Position numbers and translations under genes: made by a program
In this document: one piece after another, positions 1 through 64,000 of the stretch
Position numbering within the stretch: position 1 is the first letter of the stretch
Layout of the letters: the number at the start of each line of letters is the position of its first letter
Source: a virus
Taxonomy: Duplodnaviria; Caudoviricetes
Direction: 5' to 3' (one strand)
DNA length: 64,000 nt
IMG/VR virus record: IMGVR_UViG_3300046373_000059
Span: 960-64,959 of that record
Notes under the pieces: model-generated
Databases searched by the model: none
Seen by the model: only the letters and a program-made list of their open reading frames with translations
Told to the model about the DNA's origin: nothing

Positions 1-12
1 GATTCGCTGCCC

Positions 13-396
13 GTGGGATGGAAGATAACAGTGGCGCCTCCTGGTCGGACGCTCGACCAGAATGCGAAGCTGTGGCCCATGCTGGATGACATCGCAAAAC
101 AGGTCATCTGGTATGGCGAGAAACTGGACAGGGAAGACTGGAAGGACGTGCTGACGGCATCGCTCAAGAAGTACCGCGTGGTGCCGGGAATTGAAGGCGG
201 CTTTGTGGCATGTGGTATGCACACGAGCCGCATGTCGAAGCGGGATTTCAGCGAGCTGATCGAGCTGATCTACGCCTTCGGCGCGCAAAAGGATGTCGTG
301 TGGTCTGAGAAAGCGAAGAACGCATACGACGAATATCTCTATGAACTGAATTCAAAATCGAAAGCAAAAAATGCCTCCCAAAAAGAAAGTAGTTGA
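13..396 (+). CDS. ninB: NinB/Orf-family recombination mediator (true start may lie upstream of the window)
   Basis: RTLDQNAKLWPML...WKDVLTA...VPGIEGG...TSRMSKRDFSELIELIYAFGA matches the NinB/YbcN pattern; the window's other end carries recT and exo. Confidence 0.85.
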   Translation: MGWKITVAPPGRTLDQNAKLWPMLDDIAKQVIWYGEKLDREDWKDVLTASLKKYRVVPGIEGGFVACGMHTSRMSKRDFSELIELIYAFGAQKDVVWSEKAKNAYDEYLYELNSKSKAKNASQKESS

Positions 397-1396
397 AGCT
401 CCAGTCGAAGTCGCCAGCGAAGTTGTCGATGTGCCGGTCAGCGCCGTGGCAGCCTATGTCCCGTTCTATGCGGAACTGGCTGGTCTGGAAAAAGACAATG
501 CCGCTGTCGTGTTCGATTACGAAAGCAAGGCTGGCAACAAGGAAGCGCGCAGCCATATTTACAAGCTGCGCAAGACCAAGGCCGCACTGGAAGCAGCGCG
601 CACGGCGGCGAAAGAAAAGTCGCGCCTGGAAGGCATCGCCATCGACACTGAAGCCAAGGAAATCAAGGCTCGCGTCGAAGCCATGATCGACGTGCATCAG
701 AAACCGCTGGACGAAATCGAAGCGCGTGAAGCCGCTGCCGTGGCCGCGCTCCAGGCCAAGCTGGATGCCATCGTCACGTTCGGCAAGGAAGCCACGACGA
801 CGGAAGACCTGAAGTATGCGATTGATTCCCTGTTCGCTCTGGACATCGACGACAGCTTTGGCGACAAGAAGGCCACGGCGAAGCAGGCCAAGGCCCAGCG
901 CCTGACGGAATTGGGCGAGCTGCACAAGTCGGCGTATCAGCACGAACAGGAACAGCTTGAGCTGGCCGAATCACGCCGGAAGATCGCTGACCTGGAGCGC
1001 GCCGCTCGTGAAAAGGACATTGCCGACAAGGCCGCAGCGGCAGCTACCAAGGCAGCGGAAGACCGCGCCCGCGCCGACAAGGACGCTGCTGACCGGCAGG
1101 TTGCTGAAGCGAACTTGAAAGCCGAGAACGCCAAGCGCGCAGCCGAAGAAGCGCAGCGCCAGTCGGAAGCGAAGCAGCAGGCCGCCGTCGAAGCGGAACG
1201 CGCACGCGCCCAGGCAGAAGCGAACGCGGCGGCCAGCGCCAGCAAGGCCCGCAGCGAAGATGAACAGCATCGCGCCAAGTTCAACCGCGAAGCCTTGGAC
1301 GCCATGCTGGAAGCGGGCCTGGATGAAGCCGTGGCGAAGCGCTGCGTCAGCCTGATCGTGAAGGGCTTAATCCCTCACATCACTATGACTTATTAA
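371..1396 (+). CDS. Ala/Glu/Lys-rich coiled-coil phage protein (often annotated TolA-like)
   Basis: 341-aa ORF with phage-like codon use, long coiled coil, C-terminal IVKGLIPHITMTY. Confidence 0.75.
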   Translation: MPPKKKVVEAPVEVASEVVDVPVSAVAAYVPFYAELAGLEKDNAAVVFDYESKAGNKEARSHIYKLRKTKAALEAARTAAKEKSRLEGIAIDTEAKEIKARVEAMIDVHQKPLDEIEAREAAAVAALQAKLDAIVTFGKEATTTEDLKYAIDSLFALDIDDSFGDKKATAKQAKAQRLTELGELHKSAYQHEQEQLELAESRRKIADLERAAREKDIADKAAAAATKAAEDRARADKDAADRQVAEANLKAENAKRAAEEAQRQSEAKQQAAVEAERARAQAEANAAASASKARSEDEQHRAKFNREALDAMLEAGLDEAVAKRCVSLIVKGLIPHITMTY

Positions 1397-1403
1397 AATA
1401 AAC

Positions 1404-1432
1404 CTTGTAATCCAGTATAAGTGTCCTAATAT
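1404..1432 (+). promoter_or_regulatory. Putative sigma70-like promoter
   Basis: AT-rich gap with TTGTAA-16 nt-TAATAT upstream of AGGAGG and ATG 1455. Confidence 0.45.
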
Positions 1433-1454
1433 ACCGGGCAAGGAGGGGAACCAT

Positions 1455-1619
1455 ATGGATGCCGATACGACACAGAAGAACGACGCATACGCCGAATTCA
1501 ACCGGCTGCGCGATGACCGCTTCCAGAAGTATTCTGAAAGACAGGCGTTCCATATGGCCCTTGACTTCTACTTGAACGCCATCCAATACAAACCGGCCAC
1601 GCCGACAAAGGAGAAATGA
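1455..1619 (+). CDS. Small hypothetical protein (54 aa, MDADTTQKND...)
   Basis: Strong RBS AGGAGG; stop overlaps the next start (ATGA); below the ORF-track cut-off. Confidence 0.65.
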   Translation: MDADTTQKNDAYAEFNRLRDDRFQKYSERQAFHMALDFYLNAIQYKPATPTKEK

Positions 1620-2008
1620 TGTGTAGCTGTGACTTCAGCGACTATGAAATGCCCGCCTTCTACAAGGAAGCGCGGCATATAGCTCGCAAGGTGCATCACT
1701 GCGACGAGTGCAACTGTGCTTGCATCCTTCCAGGTGAAAAATACCTTACGGTTTCCGGCCTGTGGGAAGGCCATTTCAAGGTCTACAAAACCTGCGGCGC
1801 CTGCCTGGACATGAAGGCATACGTGGAATCAAAGGTCGCATGTTTCTGCCCTTCGCTGGGCGACCTGTACAGCATGGGCTGCGAAGAAATCATTGAGGCG
1901 CGCAAAACCCCTGGAGCCATGTTCGGCTTCGGTCGTCTTGCAGTAGCTCGCCAGCGCCGCCGCCGTTTTTTCAAGATGCAAGATGCACCAATCACAACGA
2001 GGAAATAA
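1616..2008 (+). CDS. Cys-rich (zinc-binding) phage protein
   Basis: ARKxHxCDEC...KTCGAC motifs; coupled to neighbours. Confidence 0.75.
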   Translation: MMCSCDFSDYEMPAFYKEARHIARKVHHCDECNCACILPGEKYLTVSGLWEGHFKVYKTCGACLDMKAYVESKVACFCPSLGDLYSMGCEEIIEARKTPGAMFGFGRLAVARQRRRRFFKMQDAPITTRK

Positions 2009-2625
2009 TGGATACCAGCTCGGAAAAAATCATGCACGCGGAAGATCGTATGCGCGCCCATGACCATAATCAGGACAATGCCGCCGTCGATCTGGCTGCT
2101 GTCGCCATGAAGGGCAAGATGGCCGCCTGCCGCGTCAAGGGCCGGTCAGGCTGGAACGACCCGCTCCTGTGCAGCGCGCAGACCCTGCGCAACATGCTGC
2201 GCGACCATGTGGAAAAAGGCGATCCAGTGGACGTGCTCAACATCGCCATGATGCTGTTCAATCGCGGCGCCTCGACGAAGGCCGATCTAATCCCGCTGGA
2301 TGTCACCGTCCTGCGCGACATCAAGGACGGCGGTAGCTGGAGCAATCCAGGCATACCTGACATTGGCGAAAACGATGGCGCTGGCTGGAATGCCTGGGTA
2401 CGCGATCAGGGTCTTGAGCTGCATGTTGAGCACCTGGAAGACGAGCCTGACGACAATCAGGCGAAGATCAATTACTTCGAGTGCGAAAGCGCCGACTACA
2501 GCGACTGGCAGGCCGAAGCCCCGCCCGCCGACAAGTACGGCAAGTGGCACACGTTCTCGATCCACGACACGGAAGACGGCCCTTGCTGGGTCTTCGCCCG
2601 CCGCCACACCTTACCGGAGCGTTAA
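2008..2625 (+). CDS. Two-domain hypothetical protein (N-terminal KGRSGW...HVEKGDPVDV domain seen in Ead/Ea22-type phage proteins)
   Basis: RBS GAGG; recognisable AMKxKM...KGRxGW...KGDPVDVxN motif. Confidence 0.7.
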   Translation: MDTSSEKIMHAEDRMRAHDHNQDNAAVDLAAVAMKGKMAACRVKGRSGWNDPLLCSAQTLRNMLRDHVEKGDPVDVLNIAMMLFNRGASTKADLIPLDVTVLRDIKDGGSWSNPGIPDIGENDGAGWNAWVRDQGLELHVEHLEDEPDDNQAKINYFECESADYSDWQAEAPPADKYGKWHTFSIHDTEDGPCWVFARRHTLPER

Positions 2626-2627
2626 TC

Positions 2628-3212
2628 ATGGCTGGCTATAACTTCACCACGAAGAATGCCGTGGCGCGCATCGAGCGCATCGAACAGCTTATCGGCATGG
2701 GCTTCAACACGGCGGCCATGATAGGCGAAAAGATCAACATGCCGAAGGGCACGTACAGCCATTACCTGTCGTTCATGCGGCAGAATGATCTGATCCACAT
2801 CGCCAGCTATGACCACGGCAACAGGCGCGGCGGCTACACGCCAGTGTATGCACTCGGCAAGCCGCCCACGGAAGACGAACTGCTGTTCGGTCGTGACGAC
2901 TACGACCACGAGCTGCGGATTTTTACGAAGGACTGGCAGGACGGCACGGCGCATCGTGACCCGCTCGACGCCGCGTTCTTCGGGCCAGTAACGCAGGACA
3001 GCGCTGGGCTGAATCCCAGCAACACAATCAAGGAAGAAGAAAATGGCATCGAGCACTACGACATCAACCAGCATCGGGAATTCTGCCGCACCATTGCCTC
3101 TGTCGGAACTGGATTCCCGGTTCCAGCGACTCGGCTCGGCGGTGGACTTCCTGCATGGGCACTTGAAAGAACTGGCAACGCGGCTTCAGCCGGTGCTGCG
3201 TCAGCAATCTGA
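2628..3212 (+). CDS. Putative winged-HTH DNA-binding protein
   Basis: ATG 2628 follows the stop at 2625; HTH-like N-terminus; RDPLDAAFFG motif; C-terminal tail overlaps the next gene. Confidence 0.6.
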   Translation: MAGYNFTTKNAVARIERIEQLIGMGFNTAAMIGEKINMPKGTYSHYLSFMRQNDLIHIASYDHGNRRGGYTPVYALGKPPTEDELLFGRDDYDHELRIFTKDWQDGTAHRDPLDAAFFGPVTQDSAGLNPSNTIKEEENGIEHYDINQHREFCRTIASVGTGFPVPATRLGGGLPAWALERTGNAASAGAASAI

Positions 3213-3354
3213 ATTGGCCGCAAGCACGGCCAGCGAATTGTCGGCGGTCGGCCCTGACGCCTCGCCATACGCGGGCCAGTTGGTCGGCCTGGAAAACTAC
3301 GTGTCGGGCCTGGATCATTCGATCCTGGACATCCTGGATCGTTTAGCAATCTAA
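3043..3354 (+). CDS. Hypothetical helical protein
   Basis: AGGAAG upstream; GC-rich third positions in this frame; followed by a GC hairpin at about 3358-3379. Confidence 0.6.
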   Translation: MASSTTTSTSIGNSAAPLPLSELDSRFQRLGSAVDFLHGHLKELATRLQPVLRQQSELAASTASELSAVGPDASPYAGQLVGLENYVSGLDHSILDILDRLAI

Positions 3355-3392
3355 CTGGCCGGGCCGGGTTCGCCCGGCCTATGGGGAGCGGT

Positions 3393-3836
3393 ATGAAACC
3401 GAAGGACGCGGGAATCCGTAAGGCGTATGAAGTGCTGAAGGAAGCGCGGGCCGCCGTAGCACAGGCACAGTACCGCGCCATACGCTATTGCAAGCACAAG
3501 GAAATCGGCCAGTGCAAGCCGAAGCTGTCGGACTATGGAACATCAGACCCTGAAGAACGCGCTTGCTTGCGCTGCGGTCTGCGTGAGATTGGATGGGGTA
3601 TCGGATACATCGTGCTGCATAGCGATCATCCGATTCTCCTGTCAAGGACTGAGGCGCAAAGCCTTTCCACCGTCACTCTGTACGAGCCTGACAAGTCTTT
3701 GATAAACCGTGAGGAATCCAGTCTTTACGATGTCGTGCGCGCAAAGCTGGACTTGCCAGTGTTGAAGCAAACCCAGGCCCGGCGCGACGCGGCGAAGAAA
3801 GCCCTGATGGCTACTTGGGCCAAGCATCAACCGTAG
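3393..3836 (+). CDS. Hypothetical protein with CxH...CxxC motif
   Basis: GGAG RBS before ATG 3393; converges on the lysis cassette. Confidence 0.65.
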   Translation: MKPKDAGIRKAYEVLKEARAAVAQAQYRAIRYCKHKEIGQCKPKLSDYGTSDPEERACLRCGLREIGWGIGYIVLHSDHPILLSRTEAQSLSTVTLYEPDKSLINREESSLYDVVRAKLDLPVLKQTQARRDAAKKALMATWAKHQP

Positions 3837-4062
3837 CATTGTGCCGGATCGCGCAGTCGGCATAGTTCGGCAGCACCTTGTCTTGCATCCAGGCTTGCCA
3901 CACATCGTAGTCATCCGATGCTGGCAGGCCATTTTTATGGCAAGGCTCGGCCAGCTTGCTATCGAGTTGTGGCGGCGTCCACTGCGGCGGCTGCGTCGGT
4001 AAGTGCGCGCACGCGGACAGGATCAGGCTTGCAGCCAGCAGGCAAAGGAGGCGGTTTTGCAT
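3811..4062 (-). CDS. Rz1: o-spanin (Rz1-like lipoprotein)
   Basis: Signal peptide with lipobox LSAC, Pro-rich segment, overlaps the i-spanin 3' end. Confidence 0.85.
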   Translation of the reverse strand: MQNRLLCLLAASLILSACAHLPTQPPQWTPPQLDSKLAEPCHKNGLPASDDYDVWQAWMQDKVLPNYADCAIRHNATVDAWPK

Positions 4063-4351
4063 TTTTCATATCCTTCCGAATGGCATCGAGCTTATCGTTG
4101 ACGCCGTTGATGGTGGCAGTGGACTTCACGGCAGCATCGTGGACTACCTTGCTGTCGTCAGCCAGCTTCTTCAATGCCGCCTCCGTGGCGTCTGCGCGGG
4201 CCGTGGCGGCTTCCAATTTGATTTTGGCTATGCTGGTGCCAAGTCGCCAGCCGTTCGTCGCCCAGCCTGCGCTGAAGCAGCCAGCGAGGATGATGCTGAC
4301 GATGACAACCTTGACCCAGCCCAGCCCGAAGAAATCCGCGATCTTGTTCAT
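3959..4351 (-). CDS. Rz: i-spanin (Rz-like)
   Basis: N-terminal TM segment then GW..NGWR and coiled coil; directly downstream of the endolysin. Confidence 0.85.
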   Translation of the reverse strand: MNKIADFFGLGWVKVVIVSIILAGCFSAGWATNGWRLGTSIAKIKLEAATARADATEAALKKLADDSKVVHDAAVKSTATINGVNDKLDAIRKDMKNAKPPPLPAGCKPDPVRVRALTDAAAAVDAATTR

Positions 4352-4872
4352 TTCAGCGCCTTCATAGCGGCAGAGTAAAACGCCAGTCGTTCGGCCAAGC
4401 CGTTGACGCCGCCGTTGACGCGGCGCGTCACGCGCTCCTGGTTGCCGGTATCGGCCAGGGCGTTGAGGTTGTTGCGCTTCCAGAACAGCCCAGCAGCGCG
4501 AGCCGCGTTGAGCGGTTGCTCCAGCAGCTCAGGATGGTTGATGCAGTCCAGGTGCAGCGCGGCGGCAGCCTGGGCGTAGTTGCTGCGGCCCGTGGTCTGC
4601 AACAGGCCGCGCCCCTTGAACCGCACGCCGTCGCCCGGCTGCGTATTGCCAAGGTCTTTGCGACCCTCGTATGCGGCGCCGCTCGCCAGCTCCTTGACCC
4701 AGCGCAGTTGGCCCGACTCGTGAGCGATCTGCGACAGGAAGGACGCTTGGCGCGCTGGCGTGCTGATGTCGAATTCAGCCATGGCTGCATTGAGCGGCCC
4801 CAGGAACAGGTCGGCTTTGCCGTAGGCCAGCGGCATGATGGCCTTGAGCTGGTTAAGGCTGATCGGTTTCAT
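4348..4872 (-). CDS. Endolysin, glycoside hydrolase family 19
   Basis: FLSQIAHESG, DGVRFKGRGLLQTTGRSNY, VTRRVNGGVNGLAER motifs. Confidence 0.93.
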   Translation of the reverse strand: MKPISLNQLKAIMPLAYGKADLFLGPLNAAMAEFDISTPARQASFLSQIAHESGQLRWVKELASGAAYEGRKDLGNTQPGDGVRFKGRGLLQTTGRSNYAQAAAALHLDCINHPELLEQPLNAARAAGLFWKRNNLNALADTGNQERVTRRVNGGVNGLAERLAFYSAAMKALK

Positions 4873-5092
4873 CGTGCAGCTTCATTTGTTTGATGACGCG
4901 GAGGATGGGGGCTGCCACGGCGCAAGCCAGCGACAGCAGGGCGAACGTCCGGTCGGGCACAAGACCCTTCATGAACGGCAGGGCATCGGTCATCTGCGAC
5001 ATCAATTCCAGGATGCCGAACAAAGCGGACAGAAGGCTGGCGCGCACGCTCCAGAACTTCAGCAGCTTTTCCTTTTCGTCGATCAGTTGCAT
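4853..5092 (-). CDS. Holin
   Basis: 79 aa, two TM segments, KFWSVR motif, overlaps the endolysin start. Confidence 0.75.
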   Translation of the reverse strand: MQLIDEKEKLLKFWSVRASLLSALFGILELMSQMTDALPFMKGLVPDRTFALLSLACAVAAPILRVIKQMKLHDETDQP

Positions 5093-5101
5093 GACATTCC
5101 C

Positions 5102-5467
5102 CTATTTAATCGGCCATTCGCCGTGCTTCAGTTTCTGATATGCGGCATAGCCTGCGCCAATCATGGCGACGACCTTGCCCAGCTTGCCGATGAATTCGAT
5201 GACCTTCATCCCGCCCTTCATCAGCTTAAACACTTCCAGCATTTCGCTGGAGTTGTCGCGGGTTTCCTTCGTCATGGCGCTGTTCTCTGCCACGTCACGC
5301 TTGAGCTGGGTCAGCTCTTCGGTGCAAATGTCGCTCTGCTTTTGCAGCACTTCGATCAGTTCCTGCTGATTAGCCAGCGCAACAGTCATGCTTTCGCGCC
5401 ACTCTGCCGTTGTAGGCTCGGTTTCATCGCCGTAATTGTCCACGTTTATCCCCTGTATCAAAGCCAT
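5102..5467 (-). CDS. Coiled-coil protein with C-terminal membrane anchor (lysis-associated)
   Basis: Coiled coil followed by a hydrophobic GKVVAMIGAGYAAY segment; first gene of the lysis cassette. Confidence 0.65.
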   Translation of the reverse strand: MALIQGINVDNYGDETEPTTAEWRESMTVALANQQELIEVLQKQSDICTEELTQLKRDVAENSAMTKETRDNSSEMLEVFKLMKGGMKVIEFIGKLGKVVAMIGAGYAAYQKLKHGEWPIK

Positions 5468-5495
5468 TTCAAGTGGCCCATGATACGGGGCCGGG

Positions 5496-8400
5496 TTATT
5501 TCATCACGCGCTCTGCGATCTTGTTTCGCATGGCGCTCAAACGATCCACTTCTGTACGTTTCTGACTGGCATCCATTTTACTGGATGCTTGTACTTGTTG
5601 AATTCGTAAATTGATTTTACTGATACTAGCGCTTGCCATACGGAACTTCGGCGCCTGCATTACCAGCTCCTTGTTGTCGGCCAGCAGCTCCTTGGCTTTC
5701 TCCAGGTTCCCGAGTTTCTTGTAATGCAAGACATCGGCCTGTGCCTCGCGCACCTGGACGGCCTGCTTGTAAAACTCTTCCACGTAGCGGCTTTGATTCG
5801 CTGGCAGCTCCTTCACCCAATCGCCCACGAAGAAGGCTTCGTCCACTTTCTTCTCGGCCTTTTCTGGCAGGTTCATGGCTGGGCGCAGCGGCGTGTCGGC
5901 GGCCATGGCGATGTGCGAGCCAAGCCAGCCGAAGTACCCGGCGATCATGTAGTCGATCTGGACTGGCGACAGGACGCCAGCCTTGCCCAGCATGATAGCC
6001 ATGGCCGTGGTGTTGCCGCCGATGCGCTCGGACTTCGACAGCTTCTCCATGCCGGGCGTTTCGATGGCGCGGTTGCGGAACGGGTCGTTGTTCGCGTAAA
6101 GATCGACGGCTGGCTTGACGAGCTGCGGCACAGGATTCATCGACAGGTTGTCCATGACGATGTGGTACAGGCGCGTGGCGAAGCGGTCGCGGGCCTTGGC
6201 ATCCATGCCGTCCAGGATCATGTCCAGGCCGCGCTCTGCGATGGTAGCCATGGCGCCCACCTCGAACGGCTTGGGGATGCGGATGGCATGGCCGCCCGTC
6301 TTGAACCACCAGAAGTTATCCCGATCCCATTCCTCGCGGCGCTTCCAGTCATCGTCGTCGCGGTTCGCCAGCATCAGGGCGATGGTGGCGATAGTCGTGG
6401 CGCCCAGCACCGTGGCGAAGCGGCGCGGGTCGTCCTGCATGGCGCGGCCCAGCTTGTACAGACCCTGCAAGCGGGCGTTCATGAACGGCACGGTTTGCGT
6501 CAACAGGCGCACGGCGGGCCATGCACCTTGCAGGCCGAAGTCCATCGAGTCGCGGGTGTTGTAGGACGCTTCCAGATGGCTGGCGCCGTTCGCAATCATC
6601 TGCGTGTAGATGGCGGCCCGCGTGATTGTCTCGCCACGGTCGCCCAGCTCCATCCAGCCATCGTATGCTTTGTTCAGCATGCCCTTGATCTTCGACGGCG
6701 TGTCCATGATGCTGCCCGCTGGCAGCGTGCCGATCAGGTTTTTCAGATGGGCTGCGCGGTTTTCCTCGTAGGCGGAACCCATGCGGAACAGGCCGCCGCC
6801 AGCCAGCATCTGCGCGTACATCGGGTTGTCCTTGGACGAATACTTGATGCCGTCAGCCAGATTCTTCGCCACGTTTAGCGACATCGGGTTCGCCGCGATG
6901 GCCTGCAATTGGTCGCGGATGATGTTGCGGATTTTGTAGGTCGGGCCGAACGTCACGCCGAACGACAGCATCCGCTTTGCCTTGGTGGCGATGTCGATGA
7001 CGCCGCCCTTCATGCCGCTGAAGGCCAGCGACGACACGGCGTCAGCGATAAATGGATCATCCACGACGTAGTGCATTTCCTTGCCGTTCTTCAGGACGAA
7101 CACGGAACCCTTCGTGGACGACGTGACATTGTGCGCCACGCCCAGCTTCTGCGCCGCGTCCAGCGTCGTGGCCGCTGCCTGATTCTTCAGCGATGCCGAC
7201 AGCAGATGCGACCAGTTGAGCACGGTGTTTTGCATCAGGTCATTCAGGTTATCCTTGCCGCCCTTCAGCTTCTTGAATGCGTACTGGTTCGTCAGGCCAG
7301 CAAGATTACGCGGGCCGACAGCCTTACCGTCGTCTTCCAGGACGCGGTAGAACGGGACATAGAAATCCTTCTCCCACTTGTGGCGCTCGGCCCCGTCGAT
7401 CATGCCGGATTTCTCCGCGATGTCGAGGATGGATTTCGAGAATCCGTTCAAGTCCTTCAGCACCTTGGTGTACAGGGCTGTACGGTTTTTACCGTCAGCC
7501 GTGGTGCCCTGGTTCAAGGACTTCAGCGCGCTGATGTCGGTATCGGTGAAGAGGTTTTCCTTGCCCTCGGTCTTCAGCTCGGCGGCGCGGTTGCCAGCGA
7601 CCCAGGAAAAGAAGCGGTCTTGCTCGCCGCCCAATTGCTTCATGGTGTCGATGAAGCCGCCCGTGTTGTCAACCTTGATGGCGCCGTCAGCGTCCAGCGA
7701 CAGCTTGCCGTAATTGAGCATGGCTTCCAGGCCGCCGTCAGCGGACTTCGACAACCGGGCCTGCATGTACGCCTTCATGTCCAGCGCCTTGATTGGCGCG
7801 AACTGATCGACGATACCCTGCACCAGCTTCTTGCCCAGGTCTTGCTTCATTTCCGTGAAGCGTTCGCCAATGGTTTTCTCAGGAACCCACAGGCCCACCT
7901 TCTGCGCAATCTGAGGCGTCATGCCTGGGACTTGCGACAGCCAGTCAGGCGGCGTGCGCGAGAACGCCAAGTCGGGCTTCTCATTGGTCGAAGTCCACTC
8001 AGGCATCAGGCCCACTTTCTGCGGAGCGTACTGCGTGTCGGCGCCGTTGGCTGTCTTATTGAATTCAGCGAACGGGCCGAAATTTACCCACGAATTCTGG
8101 CCGCGAGTCTCGGTCGTCATGGCTGGGCGCGCAAGGTCGGAGTACATGGAAGCGTGCTGCTGCCATGCGTTTTCCTCGCCCTCGGCGCGGAAGCCGACGC
8201 CCTCTTTGATGTGGCCGAAGTAGTCATGCACGATGCGGAAAACGTCGTTTGCCACGAGCTGATGGTCGCCAATCTTTTCGTCCACGGGAGCCAGCAGCGG
8301 GTTGCCGCTGATGTCCACGTTGGCAGACTCAGTGCCGCCAAAGCCCGACGTAGTTGGGTAGACCCAAAGATGGTTATTATTGACCACATCCAGGATTGCA

Positions 8401-11400
8401 TTGCGAGGATTGCCGTAGGGATCGGCGCCGGTAATCAGCTCGATCTTCAGGCCGGTCTTCTTGATTTCCTGGTACTGCGCCAGCGTTTCTTTAATCATGG
8501 CGTCATACGATGCCTTGACCTTCGGATCGCTTGGCGCATGCTCCATCGAATCGAACGCGGCGGCTATGGCCTTGGCGCGTTGCGGATCGACCTTCACATA
8601 GTCGCGCTGCACAGGCGCAGTGATGCCAGCCGCTTTGCGGTAGCGCTCGGCTGCTTCCTTGGCCGGTGCGAACGGGCCGAAGGTTACTGGCTTGCCATCG
8701 ACGACGACGGAGGATTGGAGTCCACGGAGCGGGATAGCGCGATTACCTTGCCCTGGTGTTGCATCCAGTAATTCAGGCTTTCCTGAAACTCCGTTTGGCT
8801 CTTGAACTTTTCGCGCAAGGGTTTGCTTTCCTCCAGCTTCTGCACGTACTGTTCCTGCGTTTGCTTTGCCATCATATACACCTTTATCTCGATTGCTGTT
8901 GTACTCGCCCCAGGCTTTTGCAATGGCTTCCTGCACGGCAGCGCGGTCGCTTACCATGCGGTCGATGTCGAAGTGCGAACCGGCTGCCACGCGGATGGCC
9001 TTGGTCAGCATCTGCATTACCTTGTACGCCACCTTGCGGAACAGGCTTTCGTCGTGCTCGGCCATCTTCTGCCAGAACTTCGGATCGACCGCGACGGCGC
9101 CGCCGATGTCGGCCATCACTTCATTGAAGCCTTGTTGCAGGCCGATCTGGTTCCCGGCTGGAGCACGAGAATTCTCATACTCCATACGGCTTTCCACAAG
9201 GCCCGGCTTCATGTACTGCACGACGAAATCTTCCAGCTTGGACGCCAGCTTCTTGTCAGTCATTTGCAGGATGTGCGATACCTCGTGGAACGTGATGGGG
9301 ATCAACGGGGATTTCTCGCCGGTCGCCACATACACGTCGCCCTTGAATGCGACGCCGTGGAAAACATCGTTGTCGGTCACGTAGGTGAGGCGCGTGCCGA
9401 ATGCCTTGTCGGCCACGGCCTGCACGATGCGCTGCTCAGGCGTGACATTGCGCACCACGCTGATCTTGACGCCTTCGCTTTCCATGGCCTTGTTCAATTC
9501 GCTGATGCGGTTGTCGTCGGCCACGCGGGACAGCGCGGTTTCCGGCGCCGCCTTCGGTGCCAAGGTGAAGCCGCCCTTTGGGCTTGGCACGGCCTCGACA
9601 TCCAGCTTATTGTCGGCGGCGAACTGCTGTGCAGCGGCTTGGTCGGCAAACGCGCCGGTCGCCTGCACGGCCAGTTCCTTCGGCATTACCTTTGCGTCCT
9701 GGGCCTGGGCCACGGCGGGCGATGCTGGCGCTGCTGCCGTAGCGGCGGCCTGCGTCGATGCGAATGGCTGCGTGGTTTCGCCGTTCTTCAGCCAGTCCTT
9801 CAGGCCGTCAACGGTCGTTTCGCTGATGTTCTCGCCGCCCTTCCAGCCGGGCTGGTAGTTGTCGTAATAGGCAGCCTTCGCTTCTTCCAGCGTGTTGAAG
9901 CCCAGCATGACCTTGTGCTCGTCGAACTTCCCATCAGGGCTGGCCTGATCCACGACAAACGCCTTGGGGCTGTTGACGGCAGGGCCGACGAAGGTATCGA
10001 CGCCAGCCGCGTCCGCGCCCTTGGTGCCCTTGATGTAGCCGTAGTGCTCGGTCATCAGGGTACTCCATGGGGTCTGGTCTTCGGACACGCCGCTACGCAC
10101 CGAACCCTGTGGATTTTCCACCTTGACGGTCAAGCCTTGGAAGTCTGCTTCGCCCAGCTTGGCGTTGTTCGCAGCTTGCTGCGCTGGCGTGGACAGGCGG
10201 CGCTCGTTCAGCGCGGAGTCGGCAGCATCATGCGCAGCCAAGTCGAATGGCGATTCCATGCGCAGGCTGGCAGGGTTCGTCGGGTTGATCTTGGCCGCGC
10301 CGAGATTCGTTGCCTGGACGACGGTGCCATCGGGGCGCGTGACTTCTACAGGCGCAGCGGCAGCCGCAGCTTCCAGCGGTGCAGCGGCGGCTGCTTCGGT
10401 ATTGGCAATAGGTGCCTGTGGCGCGAGGCGTGCAGCGGCCTCAATCGGGCCAGCAGGCGGCGCCAGTGGCGCAGCTACATTACCGGCGAGGTCGGCACGT
10501 CCAGCGTCAGCAGGATTGCCAGATACTCGATCTGGCTGTTGCGCGGTTCCGGCAGGCTGTCCTTCGACCACAGGCTGATTTCGTCCGGTGTCGCCAGTCC
10601 CGCTTCCACCAGCTCCAGCATCTGCAACGACGTTAGCGGGTTGTACAGCGGAACCCACGACAGGCTTCGCTGCACCAGATGGCTGTCCATTATCAGACTC
10701 AGTTCCTCGTCCTGGTTTTCCATTATCAGCCTCGACTGGTGTAACAGCGAAGGAGCCGCCGACAGTCGGATGTGGCGTGACTTCAAACGGCGTGCCGGTT
10801 TCCGTTGTCATGCGGTTTGCGCGGGCCTGGGCGGCTTCCATCGTCTTGATGGGAACCGATACCCCAGGCTGCTCTGGCGCTGCCTTGGCGGCTGCGCTCG
10901 TGATTGGGCCTTGGATGTTTGCGCCGCCGCCCATGACGCCACCAGCCAGCGCGCCCTGAGCTGCGGCATTCGCTGCGCCCTGGTTCCACTGCTGGCCGGT
11001 TGCGAGATTCTGTGCCACCTGTTCCTGATACGATTGCGGTGCTTCTTCCAGGATGCCTTCGCTCAATGCGCCCTCGCCAACACGGCGCAGCAAGCCCTTG
11101 GTCGTGGCCTGATGGCCGCCAGCCAGCATCGTGTCGATGTCGTGGATGCCCAGCTTCTGCGCGATCTTGCCGCCGACGACATTCAGGCCGCCAGTAATCG
11201 CGCCGGATGTGGCGGCGATGCCAGCCTGTTCCGGCGTCAACAGGCCATTCGCCGTGGATTGGCGTACCTGCTCTGCCGTCTGACCAGCGGATACAGCGCC
11301 CTCGCCCAGCGCGCCAGCCAGGACGGGGCTGATCGCGGCGGCGCCACGGGCCACACGGCCAATCGCGCCGCCCAGGCCCATGGATGGCAGGGACTCGACT

Positions 11401-11777
11401 GCGCTGTTGACGATGGTGGATGGATTCTGCGCGGCGGCAACGACGGTAGGGACGAAGCCTTCAGCGGTGTTGACCTTCTCCTGGGCAGCCTTGTACTCAG
11501 GCGAATAGTAATCCGCCATGATGTTCTTGGTTTCCTTGGTCTGGATGCCAGCCTGTTCGGCCAGCTTGCCGACAGCGCCGCCAGAAGGGATGTCCGCCAA
11601 GCCGATGATGGCTTCAGGCACGCCGACGATACCACGGGCCAAGGACAGTCCCACGTCGGATGCCATGCGCTTGATGGGCGATGCTGGCTTTGGAATGGCA
11701 GAAGCGAAAACGCCCATGTCGTCCTGCTTCTGCGGGACTGTGGACGCGAACGCGCCCAGCTCTTTATCGTTATCCAT
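5496..11777 (-). CDS. Large polyvalent internal virion/ejection protein: InPase domain, HExxH metallopeptidase, HDxxGH domain, LPD38-like C-terminus
   Basis: 2093 aa; VENPQGSVRSG..HYGYIKGTKGAD..FDEHKVMLGF (about 9800-10150); HEVSH at 9273-9287; HDYFGH at 8211-8228; IRIPKPFEVG/NDPFRNRAIE near the C-terminus. Confidence 0.85.
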   Translation of the reverse strand: MDNDKELGAFASTVPQKQDDMGVFASAIPKPASPIKRMASDVGLSLARGIVGVPEAIIGLADIPSGGAVGKLAEQAGIQTKETKNIMADYYSPEYKAAQEKVNTAEGFVPTVVAAAQNPSTIVNSAVESLPSMGLGGAIGRVARGAAAISPVLAGALGEGAVSAGQTAEQVRQSTANGLLTPEQAGIAATSGAITGGLNVVGGKIAQKLGIHDIDTMLAGGHQATTKGLLRRVGEGALSEGILEEAPQSYQEQVAQNLATGQQWNQGAANAAAQGALAGGVMGGGANIQGPITSAAAKAAPEQPGVSVPIKTMEAAQARANRMTTETGTPFEVTPHPTVGGSFAVTPVEADNGKPGRGTESDNGQPSGAAKPVVGSAVQPANVVADAGAGGSGTGDTGRNQPVVEGQPAGTAQQPDRVSGNPADAGRADLAGNVAAPLAPPAGPIEAAARLAPQAPIANTEAAAAAPLEAAAAAAPVEVTRPDGTVVQATNLGAAKINPTNPASLRMESPFDLAAHDAADSALNERRLSTPAQQAANNAKLGEADFQGLTVKVENPQGSVRSGVSEDQTPWSTLMTEHYGYIKGTKGADAAGVDTFVGPAVNSPKAFVVDQASPDGKFDEHKVMLGFNTLEEAKAAYYDNYQPGWKGGENISETTVDGLKDWLKNGETTQPFASTQAAATAAAPASPAVAQAQDAKVMPKELAVQATGAFADQAAAQQFAADNKLDVEAVPSPKGGFTLAPKAAPETALSRVADDNRISELNKAMESEGVKISVVRNVTPEQRIVQAVADKAFGTRLTYVTDNDVFHGVAFKGDVYVATGEKSPLIPITFHEVSHILQMTDKKLASKLEDFVVQYMKPGLVESRMEYENSRAPAGNQIGLQQGFNEVMADIGGAVAVDPKFWQKMAEHDESLFRKVAYKVMQMLTKAIRVAAGSHFDIDRMVSDRAAVQEAIAKAWGEYNSNRDKGVYDGKANAGTVRAEAGGKQTLARKVQEPNGVSGKPELLDATPGQGNRAIPLRGLQSSVVVDGKPVTFGPFAPAKEAAERYRKAAGITAPVQRDYVKVDPQRAKAIAAAFDSMEHAPSDPKVKASYDAMIKETLAQYQEIKKTGLKIELITGADPYGNPRNAILDVVNNNHLWVYPTTSGFGGTESANVDISGNPLLAPVDEKIGDHQLVANDVFRIVHDYFGHIKEGVGFRAEGEENAWQQHASMYSDLARPAMTTETRGQNSWVNFGPFAEFNKTANGADTQYAPQKVGLMPEWTSTNEKPDLAFSRTPPDWLSQVPGMTPQIAQKVGLWVPEKTIGERFTEMKQDLGKKLVQGIVDQFAPIKALDMKAYMQARLSKSADGGLEAMLNYGKLSLDADGAIKVDNTGGFIDTMKQLGGEQDRFFSWVAGNRAAELKTEGKENLFTDTDISALKSLNQGTTADGKNRTALYTKVLKDLNGFSKSILDIAEKSGMIDGAERHKWEKDFYVPFYRVLEDDGKAVGPRNLAGLTNQYAFKKLKGGKDNLNDLMQNTVLNWSHLLSASLKNQAAATTLDAAQKLGVAHNVTSSTKGSVFVLKNGKEMHYVVDDPFIADAVSSLAFSGMKGGVIDIATKAKRMLSFGVTFGPTYKIRNIIRDQLQAIAANPMSLNVAKNLADGIKYSSKDNPMYAQMLAGGGLFRMGSAYEENRAAHLKNLIGTLPAGSIMDTPSKIKGMLNKAYDGWMELGDRGETITRAAIYTQMIANGASHLEASYNTRDSMDFGLQGAWPAVRLLTQTVPFMNARLQGLYKLGRAMQDDPRRFATVLGATTIATIALMLANRDDDDWKRREEWDRDNFWWFKTGGHAIRIPKPFEVGAMATIAERGLDMILDGMDAKARDRFATRLYHIVMDNLSMNPVPQLVKPAVDLYANNDPFRNRAIETPGMEKLSKSERIGGNTTAMAIMLGKAGVLSPVQIDYMIAGYFGWLGSHIAMAADTPLRPAMNLPEKAEKKVDEAFFVGDWVKELPANQSRYVEEFYKQAVQVREAQADVLHYKKLGNLEKAKELLADNKELVMQAPKFRMASASISKINLRIQQVQASSKMDASQKRTEVDRLSAMRNKIAERVMK
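8684..8872 (-). CDS. Nested out-of-frame gene B (62-63 aa, MAKQTQEQYVQKLEE...) inside the polyvalent protein gene
   Basis: AAAGGTG before ATGATG; third-position GC bias moves from the host frame to this frame. Confidence 0.6.
   Translation of the reverse strand: MAKQTQEQYVQKLEESKPLREKFKSQTEFQESLNYWMQHQGKVIALSRSVDSNPPSSSMASQ
10475..10723 (-). CDS. Nested out-of-frame gene A (82 aa, MENQDEELSLIM...) inside the polyvalent protein gene
   Basis: GAGG-6 nt-ATG; CTG/GTG/GAC/AGC/CCG codons in this frame while the host frame turns A/T-ending. Confidence 0.65.
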   Translation of the reverse strand: MENQDEELSLIMDSHLVQRSLSWVPLYNPLTSLQMLELVEAGLATPDEISLWSKDSLPEPRNSQIEYLAILLTLDVPTSPVM

Positions 11778-11786
11778 GACCAGCCC

Positions 11787-13268
11787 TTATTTGATTGGCG
11801 CGTATCCCATACCCGTAAGGATACCATTGACGGCCTCCTTATTAGCGCCAGCCTTGATGGCGTTCTGCGCCTGCTGCGTAGCGACTTCCATGGTGGGCTT
11901 GCCCTGCGGTGCCTGGGTAATGGGCGTGCCGTCAGCGCGGAATGCGCGCTTGACCACTTTCGAGTTGCCCATTTCATCCTGCACGACTTCATCGGAAAAG
12001 ATGACGTTGTTCTTGAGCGCTTCGTTTTTCTGCTTCACGTCCTGATCGACTGCGTAGCGGGAAGCGCCAGCGCCGATACCGGCCACGCCAAGGCGGCCTG
12101 CATTCTCGGCGGCGATTTCGGCCAGCTTCGATTGCGTCTTCGCTTGCTCAGGGTTCGCAGCATTGATGTCAGCCTGGGCCTGGGCTGCCTGATACGCGCC
12201 AGTCTTTCCAGCTTCGTATGCAGCCAGCGGGATTTCGCGCATCGGGCCGCCGTTGACGCCTGGGATGGCGACGGTTTGATCCAGGCCACGGATGATCTGG
12301 ACGGTGCCATCCTGGCCCGGCTGCGCTGCTTGAGCAATCGAGGAACGGGCAGCAGGCTGCGCGGATGGGGCCGCCACGGCGCGAACGCGAGCGCCCGGCT
12401 GTGCTGGTGCCTGTGCTGGCTGCGACGCCGTGGCGGGCGCTGTAGCCGCTGCGGCAGGGGCAACTGGATTCGGGATGCTTTGCGCGCCAAGCTGGGCAAT
12501 GCGCGATTGCGCGTCAGGCGTCAGCCGTGCTGGCTGGTAGCCTGCTGCTGGCGCTGCTGCCGCGTTGCGATCCTGGACTTGCTGCACTGGAGACTTGTCG
12601 CCAAGGCCCAGCATCGAGCGCAGCTTATTCACTGCCGCATCGCCAGCCAGATAGCCGCCAATGCCGCCCACCACGCCGCCCACAGGAACAGTGACTGGAG
12701 CGGCGGGGCCGCCAAGCGCTCCCAGGCTTGCGCCCAATGCAGCGCCGCCAGCGCCAGCGCCCCAGCGCGATGCGCCTTCGACTGCCTGCTGCGCTACCTG
12801 GGATTTCGTCGTGTTCGGATCGACTGCCACCTGGAGCACGCGACCGCCCTCGATTACAGGGGCAACAAATGGCGCGACCTTCGAGGCAAGGCCGCCGATG
12901 CTGGATGCGGCGCCGGTCGTCAGTCGGCTGAATGTGCTGCCAGCTTTCTGTGCCGCAGCCTGGATGGGCGATGCTGCTGCCTCGGCTGCCGCTGGCGCTG
13001 CTGCTGGAGCTGCCGCCGCCGCGATTGGCGAAGCGCCGCCGCGCACAGGGTTCGGCGTCAGGCCGCGCTCTTGCTGGTAGTTCGCCGCTTCAGCCGACAG
13101 CAGGCCGCCCTGCACGTTGGGATTCGAGTATGGCACGCTGCCGATGCGCTGCTCGTATGGACGGCTGATGTCCACATTGCGCGGCTGGACAGCGGCTGCC
13201 GGTGGATTCACTGGCGCATTGACATAGCGCTTGGATTCCTTGGCGATTTCGTCGATTTCGTTTGCCAT
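11787..13268 (-). CDS. Internal virion/DNA ejection protein with glycine-zipper membrane segment
   Basis: Ala/Gln/Pro-rich; GAGAGGAALGASLGALGG...GGVVGGIGGYLAG; lies just before the giant ejection gene. Confidence 0.7.
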   Translation of the reverse strand: MANEIDEIAKESKRYVNAPVNPPAAAVQPRNVDISRPYEQRIGSVPYSNPNVQGGLLSAEAANYQQERGLTPNPVRGGASPIAAAAAPAAAPAAAEAAASPIQAAAQKAGSTFSRLTTGAASSIGGLASKVAPFVAPVIEGGRVLQVAVDPNTTKSQVAQQAVEGASRWGAGAGGAALGASLGALGGPAAPVTVPVGGVVGGIGGYLAGDAAVNKLRSMLGLGDKSPVQQVQDRNAAAAPAAGYQPARLTPDAQSRIAQLGAQSIPNPVAPAAAATAPATASQPAQAPAQPGARVRAVAAPSAQPAARSSIAQAAQPGQDGTVQIIRGLDQTVAIPGVNGGPMREIPLAAYEAGKTGAYQAAQAQADINAANPEQAKTQSKLAEIAAENAGRLGVAGIGAGASRYAVDQDVKQKNEALKNNVIFSDEVVQDEMGNSKVVKRAFRADGTPITQAPQGKPTMEVATQQAQNAIKAGANKEAVNGILTGMGYAPIK

Positions 13269-13274
13269 GATGTC

Positions 13275-15407
13275 TTATCCCTTGTGACGATAAACGGTGC
13301 TATTAGTATAACGACGGCTTGTACCCACGCTCGTGGAAGCCGAATTGCTTGCGCGCAACGAGTTCTCGTTCGCGGAGGAATTCGATTCCGTGTTCGATAC
13401 CGACTGCTCAAAGGAATCCGAATGGCTCTGATTGTGCGACATCGACTGCGATTTCGAGATTGATGCTGAAGCGCTATTTGCGGAGCCTGTTGTGCTGCTG
13501 CTGCTGGTGCTAGTGCTGCTGCTGCTGCTGAAGCCAGTGCTTGCCGATACCGACATGCTATTCGATGCGGAGACTCCAGCCGAATTAGACGTGGCTCCAG
13601 TGATGGATGCCGACACATTCCGCGCCGACATCGCAGCGGAAGCCAGTTGCGTCGCCAGTTGCCCGGCTGCCCGCAGTGCTGCTTGCGCTGTCTCCGACTT
13701 CAGTTGCGCGAGGTCGATGTTGATGCTGCCCGACTGGAGTTGCGTGCGTGCCTGAGTCGTATAGATGCGAGTGGTCGTTTCAAGCACGTCAGCCTGTGCC
13801 GAAGAGCGCTGGCCCTGCGTCCGCTCGATTGCTGCATAGGCGTCCACGCGGGCACGGAACACTTCAGCCGTGGCGCCAAGGCGAGCTGCCTCGCCGCTGA
13901 TCTGCGCTTGGTAGCCAGTGATCTTGGCGCGGTAGAGCTGCACGGGGAACTGCTGCAACTGGCGGAACTGGAACTGCGTGTCGGCCAGCTTGGCATCGGT
14001 CAATGCGCGGTACGCTTCCACGCGGGAATTATACGCAAGGACTTGCTCGCTAAACATTTCCACCTTGGTCTGTTCCGCCTGCACTTGGCCCAGGTATCCC
14101 TGCACCTGTGCGCCATTGGCTTTCGCCAGTGCGGAATAGGATTCGACCTGGGCCTTGTACAGTTCTGTACGGTTGCGGTTTGTTTCCACGGTCAGGCTGA
14201 CGGCATCGACGCGGGCGCGGTAGACATCGGCCAGCGCCTTGACGCCATCGACCTGGGCGCTGTACTGCTGCGCCAGTTGCACATTCAGGCCGCCGATGAT
14301 CTTCAGGCTTTCCAGCTCGGCGCGGTAGACATCGAGCGTGGCGAGCACGGATTGCAGCCGGGTCTTGAACACGTCGGCCTTGACGCCAAATGCTTGCACG
14401 TCAGCCGTGTACAGCGCCACGCGGGCGTTGAACAGGTTGACGATTGCATTGATACGGAAAGTCTCGGCGTCCAGCACGCGGGCCTGCACCTGATTGAACA
14501 GCTCGATCAGGCGGCCTTCGAGCTGCATGGCGTTGGCGAAAGCGAAATGGAAGTTGGACTGCTCCAGCTTCGCCTGATCCGTCATCACTTGGCGCGACAG
14601 GTCGGCATCGCTCTTCAGGCCAGACTCGATTGCCTCCTGGACGATGCGTACAAGCTGGCCGCCTGGGATGTTGAAGCCGCGAGCTGCCGTCTGATCGAGC
14701 GCGTTCTGCACTGCTTGGAACGTCAGCATGGCCTCGGCATCGCAGCCCTTCTGCCAGATGGCTTCCTCGATTTCCACTGGCAGCGCCGTCGATACGCCTT
14801 CGACGATTTCCAGCAGGCGCTCGTTAAGCGCAGTCAGGTTTTCGCTCGCGTATTCGGTTTCCGCCCAGGCGAACTGCACGTCGATAGCATCCGGCGCTGT
14901 CGGCGCTTCATCGACAAACAGCGGGATGTCGAAGACAGGCGCTGCCGGGATGTTCAGCGAAGTGAAGGTCGGAACGGCAGGCAGGCTGAAGTCAGGCTCG
15001 ACAGGCGTTGAAACTACCGGCAGGACTGGCACGGATGGGGTCAAGACATCGAACGGGTCAGGCAGCGGCACGTCGATCAGCAGTGGGGCGGCCAGGGTGT
15101 ATTCCGGCGCCTCACCGATGTTCAGCGGCGGCAGCGCTACCTGCGTTGGCTCGCTTGGCAGCGCTGGCTGTGCCGTGGTCAGGTTGCCTGGGTCTGCCGG
15201 TGGCGTGCCGGGCGCAGGCAAGTCGATGGTGGGGATGTCGAAGACAGGGTTATCCAGTGGCGGGATGTCCACGTTGAAACTGCCAAGCGACTGGATCGCG
15301 GCAAGGCCACGCGATGTGGCTTGCTGCGCCATGCTTTGCGACTCGCCCAGCACCGTGGTTACAAGGCCCGATGCAGTGTCGATGATGGGAGGTGGCGTGA
15401 TAGACAT
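13275..15407 (-). CDS. Virion protein, paralog 2 (Pro/acidic N-terminus, coiled coil, Ser-rich tail)
   Basis: Probable start MSITPPP at 15407; collinear similarity with 15416-17734. Confidence 0.75.
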   Translation of the reverse strand: MSITPPPIIDTASGLVTTVLGESQSMAQQATSRGLAAIQSLGSFNVDIPPLDNPVFDIPTIDLPAPGTPPADPGNLTTAQPALPSEPTQVALPPLNIGEAPEYTLAAPLLIDVPLPDPFDVLTPSVPVLPVVSTPVEPDFSLPAVPTFTSLNIPAAPVFDIPLFVDEAPTAPDAIDVQFAWAETEYASENLTALNERLLEIVEGVSTALPVEIEEAIWQKGCDAEAMLTFQAVQNALDQTAARGFNIPGGQLVRIVQEAIESGLKSDADLSRQVMTDQAKLEQSNFHFAFANAMQLEGRLIELFNQVQARVLDAETFRINAIVNLFNARVALYTADVQAFGVKADVFKTRLQSVLATLDVYRAELESLKIIGGLNVQLAQQYSAQVDGVKALADVYRARVDAVSLTVETNRNRTELYKAQVESYSALAKANGAQVQGYLGQVQAEQTKVEMFSEQVLAYNSRVEAYRALTDAKLADTQFQFRQLQQFPVQLYRAKITGYQAQISGEAARLGATAEVFRARVDAYAAIERTQGQRSSAQADVLETTTRIYTTQARTQLQSGSINIDLAQLKSETAQAALRAAGQLATQLASAAMSARNVSASITGATSNSAGVSASNSMSVSASTGFSSSSSTSTSSSSTTGSANSASASISKSQSMSHNQSHSDSFEQSVSNTESNSSANENSLRASNSASTSVGTSRRYTNSTVYRHKG

Positions 15408-15415
15408 GCTGTTTC

Positions 15416-17734
15416 CTATTCGCTGATCGTCGTTTGGTCGGTGCATTCCACGCTGGAGCTAAGGCCCACGGACGTGTTGAGCGCCACGGATTTGCCGTTG
15501 CTGGCGGTCGTGTGCGTTGCGTTGCTGGCAGAGCGACGGTTCGAGGTCGAGTTGCCAAGGCTCTTGCTGTAGGCGCGGCCCTCGCTTTCGCTGCGCGAGT
15601 TCGACAACGAAACGCCTGTCGTCGAGCTGTGCGCGGTGCTGGTCGAAGACGACGAGCCGGTGGACGTGCTGGCCGAGTAGCTGGTGGAATTGCTGGCCGA
15701 ATTCGATTCGGAATTCGACGAAGACATCGAGCCGGATTCGGAGATTGCAGCCGTGACGCTTTGAGCTGCGATGGCGGCGGCAGCCATCTGGCCGCTCAAC
15801 TGACCAGCCGAACGGAGGTTGCTCGACGCGGAGCTGGAAGCCTTCTCTGCGGAGGCATAGTTCTGCTTGGCCGAGTCGATGGCGATTTCAGCCTGGGCGA
15901 TCTGTGCAGCAGCATTGGCGGCCATGGCCTTGATCTGCGCGCCGACGTGATCCACCTTCGCGCCCTCCTGCGCGCTGAAGGCGCGGATGCGGGCATTGAA
16001 TACGGAGGCGGTCGATTGCAGGCGCTCGGCTTCTGCCGTGGCTGCCGTGCGGTATGCGTCCATGCGGGCGCTGTACAGCTCCAGCGGAAATTCGTTCGTC
16101 TGCTTCAGGCGCAGCTCCTGGACGGCGATGTTGGCCTTGGCCGTCGTGTCGAATGCCTGGACGCGGGAACGATACGCCTGCACCTGTTTGCTGAAGACTT
16201 GCACCTTCGCAGCTTGGCCGCGCACGCGAGCGCTGTACGTGTCGTATTCCGTGATCTTCGCCGTTACCTGGGCTTCCAGCGCGCCGATGCGGGCGCGGTA
16301 GCCTTCGACCACGGACTTGTTCGAGGCGATCTGCGACTTGGCCGCGTCCACGCGGGTGCTGTACGTGCTGACGATGGCGCGCACGCCTTCGATCTGCGCA
16401 CGGTAGATGGCGACCTTCTGGCTGTTGACTTCACCGATGGCGCGCTGCGCTTCCAGCTTGGCCTTGTAGACATCGACCTGGGCCAGCGCCGCCACGAGGC
16501 GCGTCTTGAACACTTCTGCCTTCATGGCGAAAGCCTGCACGTCAGCCGAGTACATTTGCACCTTGGCATTGAAGAGCTGAATCTCTGCCGTAACGGTAGC
16601 TTTTGCCGCTTCCAGTGCGCGGGCCTGGGCCGCATTCGCCTTGTCGATCATGCGCGACTCCAGCGACACAGTGGTTTCCAGGGCGAAGCGGAAGTTGGAT
16701 TGCTGGAGATTGGCGCGCTCGATTGCCACGGCGCGCTGCAAGCTGGCGTCGCGTTGCAGGCCGCTTTGCAATGCCTGCTGCACGATGCGGACGAGCGATG
16801 CGTCAGGGATGCGGAAGCCACGGGTCTTCATCAGGCGCAGGGCTTCTGCCGTGGCGCGGTGCGTCAGCATGGCCTCGCGGTCGGCTGCCCGGTTCCAGAT
16901 GGCATCCTCAACATCCTGGTCGATGCCAGTGGAAGTCATGTCGCCCACCATTCCAGCCAGCCGCGTATTCATGGCGGTCAGCAGGGCGGTGTTGTACTCG
17001 ACCTGGGAATAAATGAATTCCGCTTCAGGCGCGGAAGGAGCAAGCCCAGGCTCTGCATCGAACAGAGGGAGGTCGAGCACAGGTGCATCAGGCACAGACA
17101 GCTCGATCAGCGTCGGCACGGGAGGCAGGCTGAAGTCCGGTTCAATGGCGACAGGGAGCGCGTCATACACAGCCTCGGCTGGCAGCAGCGCGTCGAATGG
17201 ATCGGGCAGCGGGATGTCGAACAGCGACACGTCGGCCACGTCGTATGCCGGTGCGATGCCGATGTCGGCCAGCGGGATGTCTGCCGTGATGGGCGCATCA
17301 GGCGCGGTAGGGAAGTTCGCCGTCAGGTCTGTGTCAGGTGGAGCGTCGCCAAGCGGAGCAATGACGATGCCGCCCACTGGAATCACAGGAGGATCAAGCG
17401 GGTCGAATGTGTTGTCGTACAGGGCAAGCGCTTCGATGGTCGCCAGGGCGGACGCCTGCGATGCCTGGGCCAGCACGCCGGTTTGACTGATGACGCCAGC
17501 CACGACGCCGGGCGTGGTCGAATCGACGAGCGCCACAGACACGTTGTCAGGCGCCACTACCTCGGCGGCAGGAAGCGCAGGCTCTGCTGGGATGGCAGCA
17601 GGGACATCAGGCAGGCCGCCGAACGGCTCCAGGTCGTCCAGCAGCGGGAGGTCTGGATACGGCTCGACCGGCAAGACAGGATCGACCGCTACCTCGATAA
17701 CGTCGCCTACGATAAACGCTGCATCACAAGACAT
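15416..17734 (-). CDS. Virion protein, paralog 1 (Pro/acidic N-terminus, coiled coil, Ser-rich tail)
   Basis: EPDFSLP, LFNAxVxxYxADVQAF, FPxxLYxA and LRxAGQL blocks are shared with the downstream gene. Confidence 0.75.
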   Translation of the reverse strand: MSCDAAFIVGDVIEVAVDPVLPVEPYPDLPLLDDLEPFGGLPDVPAAIPAEPALPAAEVVAPDNVSVALVDSTTPGVVAGVISQTGVLAQASQASALATIEALALYDNTFDPLDPPVIPVGGIVIAPLGDAPPDTDLTANFPTAPDAPITADIPLADIGIAPAYDVADVSLFDIPLPDPFDALLPAEAVYDALPVAIEPDFSLPPVPTLIELSVPDAPVLDLPLFDAEPGLAPSAPEAEFIYSQVEYNTALLTAMNTRLAGMVGDMTSTGIDQDVEDAIWNRAADREAMLTHRATAEALRLMKTRGFRIPDASLVRIVQQALQSGLQRDASLQRAVAIERANLQQSNFRFALETTVSLESRMIDKANAAQARALEAAKATVTAEIQLFNAKVQMYSADVQAFAMKAEVFKTRLVAALAQVDVYKAKLEAQRAIGEVNSQKVAIYRAQIEGVRAIVSTYSTRVDAAKSQIASNKSVVEGYRARIGALEAQVTAKITEYDTYSARVRGQAAKVQVFSKQVQAYRSRVQAFDTTAKANIAVQELRLKQTNEFPLELYSARMDAYRTAATAEAERLQSTASVFNARIRAFSAQEGAKVDHVGAQIKAMAANAAAQIAQAEIAIDSAKQNYASAEKASSSASSNLRSAGQLSGQMAAAAIAAQSVTAAISESGSMSSSNSESNSASNSTSYSASTSTGSSSSTSTAHSSTTGVSLSNSRSESEGRAYSKSLGNSTSNRRSASNATHTTASNGKSVALNTSVGLSSSVECTDQTTISE

Positions 17735-17746
17735 GGCAGACCCCTT

Positions 17747-19504
17747 TTATGTTACCGCGCACGGGAATGAATCCATCGGGAACGGGATTGAAATGATCGA
17801 GCGCCCAATCGCATCAGACAGCGCCTGGAAAATCCCGTCGCCCACATCAAGGCCAGCATAGAAGCTGAAGGCCCGGTCGTCATACGAATAAATTGCCGTC
17901 GCCAAAAAGTAATTGAACCCTGGTGGGATGTCGCCTGGGAATGGTGCTATTACGATCCCTGACGAAAGCCCGAAAACTGGTACTGAGTAGCTGGCCCCAC
18001 CTTCCGACGTGCAAGCGAAAGTCCCGAAGGAGATTGGCGCATCCACATGGGAGCTGAAGGCTCCTTCATCAGTCTCACCGCAGGACACGAAGCAGTAAGG
18101 GTCATGGAACCACCAGTCAACCTGGGCGAAGTACGCCTCGTCCGAATGCAGCCCCGTGAACTTGAACCGCGCTCCAGTTGGGACAGACCATGAAACAAGG
18201 TTGTCTCCCTCGAAGTCGCCATTCAATCCTGCCTCGCCCCAGCCGATTCCGTACTGCACGGGGCACACGAACTGCCACGTAGGAAACTCGCCTTGAACGA
18301 ACCCTGTCGGCGGGACTTCAGCCTTGGTCGTAAAGAGCGCGCTTGGGTAGATCGCGGAACGCTTATCCACTCCTGCCTGCGTGTGCGGCATGCTGGCGAC
18401 TCCCATTTCCTGTACCCAATGCGGGCCATGCGGGTTGTCGCCGTAATCAGCTACCGTATTGTAGCCGAATGGGGGGGCGGCGCTGACAAAGAAGCCCTTC
18501 GGGTAGAAGCCATGAAGCAGTTTCGTGCCCTTCTCGATTGTGAAGCGCTGCGTTGTTTCATCCGTGTTCTTTCCTTTGCCGACGATGATGCGCAGCTCGA
18601 TTGTGACCGGCGTGATGTCCTGGCATTCGTTGCTGCGGATCATGGCCTTGACGAAGTAATCGCCGGTAGCCGTGTCGGAGCGCAGGCCGATCCCCAGGTC
18701 GTCATCAGGATCGGAGATAACCATTTCATCCCAATCCGTTTGATCGTCGTCTGGCGCGTGCATGGGGATGCCCTGCGGATTGTTCTTCGATACCTGGAAC
18801 ATTTTGCTTTCCGTGTACGCGATGCCAGTCGTGTCGCCTTCAGGAAGGAAGTTCTCAGGATCGCGCAGCGGGTACTGCGCCTCCGTGTACGAATCGTTTT
18901 GCGGGCCGTCGATGTTGACGCGGTTCGACAGGATGTCTGGATCATCGGAGGCGCTGCCCGGCTCCCACACGCACAGGTGGATAGCGACAGCAATCTCGCC
19001 CTCGTTCGGGCCGCTCGCGTACACGCCGCCCTCGACGATGCGCGCACCTACCCACAGATACGGGCTGAAGTCGTAGCGCTCCTGCTCTTCTTCCTCGGAC
19101 GTTTCCACTCGCGTGACCGGCAGCTCCTGGAATGGATTGACGACGACGGGCGACGTGGTTTTCTCGTGGCCGATATGGGCCTGGGCCTGCTCATGCTTTG
19201 TGGGCGGCGTCGGCGGCGGGCGCAATAACTGCTGCTCGCGCAAGGGCGAGTGGATCAGGATTTTGTCCACGCCGTTGTTTGTGATGGTGTCGATGACCGT
19301 TCCATCCAGGAAGGTCTTCTTGCTGCGGTAGAAGCCGCCCGGCTCGCCGCGTGCGATGCGGTCGTTGACGCCGTTGATGGACTTCATGCTGCCCATCAAT
19401 CGGCGTGCCTCGCGGATGTACAGCTTGGCCGTGGCTTGGTCGCCGGTTATTTGCGTGGCGATCCAGCCGGTAGCGACCGGCTCATTGTTGGTATCGTCCG
19501 TCAT
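17747..19504 (-). CDS. Putative tail-associated structural protein
   Basis: Start MTDDTNN at 19504 (ATGA overlap); acidic and beta-rich; in the tail module. Confidence 0.6.
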   Translation of the reverse strand: MTDDTNNEPVATGWIATQITGDQATAKLYIREARRLMGSMKSINGVNDRIARGEPGGFYRSKKTFLDGTVIDTITNNGVDKILIHSPLREQQLLRPPPTPPTKHEQAQAHIGHEKTTSPVVVNPFQELPVTRVETSEEEEQERYDFSPYLWVGARIVEGGVYASGPNEGEIAVAIHLCVWEPGSASDDPDILSNRVNIDGPQNDSYTEAQYPLRDPENFLPEGDTTGIAYTESKMFQVSKNNPQGIPMHAPDDDQTDWDEMVISDPDDDLGIGLRSDTATGDYFVKAMIRSNECQDITPVTIELRIIVGKGKNTDETTQRFTIEKGTKLLHGFYPKGFFVSAAPPFGYNTVADYGDNPHGPHWVQEMGVASMPHTQAGVDKRSAIYPSALFTTKAEVPPTGFVQGEFPTWQFVCPVQYGIGWGEAGLNGDFEGDNLVSWSVPTGARFKFTGLHSDEAYFAQVDWWFHDPYCFVSCGETDEGAFSSHVDAPISFGTFACTSEGGASYSVPVFGLSSGIVIAPFPGDIPPGFNYFLATAIYSYDDRAFSFYAGLDVGDGIFQALSDAIGRSIISIPFPMDSFPCAVT

Positions 19505-21819
19505 ACATGGCGCTTCATTTCTTGGGCGTTGAGCGTAAGGCTGTCGATGGTGAAGTTGCCGCCATCCACGTTCGCCATGCGCCACTGCCAATACTTGCCA
19601 GCCGCGCCCTTGCCGAACTTGACGCGGGATGCGTGGATAACGCCACTGGCCTGCGTTGGCGAAAGACGGTACATGAATTCGTGGTGCTCGTCGGTAATGA
19701 GCGTCAGCTCCATGTCGCCATCGGCGCGGTATCCGGCATAGCCGGTGATGACGCGCTTAAATGCTTCCGTTCCGAAGTCCGATTCGCCAGACAGGACATG
19801 CGCTGCGATAGGCTCGCCCAGGTCGTCGTTGCCAGTCAAGGCTACGATGCCATCCGCGCTGGCCGCCAGCGTCACGCCAGCGAAATTGGCGAAGCTGTTG
19901 AATGCCACGCCTTCGTAGGTCGTCACTGCCATCACTCGGGTGTTGAGCGCAATCGTGGTCGGATTCAGCAGCTCCTGCGGATTGGTCATCACGCCATTGA
20001 CCAGCAGGGCCATCAGTTCGATGTCAGCCGTGCCGATGGTGCTGAAGTGACCCTGTGCATCCACCGACATAAGCGGCAGCGTGATGGACGCTGTAGCCAC
20101 GTTCCCGGCCACGGCCAAACCTTCGAGCGATGCGCGAGGAATCGTGACGCTGCCTTCGATGACGTTGCCGCCATACATGCTGCCTGCTGCTGCCAGGATC
20201 GAGAACGTCACATCGCCAGCGGCGGTCGTGTTCTCGTACATCGTGGCATCGACGGTCGGCGCCAGCATGATGGCATTGCCAGCGAATGCGCCCCCGGAAA
20301 TCCCGGTGGCGGAAACGGACAGCTCTGGCAGCGTGATGTCCGTCTGGAATGCGAATGTGGCATCGACTGTCGGGGCCAGCATCGTGACATCGCCAGCCAT
20401 GATGGTGCCAGCGAACATGGTTCCAGCAACAGACAGCTCTTCCAGCGCCAGCAGCTCGACCACGCCGCCGCTCGCGGACAGCAATGGGAGCGTGACGCTG
20501 CCGTTAATCAGGATGCCGGAAATGCCAGTGGCAGACAGCTCAAGCTCAGGCATGGTGATGCCGTCAGCGAATCCGCCCGACAGCTTCAGCGTGCCAAGCA
20601 CTGCATTGCCGTCAGCCGTGTTACCGGCGACGCCGGTTGCGGACAGCGTGTATTCAGGTAGCGTAACCCCAGCCATGCCTGCCGCCGCCATAAAGAAGTC
20701 GGGGAAGAACGAGTTGCCGGTAATGAGCGCGCCGGATTGGCCGGTAGCAGCCAGGGTCAGAAGCGGGAACGGGGCCGCGCCATCATTTCCTGCGAACATG
20801 GATGCGGAAACAGTAGGGCTGGTCAGCGAAAGGTCGCCACCAACATAGGTATCGGTAGGCACGTTGAGCAATCCTTCTACGGTAAGGAGGGGAAACGTGC
20901 AGTCATTCTCGACGCCACCGACAATCCCCTGCGGCGTCAAGTCGCGGGTAATGGTGTAGAAATGGTCTGACTGGTCAAACGCATCTGGCCCTTGGCTCGT
21001 CCGCGTATCGCACACCTTCCAGGATGCGCTGATGTAATCGAAGTATTGCAGCGTGAAGTCGCGTGGCATGTCAGCGATGACATTGGTGCGGAAGCTGTAT
21101 GCGCTCGCCTCGAAGATCAGACCGCTCGGGAACGTGTAGGAGAACGTCGCGGTATTGGTGCCATTCGTGCGCCAGTATGTCGATGCGTTATCGCTATCCG
21201 TGGCATCGGTAGCTGGATGGCCGACAGCCTGCGACGAGGCCGTGGCCGCGCCCGCATAGCTCTCGTCCATGAAGCCATAATAGCCGCCCTGCCAAGCGAG
21301 CTGCCAGTCGGTCATGCCGACGTTTGCCGAACCGTTGTTGGCCGTGACGACCATGCGCCATTGATCCGACGCCTCGTTCCACAGGCCGACGCGCTCCAGG
21401 AAGCCAGCGGTTCCTACTGTGTACTCGCGCACTTGACGGCCTGTCCAACTACCCTGGCCGGATTGCGTATCGACCGTTACCCACGATGCGCCATCCCAAT
21501 AATCCAGGGTGAAGGCGAGTGGGCTGAATGTAGGATCGCTATCGCCTCGGATGACATAGGAGACAATTTCGATAGGGGATGGGAATTCGGCGCTCCAGAA
21601 TGCGGCAGTAGTAGCCGCTACCGTGCGCCATCCCGTGAGGGTATCGCCATCAGCGGCATTGCCTGCCGCAGTATCCATGCTGTCGGAATCGTAGATCATC
21701 CCGCCAGGGAATGCCTGCGGCACACCGACTGTTTCGCGGAATTGGAAATCCACCGCGCCCAACTGGCTTCCGCCGTTGTTGGACGCGATGTTGATCCGCC
21801 AAATAGTCGATGCGGTCAT
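19501..21819 (-). CDS. Tail/fibre protein with two discoidin (F5/8 type C)-like domains, a repetitive beta region and a conserved C-terminal domain
   Basis: Repeated AxDGD..TxWRT..F..P....Y......P..FTL.Y.D..SW..DT; ITLPxLxVxA repeats; RVKFGKGAAGKYWQW. Confidence 0.7.
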   Translation of the reverse strand: MTASTIWRINIASNNGGSQLGAVDFQFRETVGVPQAFPGGMIYDSDSMDTAAGNAADGDTLTGWRTVAATTAAFWSAEFPSPIEIVSYVIRGDSDPTFSPLAFTLDYWDGASWVTVDTQSGQGSWTGRQVREYTVGTAGFLERVGLWNEASDQWRMVVTANNGSANVGMTDWQLAWQGGYYGFMDESYAGAATASSQAVGHPATDATDSDNASTYWRTNGTNTATFSYTFPSGLIFEASAYSFRTNVIADMPRDFTLQYFDYISASWKVCDTRTSQGPDAFDQSDHFYTITRDLTPQGIVGGVENDCTFPLLTVEGLLNVPTDTYVGGDLSLTSPTVSASMFAGNDGAAPFPLLTLAATGQSGALITGNSFFPDFFMAAAGMAGVTLPEYTLSATGVAGNTADGNAVLGTLKLSGGFADGITMPELELSATGISGILINGSVTLPLLSASGGVVELLALEELSVAGTMFAGTIMAGDVTMLAPTVDATFAFQTDITLPELSVSATGISGGAFAGNAIMLAPTVDATMYENTTAAGDVTFSILAAAGSMYGGNVIEGSVTIPRASLEGLAVAGNVATASITLPLMSVDAQGHFSTIGTADIELMALLVNGVMTNPQELLNPTTIALNTRVMAVTTYEGVAFNSFANFAGVTLAASADGIVALTGNDDLGEPIAAHVLSGESDFGTEAFKRVITGYAGYRADGDMELTLITDEHHEFMYRLSPTQASGVIHASRVKFGKGAAGKYWQWRMANVDGGNFTIDSLTLNAQEMKRHV

Positions 21820-21831
21820 GCTGGCCCCCGA

Positions 21832-22611
21832 TTACGACGTTGGCAGCGTGATTGGGAACGAGCTGATGGTTTGCGTTGCAGCCGAGGTGATGCTGGTGCT
21901 CGACATATTCAACTGCGCGCCGCTCGTCGAGATTGCACCATCCATACGGATTTCGGTGGCAGCCGAATCCAGTGCGCCGCTGTCGGCCACGCTGCCGCTG
22001 AAGCGGAACCAGCCAGCAGTGCCGGTCGCACCAGCGATGCCAGACCATACCTGGGTAGGGTGCTTCGACAGCACGCCAGCCACGGAGGTGCCCAGCTTCA
22101 GGCCGTTGACGGCAGTGACGCCAGCCACGCCGCTGCCCATGTTGACATTGGTGCTGGTCAACGTAGTCAGGGTCGGGGAAACAACGAAACCGTTTGGCGA
22201 TGCACCAGTGCCGCGTGCGGCGATGATCGTGACGGCGGCGCCGGAAGACGTGGCCGTGTAGTCGGGCGCGCTGCGGCTGTTGTTAATCATGTCAGCCAAG
22301 TCGGCTGCGGTCTGCGTCAGGCTCGTGTTGAACGGCACGGCGGCGTCGATGATCGACACGCTGTTGACGGTCAGGGCCGTAACGGAACCGGACGAACCGG
22401 CCAGCGTGACGGAACCAGTGGCGAGCACTTCAGCGGTGCGCGAGGCGGAAGCTGCGGTGATGGTTGCCAACAGCGTGCCCGTGGGCGCAGCGTCGGCGGT
22501 TGCTGGCTGGGAGCCAGTGTAGATTTCGATCTTGCCATTTTGCAGCGCGCCTTTGATCGAGCCGTCCGCGTTGACAAAATTGCGCAGACCAGTAGACAGT
22601 CGCAACGTCAT
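21832..22611 (-). CDS. Virion structural (fibre/decoration) protein
   Basis: GKIEIYTGSQPATADAAPTGTLLATI...GTAGWFRF; Ser/Thr/Ala-rich. Confidence 0.7.
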   Translation of the reverse strand: MTLRLSTGLRNFVNADGSIKGALQNGKIEIYTGSQPATADAAPTGTLLATITAASASRTAEVLATGSVTLAGSSGSVTALTVNSVSIIDAAVPFNTSLTQTAADLADMINNSRSAPDYTATSSGAAVTIIAARGTGASPNGFVVSPTLTTLTSTNVNMGSGVAGVTAVNGLKLGTSVAGVLSKHPTQVWSGIAGATGTAGWFRFSGSVADSGALDSAATEIRMDGAISTSGAQLNMSSTSITSAATQTISSFPITLPTS

Positions 22612-22648
22612 GATATTTCTCCAAAGTTATGCCTCGAAGCGAGGCAGG

Positions 22649-23848
22649 TTACATCGTCAGCAGATATTTGCTGTACTGCCCGGCCATGAATACAGCCGCC
22701 CCGCCCTTGCCTTCCGGCATCTGGTATCGCTCGCGGGTCAGATTAATCAGCGACCCGTCAGGCGATCCCATTACGATGCCGTCACTGGTGGCGAAAAGAG
22801 CAACAATAACGCCATTCATTGCGGGGTTTCCAGTAACAGCTTGACCATCTGCGTACACAAGGGAACCGCGTACAGCCCCGAATTCCATTTTACGCACTAG
22901 CGTATTGTCACCGAAAGTTGCACCGTTGAGGAAATAAATCTCTTTTTCGGTGCCGACGAACAGGCCGCCTTCCACTGCGGCGACCACGTTGATGGGCGTG
23001 CCATCGAATGCGCGGTAGTCGCGGAGGTCGCAATGCTCGTAGGATAGCGCCGTGGTCGCATACAGGTATTCGCCTGCTGCGATGTAGATGCGGCCCTTGT
23101 GCAGCGCCAGCGCCTGACCAGCAGGAGGGGCGTCCATCCACTGCGTCGCCAGCGGCAACGTGCGCTCGCCGCCGACATAGGCAAAGGTCTGCTGCTCGAC
23201 ATCCAGCTTGGCGGCCAAGTACATGACCTCGCCGTTTTCCTGGCTGATGTAGATCGAGCAATCCACGATGTTCGTGTCGTCGGGCACAGACCAGTTAAAG
23301 TCGATGCCGCCGCCGAACGGAAGGTCGATGCGCTGGGCTAGCCCTGTGCCGCTTTCCTGGCCGTCACGGGTCGTGAAGGTCATGGCGTACAGGTAGGTGC
23401 CAGCGGGCATCGTGCCGCCCGTGGCGATGCCGCGCACATGGATGTCATTGATGTCCACGCCCCAGGCCCGCACGCGGCCCTCGTCCACCACGCCCGTCAC
23501 GACGCCGTTGCTGTGGTACACGCGGCCATTCGCCAGGACGTAGGACATCGGGTCAGTGGACAGGCCAGCAGCCACTTCCGTCAGGCCGTAGCCTTCGTTC
23601 ATGATGAACATGCTGCCAGCCGCGATGAAGAGGCAGATAGCACCATCAGCCCACAGCGAGTGCGCGGCCCCGGCAATCTTCAGCGTTTGGCCTGGGCGCC
23701 GCGAAAGCTGCTTCGAGTTGTCGATGTCCACGTTGACGGCCTCGACAAGATCGACACTGGAATCGTCGCGGCTTGCCGTGGTCTTGATGCGCTCGGCGGA
23801 CAGCGTGTTGTGGATGCCGCTGAAGCTGCCCAGGCTTACGTCCTTCAC
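22649..23848 (-). CDS. Tail nozzle/stabilisation-type beta-propeller protein
   Basis: GTG start 23848; FSGIHN...AVNVDID...RRPG pattern; follows the adaptor gene. Confidence 0.65.
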   Translation of the reverse strand: MKDVSLGSFSGIHNTLSAERIKTTASRDDSSVDLVEAVNVDIDNSKQLSRRPGQTLKIAGAAHSLWADGAICLFIAAGSMFIMNEGYGLTEVAAGLSTDPMSYVLANGRVYHSNGVVTGVVDEGRVRAWGVDINDIHVRGIATGGTMPAGTYLYAMTFTTRDGQESGTGLAQRIDLPFGGGIDFNWSVPDDTNIVDCSIYISQENGEVMYLAAKLDVEQQTFAYVGGERTLPLATQWMDAPPAGQALALHKGRIYIAAGEYLYATTALSYEHCDLRDYRAFDGTPINVVAAVEGGLFVGTEKEIYFLNGATFGDNTLVRKMEFGAVRGSLVYADGQAVTGNPAMNGVIVALFATSDGIVMGSPDGSLINLTRERYQMPEGKGGAAVFMAGQYSKYLLTM

Positions 23849-24003
23849 AGCGCCACCGCCAGCCACACGACAACGGATGCGATGACGCCGATGGCAATGC
23901 CACGCCACAGGGCGCACACGGGGCAGTCGCCAGCCACGGGGTCGGTCAGCTCGAACAGAACGTCGAGCGCGAAATCAAGCGCGTCTTTTAACTTGGTCAG
24001 CAT
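23845..24003 (-). CDS. Small membrane protein (52 aa) with CPVC motif
   Basis: GGAG RBS; MLTKLKDALDF...CPVCALWRGIAIGVIASVVVWLAVAL; GTGA overlap. Confidence 0.6.
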   Translation of the reverse strand: MLTKLKDALDFALDVLFELTDPVAGDCPVCALWRGIAIGVIASVVVWLAVAL

Positions 24004-24093
24004 AGTAGCTCCACAGTGCGATGATGAAAAAGGCTTCGGCCAGGGTGCAGCCGCAGTTGCTGTTCTTCTTGAGTCTTGCTTGCATGTCGGTTC

Positions 24094-24750
24094 CTAGTAG
24101 GTGCCGTCGCCTTCCTGCTGTTCGCGGGTAATCCAGGCTTCGTCGATGGCGGCAGACTTCTTGCCGAATTCTTGCTCGAACATGGACAGGCTGTCGGCCA
24201 GCTTCTTCGGATCGAAGGTTTCCGTATCCTGCTTGCTGTAGGCGCGGAACATCATCCAGAAGCGCAGGCTGCGATGGTAGCGCGCAGCAATCTCTGGCTC
24301 GTCGTCCATGTCATTCATTTCGGCCAGCGGGTCGCGCACCACGGTCATCAGCAGCGTGCCGTTTTCCGATGGCGGCGGGTACAGCACGATCTTGCCGGTT
24401 TCGTAGTCGGGGATGAAGTACATCGGCTCGCTAGGCGGCGTGTCCTGCCAGAACGGGTTCGCGCATTCCATGTCCTGCATGTTCATGCGGCGCAGCGGGC
24501 GCTTGTTGGCGAAGCGCATCCGGCGCACGAACAGCACGCGAGGGTCGAGCGAATATAGGGCCGTATAGGCGACGACGGCGATGTTGGCTATGTCGGTAGT
24601 CGTCGAGTCCAGCAGAAGGCGTGAGCGGCGCGCTGCTTCGTTCTGCGCATCGTTTGCGAAGTCGATGGCCTCGTCTTCGCTCCACAGGAACGGCTCTGCC
24701 GCGTCGTCAACCTCGTTGCGGAATAAATCAATGATGTCGCGCAGTTTCAT
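24094..24750 (-). CDS. Head-tail adaptor protein
   Basis: PFLWSEDEAIDFANDAQNEAARR...RAYSKQDTETFD pattern of podoviral adaptors. Confidence 0.75.
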   Translation of the reverse strand: MKLRDIIDLFRNEVDDAAEPFLWSEDEAIDFANDAQNEAARRSRLLLDSTTTDIANIAVVAYTALYSLDPRVLFVRRMRFANKRPLRRMNMQDMECANPFWQDTPPSEPMYFIPDYETGKIVLYPPPSENGTLLMTVVRDPLAEMNDMDDEPEIAARYHRSLRFWMMFRAYSKQDTETFDPKKLADSLSMFEQEFGKKSAAIDEAWITREQQEGDGTY

Positions 24751-26213
24751 CGTGCAGTCCATTTGTAGTACGCGGAACGGATGGCATCCATTACGCGGTC
24801 AGGCATGATCGAAAGCTGGCACATGGCCGCGCCCGTTTGGTCGTGCAAGTGGCAGAATTCGCTGCCGTAGTGCAGACGATGGCACGGATAGCAGGGCGTG
24901 TCTACCGGCTCCAGCGCGGTCGTGTTCGTCCAGTGCTTCGTCAGGTTCTCGTGCGAGCTGTGCGACAGCATCAGCACCTTGGCATTGTCCTCGAAGGCCA
25001 CGGCATTGAGCACGCCGGTTTCGGGGCCGACGACGCAATGCGATTGCTGGGCCAGCGCCAGCGTGTCGCGGATCGACATATTGCCCGATTCGGTACGCAC
25101 ACGCGGCTCGACCTCCCAGCCCTGTTCGAGAATCTGGCAGGCGAAGTCGCCGGTCAGGATGACCACGGCCTGCGGCAGCTCTTGCAGGATGGCGGCAATC
25201 ACGCTGTCCTGCCATGGGTAGAACTTGTGGACGGACGAACCGGCCAGCGCCCAGGTGATGACGAAGATATGCTTGGGGATGACGCCGAACGGCTGCGGGT
25301 CAAGCTCGGCGCGTAGGTCATTGTAGTAGCGCGTCACCTTGAGATTTTCTTCCGTGCTGCCATAGAAGCGTGTCTCATTCGAGTAGGCGACTTCGGCCAG
25401 TTGAGCCGTCCACTCCAGGTAATTGCGATTCAGCTCGACGCGGCGCACGCTGTCGGGCCATGCGTGATTGGTGCGGCCAGGGATTGCCAGCAGCGTTCCC
25501 TCGACCGATTCCGACAGGTTGATGAAGCGGTCGAACTGCTTCGCCTGCACGGCCCAATACTCGCCCAGCAAATGATTCGGTACTTGGTTATCGTCCTGGA
25601 TCAGCCACGCATCGACGTGCGGATCGAGCCTGATGACATCCTGGCCCTTCGGCGTTGTCATGACCGTGACGTGCCAGCCGTCGCGCTTGAGCTGCGGCAG
25701 GATGTTGGCCGCCTGGAGCATGTCACCGAAGCCGCCGAAGCGGCAGACGCACACGGACTTCTCGTGGCGCTGTGCGATGGTTTCGCACTCAGGAACCCAG
25801 GTCTTACGGAACACGGAAAGGTTGCCGTCGTCCTCGTCGGAAAAGACAAAGACGCGCTCCCAGCCCATTCCGCTCGCATCACGCAGCGCGATCATGCGCA
25901 GCATATGCGCTTCCTCGTCCGCCTCTTCGTCAGGCTCATGGAGCACGAGGAAGCCGCCCACCGCAAGCACACGCCACCATTCCTGCATCGCACCAAACAC
26001 ATCATGCACGCCGGTATAGCTGGCGACAACCGCATCGCACTTGCCATCCTCGAACGACGACAGGTCGTCAAGGGAATCCTTGACATCGCCCAAGTCGCTT
26101 ACGGATAAGAAGTGCGGGAACAGCTTATCGGCATGGGTCGCGCCCAGGTCGAGAACTGCGCCGCGTGTGAATGGCACGATCAGGTACTTAATGGCGTCTG
26201 CTGGGCGGGTCAT
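24747..26213 (-). CDS. Degenerate SAM-methyltransferase-like domain fused to a GT9 (ADP-heptose transferase-like) glycosyltransferase
   Basis: VLDLGA...EWWRVLAVGGFLVL; RFGGFGDML, GSSVHKFYP, VVGPETGVLN and CYPC...C...C. Confidence 0.85.
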   Translation of the reverse strand: MTRPADAIKYLIVPFTRGAVLDLGATHADKLFPHFLSVSDLGDVKDSLDDLSSFEDGKCDAVVASYTGVHDVFGAMQEWWRVLAVGGFLVLHEPDEEADEEAHMLRMIALRDASGMGWERVFVFSDEDDGNLSVFRKTWVPECETIAQRHEKSVCVCRFGGFGDMLQAANILPQLKRDGWHVTVMTTPKGQDVIRLDPHVDAWLIQDDNQVPNHLLGEYWAVQAKQFDRFINLSESVEGTLLAIPGRTNHAWPDSVRRVELNRNYLEWTAQLAEVAYSNETRFYGSTEENLKVTRYYNDLRAELDPQPFGVIPKHIFVITWALAGSSVHKFYPWQDSVIAAILQELPQAVVILTGDFACQILEQGWEVEPRVRTESGNMSIRDTLALAQQSHCVVGPETGVLNAVAFEDNAKVLMLSHSSHENLTKHWTNTTALEPVDTPCYPCHRLHYGSEFCHLHDQTGAAMCQLSIMPDRVMDAIRSAYYKWTAR

Positions 26214-26216
26214 GGT

Positions 26217-26558
26217 TTAGACTTGTGTGAGTTGGTCGGCTACTTGCTGATCTGCTGCCGACAGCGGCGCGGCCTGGATTGGCTTTGCTGGTGCCTTCGC
26301 TGCCTTGGCTTTGGCTTGCGCCTTGGCCTTGGATGCGCCCTTCGCTGCGGTTTCCTTGCGCACCTTGTTGGTAGTGGCTTCTTCCAGTTGGTCGTCGTTC
26401 GGCTCTTCCTGGTTTTCGGCTGCCGCGATAGCCAGCTCGGTTTCAGTCGGAACCCACAGGCTGCCGTTGCCACGGAAGTATTTGCCGTCCTGTTCGTACA
26501 CGCGGCCCTGGTTGTCACCGAAGACGGTGCCGTGTGGCTTGGTTTTGTCGAGTTGCAT
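26217..26558 (-). CDS. Hypothetical head-module protein with Lys/Ala-rich tail
   Basis: GGGGAG RBS; YEQDGKYF motif. Confidence 0.7.
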   Translation of the reverse strand: MQLDKTKPHGTVFGDNQGRVYEQDGKYFRGNGSLWVPTETELAIAAAENQEEPNDDQLEEATTNKVRKETAAKGASKAKAQAKAKAAKAPAKPIQAAPLSAADQQVADQLTQV

Positions 26559-26591
26559 TGCTACTCCCCTTTATGGGTCAGGTTGAAAAAC

Positions 26592-26855
26592 TTATTCGCC
26601 TTCGGCCATGTCCTCGGCGCGGTCGCCCTTGGCGGGGCCGAAGGTCGGGTCATCGACTTCGCCTTCCATCATCGGATCGGACTTGGTGCTGCCGGTGATG
26701 CTGCCCAGGCTGTTCGTGGCCGACTGGTCAAGGCTGCGACCGTCGAGCATGGTGCCGCTGTTCATGCCGGTGCTGGTGCCACGATCAGGCATCGCGCTGT
26801 CGTCGCCTTGCAGTTCGCCGGATGGGGTGTACATGCCGCTGTCTTTGGATTTCAT
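26592..26855 (-). CDS. Small acidic low-complexity protein
   Basis: GGAG RBS; 87 aa rich in D/G/S/M. Confidence 0.65.
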   Translation of the reverse strand: MKSKDSGMYTPSGELQGDDSAMPDRGTSTGMNSGTMLDGRSLDQSATNSLGSITGSTKSDPMMEGEVDDPTFGPAKGDRAEDMAEGE

Positions 26856-26903
26856 GGTAGTGCTCCAGGTGGAAGGTGAAGCGGGGCCGAAGCCCCGCAG
26901 GCG

Positions 26904-27269
26904 TTACGCAGTTTGGACGGCGCTCGGCAGGATTTCAAACTCGTAGACGATGCTGGCGACGCCCGTTGCATCGACCAGCGACTTGACGGAAATCTGCTCC
27001 ATCGTCGCCACCGATTCGTTGAGCGTTGCCGAATGCGCCACCGTGTTCGCGGCGCCCGTGCCCAGGCTGATCGTACCGATGGACGTGGTGCCGTGATACA
27101 CGTCGTAGCCGTGGCCCGCATTGGTGCCAGCCGTGATGACTGCGGCGTGTACCGCTTTCAGGCGCATTGCCTGGAAGCTGCGGAACTTGGCGCCTTCGGT
27201 AGTGGCGCCAGCCACGGTCGTGTGATGCGATTCGCGGCGGATCAGGAAGTCTGCGTCGTCATATGCCAT
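26904..27269 (-). CDS. Putative capsid decoration/cement protein
   Basis: AGGAG RBS before MAYDDADF; small beta-rich protein downstream of the capsid gene. Confidence 0.65.
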   Translation of the reverse strand: MAYDDADFLIRRESHHTTVAGATTEGAKFRSFQAMRLKAVHAAVITAGTNAGHGYDVYHGTTSIGTISLGTGAANTVAHSATLNESVATMEQISVKSLVDATGVASIVYEFEILPSAVQTA

Positions 27270-27341
27270 GATGATTCTCCTACTATGGCCCATCTAAAGG
27301 CCCATTATAAATCGGGGTTGTACTGCCTTACCGGGTTCGCT

Positions 27342-27647
27342 TCAACGTTCCCAGCCATGCGGGCGGCCAAGGAATCCGCCGCTGCTGCCGTCGTTGAGCA
27401 AGTCCATCGTCGTGTTGGCGATGGTGTCGTCGGCAGGAGGTGGGGGCGGATGGTACTCGCCGTCGCTGAAGCCAGCAGCCAAGTCGGCTGCGGACAAGCC
27501 GCCCAGGCCGTTCATGGTCATGCCCTGGTCGCTGCTGCCGCTTGCCAAGTCCTTGGCAGGGTCGCACTCGTAAGTGGCGTCATGGTTGCCCGTCACCTCG
27601 TCGCCCAGGCCGTGTGCCATGGGCGTCATGTTGTCAGCTTGTTTCAT
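27342..27647 (-). CDS. Small acidic protein
   Basis: GGAG RBS before MKQADN; ends GGFLGRPHGWER. Confidence 0.65.
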   Translation of the reverse strand: MKQADNMTPMAHGLGDEVTGNHDATYECDPAKDLASGSSDQGMTMNGLGGLSAADLAAGFSDGEYHPPPPPADDTIANTTMDLLNDGSSGGFLGRPHGWER

Positions 27648-27716
27648 TTGATTCTCCATGTGATAACGCCCCAGCATATGCCAGGGCGTTATTGTGGTGC
27701 TACCGATCAGGCCGTA

Positions 27717-28661
27717 TTACGCGGCGCTGTCCCACTTGACGATGCGGGCTTGGGCTTGCGCCGTTTGCACCAGACCGAAGCCGCCCAGGTAGTACCATGC
27801 GATACCACGCGAACGACCATAATCGGTCGGGATTTTGCCGCGCATTTCTTCGGGAACCGCGATGCCTTCGGCCACGGTGTCATTGCCGAAGAAGTAGGCC
27901 CAATTCGACAGGGCGTTGACGAACGCTTCTTTGGCGATGTTCGTTTGCTCGACGAAGCGCACGTTTTCGTAGCGACCCATTTCGCCGTTCAGGATCATGC
28001 CGAAGCCCGTTTCCGTGTACAGATGCACGGCTTCCAGGTCGTTCTTCAGCTTGCGGAACGTAGTAGGGTGGGCCAGCGAAACGTAGTCATCCGCCATGTA
28101 AGGTGGGATGTTGCGTTCCTTCATCAAGTCCACGATGGCCTTGACGTGATCCTTGCCCAGCGCGACGTTGTTCGTCAGCGTGGCGGTGCCGTTGGTCGTC
28201 AGCGTCACGGCGCCGGTCGAGGTGCCGCCAGTTGGCACGACGCGCAGAGGCGTGGCGTTGAACTGCGCACGGGCCGCGATGTCGAACGCTTTCTTGGCGT
28301 CGTTCTTCAGCACCTTGCCGATGATTTCCTTGACTGGCTGGATGGACAGGTCGTCCAGCTTGCCGGTGTAAGGAACCGAGTTACCGAATTCGGTAATCGT
28401 CATCGTGCCTTGCGTGATGGTGAAGTTGGTTTCGGGCATGGTGTTGGTTTCCAGGATCGTGGTGCCCTGGGTTGCAACGTCCGAATACACGTTCCAGTGG
28501 AATGCTTCGCCCTTGCCCTTGCCTTGGACGGCGGCATCCTTGATGTCAGCGAACTGACGGAATTTGCACAGCGGTTGAACCGACATGCGCAGCACTTTGG
28601 ACAGCGTTTCCGAAAACATATAACCGCCCAAAGAGTTCGTTACCCATACTTGACCAGCCAT
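27717..28661 (-). CDS. Major capsid protein (HK97 fold, N4-gp56-like)
   Basis: CKFRQFA, ITEFGNSV, GEMGRYENVRFVE, DYGRSRGIAWY; follows the scaffold gene. Confidence 0.88.
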   Translation of the reverse strand: MAGQVWVTNSLGGYMFSETLSKVLRMSVQPLCKFRQFADIKDAAVQGKGKGEAFHWNVYSDVATQGTTILETNTMPETNFTITQGTMTITEFGNSVPYTGKLDDLSIQPVKEIIGKVLKNDAKKAFDIAARAQFNATPLRVVPTGGTSTGAVTLTTNGTATLTNNVALGKDHVKAIVDLMKERNIPPYMADDYVSLAHPTTFRKLKNDLEAVHLYTETGFGMILNGEMGRYENVRFVEQTNIAKEAFVNALSNWAYFFGNDTVAEGIAVPEEMRGKIPTDYGRSRGIAWYYLGGFGLVQTAQAQARIVKWDSAA

Positions 28662-28695
28662 GATGTAATACTCCTAAGTTTGAAATTCAGTTGGC

Positions 28696-29802
28696 TTAGA
28701 CTGCTTGGCCGCGCTGCTTCATCATGTCCGCGATGACTTGCGAATGTGTGAGCGGCACTGGCTCGGTAGTCGAAGTTTTCGCGCCCGCCGATTCAATCGT
28801 GTCGAGCGCAGCTTTAGCTGCCAGCTTCTTATCACGGGCGGTTGTGTCCGTCTTCGCCTGATGTCCTGCTTTCTGCCAGCCGAACTTCGTTGCCAGTTCG
28901 CTGCCGGTCTGCTCCAGTGCATCTGCAAACGAAAGACCTTCTTCGGTCTGCTTGCGCTGGATTTTCGCGGCGGCCAGGGTTTCGATGTCCGGGTCGGCGT
29001 ACAGCTCAGGATAATCAGTCTGCGACTTCTTCAATGCGCTGTTGACTGCGAATCGCTGTTCCACATTAGCAGTGATCTGGTCGATGTCCACTTGCGCGGG
29101 CTGGGTAGCTTGGAATGCTTTCAAACGCCCTTCGACCACACCTTCTGCTGCCTTGCTTACTGCTTTGTTGAATGCTTCTACCGCTTTGCCTTCGTCGCCT
29201 TCAAACATCGCGGCGGCGAATGCTTTTGCTTCTGCCGGATCGACTGGTGCTGGTTTTTCTTCAGCGACCTTCTTCGACTCGGCTACCTGCTGCTGAAGAG
29301 CTGCTTCCCGTTCCAGAAGTTCGCGCTCTTTGCGCGCTGCTTCGGCCAGTCGGCGGTCAGCGGATTCGGACTTCTGGAAGACGCGCTGCATGTCTTCGAT
29401 GCTCGCTTCGCCGTCCACGCCGTTGATCTTGACCTTGATCTTCTGCTTCAGGAAATCATCCTGTGTTGCTGCTGCCTTTGCTGCTGCGGCGTCCTTGGAT
29501 GCCTGGGCTGCCTGCTGCTGCAAAGCCAGCTCGTCGTCATCGCCACCAGCTTCCAGCAATGCGCGGGCTTCTTCGTCCGCCTTTTCCTGGGCCAGCGCCT
29601 TGGCTTCCATGTCGTCCACGCTTTCCAGCTTGATGCCCGACTCAGCTTCAAAAGCTGCGTTGCGGCCCACGGAAATCGCTTCCATCGCCAATTCGCGGGC
29701 AGTTGGCTCGCGTACCTTGCCGCTATTATCTTCGGTCGTTTGCTCGCCTGCAATTTCTTTTTGACCGGCGTTGCCCTGCACGTCCGTTTGGATGGTGCTC
29801 AT
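28696..29802 (-). CDS. Capsid scaffolding protein
   Basis: Acidic helical protein with KVKINGVDGEASIEDM..QK..SADRRL; directly upstream of the capsid gene. Confidence 0.8.
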   Translation of the reverse strand: MSTIQTDVQGNAGQKEIAGEQTTEDNSGKVREPTARELAMEAISVGRNAAFEAESGIKLESVDDMEAKALAQEKADEEARALLEAGGDDDELALQQQAAQASKDAAAAKAAATQDDFLKQKIKVKINGVDGEASIEDMQRVFQKSESADRRLAEAARKERELLEREAALQQQVAESKKVAEEKPAPVDPAEAKAFAAAMFEGDEGKAVEAFNKAVSKAAEGVVEGRLKAFQATQPAQVDIDQITANVEQRFAVNSALKKSQTDYPELYADPDIETLAAAKIQRKQTEEGLSFADALEQTGSELATKFGWQKAGHQAKTDTTARDKKLAAKAALDTIESAGAKTSTTEPVPLTHSQVIADMMKQRGQAV

Positions 29803-29817
29803 AGTGATGCTCCTTGA

Positions 29818-29940
29818 TTAACTACGGTTGAAAATGCTGTCCTTCGTGAACTTGAGTAAGTCGTATGTGTACAGAACTGTACAGCCACTGGACACGGCCA
29901 GAATGCCATACGCCACTGTGGTGCTGAATACTTCAATCAT
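29818..29940 (-). CDS. Possible 40-aa membrane peptide
   Basis: GGGAG before ATG 29940; one hydrophobic stretch. Confidence 0.4.
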   Translation of the reverse strand: MIEVFSTTVAYGILAVSSGCTVLYTYDLLKFTKDSIFNRS

Positions 29941-30205
29941 GATCTGGCTCCCGGCTGTAACCATCCTCGAACGCCTTCTTAGGCGAGTACGACATGAAGC
30001 CATCCTCGTACACGACGAGGTAGCCGCCTACTTCAGCCGTCGCGTGCTTGGCTGCCCATGCGTCCTTGACGTTGACGAACCGCAGCTCGCCATTGCGCCC
30101 CGTGTAGTCGATGCGGAAGCCGCCCTGTGTCGGCTCGATTGCCATGATCTGCCCGGCGTGGACGATCTTATGGCACTTGAATCGGGCCATCTTGCGCGGG
30201 TTCAT
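29933..30205 (-). CDS. Small phage protein with GGYLVVYEDG.MSYSP..AFEDGY motif
   Basis: ATG 30205 overlaps the upstream stop; widespread phage motif. Confidence 0.7.
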   Translation of the reverse strand: MNPRKMARFKCHKIVHAGQIMAIEPTQGGFRIDYTGRNGELRFVNVKDAWAAKHATAEVGGYLVVYEDGFMSYSPKKAFEDGYSREPDHD

Positions 30206-30537
30206 TCCTGTGCCTCGTCGGCATTGGAGATTGCGTCCTGGGTCAGCAGTTGTTCCTGCGCGCTGACGCCTTCCTGGATCAGCTCGGCCATCCACAGTTG
30301 AACGGATTCGGCGCGCTTGATGTCCGACTGGAGCTTCATGATCTTGCCGCTGTCCAGTGGGTCGGCGTCCACGAGTTCTCCCATGGCGTTCTCGCGCTCT
30401 TCCTCGGCGCGCTGGACAAGGTACTGGCCCAGCCGCGAACCAAGGAAGCCGCGCACTTCCAGGGCGAAGTCGATGGCATCATAGTGCCCCTTGTTTGCCG
30501 CGATCAGTGCGGCCCGTTCCTCTTGCTCTTGGCTCAT
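30202..30537 (-). CDS. Helical head-assembly-associated protein
   Basis: Coupled to the portal stop; FLGSRLGQYL motif. Confidence 0.7.
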   Translation of the reverse strand: MSQEQEERAALIAANKGHYDAIDFALEVRGFLGSRLGQYLVQRAEEERENAMGELVDADPLDSGKIMKLQSDIKRAESVQLWMAELIQEGVSAQEQLLTQDAISNADEAQE

Positions 30538-33128
30538 TTCTTAGCGCCCCCGTATTGCTTCATCAGTTCCTCGAAGAAGTCAGGGCCAAGCGCCTCGACG
30601 ACATCGGCAGGGATGATGAAGTCGCCCTGCTTCAGTTGCATCGGGTCGGCGCCCGGCGCTGCTTGCTCGCCCACTGCTTCGCCTTCCACTGGCTTATGAT
30701 ACTGCTGGATAAGCCCTTGGAAGAAGTCTACCCCCACGGCGTCAACGACGGCCTGCGGCATATGGAATTCGCCAGCCGACACGGCAGCGGGGGCGCCGGT
30801 AGGTGCGACCGTGGCAGGGATCGAATCGGATGTGGCCGTGCCTGGGCCTTGGATCATGCCGCCGTCAGCGTATGCCTTCACCATGCCGCCGTTCGCGTAG
30901 CTGTCTGCCAGCGCCTGATCGTCGAGCACGCTGCTATCCATCGTATCGTCCTCGCCAACAACGCCGCCGTCCATCAGCTTCTGCGTGCTGTCAGCCGCCA
31001 TTGTCTCGATACCCTGCGCAGCGCCCACGCCAGGGCTTGCAGGCGATGCTGGCGCTGCTGGGGTATTCGGGGATGTGTCGCCCTGCACGGCGCCGCCTGG
31101 AGTGAATGCGGTGCCTGTGCGCTTGTTCTTGACCGGCTCGATGCCGATGGCGCCAGCGCTGTTGTCGCCCGCGATGAAGTTCGGGTCGGGTGCGCCAGCC
31201 GCGACCATCAGCGCGTCGGCCACAGGAGCCACGCCTGGAACAGCGGTCAGCACCTCGGCGGACTGCATGGCGCTGAATTGCGCTTCCACCATGAGTTTGA
31301 TCTTGGCGGCCAGTTCCTTTTCGTCCTTGGCCTTCATGGATTCAATCTCCGAGTCGATCTTGCGGATTTGAGCTTCCACCAGCCGTGGGTCGGTCTTCTG
31401 TGCGATCTGCTGCTGGGCCTGGGCAAGCTGCTGCTTCAGGGCTGCCACTTCAGGCGGCTCCTGGCCGTTGAGGTCGAAGAAGCGCGAGCCGTCGCGGAAT
31501 CCCAGCTTGCCGAACAGTTCGGTGATGACTTCTTCCACCTTCAGGCCGTACTGCACCAGCACGCCATCGGCCAGCATTTCCTTCAGCGCGGCCATGCCCT
31601 GCGTGAACTTGTTCATCTGGTCGGTCGGATTGGTGGCGCCCATGCCGACGTTGACGTTGAGCGTCAGCTCCTGGCCCAGCAGCTCGTCCGTCACTGTGCT
31701 GATGCCGAACTTCTGCATCAATCCTGCCTTCTTGCCAGCCAGGGCCAGGATGACTTCATCTGTCTCGTAGTATTGCTCCAGCAGCACGAGCTGGCGCAGC
31801 ACTGGCTCGACCCAAGTTTCCACGAACGTGCGGAGCTGGTAGCCGCTGACTTGGTTCGCGCTGCCGTCCAGGAGCTGCATACCGCCAACGGTTTCGTTGA
31901 GCTTGCGGTTGCTCTGCACGCTGGCGCCGCTGAAGCTGCCGGTCACGTCGTCGAAGTCCAGGTTGAGGCGGTCTTGCTCCTGGTAGGAGCTGCCGGTCAC
32001 GTCGTTGAATTCGACCGTTTCCACGTCGGTCTTAGGGTCGTCCATCAGCGTGACGGAGCCAGCCTGATTGCGCACGAGCGAGCGCAGATCGACTTGCTTG
32101 TTGCGCTTGACGAAGTACCGTTTGTTCAAGGCGAAGCGCACGTTGTCGATACGCAGATTGGCGAGGTCGTTGATTTCGGCCTGCACGTCCTTGCCCAGCT
32201 TGGCGAGCGAGGATGGGTACTGCTTGTGCGTTTCGATGATGGCGTTGCCGATTACATACGGGCGCTTGCCGTGCGAGTATTGCGCTTCCAGCGGCACAGG
32301 CTTAGACAGCATTGCCACGGTGCCCAGCGTGTAATACAGGTAATCATCGCCGTCTTCGCTGATGATGTTACGGTGTACCCACACGATGTTGTAGTCGCCA
32401 ATGGCGCCGGTTTGATCCTTGCTGTCGGTGCGGCCCTGCTCGCGCTGTAACCGCGTGCTGTCGCCGTACTGCTTGATGCCCTGGCTGATCTGCTCGTCCG
32501 TCATGGGCAGCCACTTAGGCTCGCCGGTCTTCGCGTCCTGGGCCTTCATGCGGGCCTTCACGTCCTTCACGTACATCGGGATCAAGTGGATGATGTACGG
32601 CGACGTGCCGACAGGATCAGTCCACTTGGCTGCCGGGTCGAAGCGCAGATTCTCGATAGGAACCAGCTCGATGGATGGGCGGTCGATCTTGCGTTTCGCG
32701 TCGAATTCCCAGCACTGGTATGAGGCGACGATGCCGACAGACAGCGCGTCCTGGTAGCCGCCGATGACGGTCTGAAACCACGGGATCGTCTTCGTCAGGC
32801 GGTACTGGATCAGCTCCTGCATGATAGCGGCGCTGGCACGCTGATTGTCGTCGTTGTCGTCCTGGGCGGCCACGGCCACAACATCAGTCGTGGTGAAGAA
32901 CGCCTCGGCGGCCACGGCTTCGTTCTTGCGGATGGTCGTGCGCGTCTTCGGGCGGAACAGCTTCGAGCGCCCGGTTTCGGCCAGATACTTCGAGCCGACA
33001 GGATGCTGGCCCTGGAACTGGCGGATGTCGCTTTCCGCTTGGCGGCGGATGGACGCATCGAAGTACGTGGTGGACGTGGTGTAGGCTTCGCGTGCGAGGT
33101 TCAGCCAGTCGGGTTTATCGTTGCTCAT
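30534..33128 (-). CDS. Portal protein with extended C-terminus
   Basis: RSKLFRPKTR, ENLRFDPAA, QAEINDLANLRIDN, NETVGGM; lies between terL and the scaffold. Confidence 0.88.
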   Translation of the reverse strand: MSNDKPDWLNLAREAYTTSTTYFDASIRRQAESDIRQFQGQHPVGSKYLAETGRSKLFRPKTRTTIRKNEAVAAEAFFTTTDVVAVAAQDDNDDNQRASAAIMQELIQYRLTKTIPWFQTVIGGYQDALSVGIVASYQCWEFDAKRKIDRPSIELVPIENLRFDPAAKWTDPVGTSPYIIHLIPMYVKDVKARMKAQDAKTGEPKWLPMTDEQISQGIKQYGDSTRLQREQGRTDSKDQTGAIGDYNIVWVHRNIISEDGDDYLYYTLGTVAMLSKPVPLEAQYSHGKRPYVIGNAIIETHKQYPSSLAKLGKDVQAEINDLANLRIDNVRFALNKRYFVKRNKQVDLRSLVRNQAGSVTLMDDPKTDVETVEFNDVTGSSYQEQDRLNLDFDDVTGSFSGASVQSNRKLNETVGGMQLLDGSANQVSGYQLRTFVETWVEPVLRQLVLLEQYYETDEVILALAGKKAGLMQKFGISTVTDELLGQELTLNVNVGMGATNPTDQMNKFTQGMAALKEMLADGVLVQYGLKVEEVITELFGKLGFRDGSRFFDLNGQEPPEVAALKQQLAQAQQQIAQKTDPRLVEAQIRKIDSEIESMKAKDEKELAAKIKLMVEAQFSAMQSAEVLTAVPGVAPVADALMVAAGAPDPNFIAGDNSAGAIGIEPVKNKRTGTAFTPGGAVQGDTSPNTPAAPASPASPGVGAAQGIETMAADSTQKLMDGGVVGEDDTMDSSVLDDQALADSYANGGMVKAYADGGMIQGPGTATSDSIPATVAPTGAPAAVSAGEFHMPQAVVDAVGVDFFQGLIQQYHKPVEGEAVGEQAAPGADPMQLKQGDFIIPADVVEALGPDFFEELMKQYGGAKK

Positions 33129-33487
33129 TTGTCAAACTCCAGTCGGCCTGCGAAGTCGGTTTTCATCGTGTGATACTTGGCCTCGTCGAACCGGCCCCGC
33201 TCCATTTTAAAGCGTTCGAGGATTTCGCCCGCTCCCATGATGGATCGGCGCTCCAGGTCGCTGATGCTGAAGACCTCGCCAATCTTCAGGATGTAGCCAT
33301 AGCGGCCCGACAGGAACAGGTCGCGGATGGTGATAAGGCCCGTCTTGCCCTCGCACGTCACGGCCCACAGATGGCCTGGGTAATGGGCGTGCAGTGCCTC
33401 GGCAATGGTGCGCGACATCAGGAAATCGTTGTTGTTGACCTGGGACTTTGCGATGTCGTTGTCCAGGCCCGTGAGTTGAACGCTCAT
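33125..33487 (-). CDS. Conserved hypothetical protein upstream of the portal
   Basis: LHAHYPGHLWAV...GAGEILERF; start 33487. Confidence 0.7.
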   Translation of the reverse strand: MSVQLTGLDNDIAKSQVNNNDFLMSRTIAEALHAHYPGHLWAVTCEGKTGLITIRDLFLSGRYGYILKIGEVFSISDLERRSIMGAGEILERFKMERGRFDEAKYHTMKTDFAGRLEFDK

Positions 33488-33495
33488 GGCTTGCC

Positions 33496-33660
33496 TCAGT
33501 CGATGTAGATTTCTGGTTCGGTTTCTGTCTGGATCAGCATGGCCTTTTCGCGGTCTGACAGCCACAGCCATTCTTGCGGCGTGTAGCTGGATCGGATGGC
33601 GTCTGGCAGCTCCTGGTAATCCTTCGGCAGCAGCGCGTCAGCGAGTGCTTTTATCATCAT
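33496..33660 (-). CDS. Small hypothetical protein
   Basis: Coupled ORF, YQELPDAIR..YTPQEWLWLSD. Confidence 0.6.
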   Translation of the reverse strand: MMIKALADALLPKDYQELPDAIRSSYTPQEWLWLSDREKAMLIQTETEPEIYID

Positions 33661-34199
33661 TCCCCCGGCAATCCGAAGCTTCCAGTCTGCCAATTGTAAC
33701 CATACATTTGCCCGTCAGGAGCGATCATGATGAACTGATGGTCGGGGTCGTAGACGTAGACGTAATCGTACACTGCGCCCAGGCTGTCGAACTGCTGGAT
33801 CAGCTCCTGTTCGAGCGGGCCATTGGACAGCAGTTGCTTGTACAGCGTGTAGACCACGCCAGCGATGACGCTCAGGCGCGGCAGCGTCACGTCGCCTTCG
33901 ATTGGGTTGTGCATCACGATGATTGCCTCGAACGTGATAGCGCCCGTGCAGTCGTTGTCCGTTACCGGAATTTCAGGCTCAGGAGGTGGCGGGTTATAGA
34001 AGAGGTACTGCTGGTATAGCTGTTCGTTGGTCAGCTCAATGGTCGGCTCGTATGCGCCAATGCCATCGCGGAAGCGGCGGCCATTGCTCCATTCATACCC
34101 GATGTCGCGCTCTGTGCTGCGCGCTTCGGGATCGACCATGCCTACCTCTTCACTCCACAGGCGTGTGCTCGTTTGCGGAGGCAGGTTTTCGTTTGCCAT
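33657..34199 (-). CDS. Hypothetical protein
   Basis: GAGG RBS; YEWSNGRRF motif. Confidence 0.65.
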   Translation of the reverse strand: MANENLPPQTSTRLWSEEVGMVDPEARSTERDIGYEWSNGRRFRDGIGAYEPTIELTNEQLYQQYLFYNPPPPEPEIPVTDNDCTGAITFEAIIVMHNPIEGDVTLPRLSVIAGVVYTLYKQLLSNGPLEQELIQQFDSLGAVYDYVYVYDPDHQFIMIAPDGQMYGYNWQTGSFGLPGE

Positions 34200-34485
34200 G
34201 ATCGTCCTCGTCGTCTTCCATCAGATGAACCCGGCTGTTCGGGTAGACCTCTTGCGTCTTCGCCTTGCGGCCCCGCTTCGTCTGCCAGTTGGCCGCCTTC
34301 TTGGCTGCCTTGTCTGCTGCGATGCGTTCCCGTTTTGCAATTATATCGTCGAGGCGCTTCTGCTCATTATCTGCGCGCTCTGCCTTCACCTGGGCTGCGC
34401 GGCGTGCCATGACCTTTTGCGTAGGAGGAAGCGTATCCAGCCAGTCGAGGAATGCTTGCGTGGGCTTCCACATGGAATCGTTCAT
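34150..34485 (-). CDS. Hypothetical basic protein
   Basis: Fills the operon gap; overlaps the downstream start. Confidence 0.55.
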   Translation of the reverse strand: MNDSMWKPTQAFLDWLDTLPPTQKVMARRAAQVKAERADNEQKRLDDIIAKRERIAADKAAKKAANWQTKRGRKAKTQEVYPNSRVHLMEDDEDDHGKRKPASANEHTPVE

Positions 34486-34500
34486 GGCACTTGCCTTTCG

Positions 34501-34752
34501 TTATTTGATGCCGCGACCGCTATGCTTCTGCGGTTCGTAGCTGTGGCCGCCGCCAAGCACCTTGTTGGCCTTGGCCTTGATCTTGCTGGCCGTGGATGGT
34601 GCGAGGTTGCCAGCGTTGACTTGCTGCGTGGCGCGGGCCTTGGCATTGGCCGCGTGCGCCTTGTCGTTGATGGGATAGGCCCGTTCCGCAGGCAGGGCAA
34701 ACTTCGATGCGGGCAGGGCGTTGCGTTGTTTGGCTTTCAGTTTCATGGTCAT
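34501..34752 (-). CDS. Small basic protein (DUF6582-like)
   Basis: RNALPASKFALP..RAYPINDKAHAANAKAR motif. Confidence 0.7.
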   Translation of the reverse strand: MTMKLKAKQRNALPASKFALPAERAYPINDKAHAANAKARATQQVNAGNLAPSTASKIKAKANKVLGGGHSYEPQKHSGRGIK

Positions 34753-36443
34753 ACTCCATCGCTGTACGTCGTAGGTTCCAGTATAGACTGGTCGATTATC
34801 GTGGGGGAGACAGGCTCCATATCGTACAGCCGAGATACCGCGTCAATCAAATCCTTTTTGCTGGAGAACGGGAAGAACAGGTACTCGTCCAGGAAGCCCT
34901 TGTTCAAGCTGTAGACGTTGCCTTCGTGGTCGCGGCGCTTGACCGGCTCGAAGATGCGGAAGCCCTGGCCCCGCTCGCGCAGCTTGATCTGGTTCGCTGT
35001 CTCGTATGGCTTCATGACCATGACCGGCTCGCCGTCGCTGCCGATGACAGGCTGATTGTGCTCGTCCAGCAGCGGCGTCTTGCGCACGCAAAGCTGGGCC
35101 ATGAAGAACTTGCCAGCCGCGAAGTCAGGCACGAGGCGTTGCACGCGGTCGCTCTTCGACTCGGTGCCGTCCTTCGTCCACGACAGCTCGATAATCTCGA
35201 AGGCGTCTTTGTCGCGCTGCATCTGCTCTTCAAAGTATTCCATGTCCGACTGCATGCCGTACTTTTCGTACCCTACCTTGACCATCTGCACGCCTGGGCG
35301 CGACATCCAGACGCGGCGCAGGTTGCGCATGTTCTCCCAGCGCTCGCGCAGGTTCATCTTGTGACGGTATCCGTCAAGGAAATACTTGTTGCCGCCGCTG
35401 TCGATGCCGATGACAGCCATGGCCGTGTTGTCGCTGCCCTTCTTCTTCGAGCTGGCAGGATCGACCATGATGTACACGTTGAGCGTGGACGGGCGGATGT
35501 CGATGAACTGGAGCCATTCCTTCTTGAACATGGCCTCATTGCCCGCTGCTGGATTCTGGAGCATCTGGCATGCGATGGTAGCCGGGCCTTGCGTCAGCTT
35601 CTTCGCGGCCCAGGCGGCAGGCGTCAGCATCACGGGGATGCCATCGGCAAGGCCGTTATGCGTGGCAGGGTAGATGCGTGGCTTCAGGGCGCCGCGCTCC
35701 ATGATGTCGTTGTACGTGTCCGCGAAGCTGTACCGCGTGCCGACGTGCCAAGCGCGGGCGACATCGACGCCGGGCGAGCGTGCGCCCAGGTTGTCCGACA
35801 GCTCCCAGGCTGCCGTGGCCTTCGCCACCTGTTCGGGCGTGCTGACGGATTCGGGTGTCACCACGTCATCGTACACGCGCAGCGTCCAGTGGCCGCCTGT
35901 TGGCTGGCCGTCGATCAGGCCGTGCGCTTCGAGCGTGGCTTCCTTCGGGTTCGACTTGCGGCGGACTACCAGACCCTTTTCCTCAGACCACTTGGGCGCC
36001 TCCTTGCGGGGGTCGCTCCACAGCACGTCCGGGTAGGTCTTCACCAGCTCTTCATTGGTTTCAAACTCCTGCTTGATCTGGAGCATGAACTTGCGGGCAA
36101 TGGGCTTTGTGTGGCTGAAGATGACGATGGTGATTTCGGGATCGCGCAGAATCTCCTGGATGATCCCGGCGAATGTGATGATGGTGCTCTTGTAGTGCTC
36201 GCGTGCCCACAGGTCGAGATAGCCATCTGTGTCCAGCTCTACCTCACGGCAGCGGGCATACAGCCACGGGTGCAGCGCGTCCAGGCGATGAAGCAGGACT
36301 ACCAGCAGATAGAAGCGATCCACCAGCCCCAAGTCCTTGCGCACGCCTGGGCCGTAGCGATTCTCATACTCTTCCCATAGGTCGAGGATGTTATCGAACG
36401 GCGCAGCGTGAAGGGCAAAGATTTCGTCATCGGTTAGCAGCAT
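34749..36443 (-). CDS. terL: Terminase large subunit
   Basis: AREHYKST (Walker A variant), RVYDDVV (Walker B), VGTRY, MVDPA..DNTA, DLIDA nuclease motifs. Confidence 0.92.
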   Translation of the reverse strand: MLLTDDEIFALHAAPFDNILDLWEEYENRYGPGVRKDLGLVDRFYLLVVLLHRLDALHPWLYARCREVELDTDGYLDLWAREHYKSTIITFAGIIQEILRDPEITIVIFSHTKPIARKFMLQIKQEFETNEELVKTYPDVLWSDPRKEAPKWSEEKGLVVRRKSNPKEATLEAHGLIDGQPTGGHWTLRVYDDVVTPESVSTPEQVAKATAAWELSDNLGARSPGVDVARAWHVGTRYSFADTYNDIMERGALKPRIYPATHNGLADGIPVMLTPAAWAAKKLTQGPATIACQMLQNPAAGNEAMFKKEWLQFIDIRPSTLNVYIMVDPASSKKKGSDNTAMAVIGIDSGGNKYFLDGYRHKMNLRERWENMRNLRRVWMSRPGVQMVKVGYEKYGMQSDMEYFEEQMQRDKDAFEIIELSWTKDGTESKSDRVQRLVPDFAAGKFFMAQLCVRKTPLLDEHNQPVIGSDGEPVMVMKPYETANQIKLRERGQGFRIFEPVKRRDHEGNVYSLNKGFLDEYLFFPFSSKKDLIDAVSRLYDMEPVSPTIIDQSILEPTTYSDGV

Positions 36444-36445
36444 GC

Positions 36446-36727
36446 CTACAATGCTATCACTACACTGTCACTGCGCAGAAGTTCGTTGCCTGCGATCTGC
36501 TCTATGACCAGCACGCCGTCCAGCCAAACCTGCCTGCATTCGCTTTCGATGTCGCGCAGGCACTCGCCCGAAGCGATCAGGTCGCGCATGATCCTGGGAT
36601 GGATGGCAATGAGCGTGGGCACTTCCTCTGTCTCCAGGTAGCATTCCTGGATGGACCAGCGCAGGTACTTCACCATGTCGGGCTGGCATATCGTGTCGAG
36701 TACCTTGCAGACCGGGCAGGACATCAT
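36446..36727 (-). CDS. Hypothetical protein
   Basis: Coupled ORF between neighbours. Confidence 0.55.
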   Translation of the reverse strand: MMSCPVCKVLDTICQPDMVKYLRWSIQECYLETEEVPTLIAIHPRIMRDLIASGECLRDIESECRQVWLDGVLVIEQIAGNELLRSDSVVIAL

Positions 36728-36990
36728 GCCCCCGCGAGCGGTCGAAACACGACGATGCGGACGACCTCATTGCGCAGCTTGCACGTCAACACAATGGTGT
36801 CAGGCACGCCCGTGGATGGCGTGTACTTGTAGGTAACGACGGCTCCCGTATAGCCGATCAACAGGCGCACAGCAGCGATGATGCCCGCCCTGGTACTGGC
36901 CGCCGCGTCGCTGATGTCGGTATCGTAATACTGCTTGTAGTTCAAGGACGACATGCTGTCCTTGTCGTTGACTGTGACGATCATTCTCAT
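36724..36990 (-). CDS. Hypothetical protein
   Basis: Coupled ORF. Confidence 0.55.
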   Translation of the reverse strand: MRMIVTVNDKDSMSSLNYKQYYDTDISDAAASTRAGIIAAVRLLIGYTGAVVTYKYTPSTGVPDTIVLTCKLRNEVVRIVVFRPLAGA

Positions 36991-37425
36991 TTATAGCTCC
37001 AGTGTGTCGATACCGTTGCCGCAGTAGACATTGAACTTGGATGCGATGCCCACGGCTGCCGCAGCGTCAAGGCCAATAGCCATGGATGCGCGTGCGAAGT
37101 CTGCGCCGCTGCCGTAGGCCACATGCTTATCTTCGACCCGCATGAACTGCGGCCCGTTGACGCCTTCCAGGTGAAACGCCTTGCCGGATTTCGTAATCAG
37201 CAGCATGTTGCCCGCTGCGTCAGCGTTCTCTGGCCTGGGGAACTTGCTGCGCGTGGCCCCGGCGCGCATCCAGTTGACGATGGCGATGCCGTGCGCCGAA
37301 CCGCCATGGATGCCGACGATACCTTGCGGGACACGATGCAGCTTCGTGATGGTGATAGCCATGCTCCCGTATGTCGCCAGCTTGTCGGCTGCCAGCGTCT
37401 TGCCGTCCCACGCGATGACAGTCAT
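36991..37425 (-). CDS. HslV/proteasome-beta-like Ntn peptidase
   Basis: N-terminal M-T-VIAWDGKTLAADK, TKL, GSGADFA...A..AV.IA.......G. Confidence 0.75.
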   Translation of the reverse strand: MTVIAWDGKTLAADKLATYGSMAITITKLHRVPQGIVGIHGGSAHGIAIVNWMRAGATRSKFPRPENADAAGNMLLITKSGKAFHLEGVNGPQFMRVEDKHVAYGSGADFARASMAIGLDAAAAVGIASKFNVYCGNGIDTLEL

Positions 37426-37901
37426 GCGAATGGCTCCAGTTTGGTAGTGTCGGCCAGGGTCAGCGGGTGCAGTGGATGGCCTTCATCATCCACGCCCAGG
37501 CACTTGGCGCGCACGCCCTTGGATGCTAAGTAGTTCATGATGTGGTCTACGTCGTCAGGCGCCGCACTCGCGCCCCAGGCGCAGACCACAGGGCCGGTCG
37601 CACCAGCAACAGCGAAGGCGATGTGATGCAGGTTGTCGGGGCCAGATGGGTCGTCAGCCTGCTGCAAGTCCTTCAGCCGCTTGGCGACGAATCCATAGAT
37701 GCACACGACTTCGATTGCTGTGCAGCCGTTGCGCTTTGCGATGGCGATGCACTTGTCCGTGATGGGGTCGTCATACAGCTCGTCCGCCGTGCCTGGGTTC
37801 AACAGGATGAAGACCATGCTCTTGCCGCCGCCCCAGCGCCGCGATAGGTAATACCGATACTCGCCAGTTGCTTCATTGGCTACTACTGCGCTACGTTCCA
37901 T
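37422..37901 (-). CDS. DUF1643 family protein
   Basis: YRYYLSRRW, FILLNPGTAD..DDP, VVCAWG, G.P.HPL. Confidence 0.85.
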   Translation of the reverse strand: MERSAVVANEATGEYRYYLSRRWGGGKSMVFILLNPGTADELYDDPITDKCIAIAKRNGCTAIEVVCIYGFVAKRLKDLQQADDPSGPDNLHHIAFAVAGATGPVVCAWGASAAPDDVDHIMNYLASKGVRAKCLGVDDEGHPLHPLTLADTTKLEPFA

Positions 37902-38148
37902 CCCTGCCCCCTTGTTTGACCCGGCGCATCAGCTCCAGGCGGTTGATCTTGCCTTGCCCCATTCCACAGCGCTCGCACATTGGCTCGCAGCCTGGGGCTG
38001 CAATCCGGTGCGTGTGCTTGCACTCGGACTGCATGATTTCCAGGCGACGGGCGATCAGTTGCAAGTCGGTATTCGTCAGGCTGCCACCTGTTGCCATGGC
38101 CGTCCTGATGCGGCCAATGAGGTCGCCTGTCACCTGTGTGATGGTCAT
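37891..38148 (-). CDS. Hypothetical protein with CxH...CxxC
   Basis: Operonic ORF. Confidence 0.6.
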   Translation of the reverse strand: MTITQVTGDLIGRIRTAMATGGSLTNTDLQLIARRLEIMQSECKHTHRIAAPGCEPMCERCGMGQGKINRLELMRRVKQGGRDGT

Positions 38149-38153
38149 GATGG

Positions 38154-38405
38154 TCAGACCGGGACGTGTTGCGCGAAGCCGGTATGGTCTTGCGTGTCTT
38201 CGACCAGCGTAGGCGCCGGGGCGAAGGCCAGCGAGTCCAGGAGCTGCTGATAATCGTGGGCACGCTGCTTCGCTTCCTGCGCCCAGCGCTCTTCATTGAT
38301 GACGGACTTACGGGAGCGCGCTGCCTGCTGTTCGGAGCGGGACGCGCTTGCCAGTTCCTTGTCGCGCAGTTCGGTAAGTTCTTGCTTGATGGTATAGGAA
38401 AGCAT
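38154..38405 (-). CDS. Hypothetical coiled-coil protein
   Basis: AAGGA RBS. Confidence 0.6.
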   Translation of the reverse strand: MLSYTIKQELTELRDKELASASRSEQQAARSRKSVINEERWAQEAKQRAHDYQQLLDSLAFAPAPTLVEDTQDHTGFAQHVPV

Positions 38406-38414
38406 TGTGGTTCC

Positions 38415-38651
38415 TTAGTTGTGCTTCGGTGGATTGGGATGCGCGCCGCTCGCGCTGGTCAGGTTCGCCTGTTCCACTTGGATGGCAAGCGACTTGTACT
38501 GCTTCGCCAGCGTGGCGTGATAGGCCGCGTGGCTCGTCAGTTTGGTGGACTCGGCATAGGCCGCTTCCGCCTTGGCTGTCAGCTCCTTGGCGTGCGCTTC
38601 ACTTTCCTGGGCGCTTGCCAGCAGCATGTTATAGACTTCGGTGGCGTACAT
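38415..38651 (-). CDS. Hypothetical coiled-coil protein
   Basis: AAAGGA RBS. Confidence 0.6.
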   Translation of the reverse strand: MYATEVYNMLLASAQESEAHAKELTAKAEAAYAESTKLTSHAAYHATLAKQYKSLAIQVEQANLTSASGAHPNPPKHN

Positions 38652-38734
38652 ATTGTTCCTTTATGTTGCGATGCCGCACCCTATGACGAGTGCGGCAAAA
38701 CGCGGGTTTTGACTTCAGGTCATGTTGCAGTGCG

Positions 38735-39094
38735 CTACGTGCATTTACCGGCGCCCTTGGCTTCCTGGATTTTCTCCAGCTCGTTCTGCGCTTTGGCCGC
38801 CGCTGCCTTGGCCTTGTCGATGCGCCCGATCAGGATCATGAAGGCTTCACGGGATACGAGGATGCAGTTGTCCTTGTTGGCGCAGCCGATGGCGTCGTCT
38901 TCGCTGACTGCCAGGACGCCATAGCCGTGCGTGCTGGCCTTTACTGCTTCGGATGGTGCTGCCACCAGCTCCTGCTTGGCCTTGGCTGGCGGGTCGGCTG
39001 CCTGGGCATGGCCCGAGAACAGGAGGATGGTGCCGATGATGGCGAAGGCCACTGCTGCATACAGCGACCAGTTTTTGCGGATGTGAGACAGCAT
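38735..39094 (-). CDS. Exported/periplasmic protein
   Basis: AGGAG RBS; signal peptide ending AQA-A; Cys pairs. Confidence 0.7.
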   Translation of the reverse strand: MLSHIRKNWSLYAAVAFAIIGTILLFSGHAQAADPPAKAKQELVAAPSEAVKASTHGYGVLAVSEDDAIGCANKDNCILVSREAFMILIGRIDKAKAAAAKAQNELEKIQEAKGAGKCT

Positions 39095-39125
39095 GGTGAT
39101 ACTCCTTTGTTTTACTGCGGTTGCA

Positions 39126-39353
39126 CTACGGATTCATCGAATCGAGGTCAACATCGGCCCCGCATTTAACGCACTTGCCCGTCTTGTCTCCAAGGGCGGC
39201 CAGCACGCGGAAGTGGTCGCAAGGCTGTTCGTCGCTCCACTCGTTGTACAGATTTGTACAGTCGTGCTGGATGTACACCAGCAGGGGAATCAGGATGCCC
39301 ACGACGATAGCCATCATGTACATCCCCACTCCCACGTTCAAGATCATGCCCAT
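39126..39353 (-). CDS. Small membrane protein with CxH...CxxC
   Basis: N-terminal TM segment; coupled to the upstream stop. Confidence 0.55.
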   Translation of the reverse strand: MGMILNVGVGMYMMAIVVGILIPLLVYIQHDCTNLYNEWSDEQPCDHFRVLAALGDKTGKCVKCGADVDLDSMNP

Positions 39354-40297
39354 CAGCAGCCCCCGGCTTTGCCTATGTCCTTCATGTTGATCTGAGCCAT
39401 CAGCGCTCGCAGTGCTGCCGTGGGCGTAGGGCCATATGATGCTTTGCCGTCCAGTGAAGCCTTCCAGCGCGCAGCACCTGTAGGGAATACTACGACGATG
39501 CTGGGCAGGGCCGCAATAGAGCGCTTCTGCTGCACGCCTTCCAGCGTCCTGGGTATGCGGTAGGACGATGGCCGCGATTGCCTGCGCACGCCGATGTAGC
39601 GCGCCAGGGCGTCATATGCTGTTGCTGGCGTCATGCCACGCGCATGGTGCGCCGACTCGTCCGCCTGCCACTCCGTCATGCCGCTGATGGATGCCTTGAC
39701 GGGGCGCAGCCGTGGATAGAACGGCGCTTCGGCCTTCTTCTTCGCCTCTTCCATCTTGCGCAGTACCTGACTGACGGGAGATTCAGTGATGCAGCTAGGC
39801 TGGAGCTGCGCCACCATATCCAGCAGCAGCTTGCTGGGCTGGAGCTTGTGCAGCTCTGCCAAGTCCTTGTTGAGCTTCCTCTTCGCATCCAACAGTGCAG
39901 GGTCGAGGCTGTCGCTGCTGACGACGAAGCGGATATTCTCCAGGAAGCCAATCTCCATCTTGTCGTCGGGCTTGTTCGCCATGTCGATAATGTGGTTTGG
40001 CCGGTAAATGTCGGCAGTCGGTATGTGCTTGCCGCCTTGCATGACGCCCACGCCGGTCATGTTAGCCTCGCGGATGGCCGCCTGCACTTGCTCATGGATG
40101 GCCGGGCTTTTGATGAAGTAGTCACGCTCGCCAGCGTATTTGACGCCCTTGAGTCGTGGCGGACGATGCGCTGAATTGTCGTCCAGCGAGCGGTTAAAAA
40201 AGGCATTCAGGGCGCGGTATTCGTCGCTCATGACTTCCTCTTGCAGCGCCTTCATCCTGGCCGCGTCGTCAGGGTCGTATGGATCGTAATTGCTCAT
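39353..40297 (-). CDS. Hypothetical mosaic protein
   Basis: 314-aa ORF coupled to terS. Confidence 0.65.
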   Translation of the reverse strand: MSNYDPYDPDDAARMKALQEEVMSDEYRALNAFFNRSLDDNSAHRPPRLKGVKYAGERDYFIKSPAIHEQVQAAIREANMTGVGVMQGGKHIPTADIYRPNHIIDMANKPDDKMEIGFLENIRFVVSSDSLDPALLDAKRKLNKDLAELHKLQPSKLLLDMVAQLQPSCITESPVSQVLRKMEEAKKKAEAPFYPRLRPVKASISGMTEWQADESAHHARGMTPATAYDALARYIGVRRQSRPSSYRIPRTLEGVQQKRSIAALPSIVVVFPTGAARWKASLDGKASYGPTPTAALRALMAQINMKDIGKAGGC

Positions 40298-40992
40298 TTC
40301 GTGCCTTTCAGTGACTTCATTTTCTCGCGCAGCTTGTTGTAATCCGTGATGGTGCCGACTACCTGCTGGATAGGCCCGTCGTCCAGGCCCACTACCTCAG
40401 TCACGGTGCGGTCACGCCAGTGGCGATTCTGCCGATTCTTCAGCCACGTAAGCGCTGCCTGCGTGTCGGGCGGGTAGTGCTTGATGATTGGCGTTTCGAT
40501 AATATCTCCCTTGTACATTTTTATATCCACGTCGGGATGGGAGTAGCCGAGCGCCCGTTGCAAGAGGGACGCAGCGACGGCTCCATCAGCCTGTTCCCGC
40601 CCTTGCTCCAGGCTGTTCATAATCCCTTCATGCTCTTTTTTCCAATTGTTAAATGTGGATGGAGCGATGCAGAGACTATTGGCGATGGCATTGTCCGAAA
40701 AGCCCACCAGTGCGAGGTTATAGACCAGACGCGGGTGGCGCTCAGGATCGTACACAGAGGGGCGGCCTCCTACCGTAACTGGAGCAATGTCCCTTACGGT
40801 CTTTGTGTTCTTCCCCTTGGTGGGAGCCTTAGCCTTGCTCTTGGCTTTTGGCTTCGCCTTGGGTTGCGATGATGCTTTGCTTCCACTCGGCGTGTCCTTG
40901 GTCGTCGGGGTCGTCTTGCCCTGCTTCGAGTACCGTTTCCCCGTGCGGACGATAGGGATTTCATCCCCCAGGATTTCGTCGTCGTTGCTCAT
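40294..40992 (-). CDS. terS: Terminase small subunit
   Basis: GRPSVY, HTH (IANSLCIAPSTFNNW), SLLQRALGY, HYPPDTQAALTWLKNRQ..WRD. Confidence 0.88.
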   Translation of the reverse strand: MSNDDEILGDEIPIVRTGKRYSKQGKTTPTTKDTPSGSKASSQPKAKPKAKSKAKAPTKGKNTKTVRDIAPVTVGGRPSVYDPERHPRLVYNLALVGFSDNAIANSLCIAPSTFNNWKKEHEGIMNSLEQGREQADGAVAASLLQRALGYSHPDVDIKMYKGDIIETPIIKHYPPDTQAALTWLKNRQNRHWRDRTVTEVVGLDDGPIQQVVGTITDYNKLREKMKSLKGTK

Positions 40993-41034
40993 GGTCTACC
41001 CCTGCAATTGATGTTGACGCCTATTATCGTAGGT

Positions 41035-41115
41035 TTATCGCTTCTTGCCCTTGAGCCACATAGCCAGGATGCCAATGAGCACGATGAACTGGAGCACGTC
41101 CAGCAGCGCCCACAT
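41035..41115 (-). CDS. Possible 26-aa transmembrane peptide (MWALLDVLQFIVLIGILAMWLKGKKR)
   Basis: GGAGG RBS; start overlaps the upstream stop; TM segment with basic tail. Confidence 0.5.
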   Translation of the reverse strand: MWALLDVLQFIVLIGILAMWLKGKKR

Positions 41116-41441
41116 CACAGCCTCCTGTCTATAACGTTGATCCCCTTGGGGAACATAGGCGGCTTCCAGCCTTTATTGAGCATACGTACCACGTTGACGG
41201 TAAGCGTGTCTTTCGCTGGCAGTAGCAGGGAAAAATCATATTCCTTCGCCATGCGTGCCGGGCGCTTGATGATGGCCGTGTAGTAGTACCGCTCGCGTGG
41301 GTCATTCAGCCCGCAGACGCTGCGCATGTAGCCGACGACTTCCACTTCCATCAGCTCAGTGCGAAATGTATAGCTGCACTTGGAAAGCATGACCTTTTCC
41401 ACAGCGATGGCGGCGATGATGGTTTCGATGACATCCATCAC
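41115..41441 (-). CDS. Hypothetical protein
   Basis: Coupled ORF. Confidence 0.6.
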   Translation of the reverse strand: MMDVIETIIAAIAVEKVMLSKCSYTFRTELMEVEVVGYMRSVCGLNDPRERYYYTAIIKRPARMAKEYDFSLLLPAKDTLTVNVVRMLNKGWKPPMFPKGINVIDRRL

Positions 41442-41752
41442 GCGCCGCCTTTCTTGAATTCTTCCTGTTCCGCGATGGTGTAGCCGTTCATGGTGTCCTT
41501 GGAGCGCATGGCCTTAATCAGCACTTTCGCCACTTCAGGCGCAAGGCGATCCACGGTGTATTCGCGCATATCCCGCACGCGATGTACGGTAGCCATTGGC
41601 GTGTCGAAAAATGGGAATGGCCCATCGGACATTTTCAACGGCGTCATCACCTCATTCATGTCAGGCGATAAATCGACGGCTGCCTCGGCAAAGACGTTGC
41701 CGAACCTGCCTTCTTCGATGATGACGCGGATTCTCAGTGGTGCGCGCATCAT
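41438..41752 (-). CDS. Hypothetical protein
   Basis: Coupled ORF, DTMNGY motif. Confidence 0.65.
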   Translation of the reverse strand: MMRAPLRIRVIIEEGRFGNVFAEAAVDLSPDMNEVMTPLKMSDGPFPFFDTPMATVHRVRDMREYTVDRLAPEVAKVLIKAMRSKDTMNGYTIAEQEEFKKGGA

Positions 41753-42327
41753 ACCCCCGCCTTCCCAGCAAGTGCAGCACGGGCGGCGATGACTTCTTCA
41801 TCTTCTTCCGGGTTCCAGTGGCCCCAATCGCCGCTATTCACGTTGCCCACGTACATTTTGAGAAAGTCTTCCAGCGCCAGCCGCAGCGCGCATTCATTTG
41901 CAGCGCTGGCTTTCCAGGCATTCCAAACATTAACCGGCTGCGACGTGGCTGCCGCAAGAGCGGAGCGCAATTCAGCTATTTCCTCGATCATGTGTTTCGT
42001 GCTTCCTGGGCGCACACGATGATTCCCTGTCCGCTCTTGCCATGTTTTAATCTTCTTCCCATCCTCTGCAATTTTGATCGTGGCCGCCACGCAATCGCAA
42101 TGATCGTCAGCCGAGTCTATCGTGAAGGGGAACATGAGATTGCAATGCGCCTCGTGGCCGTGCTTGTTCAATTTCGCGTTTGGCGATACCACGGCCTCGA
42201 CGGAGCTGATGAATTCTTCCAGCGCCTTACGTGGCCCGAAGGCGTCTACTCCGCAGCTCATGCGTGCAAAGTCGTCCATGTCGTTGAGGGCTTGCCGCGC
42301 CCGCGCAATTTGCTTGATGTCCATCAT
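41749..42327 (-). CDS. Hypothetical mosaic protein
   Basis: IKTWQER...MIEEIAELRSAL and NSGDWGHWNPE modules seen in phage accessory proteins. Confidence 0.65.
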   Translation of the reverse strand: MMDIKQIARARQALNDMDDFARMSCGVDAFGPRKALEEFISSVEAVVSPNAKLNKHGHEAHCNLMFPFTIDSADDHCDCVAATIKIAEDGKKIKTWQERTGNHRVRPGSTKHMIEEIAELRSALAAATSQPVNVWNAWKASAANECALRLALEDFLKMYVGNVNSGDWGHWNPEEDEEVIAARAALAGKAGV

Positions 42328-42509
42328 TCCCCCTTGTGAATCGCAACAAGATTGTCCTTGGCAGCGGCTTTTTCTGCATCGTCAGCGTCAACGAAAACAT
42401 ATGCCTGCTGACTACCCTTGATGCGCTTCCGGTACACGACGCCGCCGAAACCATACGTCGTATCTGGCCGCAAAAACATCAAGGCTCCTACTGGGCTGGC
42501 TTTCATCAT
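42324..42509 (-). CDS. Small hypothetical protein
   Basis: Coupled ORF. Confidence 0.5.
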   Translation of the reverse strand: MMKASPVGALMFLRPDTTYGFGGVVYRKRIKGSQQAYVFVDADDAEKAAAKDNLVAIHKGE

Positions 42510-43114
42510 TCCCCCGTGCGGTCGTGTTCGATTGCCTTGTCAGGGTCAGCCGTGCGCCAGTCAGGCCAGTTGCGGCCCTCGTTCTTGGCCTGCTTCGCCT
42601 TCAGGGCGTCGATGATCTGCTGGGGCGATGCACCTACCCGCCACGCGCCGTCCAGGCCCAGGATAACGATGTCGATCCACTCTTTCAGGTCGAGGGGATC
42701 GGCTGCCACTTCGCCCAGCTCCTTGGTGATGTGGTCGATGATGCCTTTCGTGCGCTGGCCTGGGCCGAACGTGTTGCGCGACCACTCGGCCTGCCGCGAC
42801 AGGTGCTCGAAGAAGCTCCAGCCGCCCTGGCCCGTGGCAAAGCCCTTGTTGTACTGGCTGTCGGCGTATTCATGGGCGTCTTCCACCGTTACCCAGGTTC
42901 CCGCCTTCGTGCGGATCATGCCCCCAGGCGGCGGCGCTGGTGCGTAGCGCGTCAGGCCGGGCGCTTCCAGCACCACGTCAAGCGGCGGCGTGCCATCGGC
43001 GGGCGCCTGCATGCCCAGGACTTCGCGGAACGCGCCCATGGTCATGCCTTGCAGCCGCTTGCTGGCAAACTGCTTGATGCGAAGGTGGAAAGCTTTTTCG
43101 AGTGCTTGGCTCAT
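42506..43114 (-). CDS. dATP/dGTP pyrophosphohydrolase (DUF550, MazG-like) domain protein
   Basis: QAEWSRNTFGPG..GIIDHITKELGE...EWIDIVILGLDGAWR...KNEGRNWPDW. Confidence 0.85.
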   Translation of the reverse strand: MSQALEKAFHLRIKQFASKRLQGMTMGAFREVLGMQAPADGTPPLDVVLEAPGLTRYAPAPPPGGMIRTKAGTWVTVEDAHEYADSQYNKGFATGQGGWSFFEHLSRQAEWSRNTFGPGQRTKGIIDHITKELGEVAADPLDLKEWIDIVILGLDGAWRVGASPQQIIDALKAKQAKNEGRNWPDWRTADPDKAIEHDRTGE

Positions 43115-43308
43115 TTTGGAACCTCTACGGATTGGAGCGTGGAGAAATACGAGTCGATCAATGCGATCAACACGTAGGTGGACGAGGTGGAACCTGGGAG
43201 GGGTAGCGCTGCCTTGCGCAGCTCATGCTTTGCGCGAAACAGCAGGCGAACAGCGCGCTCCAGTTCTGGAAGCGCCGTGCCCAATTCGGGTATCTTTGTG
43301 GCGGTCAT
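43111..43308 (-). CDS. Small hypothetical protein
   Basis: Coupled to the DUF550 gene. Confidence 0.5.
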   Translation of the reverse strand: MTATKIPELGTALPELERAVRLLFRAKHELRKAALPLPGSTSSTYVLIALIDSYFSTLQSVEVPK

Positions 43309-43348
43309 TGCGGTCTTTCTGTAGTGGGGTAAGAGGGGTGAAACGGTA

Positions 43349-43585
43349 TTACTTTTTCTTTTCGACTTGCTGCACGCCCTTGTATGCGTTGCGGATGATG
43401 TTGCTGAAGCCGACGCCGAGCGAGTCGGATTTCATCAGCTTGTCATAGTGCGCCTGCGTCACATTTGCATAGTGGTACACGCTGCCAGCAGGATTATTCT
43501 TGCTGCCTACGAAATGCACTGCAAGCGTGCCGTTTTCGTAGCCGATTGCTGCGATGTTGCTGGACTTAACTGCGGTCATCTTCAT
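43349..43585 (-). CDS. KTSC domain protein
   Basis: VKSSNIAAIGY...LAVHF...VYHYANV...LMKSDSLG..F...IR. Confidence 0.88.
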   Translation of the reverse strand: MKMTAVKSSNIAAIGYENGTLAVHFVGSKNNPAGSVYHYANVTQAHYDKLMKSDSLGVGFSNIIRNAYKGVQQVEKKK

Positions 43586-43603
43586 GCTGTTCTCCAGTTG
43601 GTA

Positions 43604-44395
43604 TCGCTATATGGGGGTTTCCTCATACCCTTCGCGGGCGCGGCTGCTGGATGACCAGTCCAGCCCTACCATCCAGCAGGTCAAAGCCGGATGTAGAGGA
43701 CAAACCCCATATAGCGACAAAATAAACGATTGCGCGGGCCTGTAGGTTCCCAGGTGTCAGGCGGTCGTAACGCTTTCGTTATCCCGCGCTTATCGCCTTG
43801 TACTCGCTTGGCACTGGCCTTCCCCCGCAGGTTGCACCAGCTCGTCCGCTTTCCAAGTGAGGCAGCTCAGGCCATCATCGCCACGCCCCCACAGCAAGCG
43901 AAGATGGGCGTTCCTGAGCCGCCTCACTTGCCGCCTCGTGAGAGGCAACAAGCGGGGAGTCTAATTCCTCCCTGCCATAAAGGCTCGTTTCCAGATTTTC
44001 GGAAGGGACTCCCGGCCCTTGCTTACTCGATTGTGTCCGCCTTCCGGTACGTGTTGCATGTAGGTGCCGGATTCTTTCCATCCGGCGTAAGTCACGGCAT
44101 ATGCCTTCCGTCCTCGGCACGAACCCGGCATTTTCGTTCATAGCTACAGGTCTGCATAAGCAATCCCGAGTGCGTCACGCCTAATGATCCTTCGTCGTTC
44201 TTTCCTGTTGCAATTCTTGCCGGTCTTACCCGGCTCAGTCCCTAGCATGAGGCAGCTTTTTTAGCACATTGCACGGAGCCAAACCGCGCTTGGACATGAT
44301 CGAGCAAGTTTGGCCCACCTATCTGGTGGCTGCCGCTGCGCCATTTCCGGCTGGCTCTTGCTCGACGGATTCCATTTTACATGAGCTGCGGCAGG
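43604..44395. ncRNA. Candidate large structured noncoding RNA region (three base-paired domains)
   Basis: No credible ORF; many stems of 7-18 bp, G-U pairs and GNRA loops; see findings. Confidence 0.6.
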
Positions 44396-44477
44396 TATTT
44401 TCCAGCGCTTCTGCTGCGTGGCTGCAACACAACAGGTTGTATATACGACTTTCTTACGGTATCCGTGAAAATAGTCC

Positions 44478-44506
44478 TTGAACTACCGCTTTCCGTAACC
44501 TATGCT
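44478..44506 (+). promoter_or_regulatory. sigma70-type early promoter
   Basis: TTGAAC-17 nt-TATGCT upstream of the early operon; imperfect palindromes at about 44436-44449 and 44454-44469. Confidence 0.7.
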
Positions 44507-44752
44507 GGCATTAAGTTCTAGCGAACGAGTTGCTTCCAGCAGAAAGAAATGGCCTCGGCCCTACATCACCGCCTCGCTAGATACGAAAAAGAAAGCACGA
44601 ACGGGCCACACAACGCTGGCCTGCGGTTCCAGGCTGATCCCTGGGTCAAGCACCGATGTGAAGCACGCGAAATATCGAAACACCACATACAGCTTCAGTT
44701 GCTGCCTCGTGACAGGGGGCAGCTCCGGGCGCTGTGCCTGCAAGGAGAAATC

Positions 44753-45121
44753 ATGAAACACTTATGGGAAGTGAAACACAGTTACTACTGCCAGGAAGGT
44801 AACTACTTCAGCAATCACTGCCACTTTGAATATAAAAGCTGGCAAGACTTCATCGACGAAATGGGCGATGCTGACATGGATTACAACCTGATCTACCGCT
44901 GGGACTGGAAAGAAGAAGCGGATGACGATGGGAAGTCAACATTCAATGGCGACGTGAATTACCGCAATGGCAAACTCATGCTGTTCTATATGGGACAGCG
45001 GAAAGCCAAGGCGACAAGCTGCGAAGTAGACGTATGCCGCGCAGACGAGGACGCCATCATCGCGTTCATGAAGCCACACTGGCAATACATGCTTGCCTTG
45101 TGGTCGCCGCTTGCAGAATAA
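44753..45121 (+). CDS. Early hypothetical protein (122 aa, aromatic/acidic)
   Basis: AAGGAG RBS before ATG 44753. Confidence 0.8.
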   Translation: MKHLWEVKHSYYCQEGNYFSNHCHFEYKSWQDFIDEMGDADMDYNLIYRWDWKEEADDDGKSTFNGDVNYRNGKLMLFYMGQRKAKATSCEVDVCRADEDAIIAFMKPHWQYMLALWSPLAE

Positions 45122-45190
45122 ACAGCTCCAGCCATAGCGCCCCACCACGGACGCTATTACGGGCGCTGTGCCCTCTTACCGGAGAAAATC

Positions 45191-45466
45191 ATGTCATCCT
45201 GGACTCCCCCACCAAACCACTGGAACCCCATCGGGCACTTCTACTCGATCATCCCGATGTATGAAGGCGACCTGTACAAGTATCAGGGCATCGCCACGGA
45301 AGGCAACATCAGCCATCTGCGCGAGATATTCCCTGATGGCGTGCTGTCGTCGGACTACATCGCTGACCGTGTGAAGCGTGGCGAGTTCGAGCTGCGCGGC
45401 GAGCTGGTCGCAGAGAACATCGTCGATACCGAAGGCGCCAGCAGCCTTCCAGGCTACCTCAGATAG
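45191..45466 (+). CDS. Early hypothetical protein
   Basis: GGAG RBS; lies between repeat copies. Confidence 0.75.
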   Translation: MSSWTPPPNHWNPIGHFYSIIPMYEGDLYKYQGIATEGNISHLREIFPDGVLSSDYIADRVKRGEFELRGELVAENIVDTEGASSLPGYLR

Positions 45467-45526
45467 CACCAGCAGATGCCCCGCGTGCGAGGCATCTACG
45501 GGTCTTATCCCGGATGGAGAATTATC

Positions 45527-45667
45527 ATGAACGCGATCCGCAGCAAGATCGCCGCAGTCGAGCACCACATCATCTTCGCTATATGGGGGATGCTGCCCGT
45601 GTCGGCCAAGGGAGCGGTCTACACCTTCTGGCGAGCACATCGCCGCAATCACTGTTTCAAAAAATAG
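45527..45667 (+). CDS. Early small protein (46 aa)
   Basis: GGAG RBS before ATG 45527. Confidence 0.65.
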   Translation: MNAIRSKIAAVEHHIIFAIWGMLPVSAKGAVYTFWRAHRRNHCFKK

Positions 45668-45677
45668 GAGCCTTATC

Positions 45678-45881
45678 ATGGAATCGACTATCAACGGCCA
45701 CACCACGAAAGAGGAACTGAATCGTGGCAATATCTTCCCCTACATGGTGTACGCCTACCAGCGCGGCGACGTGATGAAACACGGCATCGTCAAGCCTAAC
45801 GGCCAAGTCATCGAAGGCTTTGCCACGCACGAAGCTGCTGAAGCCTTCGCCCTGAGCCTGAAGCTCGCAGCAGGCGGCTGA
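45678..45881 (+). CDS. Early small protein
   Basis: AGGAG RBS. Confidence 0.7.
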   Translation: MESTINGHTTKEELNRGNIFPYMVYAYQRGDVMKHGIVKPNGQVIEGFATHEAAEAFALSLKLAAGG

Positions 45882-45882
45882 C

Positions 45883-46065
45883 ATGGACAGCCACAATGAA
45901 CTGATGCCCTACCCTGACCTTCCCACTCCCACGCTGGAAGAGGGGCAAAGCCACGGCGTCATCCTGTCGGGCGAACTGATCTACCTGGGCCAATCGCGCG
46001 ACGTGGCCCGCCTGATCCTGAATTCCATCAGCTTCCCGATGGTCAGTATCGGCAATCTGAATTAA
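45883..46065 (+). CDS. Early small protein
   Basis: Coupled; stop overlaps a repeat copy. Confidence 0.6.
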   Translation: MDSHNELMPYPDLPTPTLEEGQSHGVILSGELIYLGQSRDVARLILNSISFPMVSIGNLN

Positions 46066-46199
46066 AGCTCCAGCTACAGCGCCCGCCTGGACGCTGTTAC
46101 GGGCGCTTTTCCCGGTAATGGCCTGCATCAGCCATCACAGAATGACGCATCGCATGGGCATCCGCCCCCTTCCAATCCCCCCACTTTCAAGAGGTAGTT

Positions 46200-46415
46200 A
46201 TGCCCCATCCATCCATCCGCGCCGTCCTGGTGCGCCTGCGTCACAAGGCCCACGAAATCGGCCACGTCGTTTGCCATAAAGGCGAACACTTGTTCCACTC
46301 CGCTTACCTCGGCATCGTGTCCGTCGAGGCACACGGGTTTTACCGCTACGCGGCTGGCGTCACGCTGTTCTTTATCGTGGCGGACTTCCTGCTGTCGTTC
46401 GCTAAGGAGGCATGA
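46200..46415 (+). CDS. Small His-rich membrane protein
   Basis: GAGGT RBS; C-terminal TM segment. Confidence 0.65.
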   Translation: MPHPSIRAVLVRLRHKAHEIGHVVCHKGEHLFHSAYLGIVSVEAHGFYRYAAGVTLFFIVADFLLSFAKEA

Positions 46416-46564
46416 TGCTTGCCATCCTTAAATCGCCGCACGTCAAGCGCGTGCTGGTGCTGAAGGCCATCGTTGCGACCGGCCTTACGCTGTCCCACTT
46501 CTTCCCGCAGCAAGTCGCGCATGTGGCCTTCCTGACCAACATGCTGTGGCTCCTGGCCTTCTAA
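46412..46564 (+). CDS. Small membrane protein (50 aa)
   Basis: AAGGAGG RBS; hydrophobic; stop overlaps a repeat copy. Confidence 0.65.
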   Translation: MMLAILKSPHVKRVLVLKAIVATGLTLSHFFPQQVAHVAFLTNMLWLLAF

Positions 46565-46640
46565 AGCTCCAGCTACTGCGCAGCGCCTCCCTCACGGTGC
46601 TGCGCAGTGTCGGGCGCTTTGCCCTTAACCGGAGAAAACC

Positions 46641-46769
46641 ATGAAGCAAATTATCCCGAAGGTATGTCGGGCTGCACGCTGCAAAGCGGACAGTTTCCTG
46701 ATTAAAGTCGCCGCCGCTTATGTCGTCTTTGTGGCCCTGGTCATGATCTTCAACGACTCGGACGGCTGA
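46641..46769 (+). CDS. Small membrane peptide (42 aa)
   Basis: GGAG RBS after a repeat copy; one TM segment. Confidence 0.6.
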   Translation: MKQIIPKVCRAARCKADSFLIKVAAAYVVFVALVMIFNDSDG

Positions 46770-46770
46770 C

Positions 46771-47232
46771 ATGGACATCCTCAACATCGCGGCCCACGGC
46801 CTGCTTGCCCCGGATGCAGCTCTTGCCTTGACGCGGCTCTGCGTCGGCACGTTCTTCGCCATATCCGGCTTCAACAAACTCTTCAACGTCGGGCGCCATA
46901 ACTCGCTGACGGCGAACCTGCGCAAGAATCACATCCCTGCGCTGGGCTTTATGCAATGGTGGGTTCCCGGCTGGGAATTCGCATCCGGCGTGATGCTCGC
47001 CATCGGCCTGCTGTCTGCCTTCAATGCTGGCGTGCTGATGATTATCTGCGTCGTCGCCTGCTGCTGCGAAGCGAAGGCTAAGGTGGCGGCCTACCATCCG
47101 ATCAATCGCGGCGATTGGGTAGCCGATTGGCTCTACCTGCCAGAAGTGCTCTACCTGTTCCTGCTGGCCGTCATCGTCCTGGCTGGCACAGGCCAGTACA
47201 GCATCGACGCGCTGATCTTCCCGCTGTCCTGA
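46771..47232 (+). CDS. DoxX-family membrane protein
   Basis: LTRLCVGTFFAISGFNKLF...EFASGVMLAIGLL...GTGQYSID. Confidence 0.85.
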   Translation: MDILNIAAHGLLAPDAALALTRLCVGTFFAISGFNKLFNVGRHNSLTANLRKNHIPALGFMQWWVPGWEFASGVMLAIGLLSAFNAGVLMIICVVACCCEAKAKVAAYHPINRGDWVADWLYLPEVLYLFLLAVIVLAGTGQYSIDALIFPLS

Positions 47233-47297
47233 CAGTACCAGCCGTAGCGCCGTGACAGGGCGCTACCACGGGGATTGTCCCGCTTTTGGAGTAGACC

Positions 47298-47495
47298 ATG
47301 AAATCCGTATCCATCACGATGAACCCCCGCGCACATACGGTGCAGATGCGGGCCAATAACGAGCCGGTGATAACGCTGTCCTTCGCCGGTCGAAGTGAGG
47401 CCGATGTCAAGGACGCGCTGCTGTCCCTGGCATCGCTCGCGTTCAAGAAGTTGAACGAATTTCCAGTTGAAGAAGTCCCGGCGTTTGCTGGCTGA
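47298..47495 (+). CDS. Early small protein
   Basis: GGAG RBS after a repeat copy. Confidence 0.65.
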   Translation: MKSVSITMNPRAHTVQMRANNEPVITLSFAGRSEADVKDALLSLASLAFKKLNEFPVEEVPAFAG

Positions 47496-47529
47496 TCCAT
47501 CACCCCTGACCCCCACCAAGGAGAACGAA

Positions 47530-47802
47530 ATGGCTACGAAAACCTGCTACATGAATATCTATCGCAGCGGCTGGTTTCACCGCGAAGGCAAACCCAATAC
47601 CTTAGACCGCCACGCTGGCGATCTGTACGATTCACGCGAACAGGCCGTGGCCGACATCGACCCGCCGTCGCACTACATTGCCACGGTGGCTGTCCAGTGG
47701 GAAGACCCGGAGGACATCGTTGCAAATCCCGCCGACAGCGTGCCAGTCGCCCTGTCGGTATCCCGCAAACGCTTCCGTGAAACCGAAGGAGTAGCAGCAT
47801 GA
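47530..47802 (+). CDS. Early hypothetical protein
   Basis: AAGGAG RBS before ATG 47530. Confidence 0.7.
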   Translation: MATKTCYMNIYRSGWFHREGKPNTLDRHAGDLYDSREQAVADIDPPSHYIATVAVQWEDPEDIVANPADSVPVALSVSRKRFRETEGVAA

Positions 47803-47996
47803 TCGACGACCTCGACCAGTACCGAAACCGGCTCAAGGGTTTTGACTGGTATTTCGCTTACGCTGACGACGATGGCGAGTATCGCCGTGGCAAGCGTGAG
47901 CACGAAGAGCTGGCCGAAGCGCAGAAGCGCCTCGATCCAAGTGGCGCAATCTGGAACGAATACAGCCCACTTGGCTACAGCATACGCCGCAAATGA
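47799..47996 (+). CDS. Early small protein (DWYFAYADD motif)
   Basis: AAGGAG RBS; motif recurs in phage early proteins. Confidence 0.7.
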   Translation: MIDDLDQYRNRLKGFDWYFAYADDDGEYRRGKREHEELAEAQKRLDPSGAIWNEYSPLGYSIRRK

Positions 47997-48068
47997 CAGC
48001 ACCAGCTAATGCCTCGCTTCGGCGGGGCATTGTCGGGGATTGTCCCGGTTCACATAAGGAGAATAATC

Positions 48069-48875
48069 ATGACATCGCATATCCGCTCGCGCACGTTTGA
48101 CTGGACAGTAACGAAAGCCGTGGACGGCTGGAAGCCTAACTGCTGTCCTAATTTCGATCCAGGCTTGGCCCACGTCGTCGCACATGACATGATCGAGCAC
48201 CTGGACGACAGGTCTGCATTCGATGGCGAGCTGCGCGCCTTCGGCGTCACGATGTACGGGCGTATGCACGAAAGCCCGCATAAAATGTACGAAGCCAGCG
48301 CCAGCGATTTGAGTGTCTTCCTGGCCCTGCAAAACTACAATGTGCCGAAGCCGCCAAGCAAGCTGGCAAACAAACCGCTCGATGAAATTGGCGAGCATAT
48401 GCTGCGCCGCCTGTTGCGCGAAACGGAAATTAATTCCGCCAGCCCCCACGCTCTGACGAGCCGTAACGACAACAGGAAACTCTTCACTGACGCCGAAAAA
48501 TTCCGCAGCGTAGTCGATGACGTGCGCGGCTGGATTCGCATCGGATACCGCGTGGCAGCGCGCCGGTATAAGAAGCTCGGCCACGAAGGTCTGGATCATC
48601 TGTTTGGCAAGCTGGCCGATGCCATCATTGCCGATGCGCGCAACGAATTCCCCAAGCCTGGGGATACGCTGAAGATTGATCTTGACCTGAAAACGTTCAA
48701 GTTCACGCTGGAACGCGGCCAGCTTCAGCCAGCGCAAATCCTCAAGGCAGAAGCTGCGGCCCGCGTGGCTGATCCTGATTACGACAAGCCGCGCCACCAT
48801 CGCAGCCCACATCAGCAAGAGCTGGACGAAATCCTGCGCCAGATTTTCGGCGGCGCAGCAGCTTTTCCAAACTAA
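48069..48875 (+). CDS. Early protein with possible metal-binding HDxxEH...GELRAFG motif
   Basis: TAAGGAG RBS before ATG 48069. Confidence 0.7.
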   Translation: MTSHIRSRTFDWTVTKAVDGWKPNCCPNFDPGLAHVVAHDMIEHLDDRSAFDGELRAFGVTMYGRMHESPHKMYEASASDLSVFLALQNYNVPKPPSKLANKPLDEIGEHMLRRLLRETEINSASPHALTSRNDNRKLFTDAEKFRSVVDDVRGWIRIGYRVAARRYKKLGHEGLDHLFGKLADAIIADARNEFPKPGDTLKIDLDLKTFKFTLERGQLQPAQILKAEAAARVADPDYDKPRHHRSPHQQELDEILRQIFGGAAAFPN

Positions 48876-48943
48876 AGCTCCAGCTACAGCCCATCCCCGT
48901 GGGCTGTTACGGGCGCTTTGACCCGCAACGAAGGAGAAACATC

Positions 48944-49234
48944 ATGGCAATCTTAAACTGGAAGGTCAGCAAGGCAGACGGCAAGCTGATTAAAGCGATA
49001 GCAGAACGGGCCGTGAAGCTGTACACGAATCATGGCGCCGACCTGGATCAGCAGGATGTTGAAATGAGCATCACGGCTACCCACAACAACGGCACGCCGC
49101 TGCGCCTGCAAGAGCTGCTGGACGCGGACGACTTCAATCTGTCGCACGACGTTGGCGGCATGATCCGGCACATTAACCACGACACAGGCAAGCTCGAAAA
49201 TTTCTTCGTGCCACGCTTTGCCGTTCGCCAGTGA
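48944..49234 (+). CDS. DUF6874-like protein
   Basis: LRLQELLDADDFNLSHDVGG..RH....TGKL...FVPRF. Confidence 0.75.
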   Translation: MAILNWKVSKADGKLIKAIAERAVKLYTNHGADLDQQDVEMSITATHNNGTPLRLQELLDADDFNLSHDVGGMIRHINHDTGKLENFFVPRFAVRQ

Positions 49235-49241
49235 GGACATC

Positions 49242-49532
49242 ATGAGCGACCACAGAAAACCTAAGCCCGAAGTAGTCATCAGCTTCGCGCCCGTCGATAA
49301 GCGCATCGACATCACGGACGACTGGTACGAGCAACAGCTCAAGCTGCGCGCCGTCCACGAAGCGGCGCCGTTCCTGCTGGCGGCGCTGGAGCGGATGGTG
49401 AAGCTGCATCGGCTGATGGCGAAGGATATGAATTGGGGCGCAAGCGCGCTCCAGGCCGAAACCATCATGGAAATGAACGAGGCGCCAAGTCAGGCAATCG
49501 GCGCCATCAAGCGCGCAGGGGGCAAGGTATGA
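49242..49532 (+). CDS. Early hypothetical protein
   Basis: GAGGA RBS; AAPxLLxAL motif. Confidence 0.7.
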   Translation: MSDHRKPKPEVVISFAPVDKRIDITDDWYEQQLKLRAVHEAAPFLLAALERMVKLHRLMAKDMNWGASALQAETIMEMNEAPSQAIGAIKRAGGKV

Positions 49533-50140
49533 GCTACGAAATCCTGAAGCGCGACATGGCCGCCATGCTGCATATCGCAGCGAAGCAGGACATCCGCTGG
49601 TACTTGAACGGCGTGCTCCTGGAAATCGGCAAGACGGAAGGCCGTCTGGTCGCCACGAACGGGCACATCATGGGCGTGCTCAAACTTTACGGCACTGGCG
49701 ACATAGCACCTGGGCAATACATCATCCCGCGTGATGTGATTGAGTTTTTCAAGCCCACAAGGGATGGCTCAAACAAAGTCTTCCTGTCGCACGACGGCCC
49801 AGGCAATTTGTGGTCGATGTTCGATCCCTATACGCGGGTAACGAAGACCTTTGAAATGATCGACGCGAAGTTCCCCGACTACACCAGGGTGATGTCAGAC
49901 AAACTGGTAAGCGGTACGGCTGCGCAGCTTGACGTTACATATCTGGTGGCGTTCCAGAAGGCCAACATCATGTTGACCGGCAAGCGCCAATTCAACCAGC
50001 TCTATATTGGTCACGACAAGTCCCGCGCTGTAGTCAATTTCGATGATGGACGCTTTACCGGCGTCATCATGGGAATGCGGAAAGATAACAACGAAAGTTT
50101 CTACAACACGCCAGCATGGGCAACACGACATGCCGACTGA
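49529..50140 (+). CDS. Truncated DNA polymerase III beta-clamp-like protein
   Basis: DIRWYLNGVLL...LVATNGH...IDAKFPDYTRV; only about 200 aa. Confidence 0.8.
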   Translation: MSYEILKRDMAAMLHIAAKQDIRWYLNGVLLEIGKTEGRLVATNGHIMGVLKLYGTGDIAPGQYIIPRDVIEFFKPTRDGSNKVFLSHDGPGNLWSMFDPYTRVTKTFEMIDAKFPDYTRVMSDKLVSGTAAQLDVTYLVAFQKANIMLTGKRQFNQLYIGHDKSRAVVNFDDGRFTGVIMGMRKDNNESFYNTPAWATRHAD

Positions 50141-50212
50141 AAGGGCCAGCGTATGCGTCTTCGGGCGCATACACGGGAGCCTTTCCCGATAACCCCACTG
50201 AAGGAGCACATC

Positions 50213-50515
50213 ATGAAAAACCAATCGCAAGAGCTGCAACAGATGACTGCCACGATACTGGAACAACAAGCCAGTGGGGTAGCCTACCAGCGCGGCCTGC
50301 ACGCCGTCACGACGGTTCGCCTGGGCCAGATTTTCACGGACATCAAGGCCGCCGCAATCGCCGCAGGCTATGCCGCGCACACGCAAGAGCATCACCTGTT
50401 CATTGAAGGCTTCCTGGATGGCCTGCAAGACAACGGCGTGACGATCAGCCTGGACGATGCTGGCATCGTCGTCGGCCTGAGCGTGAATCAAGAATCCCAT
50501 CCAGTGTGGCAGTAA
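50213..50515 (+). CDS. Early hypothetical protein
   Basis: AAGGAG RBS after the last repeat copy. Confidence 0.7.
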   Translation: MKNQSQELQQMTATILEQQASGVAYQRGLHAVTTVRLGQIFTDIKAAAIAAGYAAHTQEHHLFIEGFLDGLQDNGVTISLDDAGIVVGLSVNQESHPVWQ

Positions 50516-50898
50516 TGAAAACCGATCCCCGCGTGGCGTGCGCAAACGCTGAAGAAAGACGCGGCTGGGCCATCCTGCATGATCTGGTCGCCCATCCGCT
50601 GTTGATCCTGACCGGCTACTCGATATGGGCGCTGGCCTTCCACGACTACACGTCGCACAAGGCATGGCCGCGTCCGCCGTACACATGCCGCAAGGAAACG
50701 AAGGTGGCGACGATCTACGGCAGGCTGACGGTCATTGAAGTGGCGCCTGGGGTCTACTCGATCCAGCACGGCTTCGTGGCCCACAAGTTCGTCACCACTG
50801 CCGCCAATCGCCTGCAAGCCGTGCATAAGGCGCTCGACTGGTTCGACGTGCTTGCGGTCGAAGTCGGCGGGATTTTCAAACCACGCTTGTACGTTTAA
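50506..50898 (+). CDS. Early hypothetical protein
   Basis: WAILHDLVAHPL...FHDYTS.KAWP motif; start may be ATG 50515. Confidence 0.7.
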   Translation: MAVMKTDPRVACANAEERRGWAILHDLVAHPLLILTGYSIWALAFHDYTSHKAWPRPPYTCRKETKVATIYGRLTVIEVAPGVYSIQHGFVAHKFVTTAANRLQAVHKALDWFDVLAVEVGGIFKPRLYV

Positions 50899-50909
50899 GG
50901 AGGAATGTT

Positions 50910-51122
50910 TTGAGACACGAACTTAGCCCGACAGTCGATCAGATTAAGGCGGCCAGGAAAGCCGCTGGATTGACGCAGGAGGAAGCCGCAGACCTGTTGT
51001 ACCGCAATAGCCTACAGCGCTGGAGCGAATGGGAAACCGGCCTCACGAACATGCCCCCAGCAGATTGGGAGCTGTTCCTCATAAAGACAAACCAGCATCC
51101 CGACTTCCGCAAATTTCCTTAG
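50910..51122 (+). CDS. Small XRE-family HTH regulator closing the early operon
   Basis: AAGGAGG RBS with TTG start; IKAARKAAGLTQEEAADLL...WSEWETG...M. Confidence 0.85.
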   Translation: MRHELSPTVDQIKAARKAAGLTQEEAADLLYRNSLQRWSEWETGLTNMPPADWELFLIKTNQHPDFRKFP

Positions 51123-51445
51123 TTCCGTGCGCGGGCGACACAAAGCACCGTGAAGCTCGCGTACAGCCCCACCCCACCATCCGCAGTAATCACAGCATTG
51201 TATTGCTGTCCCGCCAGTAGTTCCAGCTCATGCTTCAGCGAGCAACGAAAAATCCCGTTCGAGTCAGTAATGTAGGACATATTCAAGGGCCAAGTCTCGC
51301 CCACCACATTCACGCCTGTGCTCGCGTTCTTCAGCGTCACGCTGACGGTCGCGCTGTTTAAAAATTCGCCGGTCGTGTCGTCCTTCAGGGATGCCACTTC
51401 CAGCACGTTGTCGTTTCCGACATAAAGGTTTTGAATGGTGCTCAT
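51119..51445 (-). CDS. Ig-like (BppU-type) structural protein
   Basis: Beta-strand pattern; start MSTIQNL at 51445. Confidence 0.6.
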   Translation of the reverse strand: MSTIQNLYVGNDNVLEVASLKDDTTGEFLNSATVSVTLKNASTGVNVVGETWPLNMSYITDSNGIFRCSLKHELELLAGQQYNAVITADGGVGLYASFTVLCVARARN

Positions 51446-52200
51446 GGATTGGGCCTCACGTCGGTTCGCCCCTTGACGGCGGCGCGGAAAGAAAATTCCA
51501 TCCTGGTCGCGGCCCAGGTGCGAGCCTGGAGCGCCACGGATGGGGATACCCTGATGTCGCACGACAGCACGCCAGTGCCCATTACGGTGCGGACATCGCC
51601 TACCGCATTGGTAGTTTGCGCCTGATGCGTCGCTGCCGCGCCAGATGATGCCACGCTGGCGTTTGCGGAGGTTGTCTGCGCCTGCGCTACCTGGACGGCT
51701 GCGGAAGCCGCTATGGCCCCTGTAATCGCGTTAGATTGGGCTTGGCTTGTGGCAACTATTGCTGAAACGCTGATGCCGCCCGACGCCGCAGTGGTCTGAG
51801 CCTGTGATGTAGCCACCGTGGCGCTGAAGGTTGCGGCAGCTACGGCGGCCACAGATTGCGCCTGTGACGTGGCAATGGCAGCCGCTACGCTGATGGCTGC
51901 CGTGGCCGCTGTCGTCTGCGCCTGGGACGTTGTAACGCTGGCTGACGTGGCGACAGCAGCCGTGGCCGCCGTGCTCTGAGCCTGGGATGTAGTGACGGCA
52001 GCCGACACGCTGATGGCCGCCGACACTGCCGTGGTCTGCGCTTGGCTCGTCGTCGCCGTGGCTGCCACGCTGATGGCCGCAGTAGCTGCCGCCGTTTGTG
52101 CCTGCGATGTCGTGCCGGTCGAAGTAATAGCTGCCAGCCCAGCAGCATCGCGCTGGGCAACAATTGCTACTTCCGAGATTGAGCCGAAGCCAAGCGCCAT
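51442..52200 (-). CDS. Repetitive Ala/Ser/Thr-rich fibre protein (nine 20-aa repeats)
   Basis: TTSQAQTxAATAAISVxAxx repeats visible as 60-nt DNA repeats. Confidence 0.75.
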   Translation of the reverse strand: MALGFGSISEVAIVAQRDAAGLAAITSTGTTSQAQTAAATAAISVAATATTSQAQTTAVSAAISVSAAVTTSQAQSTAATAAVATSASVTTSQAQTTAATAAISVAAAIATSQAQSVAAVAAATFSATVATSQAQTTAASGGISVSAIVATSQAQSNAITGAIAASAAVQVAQAQTTSANASVASSGAAATHQAQTTNAVGDVRTVMGTGVLSCDIRVSPSVALQARTWAATRMEFSFRAAVKGRTDVRPNP

Positions 52201-52215
52201 GGTATGCCCCGGTTG

Positions 52216-53247
52216 TTATTGCAAGCGATACCACGTCGTATTGGCAGCGACATAGATGAATTCGTATCCCTGCGCGCCGGTCAGGTTCGGATTGAATGCT
52301 GTTGGCGCGTTCGTGATGGACTGGCCCGAATTGGGAGACACGGTAAGCGCCGTGATGATCTGCGTCGAAGTGATGCGGACGCTCTGCCCATCAGTCGCCG
52401 TGGCGGGCATCGTGATGGTGCCGGTCGCCAGCGTGCCAGCCGGATCGAGGATCAGCGTGCGGATGTTGTTGGCGATGGTGATGGAAAAGCCGGTAGTGGG
52501 AACCTGCTTCGAGTAAGCCTGATCCGCTGTCGGCGTAAGCGTGATGACGCATCCCGAACCGCCAGTGCCTGAAGCGGCGCCGCCTTGCAGCTTGACGTGG
52601 CCGCCAAGGCGATTGCCGCCGCTGGCCGCCGCGCCCTGAAGCAGTAGATGCTGGCCCACTTCGTTACTGGAATCGCCTGGGCGCAGGGTCATGGTGCCAC
52701 CAGCGTTCAAGCTGGTTCCATCGCCCGACTGGATAAGAAGAGCGCCGCCAGCAGCGCCGCCACTGGAGCCTGACTTGATCGTAATGGCGCCGCCAGTGCC
52801 TGCCGCGCCGACGATCTGGATCAGCGGCGAACCGCCAGCGCCGTTCGTAATCGTTACGCCACCAGCATTATTGCCGCCAGTACCAGCGCCGCCAGTGATA
52901 ACGACGTTGCCGCCATTACCTGACGATCCGCCAAGGCCAGCGCCGCCAGTGATGTTGACGTTGCCACCTGACCCGCCACCATTGGAGCCGAAGAGCGCAG
53001 GAGGGTCGCCACCAGTGATTGCAACAGCGCCGCCAGTGGCGACGTTGACGCCAGTTGCGGATGCCGCAAGGCCGCCCTTGATGGTCATGGTGCGGCCAGT
53101 GCTGCCGGTGCCAGCAGAAATGGCGTCGCCCGGCTGGATGGTCAAGTCCTGGCCTTGATGCACACGGATATTCACCGTCGTGCCGAGGAAGGTCACGAGC
53201 AAGTATTGCAGCCCGCCCTTCAGTCGCTGTCCGATTTCGCCCAACAT
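52216..53247 (-). CDS. Gly-rich fibre protein
   Basis: GGxVxITGGxG repeats; C-terminal PAGTLATGTITMP..DGQ domain. Confidence 0.75.
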   Translation of the reverse strand: MLGEIGQRLKGGLQYLLVTFLGTTVNIRVHQGQDLTIQPGDAISAGTGSTGRTMTIKGGLAASATGVNVATGGAVAITGGDPPALFGSNGGGSGGNVNITGGAGLGGSSGNGGNVVITGGAGTGGNNAGGVTITNGAGGSPLIQIVGAAGTGGAITIKSGSSGGAAGGALLIQSGDGTSLNAGGTMTLRPGDSSNEVGQHLLLQGAAASGGNRLGGHVKLQGGAASGTGGSGCVITLTPTADQAYSKQVPTTGFSITIANNIRTLILDPAGTLATGTITMPATATDGQSVRITSTQIITALTVSPNSGQSITNAPTAFNPNLTGAQGYEFIYVAANTTWYRLQ

Positions 53248-53249
53248 AA

Positions 53250-53666
53250 TCAGAAGTCCGCGCCGTAGCCAAAGACATCGACTTCTTTGGCGGCAGTAAC
53301 AGTGGTCAGGGTCTTGACGCTCAGGACTGCGCCGCTGGCGACGTACAGCACCTTGTTGCCGTTCGCGTCATAGGCCAAGCCTGGGAACTGCGCATTGCGC
53401 AGGATGTCGATGGACGGCGCGCTGTTGATGAAGCCAGCCGTCAGCGGGATCGAAACCGTGGTCAGCACGTAATCGACGGAGCTGATCGTCAGGATCAATT
53501 GCAAGTCGCGGGCCGAAGTATCGGTCGATGCCACCATGATGGCTTCAACCTTCGTGCCATTGGTCGCGCCAGTGACGAGGGTTTTCTTGCCGGAAGCGTC
53601 GGCTGGCAAGACCTGGGCAACGAAGTTCTTGACGGTCTGCGGAAAAATTGGAGTAGCGGTAGGCAT
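53250..53666 (-). CDS. Small beta-rich virion protein
   Basis: Jelly-roll-like composition; in the fibre cluster. Confidence 0.65.
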   Translation of the reverse strand: MPTATPIFPQTVKNFVAQVLPADASGKKTLVTGATNGTKVEAIMVASTDTSARDLQLILTISSVDYVLTTVSIPLTAGFINSAPSIDILRNAQFPGLAYDANGNKVLYVASGAVLSVKTLTTVTAAKEVDVFGYGADF

Positions 53667-53668
53667 GA

Positions 53669-54040
53669 TTACAGACCCCCTGCGAAGGTATAAGAAACAT
53701 AATCGGCTGCTGGGATGGCGTTGATCTGAGCGGCTGCCAAGTCAATCCATACCTGCTTCGTGCCAGCGGAGAAATTGACCGCTGCGTTTGCGTTGCTGGA
53801 AGTCAGGACGGTCGTGCGAGCAAGCGTGTTCGTGCCGCTGTACGTGCCGAAGCCGACTTCCCAATCCCCTGTGGGAACGCCATTGCCATCCACGGCCTGC
53901 ACGCCATAATAGAACGTGTCTCCCGTGCCGCATACCGACGAGAAAGCACGGAAGCCGGTCATAGCCCCGGCGACTGTAAGCGAGCCGGTTCCCGTGGTCG
54001 TCGTCGTTTCCTTCACACGGTCGGCAATCTGCAAGGTCAT
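53669..54040 (-). CDS. Fibre attachment-domain protein
   Basis: ADRVKETTTTTGTG...WEVGFGTY...L.RTTVL.SSN...VNFSAGTK motif, usually N-terminal in fibres. Confidence 0.75.
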   Translation of the reverse strand: MTLQIADRVKETTTTTGTGSLTVAGAMTGFRAFSSVCGTGDTFYYGVQAVDGNGVPTGDWEVGFGTYSGTNTLARTTVLTSSNANAAVNFSAGTKQVWIDLAAAQINAIPAADYVSYTFAGGL

Positions 54041-54051
54041 GGCGCTCTACC

Positions 54052-54471
54052 TTACAGGCCGCTGCTGGAGTTCAGCACGTCATGCGTGAAGGACGAGCAC
54101 GAGACAACCTGCGTCGCCGTGATGGTCGTGGTGGACAGCACCAAGTTTGCGGACGAGGTGCCGACGCTGCCATCCAGTACGACGGTAGTGCCATCGGACT
54201 TCAGGGCGCGGAAGAAGGTAGCCGTTCCGCTCGCATCGGCGGACGAGTCCGACGTGATGGCATTGAACGTCAGCAGGCCGCCAGATGCAGCAGGCGCCGC
54301 CGTAGCGTTGAAGCGCAGCTCGGCCAGGAGCGTGTTGCCCGACAGCGCCGTGTCAGCCGTGGCTGGCTGCGTGCCGCTGTAAATGCGCAGGTAGCCGCTA
54401 TTCAGCAAGGTAGCAAGCGCATCAGCCTGAGCGTTGACAGTGACGTTTGCGAGCTGGGTATTGAGTGCCAT
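54052..54471 (-). CDS. Virion structural protein related to 21832-22611
   Basis: LRIYSGTQPATADTALSGNTLLAEL...GTATFFR. Confidence 0.75.
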   Translation of the reverse strand: MALNTQLANVTVNAQADALATLLNSGYLRIYSGTQPATADTALSGNTLLAELRFNATAAPAASGGLLTFNAITSDSSADASGTATFFRALKSDGTTVVLDGSVGTSSANLVLSTTTITATQVVSCSSFTHDVLNSSSGL

Positions 54472-54489
54472 GATAGTTACTCCACGTTA

Positions 54490-54522
54490 ATAAAAAAATC
54501 CCTGGCGTGAGTGGCGCCAGGG
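54490..54522 (-). terminator. Intrinsic terminator upstream of the fibre module
   Basis: Minus strand CCCTGGCG-loop-CGCCAGGG followed by ATTTTTTT. Confidence 0.7.
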
Positions 54523-54565
54523 TAAAGCGCCGGGAGGTGTCAACGCCCCCGACGAAGGAGACTCT

Positions 54566-54679
54566 TTACCGGCCCCGGCCATCGTCCTTCATACCGAAGC
54601 CAAGCTGGCGCAGAATGTCGGCCTCGCTCGGCTTATACGGAATCTGGACTGGTGGCGGTGCCTTCGGTTTCGTTGCCAT
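54566..54679 (-). CDS. Possible 37-aa peptide (MATKPKAPPP...)
   Basis: GAGG RBS; lies between a promoter-like site and the terminator. Confidence 0.5.
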   Translation of the reverse strand: MATKPKAPPPVQIPYKPSEADILRQLGFGMKDDGRGR

Positions 54680-54713
54680 GATATGTGCCTCGTGAGGTGA
54701 TGTGGCTTTTCAG

Positions 54714-54748
54714 CTTGCAGTATAAATCAATACTTGACTCTGCAAAAT
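54714..54748 (-). promoter_or_regulatory. Putative promoter overlapping an inverted repeat
   Basis: TTTGCA...TATACT on the minus strand; TTGCAG..TCAA-TAC-TTGA..CTGCAA symmetry. Confidence 0.5.
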
Positions 54749-54751
54749 ATC

Positions 54752-55105
54752 TTACTTAATGCGGCGCTCGTCGATCAGCTCGTACACATGCCGCATCTTG
54801 CGCTTGTAATCTTCTGACAACGGCTTGTCGATGTTGTGCTCGCGTGAAAGGCCGATGCTGCCAGCGGGCGCCGGGATGAAGTAACTGACCAGCCGCTTGT
54901 CCATGCTACGCTCGATTTCGCCGTCAGCGATAAGCGCTTCGAGCCGGTTGCGCGCCGCGTTCTTGCCAAGGTTGAATTTCTCGCCTATGGCGTTGCTCGA
55001 AAAGAACGTGCCGATATTGCGCTGCATGAATGCCAGGACTTCTTCCTTCGTCACGTCTTCGACAGGAGGGAAGTTGTGCAGCAGCGGGATGATGGGCTTC
55101 GTCAT
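54752..55105 (-). CDS. Winged-HTH protein
   Basis: IGEKFNLGKNAARNRLEALIADGEI. Confidence 0.7.
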   Translation of the reverse strand: MTKPIIPLLHNFPPVEDVTKEEVLAFMQRNIGTFFSSNAIGEKFNLGKNAARNRLEALIADGEIERSMDKRLVSYFIPAPAGSIGLSREHNIDKPLSEDYKRKMRHVYELIDERRIK

Positions 55106-55557
55106 TATGTCTCCTTGATCGTGATGCCGTGGATGGTCGCCATCAGGTGCTTCTTCATCAGGTAGGTGCGGGTCTTCATGCCCTTCACGTCTTCGACGAC
55201 GAGCACGCCGCCCTGGACATAGATGAAGTCCGCCTTGTAGCGCATGGCTGGCGTGGCCCGCTCGCTACCTTCCTGCTTTACTTTCGGCGCCAGCTCGAAC
55301 GTCACTTGCCGTATCAGGTTCGTGATGTAGCCCAACGCCTCGCCTTCCTTCAGATGCTTCCAGCGCTCTGCCTCGCGCTTGGAATCGAAGACGCCATCCG
55401 CCGTCGCCACCTTGACGTTGTTGTACTTGCTGCGCGCAGGCTTGGCTTCTGGCGCGGCCTCGTCCTTCGGCTGCGCCAGCTTGAGCTTGCGGCCCAGGCG
55501 TTTCTCGTAGTCGTCGAGCATTTCTTGCGACCAGCGGATAGCGTTCGTCATTTCCAC
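55105..55557 (-). CDS. DUF1064 PD-(D/E)xK endonuclease
   Basis: SKYNN...DGVFDSKREAER...YKADFIY...VEDVKG. Confidence 0.88.
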   Translation of the reverse strand: MEMTNAIRWSQEMLDDYEKRLGRKLKLAQPKDEAAPEAKPARSKYNNVKVATADGVFDSKREAERWKHLKEGEALGYITNLIRQVTFELAPKVKQEGSERATPAMRYKADFIYVQGGVLVVEDVKGMKTRTYLMKKHLMATIHGITIKET

Positions 55558-55751
55558 TCCTGGAACCAGTCGGCATCCATCTTGGCGTCGCCGCCGCTGG
55601 ACTTCGGCACTGGCGGTTCGACTTCAAACATCACGCCACTTTGGCAGTGCGGCGTGATGATCTTCTTGGTGATGTGATGCACCGTGATGCGGCCCGAGAA
55701 AGTGGTGACGACACGCGCCCCCACTTCCAGGCGCTTCGAGTGCTCGCTCAT
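55548..55751 (-). CDS. Small hypothetical protein
   Basis: CQSG...DADWF motif; coupled. Confidence 0.6.
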   Translation of the reverse strand: MSEHSKRLEVGARVVTTFSGRITVHHITKKIITPHCQSGVMFEVEPPVPKSSGGDAKMDADWFQEWK

Positions 55752-56491
55752 TCCGCAATCTCGATCTGGTTAGGATTGTAGATATGCAGCATACCCGGAT
55801 AGGCGGCGAATTCCAGGACGAGGCGGCGCTCGCCAGCCATGTTCGTGAAGTCGGCCACGATGTTGCCGTCAGCCTGGAACGAGCCGCCGATCTTGCGGGC
55901 GCACTTGCGCAGTACGCTTGGCGCCACTTCAGCGAAGTCGGCATCTACCACGCTAAAATTATCCAGCTCTTTCTTAGCATCAACATAGCGGCGGCGAACA
56001 GCGTCCAGGTCTTGACGGCAATTCGCCAATTTATCAGCCGTGTTGTCGTTGATCTGCGTAATGCGTGCAAGCTCGTCCTGGGCGGCAACTATCGCAGCGT
56101 GTGCGCTGTTGTTTTCCTTGGTCAGTTCGGCATTGCTTTGCATAAGCAAACGCTCGAAATCGTCGCGCTCGTTGCTGCTGGCAATGACTTCGGCAGCCTT
56201 AGCTTCGGCGCGGGCCAGCTCATGCTGGAGCGCTACGTTCTGCGAGCGCAGGACTTCATAGCGCTGCTGTTCCTTGTCACGCTCGGCTTCCAGCAGGCGG
56301 ATGCGGGCCGACAGGTCGGCGCTGGATTTCGTCGCCATTTCCATGCCGTGCGCGTGGATGGCTTCAACGATTCGTTGATAGCTGTCATGTACTGCCAAGC
56401 CATTCGTAAATTTAGCCTGGAAATATTTTTGCAAGCATTCTTCAAGGCCGCAGCCGCCGAAGGTCTTAGTAAATGATGTGTCGATGTCCAT
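55748..56491 (-). CDS. Coiled-coil protein
   Basis: 247-aa operonic ORF. Confidence 0.65.
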   Translation of the reverse strand: MDIDTSFTKTFGGCGLEECLQKYFQAKFTNGLAVHDSYQRIVEAIHAHGMEMATKSSADLSARIRLLEAERDKEQQRYEVLRSQNVALQHELARAEAKAAEVIASSNERDDFERLLMQSNAELTKENNSAHAAIVAAQDELARITQINDNTADKLANCRQDLDAVRRRYVDAKKELDNFSVVDADFAEVAPSVLRKCARKIGGSFQADGNIVADFTNMAGERRLVLEFAAYPGMLHIYNPNQIEIAE

Positions 56492-56503
56492 GATGTGATC
56501 CCG

Positions 56504-56782
56504 TTATTTGATAGAGTTGAGGATAGGTTTCAGGCTGCCCATTGCTTCATCCAGATTCACATACTGGAAATCGACAGCCGGGCGCGATTTGCCGTCGATG
56601 TAGGATTTCGGCCAGGGGATGTCCGTGTCGCGCTGCGCATGCTGGCCGAAGGCTTTCTCACGGCTGAAGACGCGGGCCTTGTTCAAGTCGCTCGTGTAGC
56701 CGCCGATGATGCCCCACCACATCATGTCGTTTCCGACGATGCTGCGGCTGTCTTGCAGGTAGTATTCGTCTTGATTGCTCAT
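56504..56782 (-). CDS. Conserved phage protein
   Basis: YYLQDSRSIVGNDMMWW...GYTSDL..A.VF. Confidence 0.7.
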   Translation of the reverse strand: MSNQDEYYLQDSRSIVGNDMMWWGIIGGYTSDLNKARVFSREKAFGQHAQRDTDIPWPKSYIDGKSRPAVDFQYVNLDEAMGSLKPILNSIK

Positions 56783-57039
56783 GGTCGTTGTACCTCGATC
56801 TGTTCTGCAAAATCAGCGCCGTGGCCGCGCCCGAATGATTCAAACTTCTGGCAGCCGCCGCCCGGCATGATGTCAGGCGCATCCAGGCAGTATCCAGCAT
56901 CAATGCGAAGATTGCCCATACATTCCATTTTTTCCTGCCTGCTGGCGTGATGATTCCGAATAAGGAAATCAATCACCAATTCCATATACGATGACCTGTA
57001 TATTTCCAGCAGGCTGATGGCGTTGTACTCGTAGGTCAT
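56779..57039 (-). CDS. Hypothetical protein
   Basis: Coupled at both ends. Confidence 0.5.
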   Translation of the reverse strand: MTYEYNAISLLEIYRSSYMELVIDFLIRNHHASRQEKMECMGNLRIDAGYCLDAPDIMPGGGCQKFESFGRGHGADFAEQIEVQRP

Positions 57040-57713
57040 GCGAAGCCCCCTGTGCCAGCCAGCGGCGTCTTGTCGGTCTTCGTGATGTCCATCCAGTTAA
57101 GGAACGTGCGACGCTCGCAGCAGTGGATCGTGTCGCTGCCGATGGAGTACAGCACATAGCTGGCCTTGTTGTTGCGCGTCAGGCCGGTGATGCGGCGATG
57201 CGTGTGCTTGCTGTCGTTCTTCGGGTAGTAGATCGAGCCTTCGCGCAGTACGATGCTGCTCAGGTCGTTGCGCTTCCGCCGTGGAGCATCGACAGGTACT
57301 CCCGCCGCCGCTTCAGTTCCTGGTTGACCAGCAACATCAGGTCGTTGACCGCTTCCTTCCCCAGCTCCTTCACCTTCGACTCGTAATGCTGTTGTCGGCG
57401 CAGCTTCGGCATCGCCGCCAGATACCGCACTTGGCAGCACTGGTTCTTCATTTGATACCTGCCGCTGTACGTCATGCACAGGTTGCACGGGTTCGCTACC
57501 GTCGTCATCATTCAGCCCCATCAGTCGGTCAATTTCTTCCTTCGGAATACCAGCGGCTTCGATCTTGTCGAAGACGGTAGCCGGGATGTTTTTCTGGCCG
57601 CAACGCATCATCGAAATGAACGACTTGACGCAGCCAAGCGCCTTGCCGAATTCAATGTCGTTCTTTGCGCCCAGCTTGGACTTCGCTGCTGCCAGTAAAT
57701 GAATGCGGCTCAT
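57036..57713 (-). CDS. HTH protein with long linker and C-terminal beta domain
   Basis: Start MSRIHLL at 57713; NDIEFGKALGCVKSFISMMRCG HTH. Confidence 0.7.
   Translation of the reverse strand: MSRIHLLAAAKSKLGAKNDIEFGKALGCVKSFISMMRCGQKNIPATVFDKIEAAGIPKEEIDRLMGLNDDDGSEPVQPVHDVQRQVSNEEPVLPSAVSGGDAEAAPTTALRVEGEGAGEGSGQRPDVAGQPGTEAAAGVPVDAPRRKRNDLSSIVLREGSIYYPKNDSKHTHRRITGLTRNNKASYVLYSIGSDTIHCCERRTFLNWMDITKTDKTPLAGTGGFA
57260..57511 (-). CDS. Nested out-of-frame gene C (83 aa, CxxC...CC)
   Basis: GC-ending codons in this frame; it coincides with the low-complexity linker of the host ORF. Confidence 0.65.
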   Translation of the reverse strand: MMTTVANPCNLCMTYSGRYQMKNQCCQVRYLAAMPKLRRQQHYESKVKELGKEAVNDLMLLVNQELKRRREYLSMLHGGSATT

Positions 57714-57898
57714 GTCGTTTCTTTCGGTTGTTGGTTGACGCCGTGGCCGCGCAGGACGCACTGCTTGCAGAAGTCGTCGGACGCCAGGATGTACTGAGTC
57801 GTCGAACGATGGCGCTTGCAATGCCTGCAAAGCTTTGTCTTGTGGTTCAGATGCCAGTCAGGTGGCGAACCGTGATATGGCGCTGCATGTACTTGCAT
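57710..57898 (-). CDS. Small zinc-finger protein
   Basis: GAGGA RBS; CxxC...CxxC. Confidence 0.65.
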   Translation of the reverse strand: MQVHAAPYHGSPPDWHLNHKTKLCRHCKRHRSTTQYILASDDFCKQCVLRGHGVNQQPKETT

Positions 57899-58302
57899 TT
57901 CTGGTTCCTCTGTGGGGTATAAGTTACCTTATTGAGTCACCATTCTATCTGATTTCACTGTTGTTTTTTGGTTCGCTTCTGCGTACAGAACTGTACAGCG
58001 AATTGGAATCTACCTATAAGAGATAACTATGAATCTAGGTTTTTTACTGTTGATCTTAGATTGTCTCGGTTTGTCTGACAGCACCCCCCAGCCCAAACGC
58101 GAACGTTTGATACCGTGAGGTGTCGTTTGATCCTGAGTCGCCTTCGGACGCCACGCACATAGAACAGACTTTCGCCATCATGATGGCTCCCCCGGCGCGC
58201 TCTATTCACTATCACCCACGCTTGGCCCTGCCGGTCTTTCTTGGCCCCTACATGCTGCGGTCGTTCGGCGGTTGCCCCTCCCTACTCCGCAGCACTGTCC
58301 TG

Positions 58303-59208
58303 CTATCTGAAGATTGGCTTGGCCTCCTTCAGTATGGCTTGCCGTACCTTCATCTTCGACCAGCCTTCCATTAATGCGTCGCACCAGTCCGTGCCTTTAA
58401 TGCCCACTGGATAGGCCAAACCGGCCCCCAGCGCGTCCGCAGCCTTCTTCCCGTACTCCAGGCCGGGATTTGTCGCAATGCCCTTGGTGAGCCTGAATTT
58501 CTCTGCTGTCGCCACGTCGTTGTCGGCGCATACAACGGTCATCCCGTGCGGCTTAGACTCGGTGGCGACCAGCAGCATATTGGCTGCGGTGAAGCAGACC
58601 ACGACAGTGCAGGATGGGATGGCTTGGAAGATGGCTAGGCCGGTGGCGAAGCCCTCGCAGTACACGGTCAGCGTGCTGTCGTGTCGAGCCAGTAGGAGTG
58701 ATGTGCCCTTCGATATGGCGTCCTCCCAATACAGCTTCGTGCCGTCGCCAGCGATGCGCTGGACGCACAGGAGCGATCCGTTGCGATACATGGGCACTAC
58801 CATCCACTTGCCGTCCACGCGCACGGCATCGCAGCCCTGCACGGTCAGGCCGTGGCTTTCAAGGTATGGATGGCCGCCCTGCATGGGCTTTGCCATGGCG
58901 TAGTAGTCGCGGGCGGCGTGGACTGCTGCCACCTTGACGCGGCGCTCTTCATCTTTACGCGCCTGGATTTCTTCGGGACTGCGCTGCGGCAGCAGTTCGA
59001 TCTGTTCGGCGGACGCCTTCCATGTCAGCGTTTCCCCGCTGCGTGAAAAGTCGCCATAGTATCCGACGCGCCCATCATAGTTGAGCTTGTAATACCCGTT
59101 CTTTTTCTTCGGATGCTCCACGGTTTTGCACCGATGGAATTTACCATCCGGCTCCACGGAATCAACCATGAAGCCGTTGGCCTGGAGGACAAATAAGAAG
59201 TCGCTCAT
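58303..59208 (-). CDS. Toprim-domain DNA primase
   Basis: DGKFHRC, HPYL, CEGFATG, VVCADND, TDWCD. Confidence 0.9.
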   Translation of the reverse strand: MSDFLFVLQANGFMVDSVEPDGKFHRCKTVEHPKKKNGYYKLNYDGRVGYYGDFSRSGETLTWKASAEQIELLPQRSPEEIQARKDEERRVKVAAVHAARDYYAMAKPMQGGHPYLESHGLTVQGCDAVRVDGKWMVVPMYRNGSLLCVQRIAGDGTKLYWEDAISKGTSLLLARHDSTLTVYCEGFATGLAIFQAIPSCTVVVCFTAANMLLVATESKPHGMTVVCADNDVATAEKFRLTKGIATNPGLEYGKKAADALGAGLAYPVGIKGTDWCDALMEGWSKMKVRQAILKEAKPIFR

Positions 59209-60773
59209 TTTGCTTTGGCCTTACCTTTAGCGAAACGAATCTGGCTCGCAACTATGCGCTTCCTGATCGCGTCGGTCAATGGCTTTCCATCAGTCGCATG
59301 GTACGTCGAGCGCGGCCATTCGCCTGTGATGGACTTGTAGATTGCCATCGCATATTTCTCGCCTTCCAGTCCGCGCTTTTGCTTCGCGTATGTGACAACC
59401 TGGGGCCAGATTTCTGCGTTCATTTTCTTCGGGTCGCCATGTGCCGCGACCTCTTTTAATTTGCCAGCCTTGTGCTGCACGCCCTTGGTTTTCCGTGGGT
59501 ACTCGAAGCCGCATTGCGGGCAGTTAGGCATGGGCGCGTGCAGCCGCTTGCAAACCGGGCATTTCATCGGTTCGCTTTCCTCGGTTTTCGGCTTTTCCTT
59601 CGACTTCGACTTCTTGCCGTCATCCAGTTCCTGCGCGCCATGCTCGAAGAATTCAGTCCACTCTTTCCAGAAGCGATGCAGGTTGCCGGAATGGTCGAGC
59701 ACGATCAGTACATCCTTGCCGGTTTCCGGCGACACGCGCAGTCCGCGCCCGAAGAACTGGATAACGTCGGCCAAGGACTTGCGATATGGCTTTGCCATAA
59801 TCAGCACGCCGATGTCTGGAACGTCGAAGCCCTTGGTGGCAGCCGTGACCGTAATTAGGCCGCGATAGAAGCTGTCGGGCTTGCGGTACTCTTCCACGAT
59901 TTCCTTGCGGTCTTCGTCTTTGTCCAGGTATGTATAGGTGGCGCACATGACGCCAGCTTCCATGAACTGCCGGTGCAATTCCTTGACGTGATCTACATCG
60001 ACGGCTTGGCAAATGAACTTCTTCCCCTCGCCGTGCGCAAGGTACTCGGCCACGCAATCGCCCACCACTTCCAGGGCGCGCTTCGATGATTCCTTTTCGT
60101 CCCACTCCCCGCCGCTTACCTTCACGCCAGTCATGTCCGGTTCGGAAGCGGCGAATATCTTGTAAGGGGAAAGCAAGCCTTTGGCTATCAGCTCGTTCGT
60201 TGTCGTCACGTTGACGAGCGCATCGAAGTACAAGCCCAGCTCTTTCGTGAATGGTGTAGCGGACAGGCCAAGCGTGATGCGAGTGCGGCCAGCCATGCGT
60301 TTTTTCTGCGTGTCGTAAAGCGTATGCGCTTCATCGAACACATCGACATCAGCTTCGGGCCACTTACGCCGGGCCAGGGTCTGCGCGCTGCACAGTTGCA
60401 CACGCTCCCACGGGCGGAACTTCCAATGGTCGGCCTGATGGACGCCGAACTTGATCTGGAACTTGTCGAATTCTGTTGCTGTCTGGTCGATCAGGTTAAT
60501 CCTATCGACGACGAAGTTTGCCCGCTTCAGCTTGCGCGCTGTCTCATTGATGACGTATGAGGCAAGACGAGTCTTACCTGCGCCGGTAGGGGCGCAGATA
60601 AGGATGTTCTTCTTGCCTTCCCTGATATGCTGCCGTATCTCACCGATGCAGCGCTGTTGCCAATCACGCAGGCCGTCCCAAAATTCAGCATCCAATTCGG
60701 GAACGGCTTGCGCCACGGCAGCCGCTACTGGCTGCATCGCTGGTGACGACAGCATATCAAGTTGCTCGCTCAT
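59205..60773 (-). CDS. SF2 (DEAH) helicase with C-terminal zinc ribbon
   Basis: APTGAGKT, DEAH, GLSATP, GFDVPD, QFFGRGLR, CPVC..CPQC. Confidence 0.92.
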   Translation of the reverse strand: MSEQLDMLSSPAMQPVAAAVAQAVPELDAEFWDGLRDWQQRCIGEIRQHIREGKKNILICAPTGAGKTRLASYVINETARKLKRANFVVDRINLIDQTATEFDKFQIKFGVHQADHWKFRPWERVQLCSAQTLARRKWPEADVDVFDEAHTLYDTQKKRMAGRTRITLGLSATPFTKELGLYFDALVNVTTTNELIAKGLLSPYKIFAASEPDMTGVKVSGGEWDEKESSKRALEVVGDCVAEYLAHGEGKKFICQAVDVDHVKELHRQFMEAGVMCATYTYLDKDEDRKEIVEEYRKPDSFYRGLITVTAATKGFDVPDIGVLIMAKPYRKSLADVIQFFGRGLRVSPETGKDVLIVLDHSGNLHRFWKEWTEFFEHGAQELDDGKKSKSKEKPKTEESEPMKCPVCKRLHAPMPNCPQCGFEYPRKTKGVQHKAGKLKEVAAHGDPKKMNAEIWPQVVTYAKQKRGLEGEKYAMAIYKSITGEWPRSTYHATDGKPLTDAIRKRIVASQIRFAKGKAKAK

Positions 60774-61648
60774 TTAGGAACGACCTTCATGAACTTGACC
60801 ACGTTGACGATCTTGGAGTCGTCGTCCACTTCCGTGATTTTGCGCAGTTCCGCCATGATCTTACCGAAGCGGCGCAAGCTTTTATCCAGCTCGGCATTCT
60901 TCGTGATTTCCTGGTTCAAGCGGGATTGCAGGCCGTTGGTCATGGCGATCTGCTTTGCCAGTTCGGCGCCAGCGTCGCCAGCTTCGAGCGACTTGCACTT
61001 GCGTTCCAGCTCGTCATAGCGGGCCTGGAGCTGTTCCAGTTCTTCGATTACATCGAAGTCGCCCAGGCTGTCGTCATCTTCGACGATGACCGGCGCTGGC
61101 TTGCGCGATGGCCGCTTGTCTTCGACGATGGCCGCAGGCTGCTGGTCGGCTGGCAGCGCCGCGATCTGCGCCGCATTACTGATCGACACTTCGCCATTCA
61201 ACACTGCCGCCTTCAGTTCCTTGGAGCCTTCGCGGGCTACCTTCGTCAAGTTCTGCGCCGTGCCGTGGCTGATGTCGAATGTCTCGGCTACCTCGCGCAC
61301 GCTGGGCGTACAATTCTGTACGCCTTCGCCGTTGACCATTTCCTCGTGCAGAAGGAACACGGCGGCCTTTTGTTTCGGCGTCAGGCTGCGACGCAGCATA
61401 TTGACGGAGCACACGTAGGCCCATGCGTCGCGGTCATCAGGAAGCTCTTCCGTAATGGGTTCGACGCCTGCCAAGAAGCAGGCGCGGTAGCGGTTCCAGC
61501 CGTCGAGAATTTGCCCGTTCGTGATGACGATAGGGACGTGTTGTCCGTTGGCCGCGATGTCAGCCGACAGCGCAGCGATTTCAGTGTCGCTCAGGTCGAA
61601 TTGCGCAAACAGCGCAGACAGGGGATGGCGTGTGAATTTAGCGTTCAT
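60770..61648 (-). CDS. ParB-N domain protein with HTH
   Basis: ILDGWNRYRAC, SVNMLRRSLT, GEVSISNA. Confidence 0.85.
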   Translation of the reverse strand: MNAKFTRHPLSALFAQFDLSDTEIAALSADIAANGQHVPIVITNGQILDGWNRYRACFLAGVEPITEELPDDRDAWAYVCSVNMLRRSLTPKQKAAVFLLHEEMVNGEGVQNCTPSVREVAETFDISHGTAQNLTKVAREGSKELKAAVLNGEVSISNAAQIAALPADQQPAAIVEDKRPSRKPAPVIVEDDDSLGDFDVIEELEQLQARYDELERKCKSLEAGDAGAELAKQIAMTNGLQSRLNQEITKNAELDKSLRRFGKIMAELRKITEVDDDSKIVNVVKFMKVVPK

Positions 61649-61656
61649 TGCGTGCC

Positions 61657-62094
61657 TTAGATGAAGGGTAATTCAAGTGCAAGGAATGCGTGGCACTGAG
61701 CCAGCAATTCTTCCTGCGTTCCATACTTCCGCTCGAAGCGGGCCTTGTAAGGATGTACCGCGACCCGGCCAGCAGGATCAGTATCGTCCTGCTGATGATG
61801 GGGGCCGCACAGCGGAAGCACAAGGCTATGGCATCCGGGTTTCGTGCGACCGTCGATGTGGTGAATGCTGACGTGAGGATTGAAGTTGCCGTCTTTCAGG
61901 CAAGCAATGCATCCCACTTCCTTGGCGAGCCGATCCCAAAAGGCCACATCATCTGCGGTCTTTGCAAGCTGCTTCGTCTTCATCTTCTTCGGGCGCTGGT
62001 CAGGCTTCAGCGGAATCTTGTCTTTGACCTTGCCCTTGATGAAGGCGCCCTGCTTCATGCGCTTCGTCGTTGTGCTGAAACCAGTGCGTTTCAT
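61657..62094 (-). CDS. ref: Ref-family RecA-dependent HNH nuclease
   Basis: Basic N-terminus; GCIAC...SIHHIDGRTKPGCH..VLPLC..HHQ. Confidence 0.85.
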   Translation of the reverse strand: MKRTGFSTTTKRMKQGAFIKGKVKDKIPLKPDQRPKKMKTKQLAKTADDVAFWDRLAKEVGCIACLKDGNFNPHVSIHHIDGRTKPGCHSLVLPLCGPHHQQDDTDPAGRVAVHPYKARFERKYGTQEELLAQCHAFLALELPFI

Positions 62095-62096
62095 GT

Positions 62097-62333
62097 TCAA
62101 GCTTTCACCGCCTTTCTGGCGCGCTGCTTCGTGCCGGTGGGCGTGATGCCGTGCTTCGCAGCAAGGTCGATCAGCCCCATCGCCGTCCTGAAGGTCGGCT
62201 GGATAGCGCCGCTCTTTTTGTTGGCGATAAAATGGATGTTCGGCTGAGTGCATCCGATGGCATCAGCAATTTGCTTTTGCGTAAGGCCGGATTCCATCAA
62301 AGCCACCACGATTTTGCTCAGGTCTGTTTTCAT
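62097..62333 (-). CDS. Cro-like HTH regulator
   Basis: GLTQKQIADAIGCTQPNI; first gene of the leftward replication operon. Confidence 0.85.
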   Translation of the reverse strand: MKTDLSKIVVALMESGLTQKQIADAIGCTQPNIHFIANKKSGAIQPTFRTAMGLIDLAAKHGITPTGTKQRARKAVKA

Positions 62334-62339
62334 GCGACC

Positions 62340-62368
62340 AATATAAAGTCCATTATCAATAGCGTCAA
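62340..62368 (-). promoter_or_regulatory. sigma70 promoter for the cro/replication operon
   Basis: TTGACG-17 nt-TATATT, 6 nt before ATG 62333. Confidence 0.8.
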
Positions 62369-62398
62369 TAGAGTGCATCTGCCAGCAGAAGCGCTCCC

Positions 62399-62426
62399 TT
62401 GTATTACAGATTAATCCATTTATAAT
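62399..62426 (+). promoter_or_regulatory. Divergent sigma70 promoter for the recombination operon
   Basis: TTGTAT-16 nt-TATAAT then GAGGT RBS. Confidence 0.7.
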
Positions 62427-62459
62427 ACGTAGCGTAAATCCACTCAACACGAGGTAATT

Positions 62460-62912
62460 TTGAAAGACCATCATGAGTTACAGGAAAAGACCGGGCGGTG
62501 TACACAGGGCATCGTGGCTGACAAAAGCAACAGTGGCTATTGCGCGAGCAAGGAAGCGTCGCCATTACAAGTCGGCAGCCATCAGCCTACAAGTTTTACG
62601 GAAAAGGTATTAGTCATTGGGCTGGTGAAGGCTTACCACGAAACGGCCATCCATAAAGATTTCGGCGGCCTGTTCGATCTGCGCACCATTTCATGTGATG
62701 GCAACAAGCACACTATCAAGGCCGCCTGTAAAGGGGTTGATTATATCCTGCACATGCGCAGCTTTTCTTCGCACTCGGTAAAAAAGCTGATCGAAATTTC
62801 CGGCGACAAAAGCAGGATCATCAATGTGGATGGTAGCGTCAGTAAGGCGCACGAAGCCCTTGTTGAACTTTACGAAAAATTAAGGAGCAAGCATGGCAGC
62901 CCAACAAAATAA
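62460..62912 (+). CDS. Protein with DUF2325-like alpha/beta domain
   Basis: GAGGT RBS with TTG start; KVLVIG...VDYILHMRSFSSHS. Confidence 0.6.
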   Translation: MKDHHELQEKTGRCTQGIVADKSNSGYCASKEASPLQVGSHQPTSFTEKVLVIGLVKAYHETAIHKDFGGLFDLRTISCDGNKHTIKAACKGVDYILHMRSFSSHSVKKLIEISGDKSRIINVDGSVSKAHEALVELYEKLRSKHGSPTK

Positions 62913-63894
62913 CCGCCAGCCGCAGACGCCTGAAGCCAAGGCTGCGCAGTGGGAAGTCATCGTCGCTGAAGTCGAGGAAGACTTCAACAAGATCGCCATC
63001 ATCGACAACCTCGTGCATTTCGAGCGCGAAGGCAAGTTCGCTGTGCAGATTATCAGCGCATCAGAATACCTGCCACGGTGCAGCACGGCGTCGATCCGCA
63101 ATGCAATCACGAACGTGGCGGCTGTCGGCCTGACGTTGAACCCGGCCATGAAGCTGGCCTATCTGGTGCCGCGTGATGGCCTGTGCTGCCTGGACATCAG
63201 CTACATCGGCCTGAAGAAGTTGGCGACGGACACTGGCAGCGTCCTGGACGCGGCTGCTGAAATCGTGCGGGCCAATGACAAGTTCGAGTACAACGGCCCA
63301 TACGCGCCGCCTACTCACAAGTTCGACCCATTCGACAGCGACGAACAGCGCGGCGAGATTCGCGGCGTGTATGTGTGGGCCAAGCTGCCAAACGGGATCG
63401 ACCGCATCGAAACCCTGGACATCGCTGAAATCAACAAGATCAAGGCGAAGTCGAAAGCGAAGACCGGGCCGTGGCAAGAGTGGTTCGAGGAAATGTGCAA
63501 GAAGGCCGCCATCAAGCGGGCCTCGAAATCCTGGCCGCGCACTGAGCGCCTGTCGGCTGCCGAGTCCATCTTGAACGAGCACGAAGGCAACGTCGATGTC
63601 ATCAGCAATCAGCGCATCAAGCGCGACAACGGCGCCGACATCGCCGGTCAGGTGCAGGCCGCAGCCGCTGAAGAAGCTGGCGCTGGCACGCCGGAAATGA
63701 ATGCCGTTAAGGCCACGCTGGAAGCCGCAGCGAAGAAGGGTCTGGACGTGTACAAGAAAGCCTGGATGGACATCACCAAGGCGCAGCGGCAAGCCTTGGC
63801 TGGCGACCACGAGCGCTGGAAAAAGATCGCCACGGATGCTGATGTCAGCGATGTGGAATTTGCCGACGTACCTTCAACCACAGGACTTCCATAA
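62893..63894 (+). CDS. recT: RecT/Redbeta-family single-strand annealing protein
   Basis: AAVGLTLNP..KLAYLVPR...ISYIGL...GPW..WFEEMCKKAAIKRASKSWP. Confidence 0.92.
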   Translation: MAAQQNNRQPQTPEAKAAQWEVIVAEVEEDFNKIAIIDNLVHFEREGKFAVQIISASEYLPRCSTASIRNAITNVAAVGLTLNPAMKLAYLVPRDGLCCLDISYIGLKKLATDTGSVLDAAAEIVRANDKFEYNGPYAPPTHKFDPFDSDEQRGEIRGVYVWAKLPNGIDRIETLDIAEINKIKAKSKAKTGPWQEWFEEMCKKAAIKRASKSWPRTERLSAAESILNEHEGNVDVISNQRIKRDNGADIAGQVQAAAAEEAGAGTPEMNAVKATLEAAAKKGLDVYKKAWMDITKAQRQALAGDHERWKKIATDADVSDVEFADVPSTTGLP

Positions 63895-64000
63895 TGAATA
63901 GCAATCTGATTATCTCCGCTTTCGCTCAGGGCACGGACGAGTGGAAACAAGACCGCGCCGGGCACGTCACTGGCAGCCGCATCCTGGATGTGATGCAAGT
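63894..64000 (+). CDS. YqaJ/lambda-exonuclease family protein (5' fragment)
   Basis: QGTDEW...RAGHVTGSRI directly after recT; truncated by the window edge. Confidence 0.8.
   Translation, partial: MNSNLIISAFAQGTDEWKQDRAGHVTGSRILDVMQ

Follow-up and report, generated by a model that had tools for sequence, protein, structure and literature searches.

Does the gene of a giant phage protein carry, within one of the protein's linkers, a second gene that serves the neighbouring domain? The question is raised by a viral DNA stretch of 64,000 nucleotides, analysed as a whole and called here the window. On its minus strand, positions 5496..11777 encode a phage polyvalent protein of 2093 amino acids, as read from the list of open reading frames and their translations. 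Polyvalent proteins occur in phages and conjugative elements; on the current view they enter the host together with the phage DNA to disarm its defences. The protein of the window is one of them: it is large and multidomain, has polyvalent-associated Pfam domains and belongs to a virion gene module. Two of these domains score above the Pfam cut-off, InPase (residues 532-664, E 8.8e-47) and LPD38 (residues 1808-1983, E 1.1e-31), and relatives have ART-PolyVal. In a PHROG search the protein matched large virion proteins and DarB-like proteins; the adjoining genes encode tail or virion proteins and an endolysin. The product is probably a virion or ejection protein. The feature that the present case brings to this class is a nested gene: genes nested in polyvalent protein genes are not mentioned in the searched portion of the text of Iyer et al. 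2017 (PMC5512222), and a wider literature search found no description of them in the portions of text that it covered.

The nested frame, ORF B, lies in the +1 frame of the host gene on the minus strand and runs from 8875 down to 8684 (8684..8875), including the stop codon at 8684-8686. The minus-strand sequence at this place is ...gataAAGGTGtatATGATGgcaaag... and the product, MMAKQTQEQYVQKLEESKPLREKFKSQTEFQESLNYWMQHQGKVIALSRSVDSNPPSSSMASQ, counts 63 amino acids from the first ATG or 62 from the second. The ORF overlaps host residues 968-1031; the residues upstream of it in the window form a region with an HExxH motif, recognised by eye and matching no Pfam family. A preliminary description of this DNA had reported GC-ending codons in ORF B against A/T-ending ones in the host frame, and this contrast holds over the same 63 codons: GC1, GC2 and GC3 are 0.51, 0.35 and 0.75 in ORF B, and 0.73, 0.51 and 0.35 in the host frame. 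For the whole gene the host GC3 is 0.74, and just 2.1% of its 63-codon segments have a host GC3 this low. The same description saw a -10-like TATGAT at the start of the ORF; the motif is indeed in the sequence, but a scan of positions 8500..9300 on both strands returned 0 promoter-like sites. The length of ORF B is by itself not special: the host gene has 8 open stretches of at least 63 codons in its +1 frame and another 7 in its +2 frame. What distinguishes ORF B from a chance ORF is its conservation in other phages.

An equivalent +1 ORF occurs in 27 of the 46 related viral loci that encode the HDxxGH domain (hereafter HD), which gives 20 non-redundant sequences, the window included. A nested ORF just before this domain, as first described, is thus real, its coordinates and sequence confirmed. 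Whether homologues of the domain carry the ORF nested or free-standing upstream was asked at the time: in the HD loci that have it, it is fully nested. In every nested match the frame offset is +1, the ORF lies entirely inside the host gene and its stop precedes the HD motif by 447-510 nt. A search from the B side alone, run with an alignment of 14 closer database matches (A2), gave seven further nested +1 loci, all of them upstream of an HD motif; the further loci found from that side are viral (L047, L048, L049-51 and L054-55) or come from metagenomes (L059, L064 and L066).

B thus stands before HD at a fixed distance, as a linked partner gene should, in 27 of 46 loci and in the seven reached from the B side. 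The domains upstream of B vary among loci, with ART-PolyVal (Pfam) in L004, L040 and L015 and others elsewhere, while B and HD stay constant. This distribution supports the view that B and the HD domain travel together behind changing upstream domains, in line with the initial suggestion of an effector domain that travels with a nested partner ORF. The linkage is not universal, since at least 10 HD loci with upstream sequence have no B (L022, L023, L025, L026, L029, L030, L034, L035, L043 and L045). When the whole phage records of five B-less loci, four of them at least 90% complete, were searched, a B-like ORF was found in 0 of 5; the same search recovered B in 5 of 5 records used as a positive control.

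The frames were compared over the conserved core of ORF B (residues 15-47, EESKPLREKFKSQTEFQESLNYWMQHQGKVIAL; 8735..8833, minus strand), which comprises 33 ungapped columns in the 20 non-redundant sequences. Over these codons the mean pairwise identity is 0.379 in the B frame, with a BLOSUM score of 1.91 per site; the corresponding values are 0.28 and 0.89 in the host frame, and 0.29 and 0.57 in the third frame.

The host-frame linker laid over ORF B (host residues 968-1014; 8736..8875, minus strand) is of low complexity, rich in G, P, Q and S, and poorly conserved. Nonetheless, the host frame is open across the overlap in 19 of 19 homologues, with a probability of being open, obtained by resampling synonymous B codons, of 0.000-0.60 per sequence. 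In each of the 19, the B frame has a start codon and is uninterrupted, and the third frame is broken by 1-4 stops. Because B is the better conserved and the host frame is still open in 19 of 19 against chance, both frames appear to be read, and the host frame, judged from its openness, is also selected.

Substitutions were counted in 5 phylogenetically separate pairs chosen from 10 valid ones; the pairs L021-L031, L038-L040 and L037-L040, misaligned and with a nucleotide identity of about 0.3, were dropped. In these independent close pairs 66 substitutions are silent in B and change the host protein, and 33 are silent in the host and change B, with random expectations of about 0.20 and about 0.26 of all changes, respectively (binomial p = 2.8e-6). 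The excess points to purifying selection on the amino-acid sequence of the embedded B frame. We regard ORF B as a genuine, selected coding frame, whose translation we infer solely from evolution.

The B family is recognised by the motif KPxRExF-x4-E[FY]xEA-x3-[FW], in which P19 and E32 are invariant. In an AF2 model of ORF B, helices span residues 3-16 and 27-51, with pLDDT 90-95 over residues 11-40, and the core is accordingly predicted to form a helix-turn-helix hairpin. Searches of Pfam, PHROGs and NCBIfam gave no family for ORF B, the sole match being a sub-threshold 4HB_MCP_1 (E 0.015), and tblastn against 50,697 GenBank phage records gave no match at E<=1. Its relatives are found in metagenomic collections only. 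A profile search with B retrieved 259 database proteins at E<=1e-3, of which 35 reach E<=1e-10; most are 43-120 aa long. Several of the relatives lie outside the arrangement seen in the window: a B-family gene of 61 aa stands free in L065, where the other frames are closed; in L060 and L061 the B module is in frame with a Pfam Kinase-PolyVal domain, in L060 as the N-terminus of the larger protein; and in L057 a B-like ORF is nested before a domain other than HD. B-like repeats occur in the tape-measure-like proteins P0106 and P0150, and the module is also repeated in P0104. Judged by these homologues, the B protein family is real beyond the overlap as well, and the KPxRExF...EFxEA hairpin is now marked for study as an uncharacterised family.

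The HDxxGH/GEENAW domain lies at host residues 1015-1262 (7992..8735, minus strand); phrog_3170, a family of unknown function, matches host residues 1011-1258. Its HDYFGH motif, followed by GEENAW, was located at host residues 1184-1189 (8211..8228, minus strand) from the translation and from an alignment of the domain (A3) that holds 28 sequences and 38 invariant columns, among them H170, D171, G174, H175, G186, E187, N189 and W191. The ORF had been said to end where the HDYFGH/GEENAW domain begins. This is essentially correct: the conserved part of the domain opens with GLxxxVxVDG..., and the last ~15 codons of the ORF overlap these residues. The HDYFGH motif itself comes 153 codons further on, at host residue 1184.

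An AF2 model of the domain has a pLDDT of 92.6. Pfam and NCBIfam gave no family for it; the best sequence match in the PDB has E 0.19, and the best Foldseek match to the PDB has E 0.11 with a TM below 0.2. In a wide VIA-align comparison the best Z is 2.8, for a minigluzincin zymogen, and YbeY scores 2.2. With a confident model and no PDB fold match, the domain is a second uncharacterised family for study. Rows for tryptophan hydroxylase, at E 0.4-1.4, recall the HxxxGH iron site of those enzymes; their scores are at noise level and we make no claim from them.

Prediction of the complex between B and the HD domain gave an ipSAE of 0.91 in each of 3 runs, while the best of 3 controls reached 0.00. 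An ipSAE of 0.91 is attained by 58 of 80 solved complexes and by 2 of 110 mismatched pairs, a calibration that holds roughly here because the prediction was fed with our own alignments. The runs share at least 71% of their contacts, with a partner pLDDT of at least 75. Residues 31-50 of B are predicted to contact the invariant HD residues T128, N163, R167, G181, E187, Q213, N214 and N218; the putative catalytic residues H170, D171, H175 and H194 are outside the listed contacts and their neighbours inside. On this model, B is predicted to bind the HD domain. Lineages with B do not conserve the predicted interface better than those without it (permutation p = 0.98) and, since its conservation is equal with and without B, the HD domain bears no B-specific signature.

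Our best explanation, which we consider fairly probable, is that B is a genuine gene with its own start, that its product binds HD, and that it moves with HD as a cassette. Translation of B would begin at its own ATG, with a ribosome-binding site of its own, within the late mRNA that encodes the polyvalent protein. The resulting helix-turn-helix hairpin, about 45-70 aa long and carrying a disordered tail, would dock on the conserved face of the HDxxGH domain, whose coding sequence follows directly, and the cassette, made of the linker with embedded B and of the HD domain, would be shuffled behind different upstream domains. For the role of this binding we propose, tentatively, that B keeps HD inactive or assembly-competent in the virion-making cell. 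Lost on packaging or ejection, it would leave the HD domain to act solely in the next host. B would then act as an immunity-like partner that shares its mRNA with the domain, which is a plausible role.

B keeps a strictly fixed position relative to HD in 27 of the 46 HD loci and in the 7 B-side loci, and an interface of high confidence is predicted on the most conserved face of the domain; both speak for a specific partner. They make it rather unlikely, in our view, that B is translated and yet is no specific inhibitor of HD, but a chaperone for folding or packaging, a subunit that HD requires, an activator of HD, or a general adaptor peptide of polyvalent proteins that docks cargo in the virion. 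This second explanation nonetheless accounts for B-like modules with other partners (the Kinase-PolyVal fusion, L057, and the repeats of P0106, P0150 and P0104). It also agrees with contacts that flank the H/D/H residues instead of covering them, with the existence of HD lineages without B, and with an interface that is equally conserved with and without it.

The proposed inhibitory role of B has a counterpart in toxin-immunity pairs, which are known from colicins, CDI systems and polymorphic toxins. As there, a small gene is closely coupled to a single effector domain of a delivered multidomain protein and is inherited together with it; its product is a predicted binding partner of that domain. 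The arrangement differs in that B lies upstream and out of frame inside the same gene, instead of forming a separate downstream gene, and in that some HD lineages have no detectable partner. Polyvalent-protein loci have been compared with polymorphic-toxin cassettes by Iyer et al. 2017 (PMC5512222).

A generalisation can be drawn from this role, though we hold it to be doubtful: polyvalent proteins may carry cis-encoded keepers, in which an out-of-frame linker gene before an effector domain encodes a hairpin protein that clamps this domain in the producer cell, the clamp being shed on packaging or ejection. If it were true, each domain would pass from one polyvalent protein to another together with its hidden keeper, as a single cassette, and the linkers of giant proteins would be, at least partly, read-through relics of such genes. 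How enzymatic domains stay harmless or foldable in the producer would find one simple answer in a partner translated from the shared mRNA, right where the domain is encoded. Other linkers might then hide more genes, for instance the stretch called gene A (10475..10786). This stretch had been put forward as a second nested case, which we could not substantiate: against the single close relative found, the substitution classes are 10, 7 and 13, an uninformative pattern.

How would the B frame be entered by the ribosome? A Shine-Dalgarno-like AAAGGTG (8879..8885, minus strand) lies 3 nt 5' of the first ATG and 6 nt 5' of the second, and purine-rich stretches of GGAG/AAGG type were seen by eye at a similar distance 5' of the ATG in most of the 19 homologues. 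The start codon is ATG in 18 of these 19 and GTG in one (L018). Of the 20 non-redundant sequences, 7 have a B-frame stop directly 5' of the ATG and 2 more have one no further than two codons away. These signals indicate that B has its own translation start. They count against a B frame with no start of its own, reached by programmed ribosomal frameshifting, either by a +1 shift from the host frame, which would yield a truncated N-terminal protein with a B tail, or by a -1 shift from B back into the host frame, which would yield a B-HD fusion isoform. Frameshifting is common in phage structural genes, and the B module of L060 is the in-frame N-terminus of a larger protein. However, heptamers of the form X_XXY_YYZ are found in the B frame of 3 of 19 sequences, at non-homologous positions, no slippery site is conserved among the 19, and the best 150 of the profile matches include no protein with B and HD in frame; we consider this route very improbable. 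More improbable still, and strongly disfavoured, is an untranslated ORF B, whose open +1 frame and apparent conservation would follow from constraint acting on the host protein, the RNA or the DNA: open frames of this length are common in the GC-rich host gene, but the host frame is about as poorly conserved as the non-coding third frame (identity 0.28 and 0.29), B-silent changes are favoured 2 to 1 versus an expected 0.77 to 1, an open B frame with an ATG is present even where the GC content of the locus is 38-50%, and free-standing and fused homologues exist.

A nested gene translated from its own start has a parallel in the spanin genes of phage lambda, where Rz1 is embedded in the +1 frame of Rz. 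In both cases a small gene lies wholly inside a larger phage gene, on the same strand and in the +1 frame, and both products act together physically, the binding of B to HD being here predicted. Unlike Rz1, a lipoprotein that has a signal sequence and the cysteine of a lipobox, ORF B has no signal peptide and, in the window, no cysteine, and is not an o-spanin of Rz1 type. In addition, the host gene here encodes a multidomain virion protein of 2093 aa, the overlap occupies a linker between domains, and the embedded gene accompanies one domain into different proteins. Nested genes are skipped by standard gene callers, and conserved families like B consequently remain unannotated in phage genomes.

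Finally, which of the two frames came first? B had been called overprinted, which likely has the direction wrong: because the B family is also free-standing and fused in frame elsewhere, the host linker was more likely laid over a pre-existing gene. On the sequences compared, B is probably the older frame and the host linker the newcomer. Most likely, a small gene between two domain genes was read through in another frame to give a polyvalent protein; the read-through frame would have become a featureless linker that was kept open, with the B sequence retained. A modular-evolution model has been presented for the spacer of the HBV polymerase, which overlaps the S/preS gene (Pavesi 2021, PMC8227390). 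In that model, a short pre-existing gene between two domain-encoding genes is likewise read through in another frame into a poorly conserved linker that fuses the flanking domains, and the gene stays functional. HBV belongs to another virus world and the proteins are others; moreover, the predicted binding partner of the embedded protein is here the adjacent domain of the same protein whose coding sequence overlaps its own. The locus would provide a clean example, in a prokaryotic virus, of domain fusion by out-of-frame read-through of a small gene, and of a shuffled module composed of a protein domain and an out-of-frame gene.

This order of the frames was deduced mainly from the distribution of the B family, the codon-usage test being equivocal. 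B is closer than the linker frame to the codon usage of the host gene in 14 of 19 sequences (Wilcoxon p = 0.02); among 11 lineage representatives, this is so for 9 (p = 0.067). We rejected codon usage as decisive proof of B ancestry, as the GC3 of B is 0.59-0.89 in every phage, irrespective of genome GC; in AT-rich phages, such a high GC3 runs counter to the usage of the genome.

We find that a 63-aa open reading frame, ORF B, is nested in the +1 frame of a polyvalent protein gene, over host residues 968-1031, where it runs on the minus strand from 8875 down to its stop at 8684-8686 (...gataAAGGTGtatATGATGgcaaag...). With high confidence, this stretch is dual-coding, and B is a gene under selection with a start of its own, travelling together with the HDxxGH/GEENAW domain (HD domain; 7992..8735, minus strand) directly downstream.

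The host gene (5496..11777, minus strand; 6282 nt) appears in the ORF list and translates to 2093 aa. The source virus record has 64,959 bases and direct terminal repeats; tail/virion protein genes flank the gene on one side and an endolysin gene on the other. Pfam identifies InPase (residues 532-664) and LPD38 (1808-1983), both domains of phage 'polyvalent proteins'. Its PHROG matches are virion proteins of very large size and DarB-like proteins; residues 1011-1258 match phrog_3170, a function-unknown family. In phage phi24B, a 2811-aa LPD38-bearing protein was found in virions by proteomics, according to a preprint that proposes it as an ejection protein. Just upstream of ORF B, the region 8877..9710 (minus strand; host residues ~690-967) contains an HExxH-like motif read by eye, ITFHEVSHIL, and matches no Pfam family. 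The equivalent position of one related locus (L024) is taken by another HExxH-like region, MRHESVHAL. Elsewhere in the structural module, two adjacent large minus-strand genes, 13275..15446 (723 aa) and 15416..17734 (772 aa), each hit the function-unknown family phrog_10969 (E about 1e-90) and look like a tandem paralogous pair.

The GC content of ORF B at the three codon positions is 0.51/0.35/0.75; across this stretch the host frame has 0.73/0.51/0.35. The preliminary description, which had contrasted GC-ending codons in B with A/T-ending codons in the host frame, is borne out by these GC3 values. Host GC3 is 0.74 gene-wide and falls this low in only 2.1% of the gene's 63-codon windows. The length of ORF B is unremarkable by itself, as the host gene contains eight open stretches of at least 63 codons in the +1 frame and seven in the +2 frame.

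Searching IMG/VR with host residues 900-1260 yielded 46 loci. On three-frame translation, many of them show a +1 ORF that shares the motif KPxRExF-x4-E[FY]xEA-x3-[FW], even in phages whose GC content is only 38-50%. Twelve of these ORFs were used to build a profile, which matches 27 of the 46 loci and the window at E<1e-10; five matched loci (L021, L031, L036, L037 and L040) lie outside the building set. Every matched ORF is fully nested, offset by +1 from the host frame, and ends 447-510 nt ahead of the HD motif. Among the 19 loci with no profile match, at least five (L013, L019, L027, L042 and L044) have no upstream sequence. In ten others (L022, L023, L025, L026, L029, L030, L034, L035, L043 and L045) upstream sequence is present and the B ORF is truly absent.

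Over 33 ungapped codons of 20 non-redundant sequences, mean pairwise identity is 0.379 in the B frame, 0.28 in the host frame and 0.29 in the third frame, which has stops inside; the BLOSUM62 score per site is 1.91, 0.89 and 0.57, respectively. Substitutions were counted in five phylogenetically separate close pairs, after three misaligned pairs had been left out: 66 are B-silent and host-changing, 33 host-silent and B-changing, 43 change both frames and 3 neither. Random single-base changes would be expected to be about 0.20 B-silent, 0.26 host-silent and 0.54 both-changing. B-silent changes make up 66 of the 99 that are silent in one frame only (binomial p = 2.8e-6). When synonymous codons are resampled for each B peptide with the codon usage of its own locus, the host frame is open with a probability of 0.000-0.60. 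The actual host frame is nonetheless open in 19/19 sequences, so that it too is selected to stay open; the third frame contains 1-4 stops in each of the 19. Near the 3' end the roles are reversed: the B tail is variable and predicted to be disordered, and the host frame forms the conserved domain start GLPxxVxxxGxxxxFGP.

A -10-like promoter had been proposed at the start of ORF B, but a scan of 8500..9300 gave no promoter-like site. B starts with ATG in 18 of 19 sequences (GTG in L018), 9-25 codons ahead of the invariant proline. A B-frame stop lies immediately ahead of the ATG in 7/20 non-redundant sequences and within two codons in 2 more, and most starts are preceded by purine-rich GGAG/AAGG runs, as judged by eye. 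B-frame slippery heptamers occur in only 3/19 sequences, at unrelated positions. From these start codons, stops, purine runs and scattered heptamers, independent initiation fits B better than frameshifting.

The 200-330 residues upstream of B vary between loci, and the HD domain downstream is constant. Upstream lies the HExxH-motif region in the window, the Pfam domain ART-PolyVal in L004, L040 and L015, and other, unrelated sequences in further loci. In a tree of 40 HD domains, the 29 B-bearing rows are scattered across most clades, requiring at least five gains or losses of B; two of the 'no' rows merely have no upstream sequence. Whole-record searches of five phages whose HD domain has no B (four of the records at least 90% complete) found no B-like ORF; in five B-bearing records they found exactly one copy each.

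The model of B consists of two helices, spanning residues 3-16 and 27-51 and meeting at the invariant KP, and a disordered tail (mean pLDDT 79; 90-95 over residues 11-40). The AF2 model of the HD domain is confident (pLDDT 92.6, pTM 0.91), and none of its PDB matches is significant: the best hits were E 0.19 by sequence, E 0.11 by Foldseek and Z 2.8 by a wide VIA-align search. Its 28-sequence alignment has 38 invariant columns; these include H170, D171, H175, E187 and H194, which suggest a metal-dependent enzyme, possibly of an undescribed fold. We predicted the complex from the HD-domain and ORF B alignments in three runs with three controls. ipSAE is 0.91 in 3/3 runs, and 0.00 in the best control; this mark is reached by 58/80 solved complexes and 2/110 mismatched pairs, counts that are only rough with self-made alignments. 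The runs share at least 71% of contacts, with partner pLDDT of at least 75. B residues 31-50 and 13-19 are placed on domain residues 103-111, 126-132, 163, 167, 181-187, 213-218 and 226-239, including the invariant T128, N163, R167, G181, E187, Q213, N214 and N218; the contacts flank the H/D/H residues without including them. Lineages without B conserve the interface positions equally well (permutation p = 0.98), which counts against specific B-HD co-adaptation. Altogether, B probably binds the HD domain, as the models predict.

By analogy with colicin and polymorphic-toxin immunity, B may, tentatively, act in the producer cell as a keeper that resembles an immunity protein. The main alternative, that B is a chaperone, subunit or adaptor, we consider somewhat less likely. 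Nested +1 genes are familiar in phages (Rz/Rz1, phiX174), and delivered toxins are known to have immunity partners. Full-text literature searches, and term searches within Iyer et al. 2017 (PMC5512222) and Pavesi 2021 (PMC8227390), turned up no mention of a gene lying inside a polyvalent protein gene. The novelty, in our view, is in how the features combine: an inter-domain linker contains a conserved out-of-frame gene, which forms a travelling cassette with one domain and is predicted to bind it.

Against 1.84 billion representatives, the B profile has 259 protein matches at E<=1e-3, of which 35 reach E<=1e-10. Most measure 43-120 aa; the few longer ones contain the motif in frame or as repeats. 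The motif is covered by no family of Pfam, NCBIfam or PHROGs. Two to four in-frame tandem copies ([KR]PxRxxF...Y/FxEA...W) occur in P0106 (1045 aa), a tape-measure-like protein with Pfam PhageMin_Tail and four copies, and in the phage-like P0150 (462 aa) and P0104 (377 aa); the motif could thus be a short module for docking in general. We also searched the viral, genome and metagenome collections from the B side alone, with an alignment of 14 closer database hits. All nine viral loci, two of which repeat earlier contigs, are nested +1 ahead of the HD motif. The genome collection gave two loci. In L056 (Phenylobacterium MAG, 1354..3240), a free 82-aa B-like ORF lies 30 nt beyond the stop codon closing a hipB-hipA pair (Pfam HTH_31; HipA_C and Couple_hipA), with no HD domain downstream; it is overlapped by a truncated 'host-like' frame and followed by repeats. 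The matching metagenome contig L058 has the same arrangement, and this ORF is perhaps a remnant, or else a copy that was recruited. In L057 (Pyrinomonadaceae MAG), the B-like ORF is nested +1 ahead of a non-HD domain. Nine loci came from the metagenome collection: L059, L064 and L066 are nested ahead of HD, whereas L062 and L063 duplicate contigs already seen and stayed out of the re-analysis. In L060 (317..1285) and L061 the module forms the in-frame N-terminal part of a protein with a Pfam Kinase-PolyVal domain (E 1.8e-21), so that it serves domains other than HDxxGH as well. In L065, B is a free 61-aa gene with the other frames closed.

Phylogenetic distribution is a criterion for which overlapping frame is older (Pavesi 2021, PMC8227390); by it, B would predate the linker frame. 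B is closer than the linker frame to the host gene's codon usage in 14/19 sequences (p = 0.02) and in 9/11 lineage representatives (p = 0.067), which only weakly favours the same order. Because AT-rich phages, too, have a high GC3 in B (0.59-0.89), the GC-ending composition first noticed in the window is a property of the B module, not of the window's genome. A likely origin would be a small gene between two domain genes, read through in another frame, resembling the HBV spacer/S model outlined in Pavesi 2021 (PMC8227390).

The second nested gene proposed in the same host gene, gene A, is a 103-codon +1 ORF (10475..10786, minus strand). It is unrelated to the family of ORF B, and the searches gave no distant relatives of it. 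It coincides with a second dip in host-frame GC3 (0.33-0.48) at host residues 331-483, an A/G/P-rich linker. Identity to the single close relative, L001, is 86% in the +1 frame and 80% in the host frame; in that comparison alone, 10 substitutions are A-silent, 7 host-silent and 13 change both frames.

What the first reader, a model, noticed from the sequence alone, without database searches (positions are those of the whole stretch)
44689..50188. Nine-copy covarying structured element anchored on stop codons divides the early operon into gene cassettes
Seen: nine 50-60 nt intergenic copies with the layout P1 - (T/A/G)CCAGC - variable hairpin P2 - CGGG - N - P1' - CCC(G); the first copy is more degenerate (TTCAGT, CCTG). 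P1 changes sequence but keeps pairing (AAAGC/GCTTT, ACAGC/GCTGT, GATAG/TTATC, GACAG/TTGTC, GAAAGG/CCTTTC). P2 varies in length and sequence; two copies carry C(UUCG)G tetraloops and several have G-U pairs on the + strand, which points to function as RNA. In 8 of 9 copies P1 overlaps or abuts the stop codon of the upstream gene (TAAAGC, TGACAG, GATAGC, TGAAAG); only the first, promoter-proximal copy does not. In 8 of 9 a GGAG RBS and ATG follow within about 25 nt. CGGG can pair with the upstream CC or with the downstream CCCG, whose loop is P1', so two competing folds or a tight pseudoknot are conserved. Inference: a phage RNA device that could be a self-cleaving or nuclease-processing site yielding separate early mRNAs, a switch coupling ribosome termination to initiation at the next gene, or a recombination joint for swapping anti-defence cassettes. 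Known analogies are T7 early RNase III sites and T4-type PeSL cassettes, but I do not recognise this consensus.
Basis: partly seen in the sequence, partly recalled or inferred. Interest (0 to 1): 0.9.

Follow-up and report, generated by a model that had tools for sequence, protein, structure and literature searches.

The report
Repeated RNA hairpins punctuating phage operon
An uncultured soil phage separates the small genes of one operon with nine copies of a conserved folded RNA hairpin that starts at the upstream stop codon; it most resembles the RNase III cutting signals of phage T7, but no cutting has been shown.

Summary
A covariance model finds exactly nine + strand copies (60-71 bits) and nothing else in the window. 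Each is a continuous, imperfect hairpin of about two helical turns: P1 (5-6 bp, covarying), CC:GG, an invariant A.G mismatch, G:C, a C.A or U.G pair, then a variable P2. A conserved CCC(G) tail follows. About 92% of cells pair, against 33-47% in slid controls.

The family has no Rfam match. It occurs in at least 48 further viral or metagenomic contigs, and the genes that follow it fall into more than 30 families.

The upstream stop codon lies in the P1 5' strand in 8 of 9 window copies and 31 of 35 copies of a second set (random control 5%). G.U pairs favour the sense strand 57 to 11. The freed 3' half refolds into a CGGG/CCCG mini-hairpin in 37 of 38 copies. The pseudoknot reading is sterically unlikely.

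Best reading (about 0.4): an intercistronic mRNA processing and stabilising signal of the T7 RNase III type. Its conserved sequence also acts as a joint for gene gain and loss. The function is inferred; no RNA data exist. This scan has noted analogous but unrelated hairpin families in other phages.

The parts
44685..44744 (+). copy c1, in the leader before the first gene. Degenerate core (TTCAGT, tail CCTG). No upstream gene.
   Evidence: R1 hit of 62.8 bits; fold -24.9 kcal/mol; no stop codon at P1
45118..45178 (+). copy c2 between g1 (44753-45121) and g2 (45191-45466). Stop TAA 45119-45121 abuts P1 ACAGC.
   Evidence: 65.3 bits. g1 plus half of c1/c2 is missing in relative L009
45459..45517 (+). 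copy c3 between g2 and g3. Stop TAG 45464-45466 lies inside P1 (GATAG/TTATC, with a G.U pair).
   Evidence: 60.5 bits
46060..46118 (+). copy c4 after g5. Stop TAA 46063-46065 lies in P1. The only copy with no SD/ATG close behind; the next gene starts at 46200.
   Evidence: 70.6 bits. L009 carries about 120 extra nt directly after its c4
46559..46629 (+). copy c5 between g7 and g8. Longest P2 (arms of 26 positions). Stop TAA 46562-46564 lies in P1.
   Evidence: 59.8 bits
47228..47287 (+). copy c6 between g9 (DoxX-like) and g10. Stop TGA 47230-47232 overlaps P1.
   Evidence: 63.1 bits. g10 (47283-47502) is an insertion starting at the 3' edge of c6, relative to L009
47992..48052 (+). copy c7 between g12 and g13. 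UUCG loop. Stop TGA 47994-47996 overlaps P1.
   Evidence: 63.2 bits. The weak RsmY/istR Rfam hits here rest on the apical hairpin only
48870..48928 (+). copy c8 between g13 and g14 (DUF6874). Stop TAA 48873-48875 lies in P1.
   Evidence: 63.3 bits
50136..50192 (+). copy c9 between g16 (beta-clamp-like) and g17. UUCG loop. Stop TGA 50138-50140 overlaps P1 (GAAAGG/CCTTTC).
   Evidence: 60.4 bits
44753..51122 (+). the operon the copies punctuate: 19 small genes. They are tightly packed or overlapping within blocks; the copies fill the long spacers. The last gene is a small HTH gene (50910-51122).

Best explanation
The element is a cis-acting structure in the polycistronic mRNA of the presumed early or accessory operon.

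In the intact transcript it is a helix of about 23 positions (two turns). Its conserved non-Watson-Crick core is CC:GG, A.G, G:C and C.A or U.G.

I infer that a host double-strand-specific endoribonuclease, most likely RNase III, recognises it. The mismatches would restrict cutting to the 3' arm, next to CGGG.

- The upstream message would then end in the stable P2 hairpin and keep its stop codon.
- The downstream message would begin with CGGG-N-P1'-CCCG. This refolds into a 4-5 bp 5'-terminal mini-hairpin just ahead of the SD.

Each gene block would thus become a separately protected mRNA, as at the T7 early RNase III sites.

Shown: the fold, covariation, sense-strand bias, stop anchoring, refolding potential and distribution. 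Inferred: the cleavage, the enzyme, the cut site and the stabilising effect.

As a side effect, the conserved 3' half plus SD (about 35 nt) acts as a homology patch at which gene blocks are gained and lost.
For: Fold and covariation
- Window copies: 92.0% paired. A5, 38 distinct copies from 12 sources: 92.8%. A6, 35 distinct copies from 37 further loci: 92.7%. Slid controls give 33-47%.
- RNAalifold on the MAFFT alignment agrees.

RNA on the sense strand
- G.U 57 cells against A.C/C.A 11.
- The position next to the core is C.A in 13 and U.G in 18 of 38 copies. These two pairs are isosteric in RNA (established knowledge).

A substrate shape suited to a dsRNA-binding enzyme
- The 5' and 3' arms are equal in length in 37 of 38 copies, with median 23 positions and range 20-34.
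- The idealised E. coli RNase III substrate is 22 bp. Mismatches at the target site favour single-strand cuts that leave stabilising 3' hairpins (passages of PMC3867540).

The conserved tail
- CCC(G) pairs with nothing in the long helix.
- The isolated 3' fragment folds with CGGG paired to the tail in 37 of 38 copies. Mean energy is -6.9 against -2.9 kcal/mol for shuffles.
- The base after CGGG is Watson-Crick paired in the long helix in only 4 of 38 copies (6 of 38 with G.U). It forms a fifth pair of the mini-hairpin in 25 of 38 (output).

Layout as in T7
- Copies fill the only long spacers, and genes within blocks overlap or nearly touch.
- One copy lies in the leader.
- T7's early map has the same pattern. 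Its five spacers also form a within-genome family of a conserved motif plus a covarying apical stem.

Other points
- No sigma-70-like promoter or U-tract terminator excess at the copies.
- The SD is unpaired in the MFE fold of 5 of the 8 junctions folded (c1, c3, c6, c8, c9); in c2 and c5 it pairs with a CUCC and in c7 it is part of a weak long-range pairing.
- The element is generic: the genes that follow it fall into more than 30 families.
Against: - No RNA ends, no expression data and no enzyme assay: no RNA run holds the region.
- The host is unknown, so its RNase III preferences cannot be checked.
- No phage-encoded RNase III or dsRBD was found in 5 of 5 genomes. The enzyme must therefore be assumed from the host.
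- Strong conservation of specific bases (A13, G81, CGGG, CCC in 36-38 of 38 copies) exceeds what generic dsRNA recognition needs. It could mean a sequence-specific protein partner instead.
- Stop-codon anchoring (31 of 35) is not required by a processing model. It points to a link with terminating ribosomes, or simply to genome compaction.
- A close relative by terminase (G002, 71% identity) has no copy at all, so the device is dispensable.
- The sequence does not resemble the T7 sites.
Confidence: 0.4

Rival explanations
1. A ribosome-actuated two-state junction without cleavage. The ribosome terminating on the stop codon in P1 melts the 5' arm, and the freed 3' half snaps into the CGGG/CCCG mini-hairpin. 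The base of the helix holds the stop codon and the next SD close together, which favours hand-over or re-initiation, or sets the ratio of neighbouring gene products.
For: - Stop codon within -2..+3 of the first P1 position in 36 of 44 hits.
- Within -3..+3 in 31 of 35 distinct copies of the second set, against 78 of 1505 random positions.
- The stop sits in different registers (TGAC, TAAAG, GATAG, GACTGA, GACTAG) while P1 pairing is kept.
- Mini-hairpin potential in 37 of 38 copies.
- SD and start follow within about 9-30 nt.
Against: - c1 and its L009 counterpart lie in the leader with no upstream gene. L024's copy starts 12 nt after the stop. So termination in P1 is not essential.
- The SD is left unpaired by the MFE fold in only 5 of the 8 junctions folded, and no copy-wide SD-masking partner exists, so there is no consistent on/off logic.
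- Compaction alone could push stops into the only sequence-flexible 5' part of the element.
Confidence: 0.2
2. An operator for a sequence-specific RNA-binding protein, from phage or host. It would bind the invariant CCAG/CGGG core with its A.G mismatch and co-regulate all gene blocks of the operon (translational repression or protection).
For: - Invariant core bases in 38 of 38 copies, flanked by freely covarying helices.
- Each phage group carries its own variant (CCAGC..ACGGG against CCAGT..GCGGG).
Against: - No candidate partner was found. Genes shared by element-bearing G005 and G007 but absent from element-free G002 and G012 are replication or recombination genes and unknowns.
- The core lies about 35 nt from the SD, too far to occlude it.
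Confidence: 0.12
3. Primarily a DNA-level device: short conserved joints, acting as single-strand hairpins or plain homology, at which gene cassettes are exchanged. This would be analogous to PeSLs of T4-type phages or to integron attC sites.
For: - Window against L009: all three indels touch a copy, and 5 of 6 HSP ends lie within 25 nt of a copy edge.
- The g1 block is bounded by the shared 3' halves of c1 and c2.
- Over all pairs, 71 of 234 HSP ends lie within 25 nt of an edge against 23.9 expected. The pairs are not independent.
- L175 and L178 share little more than the copies themselves.
- The phage encodes a RecT-like annealing protein.
Against: - No tyrosine recombinase or Y1 transposase in 5 of 5 genomes.
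- Symmetric arms without extrahelical bases, unlike attC.
- The sense-strand G.U bias, fixed orientation with transcription and fixed spacing to the SD fit RNA better.
- P2 is copy-specific and stable between orthologous copies, which limits homology.
- Indels must fall between genes in any case.
Confidence: 0.1
4. A transcription-level signal: a pause, or a factor-dependent terminator or antiterminator hairpin.
For: A stable hairpin followed by a conserved single-stranded stretch (CCCG-NNN-AC in 22 of 23 hits of the G003-G010 loci).
Against: - No U-tract. The terminator-like count is at or below shuffles (5 against 7.3).
- Nine antiterminator sites in 5.5 kb have no precedent.
- Stop anchoring is not explained.
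Confidence: 0.06
5. A new class of self-cleaving ribozyme.
For: Conserved bases embedded between variable helices; repeated between genes.
Against: - Only 1x1 and 2x2 symmetric mismatches.
- A tertiary pseudoknot is sterically unlikely.
- No hit to any ribozyme family at E up to 10.
Confidence: 0.03

Closest known systems
RNase III processing signals of the phage T7 early mRNA
   Same: - A repeated family within one genome.
- A helix of about two turns with non-Watson-Crick positions in the middle.
- Sits in the only long spacers of a host-transcribed operon of small genes, including one site in the leader before the first gene.
- Conserved flanks with a covarying apical stem (passages of PMC3867540).
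   Different: - No sequence similarity.
- Here the stop codon is built into the lower stem.
- The mismatches are 1x1 or 2x2 rather than a larger bubble.
- A conserved CCC(G) tail allows refolding.
- Cleavage is untested.
PeSLs (promoter-early stem-loops) of T4-type phages (Arbiol et al. 2010, PMC2839356; abstract read)
   Same: Short conserved regulatory repeats between small non-essential genes. Gene gain and loss between close relatives occurs at them.
   Different: PeSLs combine a strong sigma-70 promoter with a terminator. Here there is no promoter-like or terminator-like excess, the copies lie inside one transcription unit, and the structure covaries.
Integron attC sites
   Same: Imperfect hairpins conserved in structure rather than sequence, one after each promoterless gene block, starting at or near the stop codon, with a deviant first site (recalled knowledge).
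   Different: No integrase; symmetric arms without extrahelical bases; the wobble bias favours the sense strand.
REP/BIME elements and their RAYT transposases; REPs close to stop codons that lower upstream expression (recalled; the paper was not found)
   Same: Extragenic palindromes just after stop codons that act on mRNA stability and translation.
   Different: Not a host-wide repeat. The genome-contig scan gave 35 stretches, and the only one among the eight loci reaching E <= 0.001 with R1 scored 29.6 bits, far below the family's 49-71. No Y1 transposase. Confined to one operon.
Candidate structured RNAs from IMG/VR (DNAVirus_X set, PMC10690425; passages read)
   Same: That survey mined intergenic regions of the same collection for covarying motifs of similar size (median 65 nt), some just upstream of genes.
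   Different: It assigns no functions.
Analogous intercistronic hairpin families noted earlier in this scan on other phage genomes (e1-5940171, e1-5872981, e1-5963923, e1-2024488)
   Same: Stop-codon-anchored or two-state covarying hairpins between early genes. They were read as T7-like processing signals, with gene turnover at them.
   Different: Different genomes. Those notes are unchecked AI readings.

Membership tests
RNase III processing signals (T7 type) | Cleaved by RNase III in vivo or in vitro | not testable with these tools
RNase III processing signals (T7 type) | Irregular double helix of about 20-22 bp with mismatches or an internal loop at mid-helix | tested here: met
   Arms of median 23 positions, symmetric in 37 of 38 copies; reference length of 22 bp from PMC3867540
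RNase III processing signals (T7 type) | Placed in spacers between gene blocks of a polycistronic early transcript | tested here: met
   T7 map and spacer folds for comparison. That the operon is 'early' is inferred
RNase III processing signals (T7 type) | Sequence homology to the T7 sites | tested here: not met
   The T7 spacers share a different conserved motif
Any Rfam family, including known ribozymes, nut/put-like RNAs and sRNAs | Score at or above the family's gathering threshold | tested here: not met
   0 matches in the window. At E up to 10, only RsmY (23.9 against 57 bits), istR and sR44, all below threshold
PeSL cassettes | Sigma-70 promoter joined to a terminator stem-loop | tested here: not met
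   4 promoter-like sites against 3.5 in shuffles, and 5 terminator-like against 7.3. Two of the four promoter-like sites (48040, 48918) begin in the 3' tail of c7 and c8; no U-tract follows the copies
Integron attC | Associated tyrosine recombinase (IntI) | tested here: not met
   PF00589: 0 of 5 genomes; the control rang in 14 of 14
Integron attC | Extrahelical bases and unequal arms in the folded strand | tested here: not met
   Arms equal in 37 of 38 copies
REP/RAYT | Y1 (HUH) transposase and many copies in the host chromosome | tested here: not met
   PF01797: 0 of 5 genomes. Of the 35 genome contigs stretches only L030 reached E <= 0.001 with R1, at 29.6 bits against the family's 49-71. 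Only one exact pattern was scanned
Intrinsic terminators | GC-rich hairpin followed by a U run | tested here: not met
   The tail is CCC(G) in 36-37 of 38 copies
Stoperator-like repressor sites (recalled from mycobacteriophage L5) | Fixed-length DNA operator | tested here: not met
   The CGGG..CCCG spacing varies from 5 to 8 nt, and P1 and P2 covary

The most novel reading that the evidence does not exclude
The element is a ribosome- or nuclease-triggered two-state RNA junction that doubles as a cassette joint. The long helix is built on the stop codon. It is opened by termination or by cutting and refolds into a 5' mini-hairpin that licenses the next gene. Its invariant 3' half also lets whole genes be swapped between phages. 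Together this would be an integrase-free, RNA-level counterpart of an integron array for accessory or anti-defence genes.
Probability: 0.15. Interest if true: 0.8.

Novelty: new variant of a known kind. Interest (0 to 1): 0.55.

Why it matters
If these hairpins are processing signals, the T7 way of cutting an early polycistronic message into protected single units is widespread in uncultured soil phages, and it has evolved more than once with unrelated sequences.

The family gives a compact natural insulator of about 58 nt: stop codon, 3' cap, 5' cap and SD spacing in one unit. That could be tested as a part for synthetic operons.

It also marks, by sequence alone, the boundaries of fast-evolving accessory genes, which are likely anti-defence candidates. 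It makes the link between mRNA punctuation and modular gene exchange directly testable.

Tried and rejected
- **Pseudoknot (P1 together with CGGG/CCCG).** Rejected on sterics. Only 0-2 nt link P1' to CCCG, too short to cross a 5-6 bp stem. This is an inference, not a computation.
- **Known RNA families.** None. The RsmY and istR hits at c7 are below threshold and rest on the apical UUCG hairpin.
- **Promoter or terminator.** No excess. A possible sigma-70-like promoter upstream of c1 (about 44478-44506) was seen by eye only. It does not meet the tool's criterion.
- **Phage-encoded partner enzymes.** No integrase, Y1 transposase, RNase III domain or dsRBD in G000, G001, G005, G007 and G008.
- **Phyletic search for a partner gene.** I compared G005 and G007 (with the element) against G002 and G012 (without). 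It gave only replication or recombination genes, a virion-protein-like gene and unknowns.
- **CRISPR-repeat mimic, nut-like antiterminator, tRNA-like minihelix or RNase P substrate, SECIS or read-through signal.** I considered these from recalled knowledge and dropped them. P1 and P2 vary between copies, the tail is not CCA, TAA and TAG stops also occur, and the next gene is out of frame with its own SD.
- **Cultured phages.** None carries the element. The 6-kb region hit only a DUF6874-type gene of three Burkholderia phage records. A 71-nt copy gave no match. The terminase is under 30% identical to any listed phage.
- **G002 early region.** No alternative repeat family was found.
- **RNA evidence.** No RNA holder is listed and only one DNA run holds the region.
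- **The look-up of encoding contigs.** Two homologues of g13 from Logan assemblies (P0002, P0004) therefore could not be placed in context.
- **Literature.** Searches found no description of this motif. The supplements of PMC10690425, which may list it as an unnamed candidate, were closed.

Caveats on my own counts
- Alignments A3-A6 were fitted to the model, so pair counts lean towards the structure. A2 is plain MAFFT.
- The pattern fixed GCGGG-N-AT-N-GTCCCG-NNN-AC. P1' and the tail of set A6 are therefore biased, and P1 covariation there is limited.
- The stop-codon heuristic takes the longest upstream open frame. For three related copies (GACTAG type) it chose a frame ending 43 nt upstream, although a TAG lies in P1.
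- In one search, g18 was translated one base out of frame, and g16 from its second codon.
- HSP-end counts use every ordered pair of related genomes, so they are not independent.

Full report
**What the window is.** The window is bases 960-64959 of a 64,959-bp IMG/VR virus record with direct terminal repeats. It carries terminase, portal, major head protein and a 2,093-aa polyvalent virion protein on the - strand, and helicase, primase, ParB-like and RecT-like genes elsewhere. No cultured phage is close: the terminase is below 30% identity to any of 50,697 records. One DNA run from a soil metagenome holds the region. The finding lies in a + strand operon of 19 small genes (44753-51122) that ends in a small HTH gene.

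**The observation.** All nine copies exist as described. A covariance model built from them finds the nine copies at 59.8-70.6 bits. With filters off, no other + strand hit in 64 kb exceeds 13.5 bits. Every copy folds by MFE into the same long hairpin. RNAalifold on the plain MAFFT alignment predicts that fold too, with 17 pairs, 9 of them carrying compensatory changes. On the nine copies, 92.0% of cells pair against 33-47% when partners are slid, and 0 of 500 shuffles reach the observed covariation score.

**Anatomy.**
It runs P1 (5-6 bp), a 1x1 or 2x2 mismatch, C:G, C:G, A.G, G:C, a Y.R position, then P2.
- In 38 distinct copies from 12 sources, several positions are invariant: the A and G of the A.G mismatch, the two flanking G:C pairs, an A:U in P1 and a G:C/C:G step in P2.
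- The Y.R position is C.A in 13 copies and U.G in 18. This exchange is isosteric in RNA.
- The arms are equal in length in 37 of 38 copies, with median 23 positions and range 20-34. That is about two helical turns without bulges.
- G.U pairs on the + strand outnumber A.C/C.A, which would be G.U on the - strand, by 57 to 11. The selected fold is therefore that of the sense strand, most simply the mRNA.

**The 3' tail.**
- CCC(G) follows P1' after 0-2 nt in 36-37 of 38 copies. It has no partner in the long helix.
- Taken alone, the fragment from CGGG to the tail folds with CGGG paired to the tail in 37 of 38 copies. Mean energy is -6.9 against -2.9 kcal/mol for shuffles.
- The base after CGGG is Watson-Crick paired in the long helix in only 4 of 38 copies, 6 of 38 counting G.U. 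It supplies a fifth pair of this mini-hairpin in 25 of 38.
- The two folds exclude each other. Forming both as a pseudoknot would require 0-2 nt to span a 5-6 bp stem, which I reject on sterics.

**Position relative to genes.**
- In the window, 8 of 9 copies have the upstream stop codon in or abutting the 5' strand of P1, and 8 of 9 are followed by an SD and ATG. The exception to the second point is c4.
- Over 44 hits, the stop of the longest upstream frame begins within -2..+3 of the first P1 position in 36.
- In a second set of 35 distinct copies, it lies within -3..+3 in 31 and within -7 in all. The same heuristic at random positions gives 78 of 1505.
- The stop sits in several registers while pairing is kept.
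- It is not obligatory. c1 and its counterpart in L009 lie in the leader, and the single copy of L024 starts 12 nt after a TAG.
- Within blocks, genes overlap or nearly touch. The copies fill the long spacers.

**Distribution.**
- There is no Rfam match.
- A relative at 79% protein identity (L009/G001) has eight copies. A 1.3-kb metagenome contig has three. An 8-kb viral contig has one, next to a DoxX-like gene.
- Of 30 viral records related by terminase, 11 carry copies, counting the window's own record. These are the window's and mostly records at 67-94% terminase identity. G002, at 71%, has none, and neither do records at 59% identity or less.
- A pattern taken from those relatives found 47 stretches in IMG/VR. 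Of the 38 loci not already known, 37 gave model hits of 49-69 bits. These make 45 hits, 35 of them distinct, and 92.7% of their cells are paired.
- Counting the 10 other terminase relatives, L024, the metagenome contig and these 36 new contigs, at least 48 further contigs carry the element.
- The window has the largest array seen.
- The genes that follow the element fall into more than 30 families. The window's own operon genes have no homologue in the loci of G003-G010, apart from the terminal HTH gene in one locus. The element is thus more conserved than the genes it separates.

**Gene turnover at the copies.**
- Between the window and L009, the operon differs by three indels. These are g1 together with the adjoining halves of c1 and c2, about 120 nt directly after c4, and g10 directly after c6.
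- The g1 indel is bounded by the roughly 35-nt 3' half plus SD that c1 and c2 share. This is as expected for recombination between two copies.
- Among the more distant relatives, 'gene plus element' units come and go, and some pairs share little more than the copies.
- Over all ordered pairs, 71 of 234 HSP ends in the arrays lie within 25 nt of a copy edge against 23.9 expected. The pairs are not independent.
- No integrase or Y1 transposase is present in 5 of 5 genomes. Any exchange is therefore by homology; a RecT-like gene is present.

**Mechanism.** I rank an mRNA processing and stabilising signal first, at about 0.4.
- The helix has the length and symmetry of an RNase III substrate. Mismatches at the target site are known to give single-strand cuts that leave protective 3' hairpins (passages of PMC3867540).
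- A cut just 5' of CGGG would leave the upstream mRNA with its stop codon and the P2 hairpin. It would give the downstream mRNA a 5'-terminal mini-hairpin. This is the one model that uses every conserved part, including the tail.
- T7 shows the same genome logic. It has five long spacers, one of them in the leader, in an otherwise tightly packed early operon. Each holds a member of a within-genome hairpin family.
- No phage RNase III or dsRBD was found, so a host enzyme is assumed, as in T7.
- All of this is inference. There are no RNA data and the host is unknown.

The rivals are set out in the report sections:
- a ribosome-actuated switch without cleavage (0.2);
- an operator for a specific RNA-binding protein (0.12);
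- a mainly DNA-level cassette joint (0.1);
- a transcription signal (0.06);
- a ribozyme (0.03).

**Novelty.** The motif itself is uncatalogued in Rfam 15. Searches found no description of it. It may be among the 8,495 unnamed IMG/VR candidates of PMC10690425, whose supplements I could not open. The kind of element is known: T7 RNase III signals, and PeSL-like turnover at repeats (abstract of PMC2839356). This scan has noted analogous but unrelated families in other uncultured phages. I therefore class it as a new variant of a known kind. What is distinctive is the built-in stop codon, the invariant A.G core, the C.A/U.G exchange and the refolding tail.

Noticed in passing
window 50910-51122 (+): The last gene of the operon is a 70-aa HTH protein (HTH_31 at E 7.8e-7; faint Aca2/YdiL-like hit at E 0.0045, below cut-off). 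An operon of small unknown genes closed by such a repressor resembles anti-defence (acr-aca) loci.
   Followed up: partly
window 49529-50140 (+): g16 matches the central domain of the DNA polymerase III beta clamp in Pfam (29.7 bits), while the best PHROG is labelled 'RusA-like resolvase'. A copy in L205 also precedes a clamp-like gene.
   Followed up: partly
window 46771-47232 (+) and L024 2251-2676 (-): A DoxX-family membrane protein sits in the operon. A 48%-identical homologue lies one gene upstream of the single element copy in an otherwise unrelated 8-kb viral contig.
   Followed up: partly
window 46559-46658: With the SD included, the MFE fold of c5 pairs CUCC (at the P1/core junction) with the downstream GGAG while P2 and the mini-hairpin stay formed. 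In the c2 junction the SD also pairs with a CUCC, but a different one, in the tail just 3' of CCC. No single SD-masking partner is shared by the copies.
   Followed up: partly
L175 4449-4530, L180 11347-11428 and 12556-12637: Three copies in relatives carry a further nested hairpin of about 20 nt in the P2 apex, giving arms of 30-34 positions. Two of the inserts are nearly identical although the copies are not.
   Followed up: no
G002 (IMGVR_UViG_3300046474_000370), whole record: This 101-kb relative (terminase 71% identical) has no copy of the element. It lacks the window's primase, helicase and Ref-like nuclease module, but it shares the RecT-like gene that G005 and G007 lack. The element seems to travel with the early/replication half of a mosaic genome.
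   Followed up: partly
window 44001-44751: The leader upstream of g1, up to and including c1, is more conserved with L009 (92.6%) than the operon that follows (82-87%). A sigma-70-like TTGAAC-17-TATGCT at about 44478-44506 was seen by eye and is below the scan tool's criterion.
   Followed up: partly
window 5496-11777 (-): A 2,093-aa virion protein combines endolysin-like, minor-head-protein and DarB-like antirestriction PHROG matches, as in Bcep22-type podophages.
   Followed up: no
window 54052-54471 (-): A 139-aa protein (phrog_3758, labelled 'virion structural protein') is 82-83% identical in G005 and G007. That is as conserved as the major head protein, yet it lies in the replication region.
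   Followed up: no
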